This document shows, one piece after another, positions 1-64,000 of a stretch of DNA of 64,000 nt (its first letter is position 1; each line of letters begins with the position of its first letter). The translations under genes were made by a program, and so were the position numbers. Origin of the DNA: an uncultured Collinsella sp. (lineage in GTDB: Bacteria; Actinomycetota; Coriobacteriia; Coriobacteriales; Coriobacteriaceae); contig CATXLW010000008.1 in NCBI GenBank assembly GCA_958371715.1, forward strand, positions 16,678 through 80,677, written 5' to 3'. A model generated the notes under the pieces. It had not been told where the DNA came from. It saw only the letters and a program-made list of their open reading frames with translations, and ran no database searches.

Positions 1-636
1 CGACGAGATGATCGCGTACGCGCCAAAGTTGAAGTACGACTCGAGCGTGGTAGCAGCAGTCGAGTCGACCTTGACCTGCTCGATCTGGACCTCCGCGCGC
101 TTTGCGGCCGCGTGCTCGGCGGCCCTTGCGACGTCACCGTTGGAGGCAGCGGGTTCAAGCGCCGCCGCAGCGCCCGCGAGCGAGATCCAGCGCGAGGCCT
201 CGGCGGACGAAAGCGCCGCCGCCATGGTGCCGGAACCATAGGTCACGTCGAGCTTGGGCAGGGCCTCCCCCGCACGGGCGGCTGCAACAAGATCGTCCTC
301 AAACCCCTCCGGGATAAAGAACACGCAATCGGCACTGCCCTTGGCGCTGTTGCTCTTGGAGAGCGCGTCGGCAAGGTCGTATGTGTCGTCGCCGACGCCC
401 GTGACCAGGTCAAAGCGTGAGCCCAGGTGCTTGGTAAGCGCCCGCGAAAGGTCGCTATTGTCGCGGTCGACCACGATCACGTTGGTGTCGTAGGGCTTGT
501 ACTCGGTAAGCTGCGACGAGTTCCAGCTCACCGAAGCCGCGATGAATACGCCCATGAGCGAGATGAACACCGTATAGATGAGCAGGTAGAACGGGTGCGC
601 CAGCGCCATGCGAAGCGCGGTCTTAAAGGTGCTCAT
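1..636 (-). CDS. ABC-2 type transporter permease, 5' part (C-terminus lies beyond the left edge)
   Basis: Absent from the ORF track because it runs off the window. The reverse-strand ATG at 634-636 overlaps the end of 623-1810. Hand translation MSTFKTALRMALAHPFYLLIYTVFISLMGVFIAASVSW... gives one N-terminal TM helix followed by a long soluble loop, the same layout as the adjacent permease. It is the third gene of an ATPase-permease-permease operon. Confidence 0.55.
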   Translation of the reverse strand, partial: MSTFKTALRMALAHPFYLLIYTVFISLMGVFIAASVSWNSSQLTEYKPYDTNVIVVDRDNSDLSRALTKHLGSRFDLVTGVGDDTYDLADALSKSNSAKGSADCVFFIPEGFEDDLVAAARAGEALPKLDVTYGSGTMAAALSSAEASRWISLAGAAAALEPAASNGDVARAAEHAAAKRAEVQIEQVKVDSTAATTLESYFNFGAYAIISS

Positions 637-1810
637 AGCGGCTCCTTCCAAAGATCAGCGTAGCGGCGGCGACAAACACCAGGGCCATCAGGACGAGCGC
701 GCCGGCGCGAACAGCGAAGGGCCCCAGGTCCTCAAAGAAATACAGGCGATTGAACATGTCGCAGATGAGCTTGACGGGGTTGAGCCAGCACTCGACCGGA
801 CAAGCGCGGGCGACGTCGTCGGCAAGCGCCATCGCCGGCTCGCCGTAGAGGCCGGCGAACAGGGCGCACGTGGTGGCAAAGCCCGTGAGGATGCCCGACT
901 TGGATGCCTTGCCGCCCTTAACGGGAAGCGTGCCCACAAAAAGCCCCAGGCCCGTGGCGGCAAGCGCGGATGCAGCCCCGCCCAGCAGGCACAACCCCTC
1001 GCGCCCGCCAAAGTCGACGCCCACGACCAGGCGCACGTAGCCGATCGCAACCGCCATCGATGCAAAGGAAACCAGCCACGAGCCGACAAAAATGCCGGCC
1101 AGCGACGCCGTCTTGGAAAGACCGCCCACGCAGCGGCGCGCGCCAAGGCCCGACAGATTAGGCTGCAAATCGACGACGCTCAAGGCGGCAAACTCGGCAG
1201 ACATCATCGCGACCAGGCCAAAGAGCGCGTAGTAGTAGATGACCGTGCCATCGGGCGTGGCACGAGTCAGGCTCACGCGGCGGGTTCCGCCCTCGAGCGA
1301 CAGGGCGTGCGCAACCGCCGCCGGATCGGCGAGCGCCGCCGGGTTGTCCTGGGCAATCTGGCGCATGAGCTCGACATTTTGCGTATACGAGCTTGCCACC
1401 GTTTCAAGGATGCTGCGGTCGGTGAGCACCGACGAGGCGCGCGAGCTGTCGTAACTCGACAGCAGCGTGAGCCTGGGCGTGCCCGCGGCATCAACCGTAT
1501 AGATGCCCGCGACCTCGCCGGCCTTGAGCGCTTTGCGCGCGACAGCCAAGTCTTCGTACTCGCTCACATCGAGCAGCTGGTCGTCGCCTGCCTTGGCAAG
1601 CGAAGCTGCCACGTCCTTAAAGGTCGAGGCATCCCAGGCCTCGTCCGCCACGACGGCAACCGGCACCGGGTCGACCGTGCCGTCGGAGCTGAGGTTCGCA
1701 AACATAAACATGAACATCGTGGAAAGCGCAATAGGAAAGAGAGCGCCCCAGACCCACGTGCTCGGCCGGCGCAGCAGCGTCTTGACCGTGGTGATGATGG
1801 TGTTGAACAT
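623..1810 (-). CDS. ABC-2 type transporter permease
   Basis: 395-aa ORF with an N-terminal TM helix, a large extracytoplasmic loop and a C-terminal cluster of about 5 hydrophobic helices. It starts 10 nt downstream of the ABC ATPase gene. Confidence 0.7.
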   Translation of the reverse strand: MFNTIITTVKTLLRRPSTWVWGALFPIALSTMFMFMFANLSSDGTVDPVPVAVVADEAWDASTFKDVAASLAKAGDDQLLDVSEYEDLAVARKALKAGEVAGIYTVDAAGTPRLTLLSSYDSSRASSVLTDRSILETVASSYTQNVELMRQIAQDNPAALADPAAVAHALSLEGGTRRVSLTRATPDGTVIYYYALFGLVAMMSAEFAALSVVDLQPNLSGLGARRCVGGLSKTASLAGIFVGSWLVSFASMAVAIGYVRLVVGVDFGGREGLCLLGGAASALAATGLGLFVGTLPVKGGKASKSGILTGFATTCALFAGLYGEPAMALADDVARACPVECWLNPVKLICDMFNRLYFFEDLGPFAVRAGALVLMALVFVAAATLIFGRSRYEHL

Positions 1811-1819
1811 GGCCGCCCC

Positions 1820-2758
1820 CTAGTCGCGCAGCTCGCGGCCGGTGATCTCGAGGAACACGTCGTTGAGGGTCGGCGGTTCGGAATAGATGCGGCCGAGTGG
1901 CACGTCATGCGAGCGCAGCGCATCGAGAATGTCCGTCAGGTTGTGCGGGCTCGCTTCGCACGAAAACGTGAGCTGTCCCGCCGTTGCCGAAAGGTCCAGA
2001 ACGTGCGGCAGGCTTGCGACGGCACCGAGCGCCGCACTCGGAACCTCGCCGACCTCGATTACAATCTTCTCGCCCATCTGAATCATGCGCTTGAGCTCGT
2101 CGTTAGTGCCCTGCGCCAGCACGCGCCCACCGTCCATGATCATGATGCGGCTGCAGATCTGCTCGACTTCCTCCATGTAATGGCTGGTATACACCACCGT
2201 GGCGCCCTCGTCGCGCAGGCGGCAGATGCCCTCCAGGATGGCGTTGCGGCTTTGCGGGTCGACCGCCACCGTGGGTTCGTCAAAAAAGATGAGCTCGGGC
2301 TTGTGCGCGATACCGCAGGCAATGTTGAGACGACGCGCCAGGCCGCCCGAGAGCTTGCCGGGGCGGAACTTGGTAAAGTCGCCCAGGCCGACAAAGTCGA
2401 TCGCCTCGTCCACCAGCGCGCGGCGGCGCTTGCGGTCGTTGACGTAGAGACTGCAGAAATAGTCGATGTTCTCGCGCACGGTGAGCTCGTCGAACACCGC
2501 CACCTGCTGAGGCACCACACCGATGCGGCGCTTGAGGTCGTAGCGGGCGGGCGTCATGCGCTCGCCGAACAGCTCGATGGTGCCTTTGTCGTAGGCGAGC
2601 AGCTGCAGGATGCAGTTGATGGACGTGGTCTTGCCCGAGCCGTTGGGGCCCAGCAGGCCAAAGATCTCGCCGGGGGCGATACTCAGGTTAAAGTGGTCGA
2701 GCGCAATAAGGTCGTCGTAGCGCTTAACGAGGTTTTCGACGTGGACGATGTCTGTCAT
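1820..2758 (-). CDS. ABC transporter ATP-binding protein
   Basis: Walker A GPNGSGKTT, ABC signature LSGGLARR and Walker B LIFFDEPT. The ORF track gives 1820-2824, but the internal start MTDIVHVENLVKRY (ATG 2756-2758) matches typical ABC ATPase N-termini. Confidence 0.9.
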   Translation of the reverse strand: MTDIVHVENLVKRYDDLIALDHFNLSIAPGEIFGLLGPNGSGKTTSINCILQLLAYDKGTIELFGERMTPARYDLKRRIGVVPQQVAVFDELTVRENIDYFCSLYVNDRKRRRALVDEAIDFVGLGDFTKFRPGKLSGGLARRLNIACGIAHKPELIFFDEPTVAVDPQSRNAILEGICRLRDEGATVVYTSHYMEEVEQICSRIMIMDGGRVLAQGTNDELKRMIQMGEKIVIEVGEVPSAALGAVASLPHVLDLSATAGQLTFSCEASPHNLTDILDALRSHDVPLGRIYSEPPTLNDVFLEITGRELRD

Positions 2759-2844
2759 GAGGCGGCCCTTCTGTTGCTTGCGGCCCGGTACGATTGCATC
2801 ATCGCAGGAGCTGACGGCGCGCACCAGTGAGCTTTGTCACGAGT

Positions 2845-2883
2845 GCGGGGCGGTCGCGTAGCCTGCTGACGCGACCGCCCCGC
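2845..2883. promoter_or_regulatory. 14-bp perfect inverted repeat (GCGGGGCGGTCGCG / CGCGACCGCCCCGC, 11-nt loop) in the divergent promoter region
   Basis: Read directly from the sequence. It lies between the ABC operon start (2758) and the kinase start (2955). No upstream gene needs a terminator here, so an operator or structural role is more likely. Confidence 0.3.
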
Positions 2884-2954
2884 CGCGTGGGAGGAATGTC
2901 ACGGTTGCCCCGGGCGGCGCCTCCCCCGCGCGCGGCTTCGCGTACAATACCCGT

Positions 2955-4100
2955 ATGAACAGGCTTTTCGACAAATCGATCGTGCTGGCGTGCTGCATTG
3001 CGGCCGCCACGGGCCTTGCTGTGGACGCTCGCCTGGTCGCGGCGTTTTGCCTTGGCGTTATTGCCACCTCGCTGGCCGAGCTCGCACAGAAGGAACGCAC
3101 GAGCCGCACAAGCGAGGCCGCGAGCTACGCTTACATCATCGCGGCTGTCTTCGTGCCGCCGTTTGTGCCGTTTGCGCCCCTCGCCCTCTATGACATCGCG
3201 CGGCGTGTGCGCCGTGAACGCGTTTGGGTCGCGCTGGGCATTGGCGTCGCCTTTGTCTTTGCACTCGTCGCGGACCTTCGCGCCGACGCGCTTGCCGCTC
3301 GAACGCTCCTGCTGACCGCCATCCTTTCAGTCGCCGCCACCCTACTGTCACTGCGTACCGCCCAGTTGGAGCGCGAGCAGCAGCGCATGCGCCGCATCCG
3401 CGACGAGCTGCAGGAACGAGCCCTCGCGCTCGAAGCGCGCAACCGTGACCTTGCCGACCGCCAGGACTACGAAGTCGAGCTCGCGACACTCGCCGAACGC
3501 GCCCGCATCGCGCGCGAGATCCACGATAGCGTTGGCCACCAACTTACACGTGCCTCGCTGCAGACCGAGGCCCTGCGCGTCGTGCACGCCGACGAGCCCA
3601 GGGTTGCCGCCGATTTCGCCGACGTCAAGCACACCGTTGACGAGGCGCTCCAACTTGTGCGCGCCAGCGTCCACGCGCTCAATGACACTGCCGCCGACCT
3701 CTCCGTACAGCTCGAGTGCATCGTGGAAGGCGCGTGCTCAGATGGCGGCCCGCAGATTGAGCTTGAGGTTTTGGCCGAGCATGCGCCCGCCAACATCACC
3801 AACTGCTTTGCGGCGGTCCTGCGCGAGGCGCTCTCCAACACCATACGCCACGCCCGCGCGCAAAACGTTGTTGTGCGATGCTTGGAGCATCCATCGTTTT
3901 ACCAGCTCATCGTTACCGACGATGGCACGGGCGGGACCCAGACGGGCGGTCGCGGCATCGCCGAGGGCATGGGGCTCGGCTCCATGCGCGAGCGCGTCGA
4001 GGCGCTTGGCGGCACCTTCACCGCCGGCCCGCGCGCCGGCGCCGGCGGCTGGCGTGTGTTTGCCACCGTTCCCAAACAGCAAGGAGATGAGGCCCGATGA
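2955..4100 (+). CDS. Sensor histidine kinase, NarL/DesK-type (HisKA_3 + HATPase)
   Basis: N-terminal hydrophobic helices, H-box EIHDSVGHQLT, and ATPase boxes LREALSNTIRHA, DDGTG and GMGLGSMRERV. TACAAT at 2944-2949 sits only 5 nt upstream of the ATG, so the transcript may be leaderless. Confidence 0.85.
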   Translation: MNRLFDKSIVLACCIAAATGLAVDARLVAAFCLGVIATSLAELAQKERTSRTSEAASYAYIIAAVFVPPFVPFAPLALYDIARRVRRERVWVALGIGVAFVFALVADLRADALAARTLLLTAILSVAATLLSLRTAQLEREQQRMRRIRDELQERALALEARNRDLADRQDYEVELATLAERARIAREIHDSVGHQLTRASLQTEALRVVHADEPRVAADFADVKHTVDEALQLVRASVHALNDTAADLSVQLECIVEGACSDGGPQIELEVLAEHAPANITNCFAAVLREALSNTIRHARAQNVVVRCLEHPSFYQLIVTDDGTGGTQTGGRGIAEGMGLGSMRERVEALGGTFTAGPRAGAGGWRVFATVPKQQGDEAR

Positions 4101-4726
4101 GGCTCATAGTTGTCGACGACGACCGTTTGGTGGTCGATTCGCTCAAGATTATCCTGGGCGCACAGCCGCAGATCGAGGTGGTGGGTACCGGCGCCAATGG
4201 CGACGACGCGGTCGCGCTCTACGCCGAGCACGCGCCCGATATCGCGCTACTCGACATCCAGATGCCGGGGCGCGACGGCCTTTCGGCGGCACGCGAGATC
4301 CTCGAGCGCGACCCTGCGGCGCGCGTGGTGTTTCTGACAACATTCTCGGATGACGAGTACATTGTGTCGGCGCTCAAACTGGGCGCCCGCGGCTACCTGA
4401 TCAAAACCGATGTCGCCGCCATTCCACCGGCACTGGCGCAGGTCATGGACGGCAAACGCGTGCTCGAGGGCAAGGCGATCGAGGACATCGATTTTGACGG
4501 GACAGGCGCCGATGCCAGCACGCCTCGCCGACCCGCCGCCTTTGCCAGCCTGACCGACCGTGAGTTCGAAGTCGCCGAGCTCATCGCCCGCGGCCTCGAT
4601 AACAAGGAGATTGCCGCCGCCGCTTACATGGGCGAAGGCACCGTACGCAACCACATCAGCTCGATCCTTGCCAAAATGGGCCTACGCAACCGCACGCAGA
4701 TCGCCATCGCCTACCTGCGAGGGTAA
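4097..4726 (+). CDS. Response regulator, NarL/LuxR family
   Basis: Receiver motifs VVDDD and LLDIQMPGRDG. C-terminal GerE-type HTH LTDREFEVAELIARGLDNKEIA...TVRNHISSILAKMG. The ATGA start/stop overlaps the kinase gene. Confidence 0.9.
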   Translation: MRLIVVDDDRLVVDSLKIILGAQPQIEVVGTGANGDDAVALYAEHAPDIALLDIQMPGRDGLSAAREILERDPAARVVFLTTFSDDEYIVSALKLGARGYLIKTDVAAIPPALAQVMDGKRVLEGKAIEDIDFDGTGADASTPRRPAAFASLTDREFEVAELIARGLDNKEIAAAAYMGEGTVRNHISSILAKMGLRNRTQIAIAYLRG

Positions 4727-4786
4727 TTGCCCAACAACCGACCACCCCGGCATAGCAAAATGGCTGCTATCGATTTAATGCCATTT

Positions 4787-4939
4787 CAAAACTATGCCGG
4801 TTTACTACGATGAATCGCCCACCTTCGACCACGGCAAATTGCACGCTTCCAAAACCGCAGGTAGAACGCTTGCGATATTTAGAAAAATGCAGTCATGGTC
4901 GGGAATGTCGAGTTCATCGTAGTAAACCGGCATAGTTTT
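4787..4939. repeat. Type-A long-hairpin intergenic repeat (termini AAAACTATGCCGGTTTAC / GTAAACCGGCATAGTTTT)
   Basis: 18-bp terminal inverted repeat extended by self-complementary arms (TACGATGAA...TTCATCGTA). It has the internal core AAAACCGCAGGTAGA...CATGGTCGGG. Related copies are at 5285-5437 and 52967-53118. Confidence 0.8.
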
Positions 4940-4959
4940 GTTCGGGCGGCCCTGCGCGA

Positions 4960-5025
4960 GTGCCTCCGCAAGCCTTGCGAGACCAAAATGATCTGCTTTC
5001 TTCCGCCCGCGGAGATCGGCTGACG
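4960..5025. repeat. Type-C short repeat module
   Basis: CCTTGCGAGACCAAAATGATCTGCTTTCTTCCGCCCGCGGAGATCGGCTGA. Related copies are at 5208-5265 and, in reverse orientation, at 52637-52688 and 52874-52935. Confidence 0.6.
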
Positions 5026-5030
5026 GCGCC

Positions 5031-5192
5031 CGCCACGAAATGGGCCCATCTACTACGTTTGACCCGATACCCCTGACCATAGCCGCGTTTCTTCAAAAAT
5101 CGCTGGCTTTCTACCTGCGTTTTTCATTTCACATTACTTGCGGTGGTCGTGGGCTGCCGCATAAACATAGTAGTTGGGCCCATTTCGTGGCA
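5031..5192. repeat. Type-B long-hairpin intergenic repeat (termini CGCCACGAAATGGGCCCATCTACTACG / inverted)
   Basis: ~27-bp terminal inverted repeat. It shares the CGCAGGTAGAAAGCC...GCGG.(C/T)ATGGTC.GGGG core with type A, here on the reverse strand. A second copy is at 52704-52867. Confidence 0.8.
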
Positions 5193-5207
5193 GACGGGTC
5201 ACGCGGC

Positions 5208-5265
5208 AGCCCTCGCAAGGCAAAAATGATCCGTTTCCCTCTGTCCACGGGAGATCAAAGGCTGT
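5208..5265. repeat. Type-C short repeat module
   Basis: CCCTCGCAAGGCAAAAATGATCCGTTTCCCTCTGTCCACGGGAGATCAAAGGCTG aligns by eye with 4960-5025. Confidence 0.6.
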
Positions 5266-5284
5266 TACTGATATGGTGCCATTT

Positions 5285-5437
5285 CAGAACTATGCCGGTT
5301 TACGGGGCTAAAGTCGGAGCCCTCATCCATACCCCCTATTTTTGAAAAACAGCAAGTAGTCTACCTGCGGTTTTATTATCTTGGTTTTCGATATGGTCGG
5401 AGGTTCGCTATCCAGTCCCGTAATCCGGCATAGTTTT
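5285..5437. repeat. Type-A long-hairpin intergenic repeat (core on reverse strand)
   Basis: Termini AGAACTATGCCGGTTTACGGGGCT ... CCCGTAATCCGGCATAGTTTT, with internal CTACCTGCGGTTTT. Confidence 0.75.
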
Positions 5438-5535
5438 GTTCGCAGCGGCACAACCGCGCGCTCACGCGCGGGGCCGGCGGGGCATTTTTGCCCCGCCGGC
5501 CCCTATTCCAGCGCTATACCAGCCCCATTCCAGCG

Positions 5536-5877
5536 CTACTCCGGCTTGGTTTCTACCGTGGGGGTCTTGTCCGCCGCAACCGGAGTACGGGCGGTGTCCA
5601 TAGTCAGGCAGTGCTTGGGGCAGCTTTCGATGCACTCGCCGCACACCACGCAGGCGTACGGGTCAATCGACCAGGTACCGCCCTTGCGATCGACCGCGAG
5701 CGCGCCCGCCGGACAACGCCGAGCGCACATGCCGCAGCAGATGCACACATCCATGTCATTGACGATATGCCCGCGCAAGCGCTCGGGTGCCGTCAGCCCC
5801 TCCTGCGGATAGCACACCGTTACCGGCTGCTTGACCATAGAACCCAAGGCCGTCTTGGCAAATGTCAGCAAACTCAT
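5536..5877 (-). CDS. echF: Ech/NuoI-like 2x[4Fe-4S] ferredoxin subunit of a group-4 [NiFe]-hydrogenase
   Basis: Two CxxCxxCxxxCP motifs (CICCGMCARRCP and CVVCGECIESCP). It is the last gene of the hydrogenase operon. Confidence 0.8.
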   Translation of the reverse strand: MSLLTFAKTALGSMVKQPVTVCYPQEGLTAPERLRGHIVNDMDVCICCGMCARRCPAGALAVDRKGGTWSIDPYACVVCGECIESCPKHCLTMDTARTPVAADKTPTVETKPE

Positions 5878-5884
5878 GCCGCGC

Positions 5885-6973
5885 CTACCTTTCCGTGCAG
5901 CTAATGCAGGGGTCGATGGTCAGGATAATCATGGGCACGTTGGCAATGAGCACGCCCTGCAGCGCATGCGTCAGACCCGCCAGATTTTGCGACGTCGGCG
6001 TGCGCACGCGAAAACGGTCCAAGTTCTTGGTGCCGTTGCCGCGCACATAGTAATACGCCTCGCCGCGCGGCTGCTCAATCACAACCTCGCCGCGTGCGCC
6101 GTCGGCCGGCGTAAGCTTGGCGCGCCCGCCGATCCCGTCGTGCGGAATCTTGCCCACAAGCTCCTTGATGATGTCCATGGCCTGCGTGACCTCGGCACAG
6201 CGCACCTGGCAGCGGGCATAGCAATCGCCATCGGTGGCGACAACCGGCTCAAACGCAGCCAGGTCCGCATAGGCACCGTCGCTAAACATGCGCACGTCGT
6301 AGTCCACGCCCGAGGCGCGCCCAAACGGGCCGACCATCGACAGATCCAGCGCGTCCTTCTTGCTGATCACGCCCACGCCATGCAGGCGCTCGCCACAGCT
6401 GACGTCGTCCAAAAACGTATGCACCAGGGCCTCGTAGTCGGGACGCATGGCATCGAGCGTCTGGACAATGCCAGCCAGCTCGGAGTCCTCAATGTCGTGC
6501 TTTAGGCCGCCGATCTCGTTAATCGAAAGGATCACGCGGCCACCGCACGTGCTCTCGAAGATCTTGAGAATCTGCTCGCGCAGGGTCCACGACCGATAGA
6601 ACAGCGCCTCGAAGCCAAAGGCATCGGCGAGCAGGCCCAGCCACAGCAGGTGCGAGTGGATGCGCGAAAGCTCGTGCAAAATAGTGCGGATATACTGCAC
6701 GCGGCCGGGCACCTCGATGTCGAGCATGCGCTCGCAGGCGCTGGCATAGCCGTAGCTGTGGCCCACGGCGCAAATGCCGCAGATGCGCTCGGCGATGTAG
6801 CCAAACTGGTGCATGTCGCGCTTTTCGGTGAGCTTCTCGAGTCCGCGGTGCACAAAGCCGATCTGCGGAATTGCCTCGATGACGCGGTCGTCCTCGATCA
6901 CCAGGTCCAGATGAAGCGGCTCGGGCAGCACCGGGTGCTGCGGGCCAAACGGAATTACGGAGCGATGAGCCAT
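5885..6973 (-). CDS. echE: [NiFe]-hydrogenase large subunit, group 4 (EchE/NuoD-like)
   Basis: N-terminal ligand motif RICGICAVGHS and C-terminal DPCISCTER. The 362-aa size is typical of Ech-type large subunits. Confidence 0.9.
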   Translation of the reverse strand: MAHRSVIPFGPQHPVLPEPLHLDLVIEDDRVIEAIPQIGFVHRGLEKLTEKRDMHQFGYIAERICGICAVGHSYGYASACERMLDIEVPGRVQYIRTILHELSRIHSHLLWLGLLADAFGFEALFYRSWTLREQILKIFESTCGGRVILSINEIGGLKHDIEDSELAGIVQTLDAMRPDYEALVHTFLDDVSCGERLHGVGVISKKDALDLSMVGPFGRASGVDYDVRMFSDGAYADLAAFEPVVATDGDCYARCQVRCAEVTQAMDIIKELVGKIPHDGIGGRAKLTPADGARGEVVIEQPRGEAYYYVRGNGTKNLDRFRVRTPTSQNLAGLTHALQGVLIANVPMIILTIDPCISCTER

Positions 6974-6978
6974 GGACC

Positions 6979-7698
6979 TTACGCCTCCTTTTTCTGCTTG
7001 TCGCGGGCGGCCTTGGCGGCAAGCGCCGCACGGACCTTGGCCGCTTTCTCGGGATCCATGGCGGCGAGCTTTGCCTCCATCTCGGCGGCCTTGAGCGCGG
7101 CCTTCGCAGCGGCATCGTCATGCTGGGCATCGGAGCCGGCAGCAGCAGCGGGCTGAGCAGCGGCGGCGCCCGCGGCATCACCAGCGCCCGCGGCACCCTC
7201 CCCCGCAGCAGCCGCAGCCGCGGCGGCCTTCTCGGCCGCGGCCTTGCGCGCCTTGGCCTCGGCGGCCGCGCGGACTTTCATGGCCTTCTCGCGCGCAGCC
7301 TTCACCTCGGGCGTGATGACGCTCATGGGTTCGGCAGTCGAGACCTGGTAGAAAAAGCCCTTAAAGTCGATCTGCATGTCGGTGATGGCAAGACCAAACA
7401 GGTCGTGGGCCTCATTTTCAAACGGGAACACCGCGGGGTAATACGAGCTGATGGACGGAATCTCCTGGTACTGGTCGATGCCCTCGACCACCAGGTTCTC
7501 GATCGCATAGCTGCCGTCCTGCGCAATATGCTCCTGAGCAGCACGGACGTTGATAAACGTATAGACCAAGCGATACGAGCCGTCGTCGACGTTGCGCTCG
7601 GCATGCATTTGCACAAAGCGCGCGCCGACGCCCTTGAGCGCCTGGACATGCGACAGGAGCTTGTCGATCCCGACGGTGGTATAGATAGCCTTTTGCAT
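6979..7698 (-). CDS. echD: NuoC/EchD-like subunit with a ~100-aa Ala/Lys/Glu-rich C-terminal tail
   Basis: 30-kDa-subunit-like core (...YYPAVFPFENEAHDLFG...) followed by AAREKAMKVRAAAEAKARKAAAEKAAAAAAAAGEG.... The start overlaps the stop of the NuoB-like gene by 1 nt. Confidence 0.7.
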   Translation of the reverse strand: MQKAIYTTVGIDKLLSHVQALKGVGARFVQMHAERNVDDGSYRLVYTFINVRAAQEHIAQDGSYAIENLVVEGIDQYQEIPSISSYYPAVFPFENEAHDLFGLAITDMQIDFKGFFYQVSTAEPMSVITPEVKAAREKAMKVRAAAEAKARKAAAEKAAAAAAAAGEGAAGAGDAAGAAAAQPAAAAGSDAQHDDAAAKAALKAAEMEAKLAAMDPEKAAKVRAALAAKAARDKQKKEA

Positions 7699-8315
7699 TA
7701 CTCGGCCTCCTTTGCAGCGGCGGGCGTCTCAGCAGGTGCGTCGCCAGCGGCGGGCGCAGCAGGCTTCCCGGCAGGCGCGTCACCGGCACCGTCAGTCCCG
7801 GCCCCCGCAGCCACAAACCCGTCCTCGCCCAGCTCAACGCCACCGTCCCAGGTAGCGGCACCGCCCACGGTGAGCGGATCGCCACCGGCGCGCAACACGG
7901 TCTCCTTCTGGTCCAGGATGCCGCACGCCTCCACGATGGCATCGATCACCGTCTCGGGGCGAATGGCGCACCCGGGCGCGTACACGTCCACGGGAATCGC
8001 GCGGTCCACGCCGCCGATCACGTTGTAGGCATCGCGGAATACGCCGCCCGAGCATGCGCAGATACCGCAGGCCACCACGCACTTGGGCTCGAGCATCTGG
8101 TTGTAAATCTGACGCACGACGGGCAGGTTCTGGGCATTGACCGACCCCGTCACCAAAAAGATATCCGCATGCTTGGGGTTGCCGGTGTTGACCACGCCAA
8201 AGCGCTCCGCATCGAACAGCGGCGTGAGCGAGGCCAGCACCTCGATATCGCATCCGTTGCAGCTCGAGCCGTCGTAATGAATAACCCACGGCGAGCGCGA
8301 CATTTTATGATCCAT
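7698..8315 (-). CDS. echC: NuoB/EchC-like hydrogenase small subunit with an Ala/Pro/Gly-rich C-terminal tail
   Basis: FeS-cluster motifs CNGCDIE, GICACSGG and PGCAIRPE. The last ~65 aa are low-complexity (AGAGTDGAGDAPAGKPAAPAAGDAPAETPAAAKEAE). Confidence 0.85.
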   Translation of the reverse strand: MDHKMSRSPWVIHYDGSSCNGCDIEVLASLTPLFDAERFGVVNTGNPKHADIFLVTGSVNAQNLPVVRQIYNQMLEPKCVVACGICACSGGVFRDAYNVIGGVDRAIPVDVYAPGCAIRPETVIDAIVEACGILDQKETVLRAGGDPLTVGGAATWDGGVELGEDGFVAAGAGTDGAGDAPAGKPAAPAAGDAPAETPAAAKEAE

Positions 8316-8327
8316 GGATGCCGCCTC

Positions 8328-11210
8328 CTAAATAAACACGTCGACGAGGATGGGCATAAGGTTGAGCAGGCCAAACACCAGCGCCACGCCCCAGCCGAGC
8401 TTAAAGCAGCTGCGCCAGGTGCTGCGTGCGAAGGTGTTGTCGATCAGCACCTCGACAAAATACGTCGCGGCCATCACGACCAGGGCTACGACCCAGCTCA
8501 CCGGGTTGTCCCAAACAAAGAACATGCCCACCCACATCAAAAACAGAACGGTCTCACACCAGTGCATAAGGGTCATCTTGGCCAGCGTGCCGCCGCTCAT
8601 CTCGGTGGCGACGCCTTGGACAATCTCCTGATGCGCGTGATGCGAGTACGAAAGGTCGAACGGCGACTTGCGTAGCTTGATGGTGAGCACCGCAAGCAGC
8701 GCCAAGAAAATGGGCGCGCTGTACACGATGATGGGGGCTGACCGCCCCGTCACGGCAATGGAATCGAAGCTATCGGTGGCAAGGTACAGGCCCACGCTCA
8801 TCAGCAGAACGGCGGGCTCGTAGCTCATGACCTGCAGCAACTCGCGGTCGGCACCGACCTGGGCAAACGGGCTTTGCGTCGAGGCGGACGCCAGCACCAC
8901 AAAGATCGCGGCGAGCGTAACCATAAAAGCGCACAGCAGCGTGTTGGAGCCCGACACAAAGATGCCGCCGCCCACGACGGTAAAGATGAGCGCGCACGCC
9001 ATATAGGTATCGTCCATGGTGTTTACGCTGGCAGGGGCCTTGCGCAGCAGCTTGGCAACGTCGTAGAAGGGCTGCAGCAGGCGCGGGCCCACGCGGCCCT
9101 GCATGCGAGCCGAAAGTTTGCGGTCGATGCCGTCGATCAAGCCGCCCGCAAGCGGCGCCAGCAAGGCAAACGCCACGGTGCCAATAAAGATGCCCACGAC
9201 GCCCGAACCTTCGAAATACTTGCCGCGCAGCACCGAGGGCGCGCTCATGGCAAGCCGCTCGGGCCCAATCCATGCGCAACACAGCAGCGCAAACAAGATA
9301 ATGCTGCAGCATACGACGCTACCCGCGGGGCCAATACGCTTCTCGCCAAGGGCGTCCTCCGAGTACCAATTGCGCTTTTCGGCCTTCACCTCGTGTCCCA
9401 TCGAGCCGCGGAAATGGCGATATTTGTCGGTTCCCACGCCCGAAAGGTACACGTTGACGTGCGGTTTGTTGCTCACGCGGAATGACGTCAGCAGCACCAC
9501 GGCGATAAAAGCCACGATAACCACCATCAGATACATGGCGTCCTTGCCAATAACGTACGGCACGCGGCCAAACACCATGGCCAAGTAAGGCGACACCAGA
9601 CCGCTCGAGATAACCGGAAACGCCACGCAGCACAGAATCAGCAGCGCGGCGATGGTGTTGAGGGCCATCCATTCGGTCTTATGGACATTGACCTCAACGT
9701 TTTGAGCCGTGGGGTCGACGCCCGAAAGCTTGGCAAGCCACTTGCCCCAGAAGTAAAACGTCGCGGCCGAGCCAAAGGCAAGCACCATGATCATGAGCAC
9801 GTTGCCGGTCTGCGCAAACGCCACCAGGGCGCCCCACTTGGACACGAGCATGCCAAACGGCGCCACAAACATGCCCATAATGCCCAGCATCATCAGACGC
9901 GTCAGGTGCGGCATGCGGCTGAACATGCCGTCCATGTCCTCGATATTGCGGCTGCCGATATGATGCTCGGCCGTGCCCACGCACAGGAACAGCAGCGACT
10001 TGGCCACCGTGTGGAACAAGATCAGGAAGATGGCCGCCCATACGGCCTCGGGCGCGCCGACACCCAAGCAGGCACTGATGAGGCCCAAGTTGGAAATGGT
10101 GGAGTACGCGAGCACGCGTTTGGCGTTGCTCTGCGAGATGGCCATGAGTGCAGCGAGCAAAAACGTGATGGCACCCACACTCGTGACCATAAAGCCGGTC
10201 ACGGGGTAGATGGCATAGAGTGGGCTCAGCTTGACCATCAGGAACACGCCGGCTTTGACCATGGTTGACGAGTGCAGCAGGGCGCTCGTGGGAGTGGGTG
10301 CAACCATGGCACCCAACAGCCAAGTGTGGAACGGCATCTGTGCGGCCTTGGTGAGCGCGGCGAGCGACAACAGGATGACCGGCATCACCAGCAGCGCGGA
10401 CTGCGCGGTTCCGGTGCCGGAAAGCTCGATCATGCCCGAGATGGTCAGCGGCATGCCGTTAACGTGCAGATACATAAGTCCGGCCAAAAACGCGATGCCG
10501 CCCAGCATGTTGAGGATGATTTGGGTAAAGGCGTTCTTGATGGCCTCGGGCGTACGCGTGTAGCCAATCATAAGGAACGAACACACGGTGGTGATTTCCC
10601 AGCCGCAGAACAGCCACTCAAGGTTGTCGCTCGTCACGATGACGAACATGGCCGAGAGGAACAGGAACATGAGCGCCAGGAACTGCGGGCGACGGTCGGG
10701 CGCGGTCTGCCCGCGCAGCGCGGCCTCGTGCTCGTCATGGGCCTGGAAGTCCTTCATGTAGCCCAGGGCATACAAGCAGATTAGACTGCCAACGATGCCG
10801 ACGGCGAGGACCATGATCACGCTCATGTAGTCCAGGTAGAGTGGCGTTGCCGTGACGGCTTCGGCCGCGGGCAGCGTCATGGCTGCAAAGGCGAGCGAGC
10901 CCACCAGCTGGACTATGCCGAGCACCGTGGTGAGCGCGTTCCTATATTTGTACGCGTTATACAGGATGACAGCGCACAGGATGACGTCGATAACGGAACT
11001 GATGATCGAGAGCACATGCGAGGTGCCGGGGGCAACCTCAAAGCTCTGCGGACCCGTGCCAAAAAACATGACGGCGACTACAACTGTCACCGCCATAATA
11101 ATGCCGGAGCCTATGAGCCCCGCCGCATCGCGGGCGCGGTCACCGCGCGCGAGCAGCATGCCCAGCGCCGGTACCAGCGGAAACAGGGTAAGGAAATACA
11201 GTAGCGTCAT
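8328..11210 (-). CDS. Fused membrane subunit: NuoL/EchA-like antiporter module (about aa 1-640) + NuoH/EchB-like module (about aa 650-960)
   Basis: 960 aa and polytopic throughout. The C-terminal part carries the NuoH/HycD hallmark GLIDGIDRKLSARMQGRVGPRLLQPFYDVAKLLRK. GGGGGAG RBS 7 nt upstream of the ATG. First gene of the operon. Confidence 0.8.
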   Translation of the reverse strand: MTLLYFLTLFPLVPALGMLLARGDRARDAAGLIGSGIIMAVTVVVAVMFFGTGPQSFEVAPGTSHVLSIISSVIDVILCAVILYNAYKYRNALTTVLGIVQLVGSLAFAAMTLPAAEAVTATPLYLDYMSVIMVLAVGIVGSLICLYALGYMKDFQAHDEHEAALRGQTAPDRRPQFLALMFLFLSAMFVIVTSDNLEWLFCGWEITTVCSFLMIGYTRTPEAIKNAFTQIILNMLGGIAFLAGLMYLHVNGMPLTISGMIELSGTGTAQSALLVMPVILLSLAALTKAAQMPFHTWLLGAMVAPTPTSALLHSSTMVKAGVFLMVKLSPLYAIYPVTGFMVTSVGAITFLLAALMAISQSNAKRVLAYSTISNLGLISACLGVGAPEAVWAAIFLILFHTVAKSLLFLCVGTAEHHIGSRNIEDMDGMFSRMPHLTRLMMLGIMGMFVAPFGMLVSKWGALVAFAQTGNVLMIMVLAFGSAATFYFWGKWLAKLSGVDPTAQNVEVNVHKTEWMALNTIAALLILCCVAFPVISSGLVSPYLAMVFGRVPYVIGKDAMYLMVVIVAFIAVVLLTSFRVSNKPHVNVYLSGVGTDKYRHFRGSMGHEVKAEKRNWYSEDALGEKRIGPAGSVVCCSIILFALLCCAWIGPERLAMSAPSVLRGKYFEGSGVVGIFIGTVAFALLAPLAGGLIDGIDRKLSARMQGRVGPRLLQPFYDVAKLLRKAPASVNTMDDTYMACALIFTVVGGGIFVSGSNTLLCAFMVTLAAIFVVLASASTQSPFAQVGADRELLQVMSYEPAVLLMSVGLYLATDSFDSIAVTGRSAPIIVYSAPIFLALLAVLTIKLRKSPFDLSYSHHAHQEIVQGVATEMSGGTLAKMTLMHWCETVLFLMWVGMFFVWDNPVSWVVALVVMAATYFVEVLIDNTFARSTWRSCFKLGWGVALVFGLLNLMPILVDVFI

Positions 11211-11458
11211 ACCATCACTCCCCCATGCTAAAACGCTGCAATTGTTTAACGTTATAGCTCAATTGAGGAGTAGCGGCGGCGGGTTTTCGGTCAACTGGGG
11301 AGTTTTAGGCGTACGGGGTAAGGGCACGCCCGCATTGGAACAGAGGGGCGACACTCCCCCTATCGCAGCGACGGGCGCGCGGGCCACTGTGCGCGGTTTA
11401 TTAACCACTTTGGAGAATGTTCCAGTAGGCTCGCGGCGGTCCAAAAAGTTGGCGCGGC

Positions 11459-11486
11459 AAGAAAAATGCGCCCCCGTGGGCGCACC
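11459..11486 (-). terminator. Rho-independent terminator after the HTH gene
   Basis: The reverse strand reads GTGCGCCCACGGGGGCGCAT followed by TTTTCTT, 10 nt past the stop at 11497. Confidence 0.6.
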
Positions 11487-11496
11487 ATCCCGTTCG

Positions 11497-11901
11497 CTAT
11501 TCCGCCTTTTTAACGCGCGGCTTGCGACCGCGCGGCTTATCGATAAGCGCGTCGGCGCCGCCATCGCGATACTGACGACACCAAGCCTTGACCGAAGACT
11601 CGCTGGGAATCTTGTGCTTGATCATGGCCTCGCGAACCGTCAGGCCGTTTTCCAGGCGATCCTTTACCACGGCGAGCTTGACGTCGTACGAATAGGTGTG
11701 ATGACGAGCGCCCGCGTTGAGCACGGCATCGGCACCGCCCACGGCATATGCGCGAGCCCACTGACGAGCCGTGGCCTGGGGAATGCCGAGCTCCGCAGCG
11801 AGGGCGCGATGACCGACCCCCTCTTGGAGGACCTCGACGGCGCGCTGCCTAACCTCGGGCGCATGCGTGCGAGTCCTTGTTGCTTCTGACATACCTGCCA
11901 C
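11497..11901 (-). CDS. Orphan IS3-OrfA-like protein with two tandem helix-turn-helix units (no transposase catalytic ORF nearby)
   Basis: Two repeated HTH segments (GHRALAAELGIPQATARQWARAYAVGGADAV and TVREAMIKHKIPSESSVKAWCRQYRDGGADAL), ending in DKPRGRKP as IS3/IS481 OrfA proteins typically do. No DDE ORF is visible downstream in any frame. Confidence 0.6.
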   Translation of the reverse strand: MAGMSEATRTRTHAPEVRQRAVEVLQEGVGHRALAAELGIPQATARQWARAYAVGGADAVLNAGARHHTYSYDVKLAVVKDRLENGLTVREAMIKHKIPSESSVKAWCRQYRDGGADALIDKPRGRKPRVKKAE

Positions 11902-12164
11902 TTCTTAGCCTTAACCGTTAATCTGCTTTCTTACGTGCATGTTAGATAGTAGCATTTTGCTGTTTGCACGTAACAGTTAATTGAAAATCGCAATTTCGCT
12001 ATCTGGGGCTTTAGAGCAATTTGCGGATATTTTTTAGCATTTATTTACGCTGGTAGTTAGCTCGCAGCCGACCGACGGTGTTTTACCAACCAGATTGGTA
12101 TCTTTTGTTTAGCTGGTATGGCTTGTGCAATTATTAACTCCTCGTCAACCCGCGCCTAACATGT

Positions 12165-12270
12165 CAGCTTTCCACTTACTTTCCAGCTTTCCACCTAACT
12201 TTCCACTTAACTTTTCAGCTTTCCACCCTAGGTGTTAAGTTAAGTGGAAAGTTGGAAAGCTTGGTGGAGG
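12165..12270. repeat. Cluster of AGCTTTCCAC / ACTTTCCAC boxes (4 direct copies, then an inverted pair)
   Basis: CAGCTTTCCACTTACTTTCCAGCTTTCCACCTAACTTTCCACTTAACTTTTCAGCTTTCCACCCTAGGTGTTAAGTTAAGTGGAAAGTTGGAAAGCTTGGTGGAGG. The right part is the reverse complement of the left, giving an imperfect long palindrome centred near 12230. Confidence 0.75.
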
Positions 12271-12305
12271 GGTCGGGAGAGCTAAAACACCTTTCTCCAA
12301 CGACG

Positions 12306-12512
12306 GCTGGGCAGTTAGTTCAGATACGTATTTTTCTATGCTGATAAAGCCGCGCTATGGTCCCCGGAGAGGGTTCTTTGGCGACTCATTGCACGCAAAT
12401 CGAGCCCAGATAGCTACCGAACCCTAGTTTTGAGCCCCTTTCTTCCCCAAAACGAGCGCCGGATGCGCCTGCTGCGGTCTGGAATTATACGTATCTGAAC
12501 TAACTGTCCAGC
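12306..12512. repeat. 26-bp inverted repeats (25/26 match) flanking a 155-bp segment; inverton-like or MITE-like
   Basis: Left GCTGGGCAGTTAGTTCAGATACGTAT (12306-12331). The reverse complement of the right arm is GCTGGACAGTTAGTTCAGATACGTAT (12487-12512). Confidence 0.7.
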
Positions 12513-12540
12513 GGAGTCCAAGACTGGGATCGCGCAGACT

Positions 12541-12575
12541 AGAAAAGGGGCGGTAACCGGGTGGTTGCCGCCCCC
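12541..12575 (-). terminator. Rho-independent terminator of the giant-gene operon
   Basis: The reverse strand reads GGGGCGGCAACC-ACCC-GGTTACCGCCCC followed by TTTTCT, about 25 nt after the stop codon at 12601-12603. Confidence 0.8.
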
Positions 12576-12600
12576 TTTGCGAAGCTAGTCGGCTTCGGAA

Positions 12601-15600
12601 CTAGTGATCGATGCCGTTGAGGTTCACCCTCGTGAGCGTGTAGGTCGCATAGTCGGGCGACTGAGGCGTTGCGCTCATCGCCCCACCTGTGACCAGGCTC
12701 GCCGTCATCACCAGGCGATAGTTCGCGTAGAACTGTCTGGGCTCAACCTGCGTGTTGACCTGAACGGTAAAGGGCAGGTTAAACGTGGTGTCGCCGTTCT
12801 GTGTTCGGAACTTGCCATTCTCCTTCGTCGAGTCAGTAAAGGTGATCGCATTGCCAGCGGCGTTGGCCACGGCAAGCTTACTCTCTGTAACTTTTACGTA
12901 GTTGGAAATGCCATCCGTTACGTCCTCATACGAGCCATCGATCCCGTTGCGGCGTTTCAGCGTGAGCGTGTACACAACTGAATCAGCATCCTTGATTGCC
13001 TCGATGGCGTTGTTAAGCCCGCCCAGCTCATACGTGGCACCCAGGCCAATCGTGCCATTCGCAATCGGGCGCAGGTCATCAACGTTTATGCCAAGCTGCG
13101 ACTTCTTCGGCGCCGAAAGTGCAATGGTCGCATCGCCCTTGTCCATGCGATAGTACCCGACGTTGCCGCGCTCCGTCTGCGTCAGGCTCGAGGTATTAAG
13201 GCCTTCCTTACGCGTCGAAAGCTTGGCGGTATAGGACATCTTGGTACAGGCGTCCTCGCCAGACTGCTTGGACAGGGAGATAACCTTGTTGCAGCCGTCC
13301 GGCGTAAGGCGAATCTCTTCCACTACCGTACGCACGGTAAAGGATCCGCCCGCTGCACGCTTGCGGATTCCGGCAAGGTCATGGTCGAGCGTGAGCCTCA
13401 GTGAGTCATCACCCGTATCCGTCACAATCTGTGTAAACGCAGGCGTCGAAGCGTCATACGGCTCCCAATCGCTGCCACTCCACCTGTAGTTCTGATTGCC
13501 GATGGCAACATAGAACTTCGCAATTGCCGAAGTTCCGCTCGGGAAACTGCTTACTCCCATTAGGTTGTTGTTGGCGCCATAGCGACACAGCGATGTATCG
13601 AGCTGATAGAACAGATGGTCGCTCTCTGTATAGTATTGGCTCGGGCTAAACGTAACCGTATCCATGACATCGAGAGAAAGAACGTAGGCGGCACCGTCCT
13701 CCGACTTCGAAACCGGAATGCACGCCCCATCTTTTTTGTCGACTACATTCTGCTCATAATTGGACAAGATGCTGTATGTCGATGCCGTACTGTTTTGAAT
13801 ATCGTCGCTGCCATCGGTGCGTAAAACATGATGCAGATTCCAAGATATGCGGCCACCCGAAGAATTCGAGTCAATAGACGAAGCCGTAAAACCGTTGATA
13901 CTAGCTTGCGTCACGCCGTCGCCCGACTTGGGCACGTTGACAACTAGGTAGACGCTCTCCGATGCACGCTTCTCTCTGCCGGTATCCTTCTCCTTGGGTA
14001 CCTTTAGCGTATAGCGACTGTTGCTGGGAACGTCAGCACCCGCAACCTTAAACAGCGTCCACTTGCCATCGAGTTTCGCTTTAGCGGTCTCCTCTGCCTC
14101 GTTATCACACACGGTCCATGTGCCGGCGCCATCCTGTGCGGCCCGCACACCCAAGATCTCGCTCAGCCATCGCTCCTGATATGGATTGCCCGCAGAATCC
14201 TTAAAGCCGTCGTTTCCGCTCAGGGAAACGCTCGTTGCTCCGCCTTCGCCCACCGTATAGTGATACTCTCTGCCACCGGCCTTGCCATCAACGTTCGCAT
14301 CGATGAGCGTAAGCTGGGTGCCCTGGGGCAACCTTCCGTCGGCACCATTGAAGAGGATACTCTTGCCGAGCCCCTTCATCGAGCCGCCAGCAGCCATATA
14401 GCTGTCCCAGCCAAAGTCGACTTCCTTCCCATTGGCAGAATTGTATGTCCAGGTAAGCAGACCCGTCATCGGCTCGCCAAAGCTCGTAAGCACGTGTGCA
14501 TCTTTTCCAAGGTTAGCGTAGTCTTTTTCTTTAAATTGAGTGCCGTAATCATACGTTGCAGTGAAATCGATCTCGAGCTTGCGCTTAACGATGATCGGCA
14601 CCTGAACGTTGTAGCTCTGACCCGCCTCGGTAAAGGTAACGGTCAGGAGCGTAAAGCGACCTTTGCCGTTGTCCCAATCGGAGCTTGGGCTAAACGACAT
14701 ATTGTTCTTGCCATTGTTCACTACGCGAAGCGTGGGATTGTTCGACGCGTCACCGTCTTTAACGAACACACCGTCCTTGAGTTGGAAAACCTCTGCTTTG
14801 GCCGTCACGTGCGGATTGGTGCCATTCTCGTTATTCAATCTGCAGGCATCGGAGAAGCCGCCGTTCGTGACGATGTTTAGATAGCTCTTGACCGTCGTGT
14901 TGTCGTTGCCAGAGATCACCAAAACGGGGAAATCCGCTGTGGCTTGGTTGCTGCTTGTATCATTATTCGAATTGAACTTACTGGCCACGGATGAGGCATC
15001 GTAGCTCGACTTATTTTGATAGGCGCCGTTGTCATTAATGCCGCCGATATTCGTGTAGGTGTAGCGATCGGCAACACCGGTGCCTGCCTCGCTCTGGACG
15101 GTCGCCGCGGTGTCGATGGTGGCGCCGTCGCCAAACAGGTAGCGATCGGTGGTGTCGTTGTCGGAGGCACGCGCCGCCAGCGTGCTTACGGGGCTCGTGG
15201 TCACATACGGGCTCGCTGCCGTGGTGGCGGTATTGTCCGCGCCGTAGAGCGTGATCCCCTTGTCAGGTGCTTCCAGTGTGTCGTTATAGTCACCAAACGC
15301 GATATACGACTTCATGTTTACGGCGGCCGCATTGGTCGTGTAAACCATCGGCGGCAGATCACGCGTGGTCTTGCCGTTGCCGAGCTTTACGTTCACGCCC
15401 GCTGCGGAGAGGCTATAGCCGTTTGTGTCAACCTCGCCTAAGAGCACGCCCTGCTTAGAGCCCAATTTGTAGGTATTGCTGTCCATGAGCACGTTTACCA
15501 GATGGAACTGGCCGCGTCCGTCGCCCGCAATGCCGCCGTTGGAGGTTCCGCCAAACGTTGTGTTAGATACCTTTGTGTTGGTGACGTTGATGACGTCGGC

Positions 15601-18600
15601 ACCGCTGTTAATCGCGCCAAGTAGACCGCCGCTCCACCTGCCCTTGATCGTGGCGCTCTCAATCGCGATATTGTTGCAGGCTATGTTCACATTGCTGAAG
15701 TAGTAGCCGATAAGTCCGCCCGAGCATTGGTCGGTGCCGGCAATGTTGATATTCTCGACGCTACAGTCCTCAAACCAGTACGTGTTGGGGCTGCCACTGC
15801 TCGTGACCTCGCCAATCAAGCCGCCCGCATTACGGATGCTATTGTTCGTTCCGGTGGCATCGCCGATGATGGCGCTCTTGGCATCGCCTCCGGCATCAAT
15901 GCGCACGTTGCTTATAGAAATAACGCCTCTATAGGCGCTTCCGACCACACCGCCGGCGCCCATGTACTTATCGGTGTTCGACCCGGTGGCGAGTACATTT
16001 ACCCCAGAGATGACTGCCGTGCTCGATGCGACGGCTTCCGTGATGCCAATTTTGGTGTTCACCGATACGTTACTGGAGGTATAACCGAACACGCCGCCCA
16101 CGTAGGGTGTTGTTCCCGTGGCGGTTATGGTCGAGTTTTTGCCAATAGTCTTCTCGTATACCCCTGTGGCCGCGGTTGTCCACACGCCGCACGGCGAGGC
16201 GATCGCACCCACATAGCCACCGACCTTCTTCTCGCCCGTGACGTTAAGGCCGGTGTATGAGCAGTCACAGAGATTCGCGGGCGCCTGCGTGCCGGAGCCG
16301 AAATTGACCATATAGGTCACGTCGTTATCCGTCCTTCGGCTGGTACGGCCCGAGCTGCCAAGAAGCCCTCCTACGCTCTTTGCGCCCAACACGGTGCAGT
16401 TCTTCATCTGTACGTTGCGGTAGACGCCACGCGTGTTGCCGTCGTAGTTGGCCGTTGCGCCCGCCAAAAGGCCGGTGCCGATGAGGTCGTTCGATGCCGG
16501 TCCCGAGGCAATGCTACCGTTGGCGTCTTTGTACGTGAGCGATACGTTGCAGTTACTAAAGGTGAGGTCTTTGACCTGAGCGCCGTCATTCGCGGTGACG
16601 CTCTGCCCCACATTGGTTGAGGTGAACATCACGGTGCTGAATAGGCCGCCCACGCCCGAGACCTTATAGTCGTCATCGGCATATTCGACGACGCCGTAAG
16701 TGGCATCTTTGGTGCCCACCGTGATGGTGGCCCCGTTGCCGTCGATCGTTGCCACGTGCGGCGTGATGCGGTCGCGATCGGTGGACGCCTCGTTCGAGCT
16801 GCAAGCATTGGAATAGTAACGGCCGCTGAGACCCACGTATCCCGTGCCGTAGCCAGTCATATCATAGGTGGCATTTTCCTTGAACTCCAGGCTCATGCCG
16901 ATCGATTTCGACGCGCACACGTAGCCCGTTTGGTAGTCGGCAGCGTAGGACGCCACCAGGTAGGGCGAATTTACATCGTCATCATGGTTGAGCGGGCCGT
17001 GCCACCCCTGTTTGCCCGGGGCCTTCTGGTCATCGTTTTTGGCGGTTTCGAAATCGCCGGAAGCGCTCGCAGGCTTGCCCACGCAGTCGTAGCTGGCATT
17101 TCGCACCTTACCATATTCCTTGTTGCCAAACAGGTAGCCGTTTATCGCCGGGTTCTGCTTATCGCTGCCCCAGTACGCCTTGGAGCCGCGGAACACGCCA
17201 TAATTAGCGTAGTCAGTATGTGCCGCTCCAGCACCCGCACCCGAGCTAATGATGGCCGAGAGCACCAAAAGGCCCTGGGCGTTTTCCACCGTGGTCACGG
17301 GTGCCTCGGCATCAGTGCCGATATACTTGTTGTCGGTGCCCGTGGTAGTGACGCAGGCAGCTCCCTTGTTTGTGAGCTCGTTGATCTTGTAGTTAGCGTT
17401 ACCGTTTTCGACTTTGCAGCCCTCGCTAAAGGCATAGCCATCAATCACACGACCAACGTAGGGATTGTCGTACTGCCGGAAGTTGCCCGTTCCAAGACCC
17501 TGAGACTTGTCGCTGGTTCCAGCGCGCCAAGACGTCCCTGACATATTGCGGAAGATCACACCGCCGCCCGCAATGGCACCAACGTAACCGCCGATGGGAA
17601 CAAGATGTGGCTTAGTTCCGCCACCAGCAACCGTAAAGCCGGTTGTGGAGTTATCGGGCGTTGTCCCATTCACGGCCACACCGTCGATAATGTTATCGCC
17701 GCCAAGGATGCAGCCGATAACGCCACCGAAGAACGACGTCGGAACACCGTCGGCATCCTTGGCAGAATAAGTAATAGTCGCCGACGCGTTCACATAGCGA
17801 ATATTCAGATCGCGCACCACGCTGCCGTAACTATAGGGAATAAGGCCGCGAAGCGAACCCTCGTTATTCTCTATCTTGATGGTTGCCTTTTTATCACCTT
17901 TAGGGTTGCCAACGATGACGCCACGGAACGGGTTGGCTTTGTTGCCAAAACCGCCAAACGATGCGCCGTCAAGGGTGATCGTATTACCCCCGGTAGGTTC
18001 AATACTGTAGTACGCGCTTTGGATATAGCGGTGCATCATCTCGTCGGAAAGTGTGGCCGAAGGATCAGTGGTGTCGCCGGTCTTCTTTTCCCACTTCTTC
18101 CCAGTGTCTTTCGCCTGCTTATAGACGTACGTAACCTCATTGTCGGTTTTATTGTCGCTGCGGCGAGTACAGAGCGTACTCTGGTTGACGGCAATGGTGA
18201 CCTCCCAACCGTCGAGCGCAGTTTGGTTGTTGATGTAGTTGGCGATGGCGTTCATCTCAGTCGCGTCCTTAACGGCATACGGATCGCCATATGTGCCGCA
18301 TCCCTCTACCAGCTTTGGAATGCGCTGGTTGACTTTAATTTCATGATATTGGACGCCGCTCTCGGTGGCCTTTCCCTTATAAACATAAGGAAGATAGCCA
18401 CCAAACCAAGGCCTGACGTCACCGTCCTTCTTACCATCAACCGTCACATAGCCGCTCACGGCACCATACGTCGCTTCGTCGTAATACCAAAGCTGCTTGC
18501 CCGGGTACTCCGTACTTCCATCAATCTCAGATCCGTATGTCACCTTGCCTGCATCGGCATCGGCATCGGCCTTAGTAAAGGTGTAGTCCGCAGAGCCCGT

Positions 18601-21600
18601 GCTCGTGCTTCCGTAGCCAAAACTCTCCAGCAGGCTCGCATGGGTGAAGATCGTTTTGTTCTTTTGGCTGGGCAAGCTGATTTGCTCAAACTTTGCCGTC
18701 ACCTGATCGGCCTCACTGCCTACACCAAGCTTTCCGAACAGCGACGTAGCCGCCTTGGTGTCACTCGTGTACCCAGTAGTCTTGATATTCTTCGCGTTCA
18801 GGCTCACGTACTTCTGCATCTCGTTGATGAGCAGAGGCATATAGGCGTTAGCATCCGTGGCGCTGTTGGCGCCGTCGACAATCAGATTGTTGAGCGTAAG
18901 ACCATCAATTGAGATCTTTCTAATCTTGGTGCCATTGCCGTCGCTGGACCCATACACGTAGCGGCACACGAGCGCGCCCGAAGAGCTTCCGCTTGCTCCA
19001 TCAGTGTCTTCAGAGCTCTTTCCGTCATTAATAACGGGCCCAACAGTACCACGCAAAGTGACGTTTTTTACTGTGAGATCGCCGTTTGCCACCGTTCGAA
19101 AAAGACCGCAGTGCATGTTCTCGTGCTGGGTAGCATCGGAATTTAGCTTGTTGCCATTCTGCTCGGCCTTGATCTTGGAGTAACAGAAGGTAATGGTCGC
19201 ATTCTCAACCGTCACCTCTCCGCTCGGCTGAGTGGGATAATAGCTGTAGCCGGCCAAATCGATTGTACCCGTTATGGTTATGGAATCATCGAGCCCTGTC
19301 GTGCCATTGGGAACGATTGTCGAACGAATACCTTCGGGAGCATAACGGTAAGCAGACCATAAGAGCAGCTTTTCCGCTGTATCGATTTGACTGCCACTAA
19401 AGCCGCCTTCACAATTCTTAGAGGCTATGTCGAGGTTGTAGAAGTAGCGGGTATTGCCGTTCGTATTCTGGCTTCGACCGAAAGACGAGCGATTATGGTA
19501 GCTGTTGTCTTTTGTGGAATCGCCGTCCATGTCCAGCTTGTTTTTCTGTGTGTGTAGCGAAACGACCGTGTTCCAGTCGGCGTCCATGAGCTTGCTGCCG
19601 TTGTTTGGTTTTACACCGCTGCCAACCCATTCATCGAAGGACGTTACGCCCGACGCAACGATGGCCCCCTCGCCGGTGGGCACCCTATAGGCGGTATCCC
19701 AATAAGCCCTGTCCTCCAAGTACAGGCCTAGGTAGCTCTCGACGCCATATGTCGTCTTATCATCCACCTTGCAGCCGCGGCAAACTAGAACGCCGAGCGT
19801 CTGAGCGGCGCCCGCATTAATGGTTGTGCCCGAGAGATCGATGGCATAGTTGTTGATAATCCAGCGGCCGCTCGCGGCGTATACAAGACCACCGAGTTCC
19901 TTGGAATCATCCGCAGTCGCGGTTATAGAAGCGTTGGTCGTTTTCAGAGCATAAGAGTTTTCATTCTTGTTAATGCTCTCATCTCCGATAGTTACGACCG
20001 CGTTGCCCCAGCTATAACCCAAGAAACCACCCGTGCCATTGAGCTTATCGCCGTTCCTGCCGACTTTCATTTCGAATGAATTGAACGAAAGGCCCGAAAT
20101 GTTCACGTACTTATCAGCTGAGTTGGCTATTGTCCCTGCATTGTAGGTACTCTGTGCGATGCAGCCGATAAGACCACCGACTTGGGCAATCTTGCCGCCG
20201 GCGCAATCGCCAGTTTCGATTGATCCGGCGACTTCGAGGCCCGCAACATTGAATGACGAGCCATAATCGCCCGCATAACCAATGGCGCCGCCAATGCGAC
20301 TATTGCCGTTAAGCGTTTTAGTTGCAGCGATGGTCGCTTGAGCCTTGCTGTTATCCTTAAACGCAACCGTAGAAGCCGCCAGCACGCTGCCCGCAATACC
20401 GCCAATGTTCACGTCATTGGCAAACGTATCATCGCACGCGATATTCGTTTTGCACGTTACGCCAGACAATGACAGGTTGCCGACGATGGCACACGCAAGC
20501 GACCCGGCATCGATAGCCGAACCGTTATCGAACTTCATGGAGCCAGCGATTGTGACGTTGGAGATGGTTGCACCGTTGACGGCCGCGAACAAGCCCAAGC
20601 GGCCGTGGCGGTAGATTTTGCCGTTGCCGTTGCTCGTGTTATTGCCGTCGAGCACGTCTTCACCACGCTTGCCGTACGCCTCGCCGACGGCAAGGTTGAT
20701 TGTGCCGTTGCCATTTGTGCCGCCGCCGTTCAACGTTCCCGAGAAGACTTGCGAGCCGTCTGCACGATCCTGCGTGAAACCCGTCAGGCCCGTGCCCTTG
20801 AGATCAATAGTGCCGTTCACCGTAATGGTCGAGGACTGCAAGATGTTCGGGCTGTTTTCAGAAACGCCCTCGACCATGGAGTAGTAGCCGTTGGTTTGCC
20901 AGGTGATTGCAAGTTTGGCGAAATCCTCAACAGAGGTTAGGGTGTAGGCACCGCCGTCTGATGTCAGCGACGTCGGCAAGGTCAACTTGTGCGAGTTCGG
21001 ATCGAGCGCAATAAAGCTATTGCCCAGGCCCTTACCGTCCAAGCCCTTACCCAAGCGAATGACCTCGCCGTAGGTCGCGATGTCGTCTGTCTTTGAGGCA
21101 GTATTGCTACGTTTGAAGGTCCAACCCTTAGCACCTTTGTCGGTCAGTTCTCCATTAGAGCCATTGCCGGCAGCGAAGATCAGCGCGTTGTGGTTCTCGT
21201 ATACGAGCTGACCCGTCGTGGCGTTCTCGGCAAAACTTGCGCCCGACAGATCCGTGATGCCGCTGAATTTGATTACAGCATTCCACGCGGATCCCGCAAT
21301 TCCCGCGGCACGGTTGCTTTGCGCCTTACCGATAGGATTGTCGCTTGTAAGTTTGAAATCTCGCACGTCAAGGACATTGCGCGTATCGACAACGCCCACG
21401 GCGCCACCGAACTTTCCGGTACCCGTTCGCGCCGAAGCATCTCCCTTGCACGCAACCGTCACGCCGTTGAAGACAACGGCAACGGGCTGCGAGTTAGGAT
21501 TTGCGCTATCGCCAACATTGCCAACAACGCCGCCTGCGTCGGACAACTTGCTCGCAAGGTCAAACTCAATTGAGCACGTATTCTTATTATCTGCATCCTT

Positions 21601-23316
21601 TTCAACAACAAAGGCGCGCAAAGCGCCGTCGTCGTCCGTTTTCGTCGCGAACACCTTGCCGACAAGGCCGCCGTAGCTGCCGTTGACACTAACATCTTCT
21701 GGTAAGGCGAGTTTGCTCTTATACGTCCCGCCTTGCACCACGATGTCTCCATTAGAGATATCGGCCATGCCAAAAAGAGCGCCGGCGCGCTGCGACGCAC
21801 CAAGAGTCACAAGGTCGCCCAGGTCGAACATATTGGACGTAACGGCAAATCCTTGCGCAAAGCTCACGTCGCCGATAACGCCACCAGAGCAAGCGCTGTT
21901 CTCGTCGCCAATATTTAGAGGACACCCAATCTGCTTATTATCCGCGCCCAGTGTGAGCACGGTCGCTTTACCAATAAAACCGCCGCTGGCAGTTGTGCCC
22001 TTGACGGTGAGCGCGTGTAGGTCGAGAGCTTTCGCGACGTTGACCATGGCACCCGTGCTCGAGCCAACGAGTCCTACAACGCCACCGGCGGAGCCGTTCG
22101 TAGACTGGACGGTGGCGGTGGGAACGTTTGCCAGAGTGCCAATGCTCAGGGTCGCACCGTCCTTGACTTCGCCTACGAGCAGGCCAGCGTTGCCAGAGCT
22201 CGTTTTGACGGCTCCGCCTGAGGTCAGATCGTTGGGGAACGTGACGGACTCAACCGTCAAGCTCCCGCTCTCGACCGTGTTGGCAATCAAGCCAATGTTG
22301 CCCGTCGCATTCGCGTTGAGATTCTTTCGAGAATCGGTGAGGCTATAGGTAACGTTCGCAGCAAGGTTGCCCGTCGTCGCACCCAGGAGGGGTGCCGTCA
22401 AGGCGGAAGTCGTATCCTTCACATCAACGTTCACGGGTTCCACGATGTCAACCGACGCGATGAGTGTCTTGCTCTCTTCGCCGTTTTCCGCACCGCTGAC
22501 CTTCGAAGCGACCATCGGCGCGCTATAGCTAGTCGCGCCTACCCACTTTATCCTGACCGTTTTGTTTTGGTCAGACAGCTTGAGGTTATTAAAAACCGTC
22601 CGATCAGTCGTAAGCTCGACGGGACTATCAACGTCCCTATAGATCCTGCCTTCAAACGGACATTCATCACTGCCAAGACCCTGGAAAGACATGCCGTTAT
22701 TAGCCGACTCGGTGAGCTTCGCATCGCCCGTGATGATAACCTTGATCTGCGCATCATAGTAAAGCGAAGCGTCGGCGTTAGACAGGACGGCGAACGCCTC
22801 CGACGACTTGACATCGAGGCTTCGGATTCCGCTCTCGTCGTCTTTGCGCACGATGCTTTCCGCGCCGTTCTTCTCGAGCAGCTCGACGAGCTTACTCAAA
22901 TCCGTGATCGTCGCACCCGCCTGGGCCTCAGCGTCCTCCGAAGTCGCATCATCGGCATCTTGCTCGACATCATCAGCAGCAGCATCCCCTGCCGCATCGT
23001 CGCCCTCCGTCTGGTCGCCCGTGGAATCGGAACCCGCGGCGCTATCGGAAGTATCGCCCGTTGCAGCATCGTCTTTCGCAGCGCCATCCTCAGCGCTGTC
23101 ACCCGCGGCACCAGCATCACTCGCCCCAGACCCATTCGCGGCGTCGCCGTTGGCCTCGCCGCTCTCGGCAGTATCCAACGCCTTCGCAGATGCGGCAGCA
23201 ATCTCGTTCGAGATGTTCTGCCAGCCTGCCGCCACAGCAGGCACCGTGGGCGAGCATGCTTGGAGCACCATGACCACCGTCATGAACTCTGCGAATATGC
23301 GCTTTGCCGTTCTCAT
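12601..23316 (-). CDS. Giant secreted surface protein (3,571 aa) with about 20 GLUG-type repeats (predicted beta-helix) and a ~900-aa non-GLUG C-terminal region
   Basis: Uninterrupted 10.7-kb ORF with an AAGAGG RBS upstream. N-terminal signal MRTAKRIFAEFMTVVMVLQAC (possible lipobox LQAC), then an acidic D/A/G-rich tract. At least 20 GG-hydrophobic-hydrophobic-G cores (GGVVG, GGLVG, GGLIG, GGFIG, GGYVG...) sit in contexts typical of the GLUG motif. No LPXTG or other wall-anchor motif at the C-terminus (...YTLTRVNLNGIDH). Confidence 0.85.
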   Translation of the reverse strand: MRTAKRIFAEFMTVVMVLQACSPTVPAVAAGWQNISNEIAAASAKALDTAESGEANGDAANGSGASDAGAAGDSAEDGAAKDDAATGDTSDSAAGSDSTGDQTEGDDAAGDAAADDVEQDADDATSEDAEAQAGATITDLSKLVELLEKNGAESIVRKDDESGIRSLDVKSSEAFAVLSNADASLYYDAQIKVIITGDAKLTESANNGMSFQGLGSDECPFEGRIYRDVDSPVELTTDRTVFNNLKLSDQNKTVRIKWVGATSYSAPMVASKVSGAENGEESKTLIASVDIVEPVNVDVKDTTSALTAPLLGATTGNLAANVTYSLTDSRKNLNANATGNIGLIANTVESGSLTVESVTFPNDLTSGGAVKTSSGNAGLLVGEVKDGATLSIGTLANVPTATVQSTNGSAGGVVGLVGSSTGAMVNVAKALDLHALTVKGTTASGGFIGKATVLTLGADNKQIGCPLNIGDENSACSGGVIGDVSFAQGFAVTSNMFDLGDLVTLGASQRAGALFGMADISNGDIVVQGGTYKSKLALPEDVSVNGSYGGLVGKVFATKTDDDGALRAFVVEKDADNKNTCSIEFDLASKLSDAGGVVGNVGDSANPNSQPVAVVFNGVTVACKGDASARTGTGKFGGAVGVVDTRNVLDVRDFKLTSDNPIGKAQSNRAAGIAGSAWNAVIKFSGITDLSGASFAENATTGQLVYENHNALIFAAGNGSNGELTDKGAKGWTFKRSNTASKTDDIATYGEVIRLGKGLDGKGLGNSFIALDPNSHKLTLPTSLTSDGGAYTLTSVEDFAKLAITWQTNGYYSMVEGVSENSPNILQSSTITVNGTIDLKGTGLTGFTQDRADGSQVFSGTLNGGGTNGNGTINLAVGEAYGKRGEDVLDGNNTSNGNGKIYRHGRLGLFAAVNGATISNVTIAGSMKFDNGSAIDAGSLACAIVGNLSLSGVTCKTNIACDDTFANDVNIGGIAGSVLAASTVAFKDNSKAQATIAATKTLNGNSRIGGAIGYAGDYGSSFNVAGLEVAGSIETGDCAGGKIAQVGGLIGCIAQSTYNAGTIANSADKYVNISGLSFNSFEMKVGRNGDKLNGTGGFLGYSWGNAVVTIGDESINKNENSYALKTTNASITATADDSKELGGLVYAASGRWIINNYAIDLSGTTINAGAAQTLGVLVCRGCKVDDKTTYGVESYLGLYLEDRAYWDTAYRVPTGEGAIVASGVTSFDEWVGSGVKPNNGSKLMDADWNTVVSLHTQKNKLDMDGDSTKDNSYHNRSSFGRSQNTNGNTRYFYNLDIASKNCEGGFSGSQIDTAEKLLLWSAYRYAPEGIRSTIVPNGTTGLDDSITITGTIDLAGYSYYPTQPSGEVTVENATITFCYSKIKAEQNGNKLNSDATQHENMHCGLFRTVANGDLTVKNVTLRGTVGPVINDGKSSEDTDGASGSSSGALVCRYVYGSSDGNGTKIRKISIDGLTLNNLIVDGANSATDANAYMPLLINEMQKYVSLNAKNIKTTGYTSDTKAATSLFGKLGVGSEADQVTAKFEQISLPSQKNKTIFTHASLLESFGYGSTSTGSADYTFTKADADADAGKVTYGSEIDGSTEYPGKQLWYYDEATYGAVSGYVTVDGKKDGDVRPWFGGYLPYVYKGKATESGVQYHEIKVNQRIPKLVEGCGTYGDPYAVKDATEMNAIANYINNQTALDGWEVTIAVNQSTLCTRRSDNKTDNEVTYVYKQAKDTGKKWEKKTGDTTDPSATLSDEMMHRYIQSAYYSIEPTGGNTITLDGASFGGFGNKANPFRGVIVGNPKGDKKATIKIENNEGSLRGLIPYSYGSVVRDLNIRYVNASATITYSAKDADGVPTSFFGGVIGCILGGDNIIDGVAVNGTTPDNSTTGFTVAGGGTKPHLVPIGGYVGAIAGGGVIFRNMSGTSWRAGTSDKSQGLGTGNFRQYDNPYVGRVIDGYAFSEGCKVENGNANYKINELTNKGAACVTTTGTDNKYIGTDAEAPVTTVENAQGLLVLSAIISSGAGAGAAHTDYANYGVFRGSKAYWGSDKQNPAINGYLFGNKEYGKVRNASYDCVGKPASASGDFETAKNDDQKAPGKQGWHGPLNHDDDVNSPYLVASYAADYQTGYVCASKSIGMSLEFKENATYDMTGYGTGYVGLSGRYYSNACSSNEASTDRDRITPHVATIDGNGATITVGTKDATYGVVEYADDDYKVSGVGGLFSTVMFTSTNVGQSVTANDGAQVKDLTFSNCNVSLTYKDANGSIASGPASNDLIGTGLLAGATANYDGNTRGVYRNVQMKNCTVLGAKSVGGLLGSSGRTSRRTDNDVTYMVNFGSGTQAPANLCDCSYTGLNVTGEKKVGGYVGAIASPCGVWTTAATGVYEKTIGKNSTITATGTTPYVGGVFGYTSSNVSVNTKIGITEAVASSTAVISGVNVLATGSNTDKYMGAGGVVGSAYRGVISISNVRIDAGGDAKSAIIGDATGTNNSIRNAGGLIGEVTSSGSPNTYWFEDCSVENINIAGTDQCSGGLIGYYFSNVNIACNNIAIESATIKGRWSGGLLGAINSGADVINVTNTKVSNTTFGGTSNGGIAGDGRGQFHLVNVLMDSNTYKLGSKQGVLLGEVDTNGYSLSAAGVNVKLGNGKTTRDLPPMVYTTNAAAVNMKSYIAFGDYNDTLEAPDKGITLYGADNTATTAASPYVTTSPVSTLAARASDNDTTDRYLFGDGATIDTAATVQSEAGTGVADRYTYTNIGGINDNGAYQNKSSYDASSVASKFNSNNDTSSNQATADFPVLVISGNDNTTVKSYLNIVTNGGFSDACRLNNENGTNPHVTAKAEVFQLKDGVFVKDGDASNNPTLRVVNNGKNNMSFSPSSDWDNGKGRFTLLTVTFTEAGQSYNVQVPIIVKRKLEIDFTATYDYGTQFKEKDYANLGKDAHVLTSFGEPMTGLLTWTYNSANGKEVDFGWDSYMAAGGSMKGLGKSILFNGADGRLPQGTQLTLIDANVDGKAGGREYHYTVGEGGATSVSLSGNDGFKDSAGNPYQERWLSEILGVRAAQDGAGTWTVCDNEAEETAKAKLDGKWTLFKVAGADVPSNSRYTLKVPKEKDTGREKRASESVYLVVNVPKSGDGVTQASINGFTASSIDSNSSGGRISWNLHHVLRTDGSDDIQNSTASTYSILSNYEQNVVDKKDGACIPVSKSEDGAAYVLSLDVMDTVTFSPSQYYTESDHLFYQLDTSLCRYGANNNLMGVSSFPSGTSAIAKFYVAIGNQNYRWSGSDWEPYDASTPAFTQIVTDTGDDSLRLTLDHDLAGIRKRAAGGSFTVRTVVEEIRLTPDGCNKVISLSKQSGEDACTKMSYTAKLSTRKEGLNTSSLTQTERGNVGYYRMDKGDATIALSAPKKSQLGINVDDLRPIANGTIGLGATYELGGLNNAIEAIKDADSVVYTLTLKRRNGIDGSYEDVTDGISNYVKVTESKLAVANAAGNAITFTDSTKENGKFRTQNGDTTFNLPFTVQVNTQVEPRQFYANYRLVMTASLVTGGAMSATPQSPDYATYTLTRVNLNGIDH

Positions 23317-23355
23317 CGATTCCGTACCTCTTATCCTAAAACTCCGCTTCCAGAG

Positions 23356-24300
23356 TTATCGAGTCTCCGTTGTGCCCGTCAGAGTAGTTCCGTTCACGCT
23401 AATGTCCAGGTCGCCCCAGCCACCGGGCGTTTTGCCGTCCGCTCGATAAAAGTTGACGACCATCGAACCCGGCTCCATGGTGAACGTAGCCTTGCGTTTT
23501 TCAACATTCACCGTCGCGCCATGGTTGATCTCAAAGAACGGGTCGATCTCCACGTTCTCCCCCCACGCGAGCGTGACGTTTGCCGGTGCGCCCGTAACCG
23601 TCACGCGGTAGTTGTACGCAGCGTAATCAGCAAACTTGCCAGCCTCATCGACCAGCGCGCCCTCAACCGCAGCGGTCTTGACCTCGGCCCTCTTTGACGG
23701 CACGACTTTCGCCGCCAGACAGGCTAGCTCGGTGCCGGGGCTCTTCCCCGATACGACCGTGGCCTTAATCACAAAGTATGCTTGTCCCAACTTAGCCTCG
23801 GGGAAGGTCACGGTGTAGTCGTTCTTGGTAGGTTGATTCTCCGGAAGCGTGACGCTGCTACCGGGCTGGGGCGCATAGCTCCACGTGGCGCCATCGAGCC
23901 CGTGCCCCTCGACCGTCAAGGTGTATGTCACATTTTTGTCGTTGCAGAAGTTGCTGTTGCCCAGCAAGTAGTTGTAGATGCTAAAGGTAAAGTTGCATTG
24001 CCCGTTGCTGGGATACACTGTAACGGAGCGCTGGGCATGGGCGAGTTCGTCGTTGCTAGGCGCACTCATATAGCCCGTGAGTAAATCGCTCGCAAACAGG
24101 CTCTGCGCGGTGCCCGTTGCGGCGACGGACTTAAGAAATCCGTTGGCGATGTAGGCGGAATAGGTAAAGTAGCCACCCGCCACGAGCGCCACGGCACAAA
24201 CAAGTGCGATTGCTGCCACAACCAGCTTATTCTTGACTAGGCTTTTGCTTTTTGCCAGCTGCTCGCACTCGGCATCCTGCTGATTCTCTCGCTTCTCCAT
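23356..24300 (-). CDS. Single-pass (N-in) membrane/secreted protein, third of the triad upstream of the giant gene
   Basis: 314 aa with a charged N-terminus and one TM helix LVVAAIALVCAVALVAGGYFTYSAY, then a Thr/Val/Asn-rich beta-type ectodomain. It ends 39 nt upstream of the giant gene. Confidence 0.65.
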   Translation of the reverse strand: MEKRENQQDAECEQLAKSKSLVKNKLVVAAIALVCAVALVAGGYFTYSAYIANGFLKSVAATGTAQSLFASDLLTGYMSAPSNDELAHAQRSVTVYPSNGQCNFTFSIYNYLLGNSNFCNDKNVTYTLTVEGHGLDGATWSYAPQPGSSVTLPENQPTKNDYTVTFPEAKLGQAYFVIKATVVSGKSPGTELACLAAKVVPSKRAEVKTAAVEGALVDEAGKFADYAAYNYRVTVTGAPANVTLAWGENVEIDPFFEINHGATVNVEKRKATFTMEPGSMVVNFYRADGKTPGGWGDLDISVNGTTLTGTTETR

Positions 24301-24314
24301 GTGCGCCCCCTCTC

Positions 24315-25154
24315 CTATTTACCGCTCGTGTTGCGCGCTATCAGGTAGATCACGTCGGTCTCTTTGGTGCTCTCGTCCCACGAAAGCTTGATGATAAAGT
24401 TGAGTGTGTCATTGCCAGTCGAGCCGTCGAGCGTCTTGGCGTTGAGTTCGCTTTTGCCGAATTTCTTGTATCGGTAGAGCGGGCGCGCGTTGCGCTGGAC
24501 GTTTTGATAGTCCTTGAATGTAGGGTCGCTTGCGCCCTCGCCCGGCACGGCTGCCAGACCGTCGTTCTCCTTGTTGATATATTCGAAGCTCGTCAGCAGG
24601 TTCTCTCCGGTTGCTTTCCAGCTATAAGATTTGCCGTCTGCGGTACCGCTCACGTCGGGCGTCTGGAGCGCAGACGTGTTCTCGGCTCTGTACAGCTCAA
24701 TAGTGAGACCCGTAATGTTGGTCGTATTCGCGAGTTGCAGCTCAAAACCGTCACCGCCCGTTTGCACGCAAAACGCGCGCTTGAGCGTCACCGTGTTGCC
24801 AGTCTTGGTATCGCCGTATTCGGGGTTGTAGCTCAGGTCGATCTGCTCTGTTGCCGTAGCGTTGGGGCCCAGCACTTTGAGCTCTGCCGGCTCCTTGATC
24901 TTGCCGACGGTGGAGCCGCGATTGGCATCGACGAACCATCCGAGCGTCAATCCCAGCAACACGAGAAGCACGGCCACCAGACCCACGATGGCCAGGGATT
25001 CGCGACGGTGGTCGCTCACCCAAGCCTTGATGCGCTCGATGCGGCCAGCCGGACGCGCTTCGCCGTGCGAGCCGAACCCGTTGCCGCCGGGGTTTGCCGC
25101 TCCTTCGTTGTGTTTGATATCGCCCTGCTCGCGGGCATTAAGCTGCTCGTCCAT
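24315..25154 (-). CDS. Single-pass membrane/secreted protein, second of the triad
   Basis: 279 aa with a 53-aa cytoplasmic N-tail, TM helix LAIVGLVAVLLVLLGLTLGWFVDAN and a beta-rich ectodomain. It directly abuts the stop of the upstream gene. Confidence 0.65.
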   Translation of the reverse strand: MDEQLNAREQGDIKHNEGAANPGGNGFGSHGEARPAGRIERIKAWVSDHRRESLAIVGLVAVLLVLLGLTLGWFVDANRGSTVGKIKEPAELKVLGPNATATEQIDLSYNPEYGDTKTGNTVTLKRAFCVQTGGDGFELQLANTTNITGLTIELYRAENTSALQTPDVSGTADGKSYSWKATGENLLTSFEYINKENDGLAAVPGEGASDPTFKDYQNVQRNARPLYRYKKFGKSELNAKTLDGSTGNDTLNFIIKLSWDESTKETDVIYLIARNTSGK

Positions 25155-26213
25155 TTATTTATCCGCCTCCTTGGCGGTGAAGCGCACGCGAATGTACTTG
25201 ACGTTCTTGCCGATAATCTCGTCGGCGTTGTTGTAGTAGCCGGCGCAGGTTTCCACATCTGCAGAAGACATGCCGGCCTTGACAGGCGGAACCTTGCCGG
25301 GCGCCCGGCCCGGAACGCTCGTGCTGTCGGCGCGAAAATAGCGCGCGTGGTTCGTGTCGATGTCGCCGACGAGGGTTGTGTATCCCCCCTCGTCGTCTGT
25401 GTTAGCGAAAAGGTTGCCACCGTAGCCGGCGTTGCCCGTGTGAACATAGCTCTTGAACTGCTCCGGCCAAATCCAGTAGAGGGTTTTGGTGACGGTTTCG
25501 GTCGTGCTATTTGAGTCCGCAGCGTAAAAGCTCGACTTTGGGATGGTAAAGCTCTGCGTAATGACGGTGACGCTGGCCCCGTCCTGGGTCACCGTGGTGG
25601 TCGTGGGGACCAGCGGATTCGAGTAAAAGCCAGAGGCGTCTTTGCCCTGAAAAACCAGGATATGACCGCGCACCAAATCTTTAAGCGAGTTGATGATCTC
25701 TTCGTTTTTCGATGCATCCGCAGCAGTGCCGCCCGTGCCCGCAACGCTCGTCTGGACAGAGATTTCCCAGGTCATTTCCACCGTGATATCACGCAGGTCA
25801 TTGCAGAGCGGCCTGACGTTGAGCTGGAGCTGGCCGGCCGACCCCGGAGAGAGACCGCCATCGGCGCTCATGTTATTGAGGTTGAAAAGATTGTTCACGG
25901 CAAGGCTTGTACTGTCCGACGCGTAGTTGTCCTGAGTGTCGTACTTACCCGCCGTGCCGCCCTGCGTTCCCGAGAGCACAAACCGCGGGCCCTTCGCCGC
26001 GATCGTGCTCCCCGTGGCACTCACTCGGTTATTCGCGGCAAACCAGGCCAGGCATGCAAAGATGGCAACGATGGCGGCCAGCACAAACAGACCGCTCACC
26101 AGGAAATCCTTCCAGAAATCCTTGAGGGTCCGCACGTGCTCGTCGGCAGCTTGGCGGTACTCGGCCGCCGTCTTGTGCTGCTGGAGCTCGCTATGTCGGT
26201 CCATGCCACTCAT
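25155..26213 (-). CDS. Single-pass membrane/secreted protein, first of the triad; weak TasA/CalY-like features
   Basis: 352 aa with a 37-aa charged N-tail and TM helix LVSGLFVLAAIVAIFACLAWFAANN. This is followed by RVSATGSTIAAKGPRFVLSG and LSPGSAGQLQLNV, which resemble the mature N-terminus and first strands of TasA/camelysin-type proteins (comparison from memory only). Confidence 0.6.
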   Translation of the reverse strand: MSGMDRHSELQQHKTAAEYRQAADEHVRTLKDFWKDFLVSGLFVLAAIVAIFACLAWFAANNRVSATGSTIAAKGPRFVLSGTQGGTAGKYDTQDNYASDSTSLAVNNLFNLNNMSADGGLSPGSAGQLQLNVRPLCNDLRDITVEMTWEISVQTSVAGTGGTAADASKNEEIINSLKDLVRGHILVFQGKDASGFYSNPLVPTTTTVTQDGASVTVITQSFTIPKSSFYAADSNSTTETVTKTLYWIWPEQFKSYVHTGNAGYGGNLFANTDDEGGYTTLVGDIDTNHARYFRADSTSVPGRAPGKVPPVKAGMSSADVETCAGYYNNADEIIGKNVKYIRVRFTAKEADK

Positions 26214-26392
26214 CGTTTACGTTTGCCCTGCTAGCGGGCGTGCCATCCTTTCCGCTTGGGTGTGCTCAATCCATTGCTCGTAGGCATAGAATTCAGGCAG
26301 AATACAACACCATACGATAAGGTAAAAGAATAGCATTGACCTGCGGTTTGCTCCACAGCGCAAGCCTTAATGATGTCTTAAAAGTCAAACCC

Positions 26393-26458
26393 TTGGTGCA
26401 AGTGGTCAGGTTACTTCGCGCCAACATGGTGCAAACAAACCTGACCCCCTTGCACCAA
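26393..26458. promoter_or_regulatory. ~20-bp inverted repeat TTGGTGCAAGTGGTCAGGTT / AACCTGACCCCCTTGCACCAA, with a third GGTGCAA copy in the loop
   Basis: Read from the sequence. It lies 40 nt after the stop of the ATPase gene and 180-245 nt upstream of the triad operon start. It could be a terminator for the former or an operator for the latter. Confidence 0.4.
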
Positions 26459-26497
26459 TCCGTAGCGCCGGGCGGAGAACACACGGCGCGGCGCCCC

Positions 26498-27802
26498 TTA
26501 ACGCCCCAGCGCGCGCACGGGTATCACGTAGATACCGTCCTCGACCTCGCGAGCGTACTCACCCACCCCCACAATCACGGCCATAAACTCCGGTTCGCGT
26601 GTGCGTGAACGAGGATTTCCACAGACCTTCTTGCGAACGCGCTTGAGGCTCTCAACGCCGGCGCTCGCCTTATCTTCGCTCACCTTAATCTCAAAGGCGG
26701 CCCACCGTCCGTCGGCTAGCTGCACGATAGCATCGCACTCAAGGCCCGAATCGTCGCGATAATAGCGCACGGGCGTGCTATCCAGCAGGTCGAGCGAACG
26801 TGCGTAGACCGAAAGGTCGCGTATGACCAAATTCTCAAACACCAGACCAAATGTCTGCCAGTCGGCAAGCAGCGCCTGCAAGGACATACCTAGCAAGGCG
26901 CAAGCAAGGCTCGGATCTGCCAGATAGCGCTTGGGCTTGACGGTAAAGCGCCGTTTGTCGCGCGCGGCGGGAACCCAACCGGGGACCTCCTCGAGAATGA
27001 ACATGCCTTTGAGGGCATCCAGGTACCTACGCACCTTGGTCTCATCGGCAAACGCTGCAGGCTCCTCCTCGGCACCGAACATATCCATAAGAATCGTTTT
27101 ATACGTGGTCGCCTGTCCCAGATTGCGCGCGATCGATGCGGAGACTCGACGAGCAATATCGGGGTCGAGACCAACCGCCGAGAAGCTGCTCGAAAACGTA
27201 GTGTTGAGATATTCGCGGGCGATGAGCTGGGCGTCAGCCGAAACCATATCGATCGCCTCGGGCCAGCCGCCGCGGCAAGCGGCTTCGACAAGCCCCGGTG
27301 TATCGCCATTGCACCGGCAGGGCTCAAAACGATGCTCAAACAAGCCCGCCAGACTTACCTTGCCGTTGGACTCACCTGTCTCGGCAAGCGTCATGGGGTG
27401 CATGCGGACGCGGCCGATGCGGCCGGCTCCACTATGCGCGGGCGCCTCCGCCTTTGAGCCAAACGCAGGCGTGGCGGAACCCGTGAGGATATAGGCGCCG
27501 CGCGTGCCCCGGGCACGGTCAACCTCGTGTCTAACGTAGTCCCAAATCTGGGGAACGCGCTGCCACTCATCGATAATATGCGGACGGTCTCCCAGCAGCA
27601 TCATCGCCGGATCGGCACGCGCGAGGTCGAGATTCTCGTCGACATACGAGACGGACGCCCCGTGCTCAAGCGCGGCCCACGTCTTGCCGCACCACTTGGT
27701 GCCTGCAATCTCGACCGCCCCAAAGACACGAAGGTAGCGCTCGATTTGCGCATCCACGATACGTGGGATGTATCCGTCCCGATGTAGCCTCTCGCCTGCC
27801 AT
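26498..27802 (-). CDS. AAA+ ATPase of the AAA_14/DUF4143 family
   Basis: 434 aa. N-terminal P-loop region AGTKWCGKTW, the IIDEWQ Walker-B-like motif, and overall similarity by eye to the second copy at 46936-48132. Confidence 0.7.
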   Translation of the reverse strand: MAGERLHRDGYIPRIVDAQIERYLRVFGAVEIAGTKWCGKTWAALEHGASVSYVDENLDLARADPAMMLLGDRPHIIDEWQRVPQIWDYVRHEVDRARGTRGAYILTGSATPAFGSKAEAPAHSGAGRIGRVRMHPMTLAETGESNGKVSLAGLFEHRFEPCRCNGDTPGLVEAACRGGWPEAIDMVSADAQLIAREYLNTTFSSSFSAVGLDPDIARRVSASIARNLGQATTYKTILMDMFGAEEEPAAFADETKVRRYLDALKGMFILEEVPGWVPAARDKRRFTVKPKRYLADPSLACALLGMSLQALLADWQTFGLVFENLVIRDLSVYARSLDLLDSTPVRYYRDDSGLECDAIVQLADGRWAAFEIKVSEDKASAGVESLKRVRKKVCGNPRSRTREPEFMAVIVGVGEYAREVEDGIYVIPVRALGR

Positions 27803-27861
27803 GAGCCACCCCCGCAGATTTCCAGTTCCTGCTTTCTGATTCTTCTATTCCACTGTAGCAA

Positions 27862-27942
27862 ATTCGGATTTTCGGGTGGTTGCGATTCGGATTTTCGTGT
27901 TCATATAATTCGGATTTTCAGGTGCTCAAGATTCGGATTTTC
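27862..27942. repeat. Four direct copies of ATTCGGATTTTC at an exact 23-bp period
   Basis: Copies start at 27862, 27885, 27908 and 27931. The 11-bp spacers all differ. The array lies 60-140 nt upstream of the ATPase start codon. Confidence 0.85.
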
Positions 27943-28035
27943 TGAACCAGCTGGTCAGGGATACTCTATTGGCAAAAAGGCGGGGAGCACCGATACGGCA
28001 CTCCCCGCCCACTCAATACGCGATAGCTTTCTTGC

Positions 28036-30072
28036 TTAGAGCTCGTTGGCCGCGTGATACGCCGTGCGAATGGCGCTCGCGATGTCGGCGGTGCGCTCGC
28101 CCGAGCAGTCGCCCACGCAGGTCACGGGCACCGTCACGCCGTCCAGGTCAAACGCGTTGGCCTTGGAGCCCACGGCCATCACCACGTAATCGCAGGCGAT
28201 CTTCACCGGCTCCTCGGCGCCGTCCTCGGTGGTGCGAACGGCCTCCACGCCCTCATCGGTAATGGCAGTCAGACGGGTCTTAACATGCTGCTCAACGCCA
28301 TGCTCGGCAAAGTCGCTCATAATCAGCGGCAGGATGGTCTCGGACTCGCCTGCGGCAATCTTGTCGAGCATCTCGACGATCGCCACCTCGCAGCCGTGCT
28401 GCAGCAGGTACTCGGCAGTCTCGGTGCCCACCAGGCCGCCGCCGATAACGGCAACGCGACCGCTGAGCTCCGCCTTGCCGGCCAGCACATCCCAGCTCGA
28501 GACGACCTTCTCCGAATCGGCACCGGGCACGGGAATGACCACGTCGTGCGCGCCCACGGCCACAATCGCGGCGTCGGCGGCGTTGAGGTCCGCGGGGCTA
28601 GCGGTGTGGTTGAGCTCAACCTTCACGCCCAGGCCGGGCAGAATCTTCTCGTAGTACTCGACCGAGCGCATGATCTCGTCCTTGCGCGGAGGCGCAGCCG
28701 CCAGCACAATCTGGCCGCCCAGATGGTCGCTCGCCTCGTAGACGGTCACGTCGTAGCCGCGCTTGGCCGCCACACGCGCGGCCTCCAAGCCGGCGATACC
28801 GCCGCCCACCACGGCGATCTTCTTGTCACCCTCGCCCGGCTTAATGGCGACGGTCGCCTCGTCGCCGTTCTCGGCATTGAGCACGCACGAGATGTACTGG
28901 CGGTTTTGGATCGCGTCGACGCAGCCCTTGTTGCAGTTGAGGCACTCGCGGATGGGCTCACCCGTGGCGGCCTTGAGCGCAATGTCGGGGTCGCACATGA
29001 GCGAGCGGCCGTACGCGACGATGTCGGCCGAACCGTCTTCCAGGATCTTCTCGCCCGCCTCGACCGAGACAACGCGGCCGACGGTTGCCACCGGCACGGA
29101 GACCAGGGCCTTGACGCGCTCGGCCACGGGCAGCGTCCAGTTGTAGGGCATGGCGCCCATGGGCGGAATGGTGTCGCCCATGTTGCCGGTGTGGTTTGCC
29201 TGCGCCACCTGGATCATATCGATGCCGGCGCCCTCGAGCAGCTTGGCGAACTCGCAGGCCTCGTCGGGCTGCAGGCCGCCCTTGCCGCGCGGTGTGCCGT
29301 CGGGGTTCTCCATGATCACGGGGAGCTTGTACTCCACCATCAGCTGCGGTGCGGCTTCCTTAATGGCGGCGACGACCTCCAGCGCATAACGGACGCGGTT
29401 CTCGAACGAGCCGCCGTACTCGTCGGTGCGCTGGTTGAGGATGGCCGAGCACAGCGAACCCACCAGACGGTCGCCGTGGACCTCGATGGCGTCGATGCCA
29501 GCCTGCTGCGCGCGGGCGGCCGAGGCGGCGATAGCCTCCTTGATCTGGGTGAGCTGCTCCACGGTGGCCTCGTTCACAAAGTGCTGCATGTCGTGGTGCA
29601 GTTTGGCGTAGGCCTGCTTGCGAATCTCGTTGGACTCGGCCATCTTGGCGGCAAAGGTCTCCTCGTCGCCGGCGGCCTTGGCCTCCTGCGCAGCTTTCGC
29701 AGCGGCCATGGAACCCATGACCATGCGGCCGACGCCGGGGACGTCGTACTCGGGGTGGAACAGCTGCAGGGCGATCTTGGCGCCGTGCTTGTGGACGGCG
29801 TCGGCCAGCGCCTTAAACGTGGGGATCTGAGCGTCGGTCGCCAGCTTGGGCGTGGGGCTTGCGGTCATGACGGGAGCGACGTCGCCGATGACGATGTAGC
29901 TCACGCCGCCACGGGCCAGGCGCTCGTAAAAGGCCAGGCTGCGCTCGCCGATGGAACCGTCGCGCTCCTCGTAGCCGGTGGTAAGCGGCGGGAACATAAT
30001 GCGGTTTTTGAGCTCAAGGGGGCCAACCGTAATGGGTTGAAGCAGCTTGGACGCAGGTGTGGTCATGGACAT
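28036..30072 (-). CDS. Two-domain flavoenzyme: OYE-like FMN oxidoreductase + FAD/NAD(P)-binding domain (2,4-dienoyl-CoA/enoate reductase family)
   Basis: N-terminal KNRIMFPPLTTGY, then TDEYGGSFENRVRY. Central 4Fe-4S-type CLNCNKGC. C-terminal Rossmann motifs VVGGGIAGLEAA and VIGGGLVGTE. Confidence 0.8.
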   Translation of the reverse strand: MSMTTPASKLLQPITVGPLELKNRIMFPPLTTGYEERDGSIGERSLAFYERLARGGVSYIVIGDVAPVMTASPTPKLATDAQIPTFKALADAVHKHGAKIALQLFHPEYDVPGVGRMVMGSMAAAKAAQEAKAAGDEETFAAKMAESNEIRKQAYAKLHHDMQHFVNEATVEQLTQIKEAIAASAARAQQAGIDAIEVHGDRLVGSLCSAILNQRTDEYGGSFENRVRYALEVVAAIKEAAPQLMVEYKLPVIMENPDGTPRGKGGLQPDEACEFAKLLEGAGIDMIQVAQANHTGNMGDTIPPMGAMPYNWTLPVAERVKALVSVPVATVGRVVSVEAGEKILEDGSADIVAYGRSLMCDPDIALKAATGEPIRECLNCNKGCVDAIQNRQYISCVLNAENGDEATVAIKPGEGDKKIAVVGGGIAGLEAARVAAKRGYDVTVYEASDHLGGQIVLAAAPPRKDEIMRSVEYYEKILPGLGVKVELNHTASPADLNAADAAIVAVGAHDVVIPVPGADSEKVVSSWDVLAGKAELSGRVAVIGGGLVGTETAEYLLQHGCEVAIVEMLDKIAAGESETILPLIMSDFAEHGVEQHVKTRLTAITDEGVEAVRTTEDGAEEPVKIACDYVVMAVGSKANAFDLDGVTVPVTCVGDCSGERTADIASAIRTAYHAANEL

Positions 30073-30200
30073 TCCTCTCTTGTAGGCGCGGCGGCGATGA
30101 TGCCGCGTAGTTGTCTAGAGGATATGGCATGGGGGCACAGCGGCACAACGGAAATCGGCGAATATCAGGTGGCGGCAGGTGGATGGGGTGGGCCTGGCCG

Positions 30201-30425
30201 CGGGTTTGTCTCGATCTGTAACAATTACAGGCCAAAAACGACCCTAGAAGGTACAGATCGAGACAAACGGGACCCGCCTGCTAGAAAATCTCAATCTATA
30301 ACAACAACTCGGCGAAATCCGTCCCTCGTGTTATAGATTTAGACAAACGGGACCCAATCCACCGGTATATCTCGATCTGTAACATCTAGCCGCCCAAATC
30401 GGGTCTAGATGTTACAGATCGAGAT
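30201..30425. repeat. Three consecutive hairpin repeats built on TCTCGATCTGTAACA / TGTTACAGATCGAGA (two followed by CAAACGGGACCC)
   Basis: Units at about 30201-30275, 30289-30355 and 30368-30425, immediately outside the left end of the integrated element. Confidence 0.7.
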
Positions 30426-30511
30426 CTTTGATTGAGAGGTTGGGAATTGGACCGAAAACACGGTCCCGGAATAACAAAAAAGCTCGCCGGCTAGACCGAC
30501 GAGCTGCAAGT

Positions 30512-30559
30512 TCTTGGTCGCGGGGGCAGGATTTGAACCTACGACCTCCGGGTTATGAG
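30512..30559. repeat. att site (partial tRNA-fMet 3' copy), integrase-proximal
   Basis: TCTTGGTCGCGGGGGCAGGATTTGAACCTACGACCTCCGGGTTATGAG, identical to 45781-45828. The two copies diverge immediately after GTTATGAG. Confidence 0.9.
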
Positions 30560-30665
30560 ACCGGAATATCGATGTTTATCGACACTTTTTGAAGCTCTTT
30601 GATACCGTTATATATGCAGGTAGATTAACATATTTTGATAAAATGCTTGAATCAATGCCGTGCCA

Positions 30666-30687
30666 ATTTCGACCAAAATTCGACCAA
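30666..30687 (+). promoter_or_regulatory. Candidate arm-type recombinase binding site (TTCGACCAA x2)
   Basis: ATTTCGACCAAAATTCGACCAA recurs identically and in the same orientation at 45701-45722. Both copies lie inside the element, 107 and 58 bp from the att cores. Confidence 0.5.
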
Positions 30688-30706
30688 CGATTGCTTGACT
30701 TCAGCA

Positions 30707-30795
30707 GTTGCATCGCATACGCTCGGAGCAGCGCACACGCGGCACCGCCGCAAGCGGTCGCGCGTGCGTGCTGCTCCGAGCGTATGCGATGCAAC
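30707..30795. promoter_or_regulatory. Long palindrome (35-bp arms, first 26 bp perfect) just upstream of int
   Basis: GTTGCATCGCATACGCTCGGAGCAGCGCACACGCG ... CGCGTGCGTGCTGCTCCGAGCGTATGCGATGCAAC, ending 41 nt before the integrase ATG. Confidence 0.6.
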
Positions 30796-30836
30796 ATCGG
30801 AACTCGACACCGCCCACTTTGCAGAATCTAGGCATC

Positions 30837-32120
30837 ATGGATAGACCACTTGTCATCGGAAAAGGCAGCACCGTCAAAAGCAAAACCCAAAAGGGCGTTT
30901 TCTACATTCGCCATAACATGGGCAAAGACCCCGTTACGGGCAAATACGCATACTCCCCGAGGCGCAAGGTCTACGCCAGGAACAAGTCAGAGCTACGCGC
31001 TGCCCTCGAGGCGTATAAAGCCGAGCTGAATGAGGGGGTCGTTGTCAAAAAATCCTCCCAGACCGTCGGAGAATATGCCCAGCTATTTCACGACACTCGG
31101 AAAAACGAGCTGAGTCCCCTCAGCTACGATCGAGAGCAGCTCGAAATCAACGAAATCAAAGAGTTGTTCGGAAACTACCCCATAAGAGACCTTCGCGCGC
31201 CCGTCATCAAACAGGCATACGTCGACGTCCGCAAGACCGCGCGCTTCTCTGAATCCGAGCTGCACAAAATCCACGTCAAGCTGAAACAAATCATGAAGGC
31301 GGCCCTTGTCGACGAGTTGATACTCAAAAACCCATGCGACGCAATATCAGTTCCGCGGCCGCAGGGAGCCGAGAGGCAGTCCCTGCGCCTCAATGAGGCG
31401 AAAAAGCTGCTTGAAACCCTGCTGTCACAGGAAATGGACGCGCACAGAATCGGAATGCTCCTCCTGCTCGACACAGGCATGCGACGAGGCGAGCTACTCG
31501 GCCTCTCCTGGTCCAACGTTCATCTCGACGACGGCTACATTTTTGTCGGCGAGCAGTTCGCGGCAGACAAGAACCCTCGTGCCCCCAAGAGCGCCAAGGG
31601 GCTCAGGTCGATTTCCCTGAGTCCCTTCATGAACGATAGGCTGTCCGCATGGAAGATGCTTCAGGGCACACTGCTCTCCGAGGTCGGGCTGGAACAGGAC
31701 TCGTCCACCCCGGTTGTCCATGCCCTGCGGGACGCGCGCAAAAAAGGAAGGGCGACGATGAAGAGCGAGCGCCGGAAATGCAACCCCATCGAAATCGTCC
31801 ATATGGACCCCAACAACTTCGGCCGCTGGTTCCGCGAATGGTCTTCCGACTACGGCTTCGGCGAGTTTACGGAAATCACCCACTACGTTGAACGAGATGG
31901 TGTGCGGTACGCAAGGGGGAAGGGGTACACGGGCCTAACTCCGCACATCCTCCGTCATACCCAGGCAACGCTGCTCATTGGCGAGAACGTCGACATCAAA
32001 ACCGTCAGCAGTCGTCTCGGACACAGCACCGTAAAGCTCACGCTCGACACTTACTCGCACGCAATTGCCGCCAAGGACAAGGCGGCTGCCGACACTATCG
32101 GCAGCCTGCTCTCCCATTAA
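30837..32120 (+). CDS. int: Tyrosine recombinase / phage-type integrase
   Basis: Catalytic-region motifs LLLDTGMRRGELLGL, HILRHTQATLL and LGHSTVKLTLDTYSH. The ORF track start at 30708 would run through the palindrome, so I chose the MDRPLVIGKG start at 30837. Confidence 0.9.
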   Translation: MDRPLVIGKGSTVKSKTQKGVFYIRHNMGKDPVTGKYAYSPRRKVYARNKSELRAALEAYKAELNEGVVVKKSSQTVGEYAQLFHDTRKNELSPLSYDREQLEINEIKELFGNYPIRDLRAPVIKQAYVDVRKTARFSESELHKIHVKLKQIMKAALVDELILKNPCDAISVPRPQGAERQSLRLNEAKKLLETLLSQEMDAHRIGMLLLLDTGMRRGELLGLSWSNVHLDDGYIFVGEQFAADKNPRAPKSAKGLRSISLSPFMNDRLSAWKMLQGTLLSEVGLEQDSSTPVVHALRDARKKGRATMKSERRKCNPIEIVHMDPNNFGRWFREWSSDYGFGEFTEITHYVERDGVRYARGKGYTGLTPHILRHTQATLLIGENVDIKTVSSRLGHSTVKLTLDTYSHAIAAKDKAAADTIGSLLSH

Positions 32121-32132
32121 CAAGATGACGAC

Positions 32133-33347
32133 CTACATCAAATCCCGTGGCAGCTCCTTGCCAATCGCGCGTCTGTACTGACGCGCCGACTTTTCGGCAT
32201 CCTTACACCCAACGCTGCAATACTTCTTCATCCTGCCCCTACGCGTCGTAAAGACCTTTCCACAGTGAGGGCATCTCCTAAGGTCGTCCTCCGGATACCA
32301 CTCTCCGAGCTCATACCAAAGCCACTCGAACACGCTCGTAAACGTTGGGGCAAACTTGAGCCCGGTCCCACCGTTCTTTTCGATCGGAATCCATCCGAGA
32401 CTCGAGCGGGCAGTGAAGAACACCACCAGCGTCTGTAGAAGTTCGGACGCAACCCGCTGGTCGAGGTTTAGTCCGTCTCCGTCGCCAACCCCCGAATCGT
32501 GCCCAATCCTCCCGTCCATCCTCTGGTAAACCATGCCACCGGGCAGGCTCACGCAGGGGTAGCAGATTTCACGTCCGGCGTCCGAAACAATTCGCGCGCC
32601 GGTGCGTAGCCCCCCGAGGGCCGAAATGATGCAGCCGAGCGCCGGCACATGTTCCGCGTCGCCCCTTCGGCCGACACGCCACGACGCCACCTCCGACCCA
32701 TCGATTTGCCTGACGTTATCGAGCGGGAGGTACTCTTCGCCAAATGGATATGCAATAAGCTCCGGAGCGATGAGACTCATCAACGCATCACTTCCAGCTG
32801 GCACGCGGAGGGGGATTAAGACGACTAGCGATTCACACCCATAATAAGAGTTCTTGACAGTGAAGGCTTCCGCCAGCCCCAGCCCGAGTCCAATGTCTCG
32901 CGCACGTCCAAACTCAACGTCCCGAAGCCTAATGGCGTAATTAAACAATGTTGCCGCCCAATACCACAAAGACAACGGCTCTCTAATTTCCGATCCGCCG
33001 TCTTTGCCCACTCCGAACAACGGACCTACAGAGTGGGCGACGGACAGAACAGCGTCGCGGTCCTCTCTCACCGGCTCGAGCGGTCGGGCGGCAGGAGACA
33101 GGATTGACAGCATCTCGAACGAATCTTTGAATCCCATGGGCGATTCCCCGACTGTAGATCTGGGGCATTCATAAGGAAAGCGGACGAGATTGGCGATATC
33201 AACGAAAGTAGAGCCGTCCTCGTAGGCCGCGCGACAGCCCGCACCAACGGACCCAGAAGCCGTGAAGACGAGCTCGTCCCCGTCCAGCCGAACGTCATCG
33301 AAGCCCAGTGCCCTTCCCATCATCAAATCAAGACCAAAAGTCGGCAT
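32133..33347 (-). CDS. Hypothetical 404-aa protein with a C-terminal zinc-ribbon (CPHCGK...CSVGC)
   Basis: Long ORF convergent with int, 13-nt gap. No TM segment and no family recognised. Cys4 motif RCPHCGKVFTTRRGRMKKYCSVGCKDAEK. Confidence 0.55.
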   Translation of the reverse strand: MPTFGLDLMMGRALGFDDVRLDGDELVFTASGSVGAGCRAAYEDGSTFVDIANLVRFPYECPRSTVGESPMGFKDSFEMLSILSPAARPLEPVREDRDAVLSVAHSVGPLFGVGKDGGSEIREPLSLWYWAATLFNYAIRLRDVEFGRARDIGLGLGLAEAFTVKNSYYGCESLVVLIPLRVPAGSDALMSLIAPELIAYPFGEEYLPLDNVRQIDGSEVASWRVGRRGDAEHVPALGCIISALGGLRTGARIVSDAGREICYPCVSLPGGMVYQRMDGRIGHDSGVGDGDGLNLDQRVASELLQTLVVFFTARSSLGWIPIEKNGGTGLKFAPTFTSVFEWLWYELGEWYPEDDLRRCPHCGKVFTTRRGRMKKYCSVGCKDAEKSARQYRRAIGKELPRDLM

Positions 33348-33535
33348 AAGGGAGCATCACCATCCTCTATCCGCAATCCACTTTCACGATCTCTCCATTG
33401 AAATAGACGTCGGTCCACGGATTTTAACCTATTTTACCTGCGGATTTTATTATCCCCTTTCTATACCTTTTTGGGTATTTTTAATAGCGCCATATTTGAA
33501 CCATCGAAGGCGACAAACGTACGCCTGGGCACCGA

Positions 33536-33760
33536 TTGGAGGCATTTATGGCCGATGACAGCACTATTGAGGCGCAGTCCGGAAAGATCCTGACGCGCGA
33601 TGACGTCGCGGAAAAGCTGCATCTCACGGCGGACACCGCCGGGCAGCTAATCGCTCGCACGGGTAAGGGAATTTACCTGTGCAGACGCACATACATATTC
33701 GAACGAGACCTTGATTCCTTCTTAAGCTCCCTCCGAGGCGGAAGCAGCGAGGAAAAATGA
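33536..33760 (+). CDS. xis: Excisionase-like small HTH protein
   Basis: 74 aa. LTRDDVAEKLHLTADTAGQLIARTGKG...FERDLDSFL resembles MerR/HTH_17-type excisionases. It is the first gene of the operon divergent from 32133-33347. Confidence 0.6.
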   Translation: MEAFMADDSTIEAQSGKILTRDDVAEKLHLTADTAGQLIARTGKGIYLCRRTYIFERDLDSFLSSLRGGSSEEK

Positions 33761-34389
33761 TCGATTACGAGGGCCTACCCGCCCCGAAGGAGTACTACGA
33801 CGGCATCGGCACCGTCATCACCCCAGAGACGTGGTTCGAAATCTCGGGCATAGAGTACGCTCCGGCTCGCATGCCACGGCGGACGCCCGCCGCTTTGGCG
33901 AAGGCCGCCGAAGAAGCATTTCGCACTAAACGCAAGGATGCGAGAAAAAACGATATGCAGCGGCTTGAAAAAGGGGCCTGGATCTGGGTGGCTCAGGCGA
34001 GTGGCGAGGCTGCAGCAGTGCAAGCCGTAGCGATTGCGATGTCATCCTTAAGTGAGGCCGCATATACAGACACCGGGGAGTTGACGGCGTCGCTTGCCAG
34101 CGAAAAACCTCTCTCCGCCCATACGGGATCGCAGCTGATCGATTCCCTCTGCAGTTCGCCGACGCTCGTAGTCGCCGGAGTGGGCGACAGCCACCTGCCA
34201 GAAGAAGCCGACGCACTCCTCGAGCTGATGGAAAAACGTTGGCGGCAGAAGCGCGCAACCATATTCGCCTCCGCGTACACAGGAAAGACCATTTCACGAG
34301 CGTTGGTCAGGTCCGGCGCGAACACGGAACGCACGAGAGAACTCGTAGACCTGGTATCGAAGGCAATTCGGTCGGGGAGGCAGTCATGA
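33757..34389 (+). CDS. Hypothetical protein; C-terminal segment faintly DnaC/IstB-like but without a P-loop
   Basis: ATGA overlap with xis. PTLVVAGVGDSHLPEEADALLELMEKRWRQKRATIFASAYTGKTI resembles the Walker-B/sensor region of helicase loaders. No GxxGxGK[ST] seen. Confidence 0.5.
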   Translation: MIDYEGLPAPKEYYDGIGTVITPETWFEISGIEYAPARMPRRTPAALAKAAEEAFRTKRKDARKNDMQRLEKGAWIWVAQASGEAAAVQAVAIAMSSLSEAAYTDTGELTASLASEKPLSAHTGSQLIDSLCSSPTLVVAGVGDSHLPEEADALLELMEKRWRQKRATIFASAYTGKTISRALVRSGANTERTRELVDLVSKAIRSGRQS

Positions 34390-34925
34390 TCGGATGCGGG
34401 GCGAGGGCACCCCCGACGATAGCAAAAACACTGTCAGATCTCTTATTCGAAAGGAGCCTTATGGAATCAGGAGAAGCCGACGGCCCGGCCGCATGCAGCA
34501 GCCCCGCTGTTTTCGAAGCCGGCAACGGGAGATATACGCTCGACCTCGACGACGAAGTCGAGATTCTCAACCCTTCCGATGCAGAAACCGCCGACACTGT
34601 TGAAGTCCTGCGATTCAGGCACGAAATCGAGGGGGTGCCACGTACCTTCGTTATCTATGTCGCCGAGAACGAGCCGACAGAGGCGATTGACCAGCTCTCC
34701 GTCATCGACGATCGCTACGGCATCCCCGACGAGGAGCTCGTCAAGATAGCTGCGCGTGCCTACGTCGTCCACGGGAACGGGCCGGCGCACGACAACTTCG
34801 TGAAACGCTTTTCGGCAAGGATCGAGGCGCAGTGCCAAGAACTCGGAGCATTCCCCGCAGTTCCGGCGGACCTCGCCAGCGAAGACCCCGAACTCGCCTT
34901 CAGGGTCAAGCACACCCAACCTTAA
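34386..34925 (+). CDS. Hypothetical protein, paralogue of 34979-35419
   Basis: ATGA overlap with the previous gene (the ORF track start at 34239 is in-frame read-through). It shares GVPRTFVI...YGIPDEELVKIAARAYV with the next gene. Confidence 0.5.
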   Translation: MIGCGARAPPTIAKTLSDLLFERSLMESGEADGPAACSSPAVFEAGNGRYTLDLDDEVEILNPSDAETADTVEVLRFRHEIEGVPRTFVIYVAENEPTEAIDQLSVIDDRYGIPDEELVKIAARAYVVHGNGPAHDNFVKRFSARIEAQCQELGAFPAVPADLASEDPELAFRVKHTQP

Positions 34926-34978
34926 ACCAAGGTTCCGGCGACCAAACCAGCCAGCACCACTCACAGAGAGGAACCACA

Positions 34979-35419
34979 ATGGTCGGACTCAATCAAACTG
35001 ACGGCAGCATCAGGTACGGCAACGTGACCTACTATGTCCCAAGCGGTTCCGAGCCCTTGCTCCAGGACGATTTCGTCGTTGCCCGTCCCGCAATTGTGCA
35101 ACTCAAGTACCCCGTCAAGGGCATCCCGAGGAATTTCATCGTCCCTCAGAGTGCCGTCGACGACCTCAGCGCGCATCGCCCAAAAATTGTTGTGGAAATC
35201 ATCAGGCGCTGGGGCGATATTCCCAAGGGCGAGCTTGCGCGAATTGTGCTCGGAGCAAACATGAGCCGCAACAAATACAGCGTCGGAGAGATTGACGAGA
35301 TCGCAGAGCTAGTTGACTTCGACGCCCTCCAGATTAAAAACTCGCTCTTCGCATACACGCCTTTGCCGGCTTCCGAGGCACCAAAAGGCTATCCGATTAC
35401 GTTCACGGTAGATGAGTAG
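34979..35419 (+). CDS. Hypothetical protein, paralogue of 34386-34925
   Basis: AGAGAGGAA RBS before the ATG at 34979. GIPRNFIV...WGDIPKGELARIVLGANM parallels the preceding gene. Confidence 0.55.
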   Translation: MVGLNQTDGSIRYGNVTYYVPSGSEPLLQDDFVVARPAIVQLKYPVKGIPRNFIVPQSAVDDLSAHRPKIVVEIIRRWGDIPKGELARIVLGANMSRNKYSVGEIDEIAELVDFDALQIKNSLFAYTPLPASEAPKGYPITFTVDE

Positions 35420-35425
35420 ACACCG

Positions 35426-35453
35426 CAGGGGGCCAAACGGCCCCCTGTTTTAT
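35426..35453 (+). terminator. Rho-independent terminator
   Basis: CAGGGGGCC-AAAC-GGCCCCCTG followed by TTTTAT, 7 nt after the stop at 35419. Confidence 0.7.
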
Positions 35454-35463
35454 GAGGATACCT

Positions 35464-35925
35464 ATGATCGAAACCAAAACTGTCAGCGTGAAGCTCGACT
35501 CAAAGCTCTTTACCGCCCTCAAAACACGGGCAGAGCTCAACGATTCCAACGTCAGCGGCGAGATCCGCTCGCTCCTGCGCTCGGCGCTCGCCGCGGAGGG
35601 GCTCGACCTCTACGGCAACGAGGTCGCGGGCTTCATCCGCGGCGTCGTCGACGCGCGCATGGACGTCGCCGCACTCGACATCGAGCGCAAGCTCGACGCC
35701 ACCGAGGACCGCATCGCCGCGGTCCTCTCGCGCCCCATGACCGCCGCCATCATGGCCGGCCTCATGTCGGCCGACGTCCTCAAGGCCTCCTACGCCTCGC
35801 TCGACGATGTCCCCGTCGCGGACATCTGGAAGAACTACCTCGCGCAGGCCGGCGAGCTCAGCCGCGCCGGCCTCGGCCGAATCGAAGAGGTGAGGCTCCA
35901 CGCGCGCGAGCGCGCCGATGGCTAG
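35464..35925 (+). CDS. Ribbon-helix-helix relaxosome accessory protein (MobC/CopG-like)
   Basis: MIETKTVSVKLDSKLFTALKTRAELNDSNVSGEIRSLLRSAL is a typical RHH N-terminus. GAGGA RBS. It overlaps the relaxase start by 8 nt. Confidence 0.65.
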   Translation: MIETKTVSVKLDSKLFTALKTRAELNDSNVSGEIRSLLRSALAAEGLDLYGNEVAGFIRGVVDARMDVAALDIERKLDATEDRIAAVLSRPMTAAIMAGLMSADVLKASYASLDDVPVADIWKNYLAQAGELSRAGLGRIEEVRLHARERADG

Positions 35926-37270
35926 CCCGCCCGTCATCGTCAACCACTCCGTCGTCCGCGCGGGGACGCCTGCGAGGGCGACCGCCGCGGGCCTGGCGGC
36001 ATACGCCGGCACCCGCCGCGGCGTCGTCATCGAGGTCGGCGAGGCGGACGGCAGGAGGCTCGGCGTCGACGGCCTGGCCGTCTACGCCGCGAACAGGACC
36101 GGCTCGACCGGCGGCCTCTGGGGCGCGGACGGCCCGGTCGCCGTGGCGGAGGCCAGGCGCGCCATCGCCCAAAACGGCGGCGCGGTGCTCACCACCGTCG
36201 TCACGGTCCCGAACGACATCGCCCCAGACGCCGGCCTCGACCGCCTGGACACCTGGCAGGCACTTGTGCGGTCCGAGTGGCCGAGACTCTTCTCCGAGAT
36301 GACCGGCGTGCCCGAGAGCCGCGTGGAGTTCTACGCTGCGATGCATATCAACGCCACGAGCCACCACGTCCATATCCTCACGGTAGACCGCGCGGGCGAC
36401 TGGGACTCCCTGCTGCCCAAGGGGAAGATGGAGGCGGCGCGGCTCGAAATCTCCTCGAAGGCCATGGCGCCCCTCCTGCGGGAGGTCCGCATTGAGCGCG
36501 ACCGCGCGAGGGAGGCCGCGCTGGACGCCGTCGCCCGCATCGACCGGAACCGTTTCGATATCGAGCTGCCGTCGGACGGAAGGATCGAGGCCGCCCACCT
36601 CAGGCGTTTCCACCCGGAGGCCTCCGCCGCACTGAGGGAGGCCCTCGACCGGGCGGCATCCGACTCCCCCGCACTCGCCGGCGCGCTGGACCGCCACAGG
36701 AAGGCGGTCGAGAGATGCGCCGACCTCAAGTGCCTGACCGGGGACACAAGAGATGCCTATATCCGCGCCGCCGCCGGAGATCTCGACACCCGCTGCGAAA
36801 ACGCCGTGCTGCGCACCATGGTCCCGGACAGGGCCCCAGCACGCGAGCCGTTGCCGGCGCGGCGCGCCACTCCGGCAACCGGCCCCGCAGCGGAAAGGAA
36901 GCGAAAGGCCGGCCTCGAGACCGAAGCGCGAGCATGCATCCCGGCAAAACGCCTCGAGCACATTGCACGGAAACTCTCGCGGGGCGGCAGTATCGACGAC
37001 ACTGACCTCAGGGGGTGCCCGACGGCAGGTCGGTTCTTCCGGCAGACGCCGATGGCGCACCCGTTCATCGAAGCCGCATCCGCGGCGGGCTGGAGTATCG
37101 CCAGGGAAACGACGCGTGCTGGAAACCGAGACTTAGCTGACGATGCCGGCGAGAGGGCCGTCAGGGCAGCAGCCCTGACGATGTGGGCAGTTGCCCATAG
37201 CTTCGATGAACAGCCCGAAACACCGCCGATTGAAATCGCCAACAAGATAGAAAGGACGATCGCCCGATGA
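35918..37270 (+). CDS. Relaxase / mobilisation nuclease (MOBQ-like)
   Basis: N-terminal HSVVRAG..ARATAAGLAAYAGTRRG (candidate catalytic Tyr context) and the His-triad-like motif AAMHINATSHHVHIL. Followed by the coupling protein gene with an ATGA overlap. Confidence 0.7.
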   Translation: MASPPVIVNHSVVRAGTPARATAAGLAAYAGTRRGVVIEVGEADGRRLGVDGLAVYAANRTGSTGGLWGADGPVAVAEARRAIAQNGGAVLTTVVTVPNDIAPDAGLDRLDTWQALVRSEWPRLFSEMTGVPESRVEFYAAMHINATSHHVHILTVDRAGDWDSLLPKGKMEAARLEISSKAMAPLLREVRIERDRAREAALDAVARIDRNRFDIELPSDGRIEAAHLRRFHPEASAALREALDRAASDSPALAGALDRHRKAVERCADLKCLTGDTRDAYIRAAAGDLDTRCENAVLRTMVPDRAPAREPLPARRATPATGPAAERKRKAGLETEARACIPAKRLEHIARKLSRGGSIDDTDLRGCPTAGRFFRQTPMAHPFIEAASAAGWSIARETTRAGNRDLADDAGERAVRAAALTMWAVAHSFDEQPETPPIEIANKIERTIAR

Positions 37271-39228
37271 AACCAAAATCCTTCAACCGCGACATGCGGA
37301 AAGAGCTCTCCTGCACGCTTGCGGCATACGGCATCATGGCGGCGGCTGCCGACGTCGCGACCGTTAGCGCCTGGGACTACGTCACATGGTGGATTTGCTC
37401 AATTACGGCAGATTTATCGGCCTTGTTGCGCCTCCCCGACACGGCCGCCCCGCGCCCCGAGCCCTCCGCCATACTCAACCCGCCGCTAACCACGATAGCC
37501 AACGCAGCGGCGGACTGCAGACTAGGAACACTCATCGCTGCCGTCGTCGCCGTCACGGCGGGCATCCTCGCCCTCGGGTTCGCCTCCTGGGCATGCGCTT
37601 GGGCGAGGCTCCACGACGGGACGTTCGCCGGCGACCGCGCGCCCACGCGCACGCACGGGGACGCCTGGCTCGAGTCGAGGCCCTCCAGGGTCGCGAGGCG
37701 CTGCCCTCCCTGGGACGGGAAGGCCGCCGCGGAGGGGCTCGTGGCGGCCGGCTGCATCGGCGGCGGGATCGCGATGGTCCCCGCCGTCCACTGCCTCATA
37801 AGGGCGGGCAGCGGCGCGGGCAAGACGAGGAGGTCCCTCGCGATCAGCGTGGCCGCCGCGATCGACCGCAACGCCCACGGGATACCGACGTCCGTCATCG
37901 TCCACGACCCGAAGTCCGAGATCCGCGCATGGACCGAGCCGCTCGCCAGGAGGGCCGGGATGGAGGTCGTCGCCATCCGACTCGACGATCCCGTCAAGTC
38001 GGCGAGGTTCAACCCCCTCGACCGCGCCATCGCGGCGCTCGGGACCGAGGGCACCGCCGGTGCCGTGGCCGAGCTCCGCGAGCTGTCGTCCGCCATCGTG
38101 CCCGACGCCTTCTCCTCGGGCCAGAGGTTCTTCACGGACGCCAGCCGCAACCTGCTGACCGGCCTCTGCCTGCTCGCGATAGCGGACGGGCGGATCCCCG
38201 ACGGCGCGCGGAACCTCTCGACCGTGCTCGCGCTCCTGGAGCCCCGCGACGGGAAGAGCGTGGTCAAGTCGCTGGAGGAGCTCGCCGCGGACCTGCCGGC
38301 GGGAAACCCAGCGCGCCAGTTCCTCCTCGTCGCCTCGTCGAACGGCGGCGGGGGCGAGGCCCTCGTCTCCACCGCGCGCAACTACCTCATGTCCTTCTGC
38401 GACGACGACGTCAGCCGCATGCTCTGGGACGGCGAGGTCGACCTCGCATCGGTCGGTCGCAGGCCCACCATCCTCTACATCGCCAGCGCGACGGACCGCG
38501 GCGACCGCGGCGCGCTCGTCTCGTGCATCTTCTCCCAGGCGCTGTCGGCACTGCGCGAGACCGCGCGCCTGTCCGGCGGCAGGCTGCCGGCGGAGACCCT
38601 GCTCGCCATCGACGAGGGGTCCGGGATCCCCAAGATCCCCCGCCTCCTCGGCGACCTCGCCGAGGTCCGCAGCATCGGGCTGCACGTCGTCTTCGTGCTC
38701 CAGAACACCCATCTGCTCGAGGCGCGATGCGGTTACTCCAGGGCGGAGTCGGACGCGCTGCTGGCGCTGCTCGGCACCCAGGTCGTCCTCTCGGTAGAGT
38801 CCGTCGGCGAGGCGGAGGAGATCAGCAAGCGTCTCGGCGACTACAGCGTCAAGACGACCGGGCAGAGCTCCACCAAGGGGACGCAGAGCTCCTCGTCCGG
38901 CAAGTCGTTCTCCGTGGCGCGCCGGCCGCTGATCACCCCGTCGGAGCTCATGGCCTGGAGCGCGCGCGAGAACGGCGCGCTCGTGATCGACGCGGAGGGC
39001 CCGATGGCACTCGCCAGCCGCGACATCACCGAGACGTTCCTGGGGCCGCTGCTGGGCCTGACGTCGCCGGAGGCCGAGGGCGCGCTGCTCGCGCGGGCGC
39101 TCGAGGGGGAGGTCCGGAACACCTCCCCGGCACCGGTGTGGCGCATCCCGGAGAAGCCGAAAAAGCCCAAGGGGTCGCCGTCCGGCGGCAGGAAGCGCAA
39201 GGTATCCGCCGCGCCCGACGGGTTCTGA
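37267..39228 (+). CDS. Type IV secretion coupling protein (VirD4/TraG/TraD family)
   Basis: N-terminal TM helices, Walker A IRAGSGAGKTRR, Walker B LLAIDEGSGIPKIP and conserved VFVLQN. Confidence 0.85.
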   Translation: MKPKSFNRDMRKELSCTLAAYGIMAAAADVATVSAWDYVTWWICSITADLSALLRLPDTAAPRPEPSAILNPPLTTIANAAADCRLGTLIAAVVAVTAGILALGFASWACAWARLHDGTFAGDRAPTRTHGDAWLESRPSRVARRCPPWDGKAAAEGLVAAGCIGGGIAMVPAVHCLIRAGSGAGKTRRSLAISVAAAIDRNAHGIPTSVIVHDPKSEIRAWTEPLARRAGMEVVAIRLDDPVKSARFNPLDRAIAALGTEGTAGAVAELRELSSAIVPDAFSSGQRFFTDASRNLLTGLCLLAIADGRIPDGARNLSTVLALLEPRDGKSVVKSLEELAADLPAGNPARQFLLVASSNGGGGEALVSTARNYLMSFCDDDVSRMLWDGEVDLASVGRRPTILYIASATDRGDRGALVSCIFSQALSALRETARLSGGRLPAETLLAIDEGSGIPKIPRLLGDLAEVRSIGLHVVFVLQNTHLLEARCGYSRAESDALLALLGTQVVLSVESVGEAEEISKRLGDYSVKTTGQSSTKGTQSSSSGKSFSVARRPLITPSELMAWSARENGALVIDAEGPMALASRDITETFLGPLLGLTSPEAEGALLARALEGEVRNTSPAPVWRIPEKPKKPKGSPSGGRKRKVSAAPDGF

Positions 39229-39256
39229 TGCGTCATACGGCCCTGTCTGCGAAAAC

Positions 39257-39300
39257 GGCCCGCCGTCATACGGTGCGCGAGGCGCGTATGACGGCGGGCC
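39257..39300. terminator. 16-bp stem hairpin after the coupling-protein gene
   Basis: GGCCCGCCGTCATACG-(12 nt)-CGTATGACGGCGGGCC, preceded by a partial direct copy GCGTCATACGGCCC. No clear T-run, so a terminator and an oriT-like site are both possible. Confidence 0.35.
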
Positions 39301-39329
39301 GTGACCGCCTTCCGGGTTAACCGGCCACG

Positions 39330-39566
39330 CTACCAGCGGAAACGAACTCGGCACGCCGAGTTGCGCCGCAAAATCCCGGGCGCCCGTAGTGCGCCCTTAT
39401 CCTGCTCCTCATGATGGCGCACCTCGACCCAAAGGCCCTCCAACACGTCGTCGAACCCGAAATCGAGCTCCGCCTGGACGCTCTCGCCGAGCGCATCGCC
39501 CAGGGCGAGCTCCGGCACTTTCGTCACACGGCCGTCCAGCCACTCAATCTCTGTCATCGCGCGCAT
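39330..39566 (-). CDS. Hypothetical small protein
   Basis: The ORF is 39330-39587; I prefer the MRAMTEIEWLDG start. Acidic, with no recognisable family, so coding status is uncertain. Confidence 0.3.
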   Translation of the reverse strand: MRAMTEIEWLDGRVTKVPELALGDALGESVQAELDFGFDDVLEGLWVEVRHHEEQDKGALRAPGILRRNSACRVRFRW

Positions 39567-40066
39567 GGTGCAAGCCCCTTCCGACACGGGATTGTCAGCT
39601 CAACCCGACCCTTACCCATACGGACGAACATAACTCGCCAGGGGAAGCCCCTGAAGGCCGTGCGCCACAACATGAGGCCGAATCCGCCCCCGGCTGGACA
39701 GGCCAACAACGAAGGCGCACACGGAACCGGCGCGGCGTTACAACCGTCCCGGCAAGCGTGTCACTTGGCCAAGTCATGATGCCGACAAACCCGGAAATGC
39801 TCCAACGGAGCGCCGAACGAGCGTAACAATATAAAGCCGTGCAACACGCGTTGGACGACCAGAACAACCCAAACAAAGGCCTGTCGGTCCCACCTTCAAG
39901 CCCAATAGCAAAATGTGCATCAGCGGATTTGCAGCGATACAAGTCTCAACCGTCACCATCACACCGCAGCGCGCCTAGTCCCACTCATCCTACTGCAAAT
40001 GTCCCAGAACGAGAAAACGACCAGCTTAACATGCCACCCTTTATATCCGCACGCGCGTAATTCAAC

Positions 40067-40720
40067 TCATAAGGACCGGCTATCCCTTACCTGTGACACG
40101 ATCTCAAACGCACAGAACAGAATCATCAGTCCAATCATCGCATAAGAGGCAGCCGAACCTTCAAGCACTATTCCACAAAGAACAATCTCCGCGCCGCCAA
40201 TAAGAACTGTTATCAGGCGCTCTGCCTTTTTGCTCTCGCCGCTCGCATAAAAAGGCGGCAAGGCGCACAAGATCACATATAGCCCGGGAAGGGAATACAG
40301 GATCGATAGTCCAAGCCCCCCATCAACCGCAGTGTTTTGCGCAAGAATCAACTGAACCCAAACGGCAATTATCACTGAGCAGGTTGTCGATAAAAGAAGG
40401 CTAGAAATATAGCACGCAACAAAGTCCCGTCGCATTCGAACAGAGAAATCCGCGAACTCTCTTCGCCGCGTGGAAACAATAAGGTACACAGAAATTGCAA
40501 TAGAACCAATCAGAGAAAACAGCGGAACAACCAGCAATTCAAGCTTATTACCCCATCGATCAACCACACCACCACTCCAATGAGCGGGAATTGTATCAGG
40601 GAGGACTGACCAAGCCGCCCATAGAATCAGAAATGGAAGAATAGAGAGGATGAAAGATGATAACACTGCAGTAGTTTTTTTTGAGGCTCTCATCGATTCC
40701 GCATCTCCTTGCGCGCTCAC
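40067..40720 (-). CDS. DUF1648/SdpI-like polytopic membrane protein (immunity-protein family)
   Basis: The motif LPDTIPAHWSGGVVDRWGNK after the first TM helix is the DUF1648 signature. Five or six further TM helices follow. It lies in a conspicuously AT-rich islet. Confidence 0.6.
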   Translation of the reverse strand: MSAQGDAESMRASKKTTAVLSSFILSILPFLILWAAWSVLPDTIPAHWSGGVVDRWGNKLELLVVPLFSLIGSIAISVYLIVSTRRREFADFSVRMRRDFVACYISSLLLSTTCSVIIAVWVQLILAQNTAVDGGLGLSILYSLPGLYVILCALPPFYASGESKKAERLITVLIGGAEIVLCGIVLEGSAASYAMIGLMILFCAFEIVSQVRDSRSL

Positions 40721-40794
40721 ATTCCACTCCGCCTTAAATCAAGTATAAATACACAGTCTTTCAAGACAGCTATTCAACATTGGTGGTCACCGCT

Positions 40795-41280
40795 ATGGAC
40801 AATGTGAACCACCTAAACGAACTCTCAATACAGTCCCAGCTTAGCACCCTTGAAAAACTGGTCGCGGACGCGGAACAATCTACCGACGCAAGACGCGATT
40901 TCGAAGCTCAGCCTCGTGCCGTATTCCAGAAATATGGATTACAGACCTCCAAATCAAAGCGAGAAATCGAAAAGTCTCTGTACGAACTGGTGGAGTCAAC
41001 CGAAAAGGAGGCGCGTGTCCCCGTTGCACGCGCAGCATATCGTCGTATCCAGCTCCCACCGTCCAAGGCCCTTGGACGGTGGGAGTTCCGCATCCCCGGG
41101 AAAGGAAAAGCGCGGCCCATCCGGACCGCGCCCGCGCCCTCCTCCCATTTCACCCCGCGACGTAAACCGTCCGGCCCGTCTCGCAGTCGATGGTCTCGGC
41201 ATCCCCGAACCCGACCCGGACGGCCGCCCATCCGCCGGCATTCGCCAGCGCGTCGGCCTCGGACCTCGCGGCGGCGATGA
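40795..41280 (+). CDS. Uncertain small ORF divergent from the SdpI-like gene; only the first ~75 codons look coding
   Basis: MDNVNHLNELSIQSQLSTLEKLVADAEQSTDARRDFEAQPRAVFQKYGLQTS... has normal composition. After about 41010 the frame becomes Arg/Pro-rich, crosses a strong hairpin and overlaps the 3' end of 41150-41746, so the true end is unknown. Confidence 0.25.
   Translation: MDNVNHLNELSIQSQLSTLEKLVADAEQSTDARRDFEAQPRAVFQKYGLQTSKSKREIEKSLYELVESTEKEARVPVARAAYRRIQLPPSKALGRWEFRIPGKGKARPIRTAPAPSSHFTPRRKPSGPSRSRWSRHPRTRPGRPPIRRHSPARRPRTSRRR
41053..41085. terminator. 14-bp perfect stem-loop between convergent genes
   Basis: CTCCCACCGTCCAA-GGCCC-TTGGACGGTGGGAG. Only a weak T-run follows. Confidence 0.4.
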
Positions 41281-41746
41281 GTCGCTCGAGCTCGGCCGAC
41301 CCGGCCGGCGCGGTCCCCACCTCGAACGCGCCGCCGTCGCCGCCCGACTCGTACTCGACGACGACTGTCGAGCCGAGAGCCTCCTCGAGGGTCTCGGGCA
41401 GGCCGCCCATGCCGTCGAGAGCGTGCCCGGCGACCGTGACAAGCGGGTAGCGGGCCATCCCGGACGCCGCCGAGCGACCGGCCATGCGGAGCAAGCCGGC
41501 GGCCTCGAGCGCCTCGAGGAGCGCCGCGGGCACGTCGGCGTCGATGGCGATGTTGCCGCGTCCGCGGCACCACTCGGCCGCCGCCGGCACGTTCGCCGTG
41601 AGCACGCCCCACTCGGCCATGTAGCCCTCGGAGCGCGGGTCCGTGGCGTCGAGGAGGAGGACGGCCAGGCCGCCGCCCGCGTACTCCCCGGCCACGAGGG
41701 CGAGGCGGACCGCCTCACCCATGGAGTCGAACTCGACCGTGACCAT
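41150..41746 (-). CDS. DUF4313-like protein (conjugative-element leading region)
   Basis: N-terminal pattern VRLALVAGEYAGGGLAVLLLDA...WGVLTANVP...NIAIDADVP...SGMARYPLVTV matches the DUF4313 layout as I remember it. Confidence 0.5.
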   Translation of the reverse strand: MVTVEFDSMGEAVRLALVAGEYAGGGLAVLLLDATDPRSEGYMAEWGVLTANVPAAAEWCRGRGNIAIDADVPAALLEALEAAGLLRMAGRSAASGMARYPLVTVAGHALDGMGGLPETLEEALGSTVVVEYESGGDGGAFEVGTAPAGSAELERLIAAARSEADALANAGGWAAVRVGFGDAETIDCETGRTVYVAG

Positions 41747-41750
41747 GCGG

Positions 41751-42050
41751 CTACCTCCTCCTGACGGCGCTGAGCGGCTTCGGGGAGAAGTGCTCGTCGC
41801 GCTCGACGGCAGCGAACCCCATCTGGCGGTTCAGCTCGGCCATCTCCTTGATGCTGAAGTAGCCGAGCTCGTCGTCGTAGCCCTCGACGAGGCCGAACGC
41901 CTCGTCCGTTCCGTCGAACTCGAGCAGCCACCAGTCCCATCCGTTCACGCACGAGAAGTAGTGGGCGTAGACCGTGGGGTCCTCCGCCCCGTCCTGCTCG
42001 TAGAGCCTCGGCACCGTCTTGGCGATTTCCTCGGTCATCAGCTGCTGCAT
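41751..42050 (-). CDS. DUF2958-like protein
   Basis: MQQLMTEEIAKTVPRLYEQDGAEDPTVYAHYFSCVNGWDWWLLEFDG..AFGLVEGYDDELGYFSIKEM...ERDEHFSPKPL. GGAGGAAG RBS. The ORF track start at 42236 is an Arg-rich extension. Confidence 0.6.
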   Translation of the reverse strand: MQQLMTEEIAKTVPRLYEQDGAEDPTVYAHYFSCVNGWDWWLLEFDGTDEAFGLVEGYDDELGYFSIKEMAELNRQMGFAAVERDEHFSPKPLSAVRRR

Positions 42051-42368
42051 GTCTTCCTCCGTTCCGGGCACGTGGCCCTCAACATCTCGCCCCTGCGGGC
42101 AAAGCCGAATGGCGACGCCGCGCGTCGTCGTCGGCTTTGCTCCCTGCAGAGCCGCACCGGAGCGAAGGCGGGTCAAGGGAGGTCCATGACGACCTCCACC
42201 AACCGGAGCGGAGCGGAGGTTTGTGCGGGATCTCATGGGCCCCCTTGACGCGGCGTAGCGGAGGTGCCACCCGGCCGCGGAGCCGTGGCCGATTCACGGC
42301 GGACGCCGGCAGCCCGCGTCCAACATCGATACCATCTGAACCGCTATTCACTTTTCGAGAGGAGCCAT

Positions 42369-42563
42369 ATGGAACTCGAGAATATCGTCTACGAGCTCGC
42401 CTGCCTTCATGAGTCGATGCTCTTTTGCTGCGAAGACCGGTCCGGCAGGGAGGACCCGGTCTTCGCGCATTACTGCATGGCGCTGGGAAGGATTGTCAGG
42501 GACCTCGAAGAGGCCGAGCGGCGTATCCGGGCCGAAACGGCCGACGCCGAATCCCGTCAATAG
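42369..42563 (+). CDS. Hypothetical 64-aa protein
   Basis: GAGAGGAG RBS before the ATG at 42369, and it ends at a bidirectional terminator. No family recognised. Confidence 0.4.
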   Translation: MELENIVYELACLHESMLFCCEDRSGREDPVFAHYCMALGRIVRDLEEAERRIRAETADAESRQ

Positions 42564-42595
42564 AAAACGCCCGGCATTTACTGCCGGGGCGTTTT
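42564..42595. terminator. Bidirectional terminator between convergent stops
   Basis: AAAACGCCCGGCA-TTTAC-TGCCGGGGCGTTTT sits exactly between the stop codons at 42561-42563 and 42596-42598. Confidence 0.75.
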
Positions 42596-43528
42596 CTAGA
42601 GCTCGATCTCCGCGATTATTTTTTTCATCTCGAGGGCCCATCCGAGCTGTTCCTCGATGTACCCCGGCCATGCGTCCTGGTGGCCCTTGATGGGGTGGCC
42701 CGCCTTGTAGAAGCGCAGTCCCGAGGCCTTTTTCGCATCGAAGGGTGCCGCCGTCAGCCCGAGGTGCCCCTCGAAGATCCCGCTGTTGGCGATGGCGCGA
42801 TGCCCGATCTCCTTGTCGTCGTCCACGTACAGCTCGATGCCCGTGCGGCCCTTTTGCGTATCGATGAGCAGGGCGAGATGGTATGCCGAGACCCCCAGGC
42901 GAAGCGTCGACCAATGGTCCTTGCTGGGCTTCTGCGGGCTGAACTCCTTGAGGAACTCCGGATGGCCGCCCGCCACATCGCGGTAGGCCGTCCAGTACGC
43001 CAGCTTGACCTTTTCGGTCTCGCTGAGCCCCTCGGAGAGCTTCACGGTCTTGGTCCACTCGTTCGGCTGCTCGACCACGCCGAAGCGCGGGGCGGGCAGG
43101 GAGTCCCCGATCTTCCAGAGCTCGACCTCGACCAGGAAGAACCCGAAGTCGCTGTCGGTGTGCTGGTTGAGCCACTCGATGGCCTGGCGGTGCTCGTCGC
43201 GGGCGCGCGCCACGACCCAGATGACGACCTCGGCGCCCTTGCCGGCGGCGTACGTGATCACCTTGCCGAGATGGTCGTGGTTGGTGTCCTCGAGCTGGTT
43301 CTCGATGATCACCTTGCGGCCCGTACCGGACTCCTGCGCGTAGATGTCCACGTTGAACGATCCGACCGAGGACTCCGTCTCTATGAGCTCGAGCTCGATT
43401 CCGACCGCCGTCCCGAGGGTTGCGAGGTTCTGCTCCTCGGCCAGCCACTTGGTGAAGTCGTGGGCCTCATGCGGCCACACCTCGCGCAGGGGGACCTTCT
43501 GGATGGTGTCCAGGTTATAGGTCTTCAT
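42596..43528 (-). CDS. PD-(D/E)xK-like nuclease N-domain + DUF4268-like C-domain protein
   Basis: MKTYNLDTIQKVPLREVWPHEAHDFTKWL...VDIYAQE...KVIIENQLEDTNHDHLGKVITYAAG is the characteristic N-terminal nuclease-fold motif set of DUF4268 proteins. The start overlaps the upstream gene by 14 nt. Confidence 0.6.
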   Translation of the reverse strand: MKTYNLDTIQKVPLREVWPHEAHDFTKWLAEEQNLATLGTAVGIELELIETESSVGSFNVDIYAQESGTGRKVIIENQLEDTNHDHLGKVITYAAGKGAEVVIWVVARARDEHRQAIEWLNQHTDSDFGFFLVEVELWKIGDSLPAPRFGVVEQPNEWTKTVKLSEGLSETEKVKLAYWTAYRDVAGGHPEFLKEFSPQKPSKDHWSTLRLGVSAYHLALLIDTQKGRTGIELYVDDDKEIGHRAIANSGIFEGHLGLTAAPFDAKKASGLRFYKAGHPIKGHQDAWPGYIEEQLGWALEMKKIIAEIEL

Positions 43529-44222
43529 CCGCCGCCCTCTCGACCGATAATCCAGTGCCGTTGTAGAGCCTCTCGCCGTCAAACGAACGCAGCAGGAGCC
43601 CACGACGTTCGTCGACGTCCTTCAGCTCGCACGGATACACGAATAGCAAAATGTTTTGCCGGTACTTGTAGTCAGCGTAGACATCCGGATCGCCCGATCG
43701 CGTAGGTATGGACGCGATATCGTCCGCCATACGCTCACTTGACCCCACGTATATTCCGAGATAGTCGCTGAACTTCTTATCGTGGTCATGCCTGCGGTAT
43801 GTCGCGATGAGATAGCAGCCGGGCATATCGTAGCCGTTGAACGCAGCTTCGGAGGCTTTGACCTGCTGGCAGATGAACTCGTGCAGGGGCATCACCGTCG
43901 ACGCGCCTTCAAATATTGATTGCCTGGCGTCATCGATCTTCTTGCGAGCCTCCGCGGCGGCCCTTGAGTCCTGGAACGCCTTCGTGGCATCCCCCAACGC
44001 GCCGGCTGCCGCGCCGACGCCTTCCGCCGCCGCACCAAATCCCTTGCCGATGCCGTCGGCAACAGCACGCGCGCCGTTGGTTGCCCCGTCGGCAGCGCTT
44101 TTCACGGCTCCATCGACATCGAAACCGAGCTGCTTTGCCCCATCGACAACCCCGGCGGCGGCGGCCAAAACCCCCGCTGCAAGATTCACCGTGTCTTTTA
44201 CGGTTTTCAAATTGACGGCCAT
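43515..44222 (-). CDS. Two-part protein: Ala/Gly-rich amphipathic (glycine-zipper-like) N-half + possible GIY-YIG-like C-half
   Basis: The N-half (aa 1-105) is GVLAAAAGVVDGAKQLG...GIGKGFGAAAEGVGAAAGALG. The C-half has GCYLIATY...YLGIYVGSSERM...N...E, spaced loosely like GIY-(x)n-YIG-R-N-E. Confidence 0.45.
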   Translation of the reverse strand: MAVNLKTVKDTVNLAAGVLAAAAGVVDGAKQLGFDVDGAVKSAADGATNGARAVADGIGKGFGAAAEGVGAAAGALGDATKAFQDSRAAAEARKKIDDARQSIFEGASTVMPLHEFICQQVKASEAAFNGYDMPGCYLIATYRRHDHDKKFSDYLGIYVGSSERMADDIASIPTRSGDPDVYADYKYRQNILLFVYPCELKDVDERRGLLLRSFDGERLYNGTGLSVERAADEDL

Positions 44223-44237
44223 ATCGAGCCTTCCCTT

Positions 44238-45161
44238 CTATTCCGCCTTGCCAAATCGGTTCATGACCTCAAGCAACTCGCCCGTCGTGACGATTTTTGC
44301 CTGCGAGTTGCCGCTGAAAACTGCGTCGAGCTTGCTTCGTCCCACGTTGTCGCCTATTGCGAGGTACTTCGTGCTCTGCGCGGGCTTGCCATCGGTCGCT
44401 TTCATCCCGCATTCCTTAAGTGCGGCAAGGATCTCATCGCGATTGTAGCCCGGAGTAACGCCGGATACCTTCACCTTGAGTCCGACCGGATCGGTGATTT
44501 CGCCCGGATCGCCCCTGTGGCCCGCCTCCTCGGCTTTCGCCAAAACCTCTTCGATGGTTTCCTGCGACCCGTTCACCAGTCCCAAGCCCGTGAAAACACG
44601 CTTGCGGCCATGATGGGAGGAGGCATTCGGAGCCCAAACGGCGGGCTCGAGCGCACCGAACTCGCCGGCCAGCCCACGGAAAACCCCAAGGCACGCCTCG
44701 GCGTCGCTCATGGCATCGTGGTGGCTATCAAGATGCACGCCGTAATGCTCGCAGAGGTCGACAAGCGCTCCGGGCAGACCCTTCTGCTTCGCCACCAGCA
44801 TCGTATCGATTACTTCGATCTCGGGCATTTCGATGTCGTAGGCGGCCAGACTCTTCTTGATGTGGTGGATATCGGCGCCGTTGGCGTTATGCGCGACCAG
44901 GATGCAGTCTCGCAGCAAATCCGCCAGACCGGCATCCTCCCAGAAGCGGACAAAGGTCGGCATGTCGTCCAGCGAGTCCCAATCGATTTCCAGATGAGAC
45001 CTACTCCACCAACCAATCTCGCTCTCAGGATTGATCACCCGGCAAACCGGGTCGCCCAGGCAGTTTCCCTCAAGATCCGTGAGGATATAAGCGACCTGGC
45101 ATATCCTCTGCTGGGAATTCGCCGTCTCGCTGTCCCAGAAGATATATCCCTTTTTCGCCAT
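44238..45161 (-). CDS. DEDDh 3'-5' exonuclease (DnaQ-like) fused to a C-terminal BRCT-like domain
   Basis: ExoI FWDSETA, ExoII LVAHNANGADIHHI and ExoIII HDAMSDAEA. The C-terminal KVSGVTPGYNRDEILAALKECGMKATDGKPAQSTKYLAIGDNVGRSKL resembles BRCT. Confidence 0.7.
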   Translation of the reverse strand: MAKKGYIFWDSETANSQQRICQVAYILTDLEGNCLGDPVCRVINPESEIGWWSRSHLEIDWDSLDDMPTFVRFWEDAGLADLLRDCILVAHNANGADIHHIKKSLAAYDIEMPEIEVIDTMLVAKQKGLPGALVDLCEHYGVHLDSHHDAMSDAEACLGVFRGLAGEFGALEPAVWAPNASSHHGRKRVFTGLGLVNGSQETIEEVLAKAEEAGHRGDPGEITDPVGLKVKVSGVTPGYNRDEILAALKECGMKATDGKPAQSTKYLAIGDNVGRSKLDAVFSGNSQAKIVTTGELLEVMNRFGKAE

Positions 45162-45176
45162 ACGGCTTCCTTTCCC

Positions 45177-45359
45177 TTAAAACAAACTGTTATCCCATTC
45201 GGGTGCCTGGGTTATCGTCCCGACACGGGAAAAGAACAGCGCGTAGAAGGGGTCGTTCTTGAGATAGTAAACGCAGGCCGCCTCGTACTTGTCGCCCTTC
45301 TCCTTGGTCGTTGCCGACCCGTTGACGATAGGGTCAAGGGCATCGTAGACGGTCTTCAT
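45177..45359 (-). pseudogene. 5' remnant of a Mrr-N-domain/helicase-type restriction or defence gene
   Basis: The 60-aa ORF ...TKEKGDKYEAACVYYLKNDPFYALFFSRV matches the conserved first ~45 aa of large nuclease-helicase proteins (pattern ..REKG..FE.L...YL..DP.Y...F..VWLW.EWP). It then diverges and stops 16 nt before the exonuclease gene. Confidence 0.4.
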
Positions 45360-45700
45360 ATAGCGACTCCTTTGTTACAGCTCAGATGTCATCATTTTAG
45401 ATAATGAGCCCAGTGACCTGATTCTCATTTCAAGCCAATTCGGCCGAGAACAATCTCCGGTCCCCCAATTGCATCTTTCTAAATAAGGCCCCACCTCCCG
45501 GCGGGGCCTCACCCATGCCCACGACATAGTCCTGCCAGGGCTGGAGGGACTTCATCCTCCTTGTCCGGTAACCCTCGAATAAAGCGCAGAAAGTGTGGAG
45601 GAGTGCCGAACGGTCCTACTGAACTCATCGTCAATCGGCGCCAACCGGTGTGGAGCTGGTTCAGGCAGGTGCCCTGTTCAAAATAAGCTGTTTAAAATTG

Positions 45701-45722
45701 ATTTCGACCAAAATTCGACCAA
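45701..45722 (+). promoter_or_regulatory. Second copy of the candidate arm-type site
   Basis: ATTTCGACCAAAATTCGACCAA, identical to 30666-30687. Confidence 0.5.
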
Positions 45723-45780
45723 GACTGAAAGACAAAAAAGAAAACAGCCCAGAGGAACAATGCCTCTGAGCTGCTAAAAG

Positions 45781-45828
45781 TCTTGGTCGCGGGGGCAGGA
45801 TTTGAACCTACGACCTCCGGGTTATGAG
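45781..45828. repeat. att site within the intact tRNA-fMet
   Basis: 48-bp identity with 30512-30559. Confidence 0.9.
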
Positions 45829-45860
45829 CCCGGCGAGCTACCAGACTGCTCCACCCCGCA
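45784..45860 (-). tRNA. Initiator tRNA-Met (anticodon CAT)
   Basis: The reverse complement TGCGGGGTGGAGCAGTCTGGTAGCTCGCCGGGCTCATAACCCGGAGGTCGTAGGTTCAAATCCTGCCCCCGCGACCA folds as a cloverleaf. It has three G-C pairs closing the anticodon stem, a weak 1:72 pair and an encoded CCA. It is nearly identical to E. coli tRNA-fMet as I remember it. Confidence 0.9.
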
Positions 45861-46056
45861 ATGTCTGGGCGCCTCATGTGCGCAAGAAAGAATATTACGC
45901 GGGAGTTCGGTAAACGGCAAGGAAAATCTCGTAGAGCATAATTCCTTCATATTTAAACCCCTCAGCCCCTATCACCGTAAACGAATCGCGGCCGAGCGCC
46001 GTCGACGGCGCGTATACAATGGTGCGCGTCCTTTTATGCCAACACTGGGAGTAGAC

Positions 46057-46830
46057 ATGCTGCTCGCTATCGATATGGGAAACACGCAGACGGCCATGGG
46101 CCTGTTCGACGGAGACGAGCTGGTGCAGTCGTGGCGCATGCCCACCGACCGCTCCTATACCGCCGACGAGATCCACGTGCGCCTGATGGGTTTCTTTAAG
46201 ATGTACGGCCTCTCGCTCGATGCGGTTGACGCGATCGCCTTTGCGGGCGTGGTGCCGCAGCTCTCGCGCGAGTGGCACGCCGTGGCCGACCGCATTGCCG
46301 CAGACGCCATCGTCATCGGGCCGCAGACGGCCGCCGTGACCAAGCTGCGCGCGGCGCGTCCCCAAGCCGTAGGCGCCGATCGCGTCGCTAACGCCGTTGC
46401 GGCCGAAACTTTCTACGGCGCGCCGGCAATCGTGGTGGACTTTGGCACCGCGACCAATATCGACGTCATCGATGAGGACGGTTATTACATTGGCGGAGCG
46501 ATCGCGCCGGGCATCCGCATCTCCATGGACGCGCTTGCCGCCCGTGCCGCCAAGCTCGCCAGCGTGCCGCTCGAGGCGCCCGAGCATGCCATCGGCCGCG
46601 ATACCGAGGAGTGCATCAAGGTCGGCGCCGTGGTGGGCGCTGCTGCCATGGCCGAGGGCCTGGTCGAGCGCATGAAGCGCGAGCTGGGCCGCGAGGATGC
46701 CACCGTTATCGCCACGGGCGGTCTCGCCGGCATCGTCGCCGATTCGACCGATGCCTTCGACGTGGTCGACGGACAGCTCACCATCAAGGGCATCTGCGAA
46801 ATCTACCGCCGCATGCAGGAGCTGGGGTAA
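46057..46830 (+). CDS. coaX: Type III pantothenate kinase
   Basis: MLLAIDMGNTQT..., VGADRVANAVAA, VVDFGTATNIDV and GGAIAPG motifs. The ORF track start at 45802 would overlap the tRNA. Confidence 0.85.
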   Translation: MLLAIDMGNTQTAMGLFDGDELVQSWRMPTDRSYTADEIHVRLMGFFKMYGLSLDAVDAIAFAGVVPQLSREWHAVADRIAADAIVIGPQTAAVTKLRAARPQAVGADRVANAVAAETFYGAPAIVVDFGTATNIDVIDEDGYYIGGAIAPGIRISMDALAARAAKLASVPLEAPEHAIGRDTEECIKVGAVVGAAAMAEGLVERMKRELGREDATVIATGGLAGIVADSTDAFDVVDGQLTIKGICEIYRRMQELG

Positions 46831-46885
46831 GGCAGGGGCTTAAGTCGAGCACGGGCGCGAGCGGCGGACTAAGCAATGCATCGGT

Positions 46886-46928
46886 CCTATTCCTCAAAAA
46901 CGAAATTTTTTCAGTTTTGAGGAATAGG
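46886..46928. repeat. Hairpin repeat CCTATTCCTCAAAA-(15 nt)-TTTTGAGGAATAGG, copy 1
   Basis: Lies 8 nt beyond the stop of the low-GC ATPase gene. Copies 2 and 3 are at 48159-48200 and 48244-48296, all in the same orientation. Confidence 0.85.
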
Positions 46929-46935
46929 CTTTCTG

Positions 46936-48132
46936 CTACGCCTCGCCGCACAACCACCTCGCCAGGTCCACGATCTGCACTCCGTCGCGATCCGTGGCCT
47001 CGTGATGCGTGCGGGCGAGAATCATCTTGGGATACGCATCGCCAATGCTCAGCAGTGGCGAAATCTCGCGTTCAAATGTCTTATCCGAGCTGATGTCGTC
47101 GCTCACCTGAATGTAGAGTTTCTCGCTCCGCTTGATTGCTACAAAGTCTATTTCCTTTTTATAGAGCACGCCGACGTATACCTCGTATCCGCGACGCAGC
47201 AGCTCGATTGCCACCATGTTCTCGTATACGCGTCCCCAATCCATATCACGTGTACCAAGAAGCGCATATTTAAACGCATGGTCCGCCAGATAGTACTTCT
47301 CGCCGCTCTTAAGGTATTTTTTGCCGCGAATGTCGTACCGACGAACTTTATAGAAGGCAAACGCATCGCACAGGTACCCCATGTACGTGCCGACCGTCTT
47401 GTTCGTAATCTTTAGCCCATCCGCATTTAATGCATCAGTAATGTTGCGTGCCGACGTAATGTTGGAAACGTTGTCCATCATGTAATCGGCAATGCGCAGC
47501 AGCGCCGATTCGTTTCTCACGTTATGCCGCTGCACGATATCTCTCACAATGAGCGTCTTGAAGACGTTGGAGAGATATTGATAGCGCTGCTCCTGCAGTG
47601 GATAAGGGTAAGAGCCGGACATACCGCCGGTTCTCGCGTACTCATCGAAGTCGCGGTCGACCTCGCCCTCGTCGCCATAGAGACGATACTCCTCAAACGA
47701 GAATGGGAAAACCTCGATCTCGAACGTACGCCCCGTAAAGAGCGTCGACAGATCGCTCGACAGCAAAAAGGCATTCGATCCGGTAATGAATATGTCGTAC
47801 TGCTCGGATGCGTGAAGGCTATTGATCGCACGCTCAAAACCGTCGCACATCTGAACTTCATCGATAAGCAGAAAGTTTTGTTTGCCGGACGCTCGATGCT
47901 CTTTTACATAGGCGAGCAGCGCGTGATACTCGAGCAGGCCCTCGAACTCGTCGAGGTTGTAATTGATATGGATGACATTCGAATTGGACAGATTTGCCTC
48001 CACGTAATCGCGGAGGGCCTCGAGCAATTTTGACTTACCGCTACGGCGAATGCCCGTTATGACCTTGATGTCCGGCACGCCAATAAGACTCGTCAACGTG
48101 TCCATATATGACGTTCTATTGATGAGTTTCAT
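46936..48132 (-). CDS. AAA+ ATPase of the AAA_14/DUF4143 family (low-GC copy)
   Basis: P-loop GIRRSGKS and Walker B FLLIDEVQ. Much more AT-rich than the neighbouring genes. Confidence 0.75.
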   Translation of the reverse strand: MKLINRTSYMDTLTSLIGVPDIKVITGIRRSGKSKLLEALRDYVEANLSNSNVIHINYNLDEFEGLLEYHALLAYVKEHRASGKQNFLLIDEVQMCDGFERAINSLHASEQYDIFITGSNAFLLSSDLSTLFTGRTFEIEVFPFSFEEYRLYGDEGEVDRDFDEYARTGGMSGSYPYPLQEQRYQYLSNVFKTLIVRDIVQRHNVRNESALLRIADYMMDNVSNITSARNITDALNADGLKITNKTVGTYMGYLCDAFAFYKVRRYDIRGKKYLKSGEKYYLADHAFKYALLGTRDMDWGRVYENMVAIELLRRGYEVYVGVLYKKEIDFVAIKRSEKLYIQVSDDISSDKTFEREISPLLSIGDAYPKMILARTHHEATDRDGVQIVDLARWLCGEA

Positions 48133-48158
48133 CGGGGCCTCCTCGCGGTCTTTTATCG

Positions 48159-48200
48159 CTATTCCTCAAAATTGAAAAATTTTCAGTTTTGAGGAATAGG
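48159..48200. repeat. Hairpin repeat, copy 2
   Basis: CTATTCCTCAAAATTGAAAAATTTTCAGTTTTGAGGAATAGG, 27 nt upstream of the ATPase start. Confidence 0.85.
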
Positions 48201-48243
48201 CTCTATAGCGAATATACCTCGCGAAAGACCGAGCTGCCTTAAT

Positions 48244-48296
48244 CCTATTCCTCAAAAACGAAAATTTTTCAGTTTTGAGGAATAGGGCGCTGGCAA
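48244..48296. repeat. Hairpin repeat, copy 3
   Basis: CCTATTCCTCAAAAACGAAAATTTTTCAGTTTTGAGGAATAGG. Confidence 0.85.
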
Positions 48297-48384
48297 CCCA
48301 TTCCCCAGATAGGCGAAACCCTCCCCGGCACAGGCCGAGGAGGGTCTTGTTGTCATCGTTATCTTTGAGCGCTGGCGCCTCGCG

Positions 48385-49086
48385 TTACAGTCCGCGAATC
48401 CGTACGGCCTCGGGCGGAAACTCCTGCTCGCCGGCATCAGTCTTGATGGTCGCACGGCCCCAGATGTCCAGGCCCGCAAACACACCGACCGCAAGCGGCA
48501 AGCCGTTGGGCGACACCGCCGCAACTTGGCGGCCCAGCAGCGGCACCATGTCGAAGTACTCGCCCAGCACGGGAGCCAGCGGCCCTGCGGCGCCTTGCGG
48601 CGTGTTGGCAACAACCGCCCAGGCGTCCACGCGGCCCAGCACGGCGGCGGCCAGCGCCTCGACCAGCGCCTCGTCGGCCACATCCACACCAAGCTCGCTC
48701 AACGCCGAACGCTCAATATCAACCGTCACCGCGGCAAACATGCCCGCAGCACCGGCACCGCCGTTCACGGCAACACGCGCGAGCGACGTCTCAAACGCAG
48801 GCGCACCGCACACGATATCGCTCGGCCACTGGATACCCACCTTACCGGCAAGGCCCAACCCCGGCGTCGAAGCCGTGCCCACGAGCGCGTCCATCATGCC
48901 CATTGCGGCCACAAACGGCAGGCCGTGGAAGGCATGCATGTTCACATCGGGGCGCACAACCAGCGAAAACGTCAGCGAAGCATCGCCCGCGCTCCACGCG
49001 CACCAGCCCGCGGACACGCCCTCGCGGCCCGCGTCGCGCGCCGCGTCGAGCTCGGTGCCAGCGGCAACAGCATTCATCTCGATCAT
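48385..49086 (-). CDS. Biotin-protein ligase family protein (BirA-like, short, no HTH)
   Basis: GIQWPSDIV matches the KWPND motif. The region DAGREGVSAGWCAWSAGDASLTFSLVVRP is a degenerate GRGRxGRxW..G.L.fS box. It abuts the stop of the fol fusion gene. Confidence 0.5.
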   Translation of the reverse strand: MIEMNAVAAGTELDAARDAGREGVSAGWCAWSAGDASLTFSLVVRPDVNMHAFHGLPFVAAMGMMDALVGTASTPGLGLAGKVGIQWPSDIVCGAPAFETSLARVAVNGGAGAAGMFAAVTVDIERSALSELGVDVADEALVEALAAAVLGRVDAWAVVANTPQGAAGPLAPVLGEYFDMVPLLGRQVAAVSPNGLPLAVGVFAGLDIWGRATIKTDAGEQEFPPEAVRIRGL

Positions 49087-50829
49087 CTACATACGCCCCA
49101 ATTCGCCCACGATATGGCCCACGCGATCCTCGGGCTCCTTGACCTCGACGCCGTTGTAGCGGAAGAACCGCGCCGGGTCGTGCATCAGATCCTCGAGCGG
49201 CACCAGCACAAAGTCACGCTCGCCGATCAGCGGATGCGGCAGGCGCAGCTTTTTGCCGCCGTGGGTCTCGCCGTCCATCCACAGCAGGTCCAAGTCGATG
49301 GTGCGCGGACCGTTGGCCTTGGCCTTTTTGGAGCGGTCGCGCCCCAGCTCGGCCTCGATCTTCATGAGCTCGTCGAGCAGCACCAACGGCGCCAGCTCGG
49401 TCTTGATCTCGATGACGGCGTTGGCAAACGCGTCCTGGCGCGTCTCGTAGGCCGGCTCGCTCTCGTAGATCTTGGAGGAGTTGGACACGCAGGTGAGCGG
49501 AATCTCGGCGATCATGTCGCGCGCGGCGCGGATGTTGTCGCAACGATGTCCCAAGTTGGATCCCACGGCCACAAACGCGCGGCGCGGCTGCGGCTTGGCA
49601 ACCGCCCAGTAGCCGTTCAAGAACTGCGCAAAACCCGCGGCGTCGTGCACGCGCACGATGTTGACACCGGCCTGGATGGCGCCCAGGCACACGCCAAACG
49701 TAGCGGCATCGCGCTCGGCGGCCTCGGTCACGCCCGAAACGGCGCCCACAAAGCGCTTGCGCGACACGGCGCACATGAGCGGATAGCCCAGTGACGCCAT
49801 CTTGGCAGTCTCGCGCTGGATGACGATGTCCTCGTTAGCCGACTTACCAAAGCCCGGGCCAGGATCGATGCAGATGCGGTCGCGCGACACGCCGGCATGG
49901 ATGAGCGTGCGGGCTTGGTCAGACAGAAAGCCCATGACGCGGCGCATGATGGGCGCCGAATCGGGCAGGGTGAAGCGGCGGAGCTGCGAGGTGGGCACGT
50001 AGGCTTCCTCGCGGCGGGCGCTGCGGCGCATCATGGCGGCCAGGCGGTCATTGGACTCCGATGCGGCCTCGGTGGCTGCGGGCGTGGCCTCGGGCGCGGG
50101 CGCGACGGTCTCGGCGGCAGCAGCCTGCTCGGCGGCCGGCGTCTCCTGCTCGCTTGAAGGCTCGGACGTGGCCTCCGGTTCGCCAAACGGCAACGAGGGC
50201 TGCACCACGCCGCCCGGAAGCTTGGCCTCCGGCTTAGGCTCGCCCAGCAACTTGCCGCGACGGCGGCGAGCCGGCTTCTCGGCCTCACGCGCGGCCTCGG
50301 CAGCCGCCTCGCGCGCCTTCTCGGCAACAAACGCCGCTGCCGAGGTATCGAGCTGCACCGTTGCGTGCGTGCGGGTGGGCGCGGCGACCTCGCCGGCATG
50401 CATCACGATGACGCCGCAGGTGCTCGTCTTAACAAACTCGACCATCTTGGGATCGGTGAAGCCGGTCACGTCGTTGACGATCGAGGCGCCGCAGCGCACG
50501 GCCGCCTTGGCAACTGCCACATGACGCGTGTCGATCGAGACGATGGCGCCCTCCTTGGCCAGCGCGCGCACCACGGGCAGCACGCGGCGCGCTTCCTCAT
50601 CGGGATTGACCGGGGTAAAGCCGGGACGCGTGGACTCGCCGCCCACGTCGATGATGTCGGCGCCGGCGTCGAGCATCGCCAGGCCGTACTCGATGGCGGC
50701 ATCGGGATCGAAGTGCTCCCCGCCATCGCTAAACGAATCGGGCGTCACGTTGAGGACGCCCATGATGCGCGGACGGTCAAAGCTGAGCTCGTACTTTCCG
50801 CACCGCCATGTCTTGCTGTCGTTCGCCAT
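49087..50829 (-). CDS. folP: Bifunctional dihydropteroate synthase (N) / HPPK (C), with a ~130-aa low-complexity insert inside the FolP domain
   Basis: FolP motifs IMGVLNVTPDSFSDGG, DIIDVGGESTRPG and IDPGPGFGKS. The HPPK part has AFVAVGSNLG...RTIDLDLL...LRLPHP. The ORF track N-terminal 137 aa are Arg-rich and overlap the Sir2 gene, so I start at MANDSK (50829). Confidence 0.85.
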   Translation of the reverse strand: MANDSKTWRCGKYELSFDRPRIMGVLNVTPDSFSDGGEHFDPDAAIEYGLAMLDAGADIIDVGGESTRPGFTPVNPDEEARRVLPVVRALAKEGAIVSIDTRHVAVAKAAVRCGASIVNDVTGFTDPKMVEFVKTSTCGVIVMHAGEVAAPTRTHATVQLDTSAAAFVAEKAREAAAEAAREAEKPARRRRGKLLGEPKPEAKLPGGVVQPSLPFGEPEATSEPSSEQETPAAEQAAAAETVAPAPEATPAATEAASESNDRLAAMMRRSARREEAYVPTSQLRRFTLPDSAPIMRRVMGFLSDQARTLIHAGVSRDRICIDPGPGFGKSANEDIVIQRETAKMASLGYPLMCAVSRKRFVGAVSGVTEAAERDAATFGVCLGAIQAGVNIVRVHDAAGFAQFLNGYWAVAKPQPRRAFVAVGSNLGHRCDNIRAARDMIAEIPLTCVSNSSKIYESEPAYETRQDAFANAVIEIKTELAPLVLLDELMKIEAELGRDRSKKAKANGPRTIDLDLLWMDGETHGGKKLRLPHPLIGERDFVLVPLEDLMHDPARFFRYNGVEVKEPEDRVGHIVGELGRM

Positions 50830-50924
50830 GAACATCCTCCTAAAATGCCCACGCCGCCGAGCTTGGGGAGCTGGCGGCGGGGTCGCTTTGCACTCAGTCT
50901 TTCTATTGTATCCGCGCGCGCGGG

Positions 50925-51677
50925 CTAGAACGCAAACGCGGCCGCGATGTCGCAAGAAATCAGCAGGTCGGCATTTGCATCCTGATCGGTGGGCGCCAAA
51001 TTGCAAATGGCCAGCGTATCGCCAGTAAAGTAACGCGTGAGGCCCGCCGCCGGATACACTACGAGCGAGGTTCCGCCCACGACGAGGGCGTCGGCTGCGG
51101 CGATGGCAGCAACGGCACCGGTCAACACATGCTCGTCGAGCGGCTCTTCGTAGAGCACTACATCGGGCTTGATGCGGCCGCCGCACGCGGGGCACGCAGG
51201 CACGCCCGCGGCATCCTCGTGCTCGCGCGAGCAAATCCACTCGGCGCTATAGACTGTGCCGCACGACTGGCAAATGTTGCGATGGACCGATCCGTGCAGC
51301 TCGAACACGCGCTGTGAGCCGGCCATCTGATGCAGGCCGTCGATATTTTGCGTCACCACGGCATTTAGCTTGCCGGCGCGCTCCAGCTCGGCCAGCTTGG
51401 TGTGGCAGCGGTTGGGCTTGGCGCCAAGCGCGATCATCTTGGTGCGGTAGAAGTCAAAGAACTCGGCCGGATGTGCCTCGTAAAAGCTGTGCGAGAGCAT
51501 GGTCTCGGGCGGATAGGCAAACTGCTGATGATACAGGCCGTCCACGCTGCGGAAATCGGGAATGCCACTTGCCGTGGAAACACCCGCGCCGCCAAAGAAG
51601 ACCACGCGCTTGTGGGTGTCAAACAGATCCGCCAGCGCGGCGGAGGCCTGCCTGGGGTCCGATATTGCCTGCGTCAT
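50925..51677 (-). CDS. cobB: NAD-dependent protein deacylase (Sir2 family)
   Basis: GAGVSTASGIPDFRS, QNIDGLH and the zinc ribbon CQSCG...CPACGG. Confidence 0.9.
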   Translation of the reverse strand: MTQAISDPRQASAALADLFDTHKRVVFFGGAGVSTASGIPDFRSVDGLYHQQFAYPPETMLSHSFYEAHPAEFFDFYRTKMIALGAKPNRCHTKLAELERAGKLNAVVTQNIDGLHQMAGSQRVFELHGSVHRNICQSCGTVYSAEWICSREHEDAAGVPACPACGGRIKPDVVLYEEPLDEHVLTGAVAAIAAADALVVGGTSLVVYPAAGLTRYFTGDTLAICNLAPTDQDANADLLISCDIAAAFAF

Positions 51678-51812
51678 ATGAGTCCTCCGTCCTTGTTAGT
51701 CGGGCAGCGTTGGGCGACGTCCCAGCATGCGGCCTTTAAGTCAGCATGCGCGGAGCCCACCCCGCCCCTGTTGCGCTAATCTTAAGCCTGCCAACCCCGT
51801 CGAAAGGACACC

Positions 51813-52631
51813 ATGCCTCAGACTTACACTTTCGCCTCGTGGAACGTTAACGGCCTGCGCGCCGTGCTCAAAAAGGACCCGAGCTTTATCCAGATCGCGC
51901 AAGAACTCGACGTCGATATCTTGGCGCTGCAGGAGACAAAGCTGCAGGAGGGCCAGGTCGATATCGACCTGGCCGGCTATCACCAAACCTGGAGCTACGC
52001 CGAACGTAAAGGCTATTCGGGCACTGCGGTCTTTAGCCGCCAGGAACCGCTGCGCGTGCTGCACGCCGACGCGCTGCTACCCTACGCCGGCGAGGGCGAG
52101 GCGGCCGAGTTCGTCGCCCAAGCCGCAACCGAGGGCCGCGTCTGCGCGCTCGAGTTCGACAAGTTTTGGTTCGTGGACGTCTATACGCCCAACGCCCAAA
52201 ACGAGCTCGCGCGCATCGACGTGCGCATGGCCTGGGACGATGCCTACCGCGGCTTTTTGGCAGGCCTCGAGCGCGAGACCGGAAAACCCGTCGTGACCTG
52301 CGGCGACTTTAACGTGGCGCACGAGGAGATCGACCTTAAGAATCCCAAGTCCAACCGCGGCAACGCGGGCTTTTCGGACGAAGAGCGCGGCAAGTTTACC
52401 GAGCTGCTCAATGCCGGCTTTACCGATACCTGGCGCGCGGCAAACCCCGACGTCGAGGGCGTCTACAGCTGGTGGAGCTACCGCTTTAATGCCCGCAAGA
52501 ACAACGCCGGCTGGCGCATCGACTACTTCCTGGTAAGCGACGCAATCGCCGACAACGTACGCGACACCGGCATCCGCGGCGACATCTTCGGCAGCGACCA
52601 CTGCCCCGTCACCCTCGCGTTGGAACTCTAG
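51813..52631 (+). CDS. xthA: Exodeoxyribonuclease III
   Basis: FASWNVNGLRA, LQETK, GDFNVAH and SDHCPV motifs. Confidence 0.9.
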   Translation: MPQTYTFASWNVNGLRAVLKKDPSFIQIAQELDVDILALQETKLQEGQVDIDLAGYHQTWSYAERKGYSGTAVFSRQEPLRVLHADALLPYAGEGEAAEFVAQAATEGRVCALEFDKFWFVDVYTPNAQNELARIDVRMAWDDAYRGFLAGLERETGKPVVTCGDFNVAHEEIDLKNPKSNRGNAGFSDEERGKFTELLNAGFTDTWRAANPDVEGVYSWWSYRFNARKNNAGWRIDYFLVSDAIADNVRDTGIRGDIFGSDHCPVTLALEL

Positions 52632-52636
52632 CCTCC

Positions 52637-52688
52637 AGCTGATCCCCAGGGACGGAGGAAAACGAGCCACTTTCGCCTTGCGAGAGCG
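52637..52688. repeat. Type-C short repeat module (reverse orientation)
   Basis: AGCTGATCCCCAGGGACGGAGGAAAACGAGCCACTTTCGCCTTGCGAGAGCG is the reverse complement of the consensus seen at 4960-5025 and 5208-5265. Confidence 0.6.
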
Positions 52689-52703
52689 TTCGCGCAACCC
52701 ACC

Positions 52704-52867
52704 CGCCACGAAACGTGCCCATCTACTACGTTTAAGCCACTACCCTCAACCACAGTGAACAACGCGAAAAGAAAACCGCAGGTAGAAAGCCTGCGGTTTT
52801 TCATAAAACGCGGTCATGGTCGGGGGTATCAGGCTAAGCGTAGTAGATGGGCCGATTTCGTGGCGGG
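52704..52867. repeat. Type-B long-hairpin intergenic repeat
   Basis: CGCCACGAAACGTGCCCATCTACTACG ... CGTAGTAGATGGGCCGATTTCGTGGCG, with the core AAAACCGCAGGTAGAAAGCCTGCGGTTTTTCATAAAACGCGGTCATGGTCGGGGG. Confidence 0.8.
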
Positions 52868-52873
52868 CGGGTT

Positions 52874-52935
52874 CAGCTGATTCCCCGGGGACGTCTGGGA
52901 ACGGAAGAAAACGGATCAATTTGGCTCTCTGAGGG
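52874..52935. repeat. Type-C short repeat module (reverse orientation)
   Basis: CAGCTGATTCCCCGGGGACGTCTGGGAACGGAAGAAAACGGATCAATTTGGCTCTCTGAGGGC. Confidence 0.55.
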
Positions 52936-52966
52936 CCACGATGCCCGTCATATCAGCCGGCCATTC

Positions 52967-53118
52967 CAAAACTATGCCGGTTTACGGGGCTGAATCGCGA
53001 ACCCCCAACCATATGCAATTCCGAGATAATAAAACGCAGGTAGACGGTGTGCCCTATTTCGAAAAATGCTGGTATGGTCGGCCCGCGCCAATCTAGCCCC
53101 GTAAACCGGCATAGTTTT
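52967..53118. repeat. Type-A long-hairpin intergenic repeat
   Basis: AAAACTATGCCGGTTTACGGGGCT ... AGCCCCGTAAACCGGCATAGTTTT, with the core AAAACGCAGGTAGAC...GGTATGGTCGG. Confidence 0.8.
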
Positions 53119-53165
53119 AAAATGGCACTTCGGCAGTATTGATTCCCGCCCCGGCGCGACCAGCC

Positions 53166-53879
53166 CTACAGCCCGTATTTCACGACGACACGGTTAATGC
53201 GACGGCACCAAGGCTTGTACAAGGCGGCCAAAAACACGCAGGTCGCAAGGCCGTGCGTAATATCGAACGGCACTGCCGTGGCAAGACGCGCCACGGCACC
53301 CGCCCAAGTAAGCGGCTGTACAAAACCAATGATGTCATACGCGTTGATCACGACGCCATACAGCAAGCCCGACGCAAAGCCATACGCCAACAGTGCCGGC
53401 ATTCGCACGGTTCCATCGGCGCGGTCAAACGCGCCCGCATGCGCCAGTGCGCCACCGATATAGCCCACCAGACCCCAGGCATACATCTGCCACGGCGTCC
53501 ACATGCCCTGCCCAAAAAAGAAATTGCTGGTCAGCGCTGCCAACACGCCAACCATAAAACCATTGCGGCGACCAAGCGTCGCCCCCGCGATAATGGCGAT
53601 GGCGCTCACCGGTTTAAAGTCGGGAATGGGGCCAAACAAGATGCGCCCCGCCGCGGCCAACGCCGCCAACACCAGCGTGGGCATAATCTGGCGCAGGCCC
53701 GGGCGCGACGCCTCGTAACCCGCAAAGAACAGTGCGAGCACGAGCGCCACTACAACCAGCATGGCAAGCGCCGCCTGCTCAATGCCCACCAGCAACGCCG
53801 CAGCCATCACGGCTGGCACCGCCAGCAGCAGCGGGATCTCCAGTTTTGCAAGCAAGCGCGAGAAACGACAGTCCGTCAT
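53166..53879 (-). CDS. ECF-transporter substrate-capture (S) component-like membrane protein
   Basis: Six hydrophobic helices. It sits directly downstream of the fused EcfA ATPase. I chose the MTDCRFSRLL start (53879) to avoid overlapping the ATPase gene. Confidence 0.55.
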   Translation of the reverse strand: MTDCRFSRLLAKLEIPLLLAVPAVMAAALLVGIEQAALAMLVVVALVLALFFAGYEASRPGLRQIMPTLVLAALAAAGRILFGPIPDFKPVSAIAIIAGATLGRRNGFMVGVLAALTSNFFFGQGMWTPWQMYAWGLVGYIGGALAHAGAFDRADGTVRMPALLAYGFASGLLYGVVINAYDIIGFVQPLTWAGAVARLATAVPFDITHGLATCVFLAALYKPWCRRINRVVVKYGL

Positions 53880-53883
53880 CCCA

Positions 53884-55527
53884 TCACGCCCTATAGAACA
53901 CGTTGTCGGCAAAGAAGTCGGCCGGGGGCTCCATGCAGGCAATCTCGCCGTCAAACATCATGGCGACGTCGTCGGACACCTGCTCGGCAAAGTCTAAGTC
54001 GTGCGTGGCCATGATGACGGTACCGCCGGCATTCGCATGGTCACGCAGGGCGCGGGCGATGATGCGGCGGCTCTCCAGGTCCAAGCCCTTCGTGGGCTCG
54101 TCAAGCAGCAGCAGCTCGGGGCCAATCAGCAGCAGCTTTGCCAGCGCGAGCAGCTGGCGCTGTCCGCCCGAGAGGTCGTAGGGGTGGCGCGTCTCCAGGC
54201 CGTCCAATCCCAGTTGCGCCGCACGCTCCCGCGCCAAGTTCTCGTCATATCCGCAGGTCGAGGCCCACTCCATCAGCTCATCGCGAACCGTCTCGGCGAC
54301 CAGCAGGGCCTTGGGATTCTGTGGCAGCAGCGCCGCCGAAGCCGCTCCGCGCACCATGCGGCCGCGCTGCAGCTTGGCGGTCTTGGCCAGCACCGAGAGC
54401 ATCGTCGACTTGCCGCAGCCGTTTCCGCCCACGACCGCATGCACCGCGCCGGCTGAAAACGTCACATCGAGCCCGCGCAGCACCCAACCGCCAACGCGAT
54501 CGTAGCGAAACCAGCCTTCCGACAGGGTGGTAGCCGACCCGCCGTGCATTTTTTGGAGTATTCTGCCTCCATCCGTGCGCGGGAAGGCTTCCGAGCCGTT
54601 CTCGAGTGACGTTTGCGCCACAAATTCGGACGATTTGTCCAATTCCGAACTTTTTTTCGCGCTCGCTACGTCCCCGGGCGGCTCCAGAGAGCCCAAATTG
54701 TCCTCACGCCTGCTGAATACTCCGTTTTTTGCACATCGGATGGCACCCCACCCCAACATGTCATCGGAAAACAGCGATTCTCGGCGTCCCAAAGAAGCCA
54801 TATCCGCCACCTCGCGCACACGACCGCCCTCAATCCGGTACGCACACGTCGCATACTCGAGCATCGGCCGCGGTTGATGCGTAGCCACAACAACCGTGCA
54901 GCCCAGCTCACGGTTCGCGCGAAACAGCGCGTGCAGAAAATTCTTCTCGGCAACGGGATCGAGCTGAGACGTGGGCTCGTCGAGTAGCAGCACACGCGGA
55001 CGCAGCGCCAGGACGGCGGCAAGCGACAGCAGCTGTTTGCGGCCACCCGAAAGCGTATCGGTATCGCGATGAAGCCAGTCCTCCAGACCAAAGAAATAGC
55101 TGGTCTCGGCAACACGGCGGCGCATCTCGTCGCGCGACATGCCTAAGTTTTCCAGGCCAAACGCCATCTCGTGCCACACGGTCTCGCACACAATCTGGTT
55201 CTCGGGATCCTGGAACACGTAGCCCACGCACTCCGCAGACGCGCGCACGTCCATGTCGGCAACGTTCTCGCCCAGCACGCGCGCATCGCCAGTGCGCTCG
55301 CCCGCCGGAGCGATCTCGGGCTTGAGCAGCGACAGCAGCGTCGACTTACCCGATCCGGTACCGCCAACAAGCAGCGCAAATGCACCTTGGGGGACAGACC
55401 AGTCGAGCCCCTCGAGCACCGCAGCATCAGCCCCGGGGTAGGTAAAGCTCAGGCTCCGCACCTCAATCGCCGGCATATCCGGGTCGCACGCCGCGCCCGA
55501 CACCGGGCCACTATCCAACCGAGCCAT
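53884..55527 (-). CDS. Fused tandem ABC ATPase (EcfA1-EcfA2 type)
   Basis: Two full cassettes: GGTGSGKST / LSGGRKQ / LLLDEPTSQLD and GGNGCGKST / LSGGQRQ / LLLDEPTKGLD. Confidence 0.9.
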   Translation of the reverse strand: MARLDSGPVSGAACDPDMPAIEVRSLSFTYPGADAAVLEGLDWSVPQGAFALLVGGTGSGKSTLLSLLKPEIAPAGERTGDARVLGENVADMDVRASAECVGYVFQDPENQIVCETVWHEMAFGLENLGMSRDEMRRRVAETSYFFGLEDWLHRDTDTLSGGRKQLLSLAAVLALRPRVLLLDEPTSQLDPVAEKNFLHALFRANRELGCTVVVATHQPRPMLEYATCAYRIEGGRVREVADMASLGRRESLFSDDMLGWGAIRCAKNGVFSRREDNLGSLEPPGDVASAKKSSELDKSSEFVAQTSLENGSEAFPRTDGGRILQKMHGGSATTLSEGWFRYDRVGGWVLRGLDVTFSAGAVHAVVGGNGCGKSTMLSVLAKTAKLQRGRMVRGAASAALLPQNPKALLVAETVRDELMEWASTCGYDENLARERAAQLGLDGLETRHPYDLSGGQRQLLALAKLLLIGPELLLLDEPTKGLDLESRRIIARALRDHANAGGTVIMATHDLDFAEQVSDDVAMMFDGEIACMEPPADFFADNVFYRA

Positions 55528-56405
55528 CAGCCGAACCTCTTCTCATCGATCGCATGCAGCACGCAGGGCAGCACCATCCAGGCAGCGTACACGACATAAC
55601 CCAGCCACGGCGCGGGCACCGAAAGCTGCGGGTAAAACGAATACTGCGTTGTCGCGGTCCATGCCACCGCCACCGCGGCGGTACCAAACACTGCAAGTCC
55701 AACCAGCGCGGCAACATCGCCGCGCCTCAGCCGATACCGCGCATACGTCGTACGGCGCGACGCAGCACCCCACCCGCGCGAGCGCATGGCATCCGCGCGC
55801 TCAAGCGAATCTTCCATGCCCCAGCCCATCAGCACGCTCGAGGCCCGCAGGCGCGAACGCACGGGGTCGGCCGGCGCGCGCCCCGGCACATCGATCGCGT
55901 CCTGCACCGCCAGCACCGTGCGACCGCGGCGCAAAAACTGTGGGATAAGCCGCATGCACATCGAGATCATGAGCGCGATCACCGGCGCGGCGTTGCCCAA
56001 AAGCGCAAGCACCTTATCGTATTCGAGCATCGACGCCGCGGCCTCAAACCACAGCACGCTCGCCACAAACAGCCCACCCATGCACAGGCCGTACATCATG
56101 CTCTCCAAATACACCACGCGCATGCCAATATGGAAAAGCTCGGTCGAGCCCGATGCGCTAAACAGCGGGTTGACCAGTGCAATGATCAAAATCACCGGCA
56201 GCTGCCAGCGAAGCGCGCCCAACGTGCGGGCAGCCCCGCGCGTCGCAAATCCATACGCCAACCCGCCCGCGAGCGACAGCGCAATCAGCACCGGTTGCAT
56301 CGAGAACATGGTGAGCCCCAACGTCAGCACCATGTAGAGTGACGGCACCGCCGGATGCGACATCGAGAATGCCGCGACGGGCTCGTTGCCCGATTCCTCT
56401 CGCAT
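55527..56405 (-). CDS. ecfT: ECF transporter transmembrane component (EcfT/CbiQ family)
   Basis: Polytopic, and its stop overlaps the ATPase start. The ORF extends to 56582, but its first ~60 codons are Arg-rich and leave only 28 nt before glmU. Start at M60 (56405) or M74 (56363) is more plausible, so the start is uncertain. Confidence 0.65.
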   Translation of the reverse strand: MREESGNEPVAAFSMSHPAVPSLYMVLTLGLTMFSMQPVLIALSLAGGLAYGFATRGAARTLGALRWQLPVILIIALVNPLFSASGSTELFHIGMRVVYLESMMYGLCMGGLFVASVLWFEAAASMLEYDKVLALLGNAAPVIALMISMCMRLIPQFLRRGRTVLAVQDAIDVPGRAPADPVRSRLRASSVLMGWGMEDSLERADAMRSRGWGAASRRTTYARYRLRRGDVAALVGLAVFGTAAVAVAWTATTQYSFYPQLSVPAPWLGYVVYAAWMVLPCVLHAIDEKRFG

Positions 56406-56610
56406 GATATCCACGGGCACCCCCGTCCCCTCGCTCAAACGACAACGCCGCAGCGCCTCCGCCATACACAACCAGCGCAAACGCCGCACCGCCGGCCCAA
56501 GCATCAGCTGCCGCAAACCAATCGTTACGCGCTCATCATATGCCTGCGGTATCATATTGCGCCGTGTATCGTTTCCAAACACACGTCTCTATAACGTAAC
56601 AGGAGATCAC

Positions 56611-58023
56611 ATGGACGCAACCGCAATTATCCTCGCTGCCGGCGAGGGCACCCGCATGAAGTCGAACCACTGCAAGGTTTCGCACAAGATCCTGGGTAAG
56701 CCCATGGTCCAGTGGATCGTCGACGCTACCATCAAGGCCGGCTGCAGCCGCGTCGTGGTCGTCATCGGCAGCCACGCCGACGAGATGCGCGCCCTCATCG
56801 ACGGCGCCTACGCCAACAGCGCCACCAAGGTCGAGTGCGTCGAGCAGACCGAGCGCCTGGGCACCGGCCACGCCGTAAAGGTCGCGCTCGAGGCCTGCGG
56901 CATCACGCAAGGCCCCGTCGTCGTGCTCAACGGCGACCTGCCGCTCATCACCGCCGACACCGTCGCCAAGTTCGCGCAAACCGTCGCCACCGGCGAGCTC
57001 GCCTGCACCGTCATGACCATGACCCCGCCCGATCCTTTCGGCTACGGCCGCATCAAGCTGGGCGCCGATGGTCAGATCGAGCGCATCATCGAGCAGAAGG
57101 ACTGCACGCCCGAGCAGGCCGCCACGCTGCTGGAGTGCAACGCCGGCTGCTACGCATTTGACGGCACGCAGCTCGCCGCCCACATCAACGAGATCGGCAA
57201 CGACAACGCGCAATCCGAGTACTACCTGCCCGACATGCTCGAGATCCTCAAAGGCCACGGCCAGGCTGTCTCCATCTTCCACTGCGACGACTACCGCGAC
57301 GGCCTGGGCGTCAACAGCCGCATCCAGCTCGCACAGCTCACCGCCATCGCGCGCGACCGCATCAACGAGCACTGGATGGCCGAGGGCGTTACCTTCATCG
57401 ACCCCACACAGGCCTGGATCGGCCCCGATGCCGTTATCGGCCGCGATACCGTCGTGTGGCCGCAGACGCACCTGATCGGCCACGTCACCGTGGGCGAGGA
57501 GTGCCAGCTCGGTCCCAACAGCCGCCTCACCGACACCACCGTCGGCAGCGGCTGCACCATCGATGAGACCATCGCCATTGAGGCCGTCATCGAGAACGGC
57601 GTCGACTGCGGTCCGCGCGCCTACCTGCGCCCGGGCACCCACATGCTCGACGGCTCCAAGGCCGGCACGCACGTGGAGATCAAGAAGTCCACGATCGGCG
57701 AGGGTTCCAAGGTGCCCCACCTGTCCTACATCGGCGACACCACCATGGGCTCCGGCGTCAACGTGGGCGCGGGCTCCATCACCTGCAACTACGATGGCGT
57801 GCACAAGCACAAGACCGTCATCGGCAAGGACGCCTTCATTGGCTCCGACACCATGATGGTCGCGCCCGCCCAGATCGGCGACGGTGCACTCGTGGCCGCC
57901 GGCTCCGTCATCACCGAGCCGGTCCCGGCAGACGCGCTCGGTCTGGGCCGCGCCCGTCAGGTAAATATTGAGGGCTGGGCCGCCGATTACCGCCGCCGCC
58001 TGCACGAGGACGACGAGGTATAA
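56611..58023 (+). CDS. glmU: Bifunctional GlcNAc-1-P uridyltransferase / GlcN-1-P acetyltransferase
   Basis: ILAAGEGTRMKS N-terminus and C-terminal left-handed beta-helix hexapeptide repeats. AGGAG RBS before the ATG at 56611. Confidence 0.9.
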   Translation: MDATAIILAAGEGTRMKSNHCKVSHKILGKPMVQWIVDATIKAGCSRVVVVIGSHADEMRALIDGAYANSATKVECVEQTERLGTGHAVKVALEACGITQGPVVVLNGDLPLITADTVAKFAQTVATGELACTVMTMTPPDPFGYGRIKLGADGQIERIIEQKDCTPEQAATLLECNAGCYAFDGTQLAAHINEIGNDNAQSEYYLPDMLEILKGHGQAVSIFHCDDYRDGLGVNSRIQLAQLTAIARDRINEHWMAEGVTFIDPTQAWIGPDAVIGRDTVVWPQTHLIGHVTVGEECQLGPNSRLTDTTVGSGCTIDETIAIEAVIENGVDCGPRAYLRPGTHMLDGSKAGTHVEIKKSTIGEGSKVPHLSYIGDTTMGSGVNVGAGSITCNYDGVHKHKTVIGKDAFIGSDTMMVAPAQIGDGALVAAGSVITEPVPADALGLGRARQVNIEGWAADYRRRLHEDDEV

Positions 58024-58040
58024 CGTTTTACCAAGCACAA

Positions 58041-58075
58041 AAGGAGCTGCTCCATGGGGGCGGCTCCTTTTTCTA
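58041..58075 (+). terminator. Rho-independent terminator after glmU
   Basis: AGGAGCTGC-TCCATGGGG-GCGGCTCCT followed by TTTTCT. Confidence 0.65.
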
Positions 58076-58215
58076 TCGTGACCTGCGCAACCGGATGAGT
58101 GGTCGGTTCGTGTCCGTTGGCGGTAAAGACGTTATCAAGACCCGATAAACCCCGCCGCGCGGTTACAATGCAACAAGGCATCTATATGGCATTCGATGTA
58201 TAAAGGAGAAGGGTA

Positions 58216-59202
58216 ATGCCGATTAATGATCCCGAGAAGTCGGAGAATATGCGCAAGTCCATCCGCGTGTATTCCGGTTCCTCCAACCGTCCCCTCGCTC
58301 AGAAGATTGCTGAGTACCTTGGGGTCGAGCTTTCGGGCCTTACGCTAAAGCAGTTCGCCAATGGTGAGATTTACGCCCGCTACGACGAGACCGTCCGCGG
58401 CGCCGACGTCTTCCTGATTCAGTCCGTGGCCGGCGGCAACGTCAACGACATGCTCATGGAGCTGCTCATCGCCACCGACGCTGCCAAGCGCGCATCCGCC
58501 CGCTCCATCACCGCCGTTATCACCCACTACGGCTATGCCCGCCAGGACCGCAAGGCCGGCCCGCGCGAGCCCATCACCGCCCGCCTCGTCGCCAACCTGC
58601 TCGAGCGTGCCGGCGTCAACCGCATCATCACCCTCGACCTGCACCAGGGCCAGATCCAGGGCTTCTTCGATATCCCGGTTAACCACCTGTCCGCACTGCC
58701 GCTATTTGGCCAGTACTACAACGACATGCACTTCGACACCGACAACCTGGTTGTCGTCTCCCCCGACGTGGGTCGCGCCAAGGCCGCCAAGAAGCTGTCC
58801 GACATGCTCGGCTGCGACCTGGCCATCGCCCACAAGGGCCGTCCGCGCCACAACGCCGCCGAGGTCATGGGCATCATCGGTGACATCAAGGGCAAGACCT
58901 GCATCATCAACGACGACATGATCGACACTGCTGGCACCCTGTGCGCCAACGTCAAGGAGCTCAAGGCTATGGGCGCCGGCGACATCTACGTCTGCGCCAC
59001 CCACGGCATCTTCTCCGGTCCGGCCATCGAGCGCCTGAACGATGCCCCCATCGTCGAGTGCGTCGTCACCGACGCCATCCCCGTCGAGGTCGGCGGCAAG
59101 ATCAAGACTATCTCGGTCGCCGAGGAGTTCGCTCAGGCCATCTCCGCCGTTTACCACGAGGAGCCCGTCTCCACGCTCGTCGGCGGCGACTTCGCGCTGT
59201 AG
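58216..59202 (+). CDS. prs: Ribose-phosphate pyrophosphokinase
   Basis: FANGEIYARY, HYGYARQDRK and VVSPDVGR motifs. Confidence 0.9.
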   Translation: MPINDPEKSENMRKSIRVYSGSSNRPLAQKIAEYLGVELSGLTLKQFANGEIYARYDETVRGADVFLIQSVAGGNVNDMLMELLIATDAAKRASARSITAVITHYGYARQDRKAGPREPITARLVANLLERAGVNRIITLDLHQGQIQGFFDIPVNHLSALPLFGQYYNDMHFDTDNLVVVSPDVGRAKAAKKLSDMLGCDLAIAHKGRPRHNAAEVMGIIGDIKGKTCIINDDMIDTAGTLCANVKELKAMGAGDIYVCATHGIFSGPAIERLNDAPIVECVVTDAIPVEVGGKIKTISVAEEFAQAISAVYHEEPVSTLVGGDFAL

Positions 59203-59230
59203 TCGCATCGTCCTTGCAACCCGGCGCATC

Positions 59231-59308
59231 GCCGCCGGAACAGAAGAAACCCCCGCGCTCCCCCTTGCTTCGCAAAGGTCGCGCGGGGGTTTCTTCTGTT
59301 CCGGCGGC
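59231..59308. repeat. 28-bp perfect inverted repeat with a 22-nt loop
   Basis: GCCGCCGGAACAGAAGAAACCCCCGCGC ... GCGCGGGGGTTTCTTCTGTTCCGGCGGC, starting 29 nt after the prs stop. No T-run follows. Confidence 0.8.
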
Positions 59309-59426
59309 TCGCTCTGCCGCGGCCGCGCTTTTGTCTGGTGGGATTTCGCTGAAACGAAGTCTCGCCTTCGGCGGGCGTGGTAGCCTTTGTCGTTGAACGA
59401 ACTACTTATGTAACGAAAGGAAGCCT

Positions 59427-60056
59427 ATGGCAGCTGCACAGCCGCTTAAGATTCGCATGGTTGCCGGACTTGGCAACCCGGGTGAGGAATATGCCGAGAC
59501 CCGCCACAACGCCGGCTTTAAGGCGATCGATGAGCTGGCCCGTCAGGCCGGTGTCACGTACTGGAAAAACCAGGCCGGCGCCGAGGTCGCACTCATCAAC
59601 ATCAACGATCCCGAGGAAGAGGGTGGCAAGCGCCAGATCGTGCTGGTCAAGCCGCAGTCGTACATGAACACCTCGGGCGGACCCATCTCCAAGCTCTGCC
59701 GCGAGTACAAGATCAAGGCCGAGGAGCTGCTCGTGATTCACGACGAGCTCGACATTCCCGCCGGTGACGTGCGCGTCAAGGTGGGCGGAGGCCATGCCGG
59801 TCACAACGGCCTGCGCTCCATCATCGACAAGATGGGCAGCCGCGACTTTAGCCGTATCCGCACCGGCATCGGCAACCCTCCCGGCAAGATGGCCGTGGCA
59901 GACTATGTGCTCAAGCAGCTGCGCGCCCGCGAGGCCGAGGACTTCCAGGACACCTGCGCCCGCGCCGCAGATGCCGCCGGTCTGGCCATCGTCCACGGCG
60001 TAATCTACGCCCGCGACCACGTCAACGGCGCCGCCTCCGCCAACGGCAAGCACTAA
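59427..60056 (+). CDS. pth: Peptidyl-tRNA hydrolase
   Basis: GLGNPGEEYAETRHNAGF, plus HDELD and GHNGLRS. Confidence 0.9.
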   Translation: MAAAQPLKIRMVAGLGNPGEEYAETRHNAGFKAIDELARQAGVTYWKNQAGAEVALININDPEEEGGKRQIVLVKPQSYMNTSGGPISKLCREYKIKAEELLVIHDELDIPAGDVRVKVGGGHAGHNGLRSIIDKMGSRDFSRIRTGIGNPPGKMAVADYVLKQLRAREAEDFQDTCARAADAAGLAIVHGVIYARDHVNGAASANGKH

Positions 60057-60069
60057 AACCTACCGTTTA

Positions 60070-60245
60070 GGGACAGGTTTATTTTGGCAGGTTTTATCTG
60101 CGGAAACGCCCCGGTGGCCGCATCGCAATAAACCCCGCACCGCCATACACGCATAACACCCCAAAGGGGGCCGGCCTCATCACAAGCCGAGGCCGGCCCC
60201 CTTTGCCGTTTTGCCTGATAAAACCGACCAAAATAAACCTATCCC
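60070..60245. repeat. 29-bp inverted repeats (26/29) flanking a 118-bp segment that contains a bidirectional terminator hairpin
   Basis: Left GGGACAGGTTTATTTTGGCAGGTTTTATC (60070-60098). The reverse complement of the right arm is GGGATAGGTTTATTTTGGTCGGTTTTATC (60217-60245). Inside is AAAGGGGGCCGGCCTC...GAGGCCGGCCCCCTTT. Confidence 0.7.
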
Positions 60246-60319
60246 TATTTGGCAGGTCGAAGTGGATAAACCCTTTTCCCAACCGCCGAAGACACACGTA
60301 AACAGCATGTCCATGAGGG

Positions 60320-60325
60320 TATAAT
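60320..60325 (+). promoter_or_regulatory. Consensus -10 hexamer TATAAT upstream of the nfnA-like gene
   Basis: GAGGGTATAATTTG lies 105 nt upstream of the ATG at 60431. No good -35 was seen. Confidence 0.3.
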
Positions 60326-60430
60326 TTGCACCGTATGTCTGCACAACGCCTGTGCGCGTACGGTTTTACTCGGGCTACCGTCCATTTCCGTGGAGGCACG
60401 GTTCGGCGGCCCTAACAAGAGAGGGGTTCT

Positions 60431-61270
60431 ATGTATAAGATCCTGGAGAAGACGCAGTTCTCGGAGAAGGTGTTCAAGTTCCGCATCGAGGCGCCCGCGA
60501 TCGCCAAGCATGCGCACGCTGGACAGTTCCTCATGGTTCGCGCCAACGAGACGGGCGAGCGCGTCCCGTTTACCCTAGCTGGTTGGAACGGTGACGAGGG
60601 CTGGGTCGAGTTCATCTTCATGGTGATCGGCAAGACCACCGAGATGCTTTCCACCTATGAGGCCGGCGAGTCACTGCGCGACGTCGTGGGCCCGCTGGGC
60701 GTTCCCACCGAGATGGCCGAGGGCCCCTGCGCCGTCATTGGCGGCGGCGTCGGCCTGGCAATTGCCTTCCCGGTCGCCAAGCACCTGGTCGAGACCGGCC
60801 ACGAGGTCCACGCCATCATGGGCGCCCGCACCAAGGACCTCCTGCTCATGGAGGACCAGTTCCGCGAGCTCCTCGACGAGGACCACATCCATATCACCAC
60901 CGATGACGGCTCCTACGGCGAGCAGGGCGTTGTCACCGCTCCGCTGGAGCGCCTGCTGCAGGACAAGGCCGTGAGCCAGGTCTTCTGCGTCGGCCCCGTT
61001 CCGATGATGAAGTTCTCGACCCTCACCGCCCAGAAGTACGACACCCCCATTACCGCGTCCCTCAACCCCATCATGGTTGACGGCACCGGCATGTGCGGCT
61101 GCTGCCGCGTCGAGGTGGGCGGCGTGACCAAGTTCGCTTGCGTCGACGGCCCCGACTTCGATGCCACCCTGGTCGACTGGGATGACCTTCGTGCCCGCCA
61201 GGCCGCTTACCGTTCCGAAGAGGGCGAGTCCCTCAAGGCTTATGAGGAAAAGAGCTGCGCATGCCACTAG
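60431..61270 (+). CDS. NfnA-like FAD/NAD-binding subunit with a C-terminal [2Fe-2S] motif (sulfide/dihydroorotate dehydrogenase-like)
   Basis: FNR-like fold motifs GQFLMVR and GGGVGLA, with C-terminal CGCCRVEVGG..FACVDGPDF. It overlaps the next gene by 10 nt. Confidence 0.75.
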   Translation: MYKILEKTQFSEKVFKFRIEAPAIAKHAHAGQFLMVRANETGERVPFTLAGWNGDEGWVEFIFMVIGKTTEMLSTYEAGESLRDVVGPLGVPTEMAEGPCAVIGGGVGLAIAFPVAKHLVETGHEVHAIMGARTKDLLLMEDQFRELLDEDHIHITTDDGSYGEQGVVTAPLERLLQDKAVSQVFCVGPVPMMKFSTLTAQKYDTPITASLNPIMVDGTGMCGCCRVEVGGVTKFACVDGPDFDATLVDWDDLRARQAAYRSEEGESLKAYEEKSCACH

Positions 61271-62670
61271 TTAACGGTCGTTTCGTTGCCGATATGAAGT
61301 CGCCCCGCACCCCCGATAACGAGGAGCCGGCTGCCGAGCGCGCCTGCGACTTCCGCCCCGTCGACAAGGGCTTCACCGAGGAGATGGCGCTGGCCGAGGC
61401 CGAGCGCTGCCTCAACTGCAAGAAGCCGTTCTGTGTTGAGGGCTGCCCCGTCAACATCAACATTCCCCGCTTTATCGAGCAGATCCGCGCGAAGGACTTC
61501 GGCGGCGCTCTCGATACCATTCGCGAGGACTCCATGCTTCCCGCCATCTGCGGCCGCGTCTGCCCGCAGGAGAACCAGTGCGAGGGCAAGTGCATCCGTG
61601 GCAAGAAGTCCGAGCCCGTGGCCATCGGCCAGCTCGAGCGCTTCCTGGGTGACCGCCCCGAGCTCGCCTCCACGCCCAAGATGGCCCCCAAGAACGGCAA
61701 GAAGGTCGCTGTCGTCGGCTCCGGCCCGTCCGGCATCACCTGCGCCGGCGAGCTCGCCCGTAACGGCTTTGACGTTACCGTCTTTGAGGCCTTCTTCACC
61801 GGCGGCGGCGTGCTGGTCTACGGCATCCCCGAGTTCCGTCTGCCCAAGGCGGTCGTCAAACGCGAGATTGACGGCCTGGAGGACATGGGCGTCAAGTTTG
61901 AGTACAACTCCGTCGTGGGCAACATGGCCACGGCCGAGGAGCTGTTCGAGCAGGGCTTCGACGCCATCTACGTGGCGACCGGCGCTGGCCTGCCCAAGTT
62001 CCTCAACGTCCCCGGCGAGAACCTGCCCAACGTCTTCTTCGCGAACGAGTACCTCACCCGCGTGAACCTGATGAAGGCCAACAAGTTCCCCGAGTACGAC
62101 ACCCCCACCAAGCACGGCAAGAACGTCGTTGTCTTTGGCGGCGGCAACGTGGCCATGGACGCCGTCCGTACCGCCAAGCGCCTGGGCGCCGAGCACGCCA
62201 TCATCGCCTACCGTCGTACCGAGGACGAGATGCCCTGCCGTCGCGCCGAGCTGCACCATGCTAAGGCCGAGGGCGTCGAGGTTCTGCCGCTCGTCTCCCC
62301 GCTCGAGTTTGTCGCTGGCGAGGACGGCTCCGTGTGCGCCGTCAAGGTCCAGAAGATGGAACTCGGCGAGCCCGACGAGTCCGGCCGTCGTCGCCCGGTG
62401 CCCATCGAGGGCGCCATCGAGGAGATCCCCTGCGACGTCGCGATTTCGGCTATCGGCACCAACGCCAACCCCTTCGCAAAGAAGATCGGCGGCAAGATGG
62501 AGCTCAACAAGTGGGGCTACATCGTCGCCGACGAGGAGACCGGCCAGACCACCGATCCCCGCATCTGGGCCGGCGGCGACATCGTCACCGGTGCCGCTAC
62601 GGTCATTCTGGCGATGGGCGCCGGCAAGAAGGCCGCCGCTTCCATCACCAAGAGCCTGCTGGGCGAGTAA
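61261..62670 (+). CDS. NfnB / glutamate synthase small-chain-like NADPH-dependent oxidoreductase
   Basis: 2x[4Fe-4S] region CLNCKKPFCVEGCPV...CGRVCPQENQCEGKC. Dinucleotide folds VVGSGPSGITCA and VFGGGNVAMD. Confidence 0.85.
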   Translation: MPLVNGRFVADMKSPRTPDNEEPAAERACDFRPVDKGFTEEMALAEAERCLNCKKPFCVEGCPVNINIPRFIEQIRAKDFGGALDTIREDSMLPAICGRVCPQENQCEGKCIRGKKSEPVAIGQLERFLGDRPELASTPKMAPKNGKKVAVVGSGPSGITCAGELARNGFDVTVFEAFFTGGGVLVYGIPEFRLPKAVVKREIDGLEDMGVKFEYNSVVGNMATAEELFEQGFDAIYVATGAGLPKFLNVPGENLPNVFFANEYLTRVNLMKANKFPEYDTPTKHGKNVVVFGGGNVAMDAVRTAKRLGAEHAIIAYRRTEDEMPCRRAELHHAKAEGVEVLPLVSPLEFVAGEDGSVCAVKVQKMELGEPDESGRRRPVPIEGAIEEIPCDVAISAIGTNANPFAKKIGGKMELNKWGYIVADEETGQTTDPRIWAGGDIVTGAATVILAMGAGKKAAASITKSLLGE

Positions 62671-62700
62671 TCACCTACAGCACTAGCCGCCAAACGGCAA

Positions 62701-62738
62701 AGTCCCCGTCGAGCACACGCCCGGCGGGGACTTTTTTC
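62701..62738 (+). terminator. Rho-independent terminator after the nfnB-like gene
   Basis: AGTCCCCG-(16 nt)-CGGGGACT followed by TTTTTTC. Confidence 0.6.
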
Positions 62739-62797
62739 TATGCCGGCCGCCCGACCACCACAAAGGGGACAGGCACCTTTGTGGTGGTTTTGGTCGG

Positions 62798-63421
62798 TTA
62801 GTCTTCGAGCTGCGCTACTTTGTAGCGGTAGGCAGCGGCGATAACGTCTTTGCAGCCCTCGCGGCCCAGCTTGGCGCGGTTGACGACGATGTCCTTACCG
62901 CTCGTCATCTTCCACTTGCCGGCGCTGTAGCGCTTGTAGAATGCCTCGCGCGCCTTCTGCTGCTGCTTGACCAGCTTGGCGCCCTTCTTTTTATTAAGGC
63001 CTCGCTTTTTGCGCACAATCTCGACGCGGTCCTCAAAAGGAGCGGTCACCAGCACGGCAATGTGGTTGGGGTTGTTACGCAGCAGGTAATCGGACAGACG
63101 GCCTTCGATAATGCAGCTCTCGGTCTCGCCCAGGTCCAAAATCACCTGGCTCATCTTTTGGAACAACTTGTCCGAGTACGAACGCGCATCGTAGCGGTCG
63201 GGCAGGAACGCCATGTTCTCCACGGCCAGACGCTCGTCGTAGGCGGCCATCTTGTCGAGCGACTCGCCCGCGCGCAGCGACGCACGCACCAGCAGCTCGT
63301 TATCGTACAGCGGAATCCCCAACTCGTCGGCAAGCATGCGGCCAATCTCGTGGCCCTCGGCGCCAAAGTCGCGCGCGATGGTAATGACCACAGGATTCTT
63401 CTTATTCTCCAGATCGCTCAT
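62798..63421 (-). CDS. Cytidylate kinase-like family protein
   Basis: VVITIARDFGAEGHEIGRMLADELGIPLYDNELL is typical of the Cytidylate_kin2 family. I chose the MSDLENKK start. Confidence 0.65.
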   Translation of the reverse strand: MSDLENKKNPVVITIARDFGAEGHEIGRMLADELGIPLYDNELLVRASLRAGESLDKMAAYDERLAVENMAFLPDRYDARSYSDKLFQKMSQVILDLGETESCIIEGRLSDYLLRNNPNHIAVLVTAPFEDRVEIVRKKRGLNKKKGAKLVKQQQKAREAFYKRYSAGKWKMTSGKDIVVNRAKLGREGCKDVIAAAYRYKVAQLED

Positions 63422-63469
63422 CGCGATTCCTTTCTCTATGTGACAAAGGGGCTGTCCCTTTGCCACATT

Positions 63470-64000
63470 CTACGCTGCCACCATTCGCCTCTGATATGCG
63501 CGAACCAGCAGCGAGATACCAAAGTTGAGCACAAAGTACATCGCAAACACCAGGCCGTAGAGCATAAGCACCTGCGACAGGTCGATCGCATGGGCCATCA
63601 CGACGTTTGCCGTGTACATGAGCTCGGCCACGTTAATGCCCGAAAGATACGAGCTGTCCTTGATGACGGTCGTGCACTGGCTAAACAGCGCCGGGATGAT
63701 CGTCTTAAACGTCTGCGGCAGAATGATGTAGCGCATGGTGGCAAAGAAGCCAAAACCCTGGCTCTGCGCTGCCTCAAACTGGCCGCGCGGAATCGAGTTG
63801 AGGCCGCCGCGCACGATCTCGGCCATAACGGCGCTGGTAAACAGCGTAAAGGCGATGGTCGAAATCACAATGTCCAAACCCTGCACCGTAAAGTAGATAA
63901 ACAGAATCCACAGCAGGTTCGGCGTGCAGCGGAACAGCTCGATATAGGCGCTCACCAAAATACGGAACGGGCGGGGCGCATAGCTCTTAATGAGCGCCAG
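63470..64000 (-). CDS. Amino-acid ABC transporter permease (His/Glu/Gln/Arg/opine type), 3' part; N-terminus beyond the right edge
   Basis: ...YIELFRCTPNLLWILFIYF...AEIVRGGLNSIPRGQFEAAQSQG (EAA loop). The frame stays open to the window end. Confidence 0.75.
   Translation of the reverse strand: MALIKSYAPRPFRILVSAYIELFRCTPNLLWILFIYFTVQGLDIVISTIAFTLFTSAVMAEIVRGGLNSIPRGQFEAAQSQGFGFFATMRYIILPQTFKTIIPALFSQCTTVIKDSSYLSGINVAELMYTANVVMAHAIDLSQVLMLYGLVFAMYFVLNFGISLLVRAYQRRMVAA

Follow-up and report, generated by a model that had tools for sequence, protein, structure and literature searches.

A conserved, unannotated four-gene cassette of Collinsella and Clostridia and its possible relation to SipW-associated surface-fibre systems

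Described systems closest to the cassette

In Bacillus subtilis, the tapA-sipW-tasA operon encodes the fibre protein TasA, its anchor and nucleator TapA, and the peptidase SipW. The donor strand of TasA comprises residues 28-38 and is unstructured in the monomer (PMC9674648). The sipW-bsaA-bsaB-bsaC operon of Clostridium perfringens encodes donor-strand fibres that are anchored in the membrane, together with a larger secreted protein, and it is linked to type IV pilus genes (PMC11580942). Here we describe a cassette of three small genes (T1, T2 and T3, the triad) and one giant gene in a 64,000-nt stretch of Collinsella DNA, hereafter the window. An earlier note on this DNA could not map the arrangement to any characterised system. 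In related lineages, however, it neighbours a SipW-type peptidase cluster, and on this ground we place it among SipW/TasA-type systems as a divergent variant.

The cassette shares several features with tapA-sipW-tasA. Both have exported beta-sandwich proteins whose N-terminal signals end with an aromatic-Ala-aromatic motif, several paralogous subunits per system, and an associated signal peptidase I of archaeal/ER type (TIGR02228/SipW class). As in TasA, a conserved segment that directly follows the putative cleavage site lacks structure in the monomer model of T1 (PMC9674648). However, the cassette has no detectable sequence relationship or significant fold relationship to TasA, and the Collinsella operon has no internal sipW. 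B. subtilis has two such proteins, whereas seven or eight T1-superfamily paralogues occur here, and nothing in the tasA operon corresponds to the giant partner of 3,400-3,600 aa. The operon logic of bsaABC is also similar, with SipW-class exported fibre proteins and a larger secreted protein without LPXTG. Its type IV pilus link is matched in two loci (L097 and L106), where genes for PilZ and an A24 prepilin peptidase flank the cassette. But BsaC is a 70-kDa vWA protein, whereas the partner here is a repeat giant of about 3,500 aa and the cassette has no vWA domain, and the triad was not recognised by the TasA/BsaA-type models used.

In sortase-assembled Gram-positive pili, too, several small subunits and a large adhesin-like protein share a transcript, and the alleles vary between strains. 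However, we found no LPXTG, pilin motif, E-box or sortase, and the hydrophobic segment of the small proteins is N-terminal, not C-terminal. The csc clusters of Lactobacillales (CscA-D/WxL) combine small surface proteins with a large one, and these presumably assemble non-covalently into a complex at the surface. They resemble this multi-gene cassette in composition, but no WxL, DUF916 or LPXTG domain was found here and the signal class is different. The cassette is best read as a variant of the TasA/TapA/SipW-like or BsaABC-like surface-fibre systems in which a giant without an anchor is presented.

Operon organisation and gene linkage

The four genes form one operon (Table 1). The positions of their open reading frames reproduce the co-directional arrangement reported before, with spacings of 0, 14 and 39 nt. 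The strong terminator, the leader with its palindrome and the lower GC content of the block, all reported in the same note, were found as well. The terminator hairpin has a dG of -34.9 kcal/mol (z -4.1), and equally stable folds occurred in 0/200 shuffles. The proximal ~150 nt of the leader were kept in 85/85 Collinsella loci, with the neighbouring DUF4143 gene present or absent, and had 89% nucleotide identity even in the 47% allele class; the leader matched no Rfam family. The palindrome was found in 52/52 loci with the DUF4143 gene versus 8/33 without it, and its Rfam matches were all sub-threshold and of generic hairpin type. GC is 0.53-0.59 in the cassette versus 0.60-0.66 in the flanks, and GC3 is 0.67-0.76 in the four genes versus 0.81-0.88 in the flanking hydrogenase and Oxidored_FMN genes.

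Table 1. Positions of the cassette, its parts and its neighbours in the window
Feature	Position	Strand	Remarks
HTH transposase-OrfA-like gene	11497-11901		flank
Intrinsic terminator	12543-12578	-	hairpin directly after the stop codon of the giant
Giant, 3,571 aa	12601-23316	-	predicted Sec-exported; colinear with homologues in other phyla
Giant, conserved C-terminal domain (about aa 3400-3571)	12604-13119	-	aligned with R. albus and five metagenomic lineages
Giant, four G-[GA]-hydrophobic-x-G clusters	15523-22086	-	aa 411-641, 972-1100, 1864-1917, 2316-2598
Giant, conserved core (aa 1480-2080)	17077-18879	-	most constrained part, high-GC versus low-GC lineages
Giant, aa ~31-476	21889-23226	-	acidic low-complexity spacer (about aa 45-135) and first domain
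Giant, signal peptide (about aa 1-30)	23227-23316	-	K/R-rich n-region, hydrophobic core, Ala-X-Ala-type sites
T3, 314 aa	23356-24300	-	N-terminal TM helix ending T-Y-S-A-Y, F-A-S-D-L-L segment, beta-rich ectodomain
T2, 279 aa	24315-25154	-	single N-terminal TM helix ending LGWFVDAN, beta-rich ectodomain
T1, 352 aa	25155-26213	-	cytoplasmic amphipathic helix, TM helix, AWF..N..V-x-A segment, beta-sandwich ectodomain
T1, residues 1-66	26016-26213	-	putative SipW-class signal/signal-anchor; candidate cleavage site V64-S-A66 at its end
Leader/promoter region upstream of T1	26214-26497	-	284 bp
Palindrome/hairpin in leader	26393-26458	-	inverted repeats I1 and I2; 40-105 nt beyond the stop codon of the DUF4143 gene
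DUF4143/AAA_14 ATPase	26498-27802		flank

None of the four proteins had a Pfam, NCBIfam, PHROGs, PADLOC or PDB-sequence match. Matches of the triad to unrelated characterised families were looked for and none were found. A neighbourhood survey showed that the linkage of the small proteins to giant genes is near-absolute and extends across phyla. Among the assessable high-GC loci (Collinsella), T2 directly followed T1 in 127/127, T3 followed T2 in 118/118, and the giant was linked in 112/112. The corresponding counts for low-GC loci were 25/26, 15/22 and 15/17. Plasmid pRUMAL02 of Ruminococcus albus 7 holds a T1-like gene, T1, T2, T3 and a giant of 3,425 aa, all annotated as "hypothetical". The cassette is conserved yet unannotated, and common to Collinsella (Coriobacteriia) and Clostridia such as R. 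albus 7. These observations support the view that the triad and the giant belong together as a genuine functional unit that has been conserved.

The triad and SipW-type peptidases

Each triad protein has one N-terminal hydrophobic helix, in line with the single-pass proteins of the earlier note. Its description of three bitopic membrane proteins holds for the single helix, but the N-termini resemble SipW-class signal or signal-anchor peptides and are possibly cleaved. T1 has 886 homologues (303 clusters at 50% identity), none with a name or a Pfam domain. Its AF2 model (pLDDT 86, pTM 0.76) has a single continuous helix at 16-60, followed by a conserved segment of low confidence (61-77) that leads into a beta-sandwich, and it gave no significant match to PDB folds; in the Foldseek search the TasA fibre appeared at rank 20 (E 0.04, TM 0.22/0.31). 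This arrangement, with segment 61-77 between helix and sandwich, fits the pattern expected of a donor strand.

The cytoplasmic n-region of T1, unlike the signals of tapA-sipW-tasA, is long (median 31 aa) and conserved (EEYRQ.A.EH...LK.FWK.F). Within residues 1-71, K14M is the sole difference between the 47% allele classes. Such a region is unusual for a cleaved signal and is compatible with a retained anchor.

The juxtamembrane motifs, A-W-F..N..V-x-A in T1 and T2 and T-Y-x-A-Y...F-[AT]-S in T3, resemble SipW-type signals at the sequence level. Across 108 diverse T1 sequences, W57 was invariant and A56, F58 and N61 were at least 93% conserved. The (-3,-1) rule was satisfied at V-x-[AGS] in 81% of these sequences, versus 0-7% at upstream registers. 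T1 and T2 are related by hhalign (probability 90%, E 1.4e-6), chiefly in the N-terminal region. In the T3 family alignment (A6), Y47, A49, F69, S71 and L74 were invariant; T3 also had a weak match to the Ig-like FixG_C (E 0.008). The N-terminus of low-GC T3 reads GGSYAAYTSQ..VRFTSNYL, and we take its TasA/CalY counterpart to be GGGT[WF]A[AY]F[NS]D..F[AA][SG]GTLDL. TIGR04088 matches to these signals lay at the expected position but below threshold (E 0.64 and 0.032). Membership in the TasA/camelysin family, for which a PF12389 check had been proposed, was not supported: the triad had no PF12389 match, and the T1 and T3 profiles missed TasA and CalY in the PDB.

The immediate neighbours of the cassette in related lineages include four extra T1-like genes, genes for a SipW-type peptidase and for a membrane AAA+ protein, and a PilZ unit. 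The set of four T1-like genes, SipW and the AAA+ protein lies directly after the giant in L173 and L174, after giant-T1-T2 in L089, and in a separate, second locus in Collinsella L168. The S26 peptidases beside the T1-like genes reached 109 and 90 bits against TIGR02228, whose cut-off is 51.85 bits, with Bacillus SipW as the next best model. Searches for sipW in the window, and up to 10 kb from the cassette in 85 Collinsella loci, found none.

There is a roughly even chance that the operon is the strain-variable part of a larger, undescribed SipW-associated surface-assembly system, with the giant docked on a triad fibre or base. T1-T3 would be inserted N-in/C-out and cut by a SipW-type peptidase a few residues beyond the helix. 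The freed, conserved N-terminal strand could then engage in strand complementation, as in TasA/TapA and BsaA, and build either a base close to the membrane or a short fibre. The giant, separately Sec-exported, would dock on this base non-covalently. Its N-terminal ~475 residues, co-inherited with the triad ectodomains, seem the likeliest docking part, and the remainder may be a beta-helix-rich rod projecting through the wall. An anchoring or fibre partner for the giant, as first suggested for the triad, remains the best reading.

It is also conceivable that T1-T3 are permanently bitopic and form a heteromeric membrane platform, much as the earlier note suggested, with uncleaved signal anchors, ectodomains that hold the giant and no role for SipW in this operon. 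The single helix in each protein, unbroken in the T1 model, fits this arrangement, and so does the lack of a nearby sipW in Collinsella. The identity of the conserved cytoplasmic segment of T1 between allele classes suggests a function of its own. As BsaA fibres are membrane-anchored (PMC11580942), some subunit must remain in the membrane. However, the V-x-A site is conserved ~7 residues beyond the helix, and the AWF motif is also present in short-signal T1-like paralogues. A SipW-type peptidase directly adjoins the cassette in three loci, and a Collinsella genome encodes one elsewhere. We consider a permanently bitopic platform rather unlikely.

Still less probable is a triad acting as a chaperone-like or usher-like export or folding aid, or as a conduit across the wall, with the giant later released or otherwise held. 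A beta-rich protein of 3,500 aa probably needs help across the wall, and a strict gene order puts translation of the small genes ahead of that of the giant. The secretion of BsaC in C. perfringens requires accessory T4P proteins, and A24 peptidase and PilZ genes lie beside the cassette in L097 and L106. Nevertheless, the order is not essential, as the giant lies upstream of T1-T2 in L089, L124 and L142. No signature of an ATPase, a channel or a chaperone is present in the triad, and its hypervariable ectodomains (44-100% identity) are typical of exposed structural proteins, not of machinery.

The giant, allelic exchange and the chromosomal site

The giant itself matched no Pfam, NCBIfam or PDB sequence. 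Its homologues in loci of GC 0.37-0.47 are full-length and colinear (phmmer down to 1e-256), and the R. albus 7 giant aligned with it at 1.6e-81, including a C-terminal match of q3405-3546 to t3247-3389. The C-terminal domain carries the motifs QLGIN, YANY[KR]V.L[TS]A.L and DY..YT.A[RK]. Between high-GC and low-GC lineages, the core has 41-45% identity versus 21-32% in most other windows of the alignment. The AF2 model of the core had a pLDDT of 49, and 70-87 was reached at aa ~1680-1850 only.

The previous label of a GLUG-repeat giant was supported only at the level of motifs. The 24 G-[GA]-h-x-G motifs (h, hydrophobic), ~30-45 aa apart in four clusters, resemble the periodic motifs of GLUG surface proteins. 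A G.G..DPY start, which commonly precedes GLUG modules, is also present in the giant. But the family assignment failed: PF07581 was unmatched at any threshold tried, even at E<=10 with 520-aa pieces. The repeats showed no BLAST-level self-similarity, and unlike a variable repeat array, the protein is colinear and conserved over its full length across phyla. The motif region is presumed to be beta-helix-like, a fold of which non-significant Foldseek matches of a low-confidence model gave no more than a hint.

A Sec-type signal peptide without a recognisable wall anchor, as described before, was borne out: we found no LPXTG, C-terminal TM helix or Pfam wall-binding domain in the giant, and no anchor in any lineage examined. 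Ala-X-Ala-type sites are present in the signal peptide of every lineage. A lipobox-like VLQAC21 (PROSITE-type) is restricted to the clade of the window, where all major-clade loci keep it. Together with the ordinary signal peptide, this lipobox would suit a giant that is, in this clade, a lipoprotein-anchored or freely secreted adhesin, merely adjacent to a triad of separate matrix proteins. That the genes are such independent neighbours is improbable, since neither the 47% allele class nor any low-GC lineage has the lipobox cysteine while the linkage persists everywhere, and since one leader and one terminator serve all four genes.

Among Collinsella strains the cassette is hypervariable and mosaic. 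The pairwise divergence of the triad correlated with that of the giant at 0.87-0.98 up to residue ~476, versus 0.01-0.15 over the next five 100-column steps and 0.01-0.33 in all later windows listed, a co-variation that cannot be separated from plain physical linkage. Judged from these alignments, the triad ectodomains and the first ~475 residues of the giant are exchanged as one allelic block. Within the major clade the co-variation was weaker (r 0.64-0.67) and decayed by residue ~300. The extreme allelic diversity suggests a structure possibly under selection by host immunity or phages.

The flanks hold an OrfA-like gene, a DUF4143 ATPase and hydrogenase subunits, as the earlier note gave them, and an enoate reductase. 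The proposal of that note that the block was horizontally acquired and bracketed by an IS fragment and the ATPase was not supported. In every examined locus, the Collinsella cassette occupies one fixed chromosomal site. It follows the Oxidored_FMN gene, which is 95-99% identical, and its two junctions are conserved. The DUF4143 gene is polymorphic (present in 52/85 loci) and does not mark a border of the cassette. That the cassette is a mobile island of recent acquisition, or a module derived from a phage or related to defence, is very improbable: the lower GC and GC3, the adjoining HTH transposase-like gene, the DUF4143 gene (PADLOC match PDC-S01), an integrase/TraG element at 30.7-39 kb and the plasmid-borne R. 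albus copy would suit it, but the site and junctions are shared by all Collinsella loci seen, DUF4143 comes and goes independently, and the four proteins have no PHROGs or PADLOC match and no phage copy. The horizontal component is allelic exchange within the cassette, which had also spread between phyla at an older stage. The HTH gene and the hydrogenase were also found downstream of the cassette in another strain.

Layout and genomic site of the cassette

The four genes of the cassette, T1, T2 and T3 (together the triad) and the giant, were re-read from the sequence, and the positions, shared strand and gaps of 0, 14 and 39 nt described in an earlier note were all exact. The terminator that it had described was found directly 3′ of the giant stop codon, as a hairpin (GGGGGCGG...CCGCCCC, then TTTTCT) with a dG of -34.9 kcal/mol and a z of -4.1; equally good folding occurred in 0 of 200 shuffles. 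The 284-bp palindromic leader was also present. Its proximal 150 nt were kept in 85 of 85 Collinsella loci and were 89% identical in the 47% class, a divergent Collinsella allele class named after the identity of its T1 to that of the window. We searched the leader for a riboswitch and found none. The claimed dip in GC content was confirmed (0.53-0.59 in the cassette vs 0.60-0.66), and GC3 was 0.67-0.76 in the four cassette genes, compared with 0.81-0.88 in the hydrogenase and Oxidored_FMN flanks. The neighbors agreed with the description: Ech/Hyc-type hydrogenase subunits, an HTH transposase-OrfA-like gene (134 aa), a DUF4143/AAA_14 ATPase and an enoate reductase.

Coordinates of the cassette and of other features in the window
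Feature	Position	Strand	Description
T1	25155-26213	minus	ORF, 352 aa
T2	24315-25154	minus	ORF, 279 aa
T3	23356-24300	minus	ORF, 314 aa
Giant	12601-23316	minus	ORF, 3,571 aa
Giant aa 1-21	23254-23316		Ends in VLQAC21
Leader	26214-26497		284 bp
Leader palindrome	26393-26458
31-nt inverted repeats	12306-12336 / 12482-12512
Iteron-like repeats	12157-12268
DUF4143/AAA_14 ATPase	26498-27802	minus
Second DUF4143/AAA_14 gene	46936-48132
Tyrosine integrase	30708-32120
MobL-like relaxase	35918-37270
TraG/T4SS coupling protein	37267-39228
tRNA gene	45787-45860

The earlier note had judged the cassette to be horizontally acquired. A recently acquired island was not borne out: each Collinsella locus that was inspected had the cassette at one and the same site, with flanks 95-99% identical. 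The four cassette genes were colinear in all 85 loci of the first collection and directly followed the same Oxidored_FMN gene, itself 95-99% identical. At L171, a locus of another strain, the giant is followed by an additional AlbA_2 gene, next by the HTH OrfA-like gene known from the window and then by the hydrogenase. Thus, both junctions are fixed and the HTH gene is resident at the site. The DUF4143 ATPase was present in 52 and absent from 33 of the 85 Collinsella loci and varied independently of the cassette. The compositional dip would be compatible with an older transfer, as homologous cassettes occur at GC 0.37, and also with an unusual evolutionary regime of hypervariable block exchange. 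A phage or defence origin of the cassette was rejected, since the four proteins gave no PHROGs, PADLOC or phage matches.

Several other features were observed around the cassette. The DUF4143/AAA_14 ATPase, which separates the cassette from the enoate reductase, matched PDC-S01 (E = 5e-54), a candidate defence family of PADLOC, and a second gene of this type occurred further along the window. Just 3′ of the operon terminator, 145 nt are flanked by two 31-nt inverted repeats with 90% complementarity; the arrangement resembles a small MITE-like element bounded by IRs, or else a site for protein binding. In the interval from the terminator to the HTH transposase-like gene there are dense direct and inverted CTTTCCAC / GTGGAAAG repeats, iteron-like and with 19-nt units. 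The segment that runs from the tyrosine integrase to the TraG/T4SS coupling protein (GC up to 0.70) looks like an integrative mobilisable or conjugative element separate from the cassette. The window also contains a tRNA gene.

Linkage across lineages and exchange between strains

T1 relatives were encoded in at least 251 GTDB species-representative genomes, the best 80 of which were all Collinsella or Coriobacteriaceae. A metagenome scan with distant T1 relatives as queries added 80 further loci. T2 and T3 were sought by profile searches limited to the ORFs of all loci, and linkage was counted only in loci with enough flanking sequence. Among the high-GC loci, T2 came directly after T1 in 127 of 127, T3 after T2 in 118 of 118, and an ORF of at least 900 aa was adjacent in 112 of 112. 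The corresponding counts in the low-GC set, which includes lineages at GC 0.37-0.47, were 25/26, 15/22 and 15/17; a variant order with the giant upstream of T1-T2 was seen in three of its loci (L089, L124 and L142). The low-GC giants are full-length colinear homologues of the window's giant (phmmer E to 1e-256). Triad and giant are thus linked well beyond the window, and across phyla. Together with a triad that matched no unrelated characterised family and a giant in which no canonical anchor domain was detected, this linkage shows that the T1-T2-T3-giant unit is real.

The same genes were found in Ruminococcus albus 7, whose conjugative megaplasmid pRUMAL02 (NC_014825, 142625-156981) carries a T1-like gene, T1, T2, T3 and a giant of 3,425 aa in which no LPXTG was found. 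All five are annotated as 'hypothetical protein', and a literature search gave no description of the cassette or of the R. albus accessions. In a profile scan of genome contigs, Collinsella alone appeared among the matches listed; the naming of low-GC hosts therefore rests on the R. albus plasmid record and on GC content. In the low-GC locus L086, giants stand on both sides of the triad (giant-T1-T2-T3-giant; 3-9695 and 12739-21000), which indicates that some genomes have tandem cassettes or two cargo proteins.

Between strains, the cassette proteins diverged far more than the 95-99% identical flanks. Identity to the window was 47-98% for T1, 44-100% for T2, 46-96% for T3, 34-97% for residues 1-600 of the giant and 57-100% for its residues 1501-2100. 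The pattern is that of a mosaic; at locus L001, for instance, the giant is 34% identical in its N-terminal part and 87% in the middle. In pairwise comparisons of 101 high-GC loci, the divergences of T1, T2, T3 and the first 400-500 alignment columns of the giant were strongly correlated (r = 0.93-0.99). Triad divergence was hardly correlated with that of the rest of the giant (r = 0.1-0.25), which formed a block of its own (r = 0.7-0.95). The boundary was sharp at about residue 476 of the giant, with a drop in r from 0.87 to 0.10. When only the major clade was considered, to which the window belongs, the correlation was weaker (0.64-0.67 at residues 25-208) and had faded by about residue 300. 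Residues 1-71 of T1 did not differ between the 47% allele classes except for K14M, and divergence began at residue 72. Taken with the boundary in the giant, this places the exchanged unit between the start of the T1 ectodomain and giant residue ~476. Such a block fits a co-adapted interface between triad and giant; plain physical linkage would fit too.

Sequence and predicted structure of the four proteins

Pfam and NCBIfam gave no significant match for T1, T2, T3 or the giant, and PHROGs and PADLOC gave none for any of the four. An exact-sequence look-up of T3 returned no record. For T1, the 90% database yielded 886 homologues and the 50% representative library 303 clusters; not one of these has a name or a Pfam domain.

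In agreement with the single-pass membrane proteins of the earlier note, T1, T2 and T3 each carry a single hydrophobic helix at the N-terminus. AF2 modelled T1 confidently (108 sequences, pLDDT 86, pTM 0.76), with a long helix at 16-60, made up of a cytoplasmic amphipathic part and the TM helix, then a conserved low-confidence segment (61-77) and finally a beta-sandwich into which two helices are inserted. The juxtamembrane positions are strongly conserved among 108 diverse sequences: W57 is invariant (108/108), and conservation is also high for A56 (102), F58 (105), N61 (100), V64 (88) and A/G/S at 66 (91). V64-x-A66 meets the (-3,-1) rule in 81% of these sequences, compared with 0-7% for upstream registers. 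T2 reads LGWFVDAN at the place of this motif, and hhalign related T1 to T2 with 90% probability, chiefly in the N-terminal part. T3 had no detectable kinship to T1 or T2 (hhalign 19% and 5%). Paralogy within the whole triad was not upheld: BLASTP was empty and hhalign supported only the T1-T2 pair. T3 has an invariant Y47 and A49 (T-Y-S-A-Y) and then F69-A-S71-D-L-L74, and low-GC T3 reads GGSYAAYTSQ...VRFTSNYL. This motif is like the SipW-dependent N-termini of TasA and CalY. TIGR04088, the model of the SipW-cognate signal, matched no protein of the window; its matches to a low-GC T3 (E = 0.64) and to one of the T1-like paralogues (E = 0.032; 14.4 bits, with a cut-off of 19) lay at the right position and below threshold. 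By sequence, the signals of the triad look SipW-like in class.

Membership of the TasA/camelysin family failed or was weak in the Pfam, PDB-profile and Foldseek tests. PF12389 did not match T1-T3 of the window, their low-GC versions or the T1-like paralogues, and the T1 and T3 family profiles retrieved no TasA or CalY chain from the PDB at E<=10. With the T1 model, Foldseek retrieved nothing from the PDB at E<=1e-3. Its best-ranked structures were generic sandwiches, and the TasA fibre 8aur ranked 20th (E = 0.04, TM 0.22/0.31). No type IV pilin or pseudopilin model of Pfam or NCBIfam matched the triad, and the triad N-termini lack the class III motif. The paired T1+T2+T3 sets represent about 11-19 distinct lineages.

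The giants of every lineage start with a Sec-type signal, in line with the signal peptide noted earlier, and it is followed in the window by an acidic low-complexity stretch of about 100 aa. No LP.T[GAS] and no hydrophobic 19-mer was found in the giant. Its proposed GLUG-type repeats were upheld only in part. There are indeed 24 G-[GA]-hydrophobic-x-G motifs, in four clusters (aa 411-641, 972-1100, 1864-1917 and 2316-2598) that show no BLAST-level self-similarity; PF07581 matched neither the whole giant (E<=1), nor nine overlapping 520-aa pieces (E<=10), nor low-GC giants, and assignment to the GLUG family was rejected. Residues ~1500-2000 are the most constrained between GC classes (41-45% identity vs 21-32% in most other windows along the protein). 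A search with this core gave 24 fragmentary matches and no Pfam domain; its AF2 model was poor (pLDDT 49), and the beta-helix matches in Foldseek were non-significant. The giant has no sequence relative in the PDB. Its extreme C-terminus is conserved across phyla (QLGIN, YANY[KR]V.L[TS]A.L and DY..YT.A[RK]).

Several assemblies break the giant into two or three ORFs that are consecutive or overlap, e.g. 1252+748+1585 aa (L171, 6280-17007; L173, 5223-16049; also L112, L125 and L155). These could be frameshift pseudogenes, phase variation or assembly errors. As a result of such splitting, the protein database holds mostly fragments of giants.

SipW-associated genes and a possible mode of assembly

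In some relatives, the cassette adjoins further genes. Unit A comprises a PilZ protein, a conserved protein of ~356-430 aa that has no Pfam domain, and one or two T1-like paralogues whose short signals read ...ALG[SA]AT[FY]AWFV.NN.V.A. Loci with this unit upstream of the cassette are L097 and L106 (GC 0.39) and nine others at GC ~0.56. Its T1-like family had 2,029 matches, including a Collinsella aerofaciens protein at 69% identity, and a PDB sequence search with the PilZ-adjacent protein gave nothing informative. Unit C consists of four small T1-like proteins with [TS][YF]AW[FY] signals (T1 HMM, E 1e-9 to 9e-6), a peptidase of family S26 and archaeal/ER (SipW) type (TIGR02228, 109 and 90 bits, cut-off 51.85; Bacillus SipW was the next best model) and an AAA+-like protein of ~570 aa with N-terminal TM segments and a weak McrB/MoxR-type match. 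This last protein, which follows the peptidase (L089, 18662-20398; L173, 20654-21994), is 66% identical between GC 0.47 and GC 0.57 lineages, unusually conserved for the system. In L173 and L174, unit C comes immediately after the giant. In low-GC L089 it follows giant-T1-T2, with the peptidase 6 kb past the cassette, and in Collinsella L166 and L168 it occurs together with unit A at a locus apart from the cassette. Between L173 and either L089 or L168, corresponding unit C proteins share 45-72% identity. No gene of either unit was found in the 64-kb window, and a SipW-type peptidase was seen neither in the window nor, in 85 Collinsella loci, within +/-10 kb of the cassette. Thus, the four-gene module seems to be one dispersed part of a SipW-associated system.

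With moderate confidence, we propose that the SipW-class triad forms a membrane-proximal base or short fibre on which the Sec-exported giant docks non-covalently. T1-T3 would be exported via SipW-class signal or signal-anchor peptides, would be cleaved, and would assemble by strand complementation. The giant would be exported separately by Sec and then dock on this base, perhaps through the N-terminal block co-inherited with the triad. The structure would be exposed at the surface. Similar assembly is known from TasA/TapA, in which the donated strand (residues 28-38) directly follows SipW cleavage (PMC9674648). BsaA forms membrane-anchored donor-strand fibres beside a larger co-operonic secreted protein (PMC11580942), to which the giant may be likened. 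In operon logic and signal class the cassette would work like a SipW/TasA-type system; it fails the tests for membership of the TasA family, however, and has a conserved giant partner in addition.

In the main rival reading, T1-T3 are not cleaved and remain in the membrane as a platform. The cytoplasmic part of T1, which is long and conserved, argues for this reading, and we regard it as rather unlikely beside the docking model. Lipid anchoring of the giant is a minor rival. VLQAC21 fits the PROSITE PS51257-type lipobox pattern and is perfectly conserved in the window's clade, so the giant may be lipid-anchored there. The 47% class has FQAL instead and the low-GC lineages lack the motif, and lipoprotein anchoring was rejected as a trait of the family.

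A wider reading, which we offer only tentatively, is a new Gram-positive surface organelle. Seven or eight T1-superfamily paralogues would be strand-complemented into a heteromeric fibre or base, with SipW-type processing, assistance by a membrane AAA+ protein and control by PilZ (c-di-GMP). It would display a beta-helical giant of ~3,500 residues that has no covalent anchor, and its docking interface, made up of the triad ectodomains and the ~475 N-terminal residues of the giant, would be exchanged among strains as a single antigenic cassette.

Collinsella ranks with the most prevalent Actinomycetota of the human gut, and the four families of a cassette present in at least 251 species-level genomes are unannotated. 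Docking on the triad, if true, would explain how an anchor-less giant is retained on a Gram-positive cell, and would extend SipW/TasA-type fibre biology beyond Bacillus and Clostridium biofilms to dominant gut anaerobes. The cassette would then mark a surface locus that is hypervariable and recombines, and that probably influences how strains interact with host IgA, mucus or phages. As the cassette is carried by the cultured and sequenced R. albus 7, the question is directly testable.

An A24 prepilin peptidase was seen near the cassette solely in L097 and L106, where it and a PilZ-domain protein adjoin T1-like paralogues (L097, 1363-1809 and 1872-2552; L106, 667-1359). These neighbors recall C. 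perfringens, in which BsaC secretion is reported to depend on type IV pilus genes (PMC11580942).
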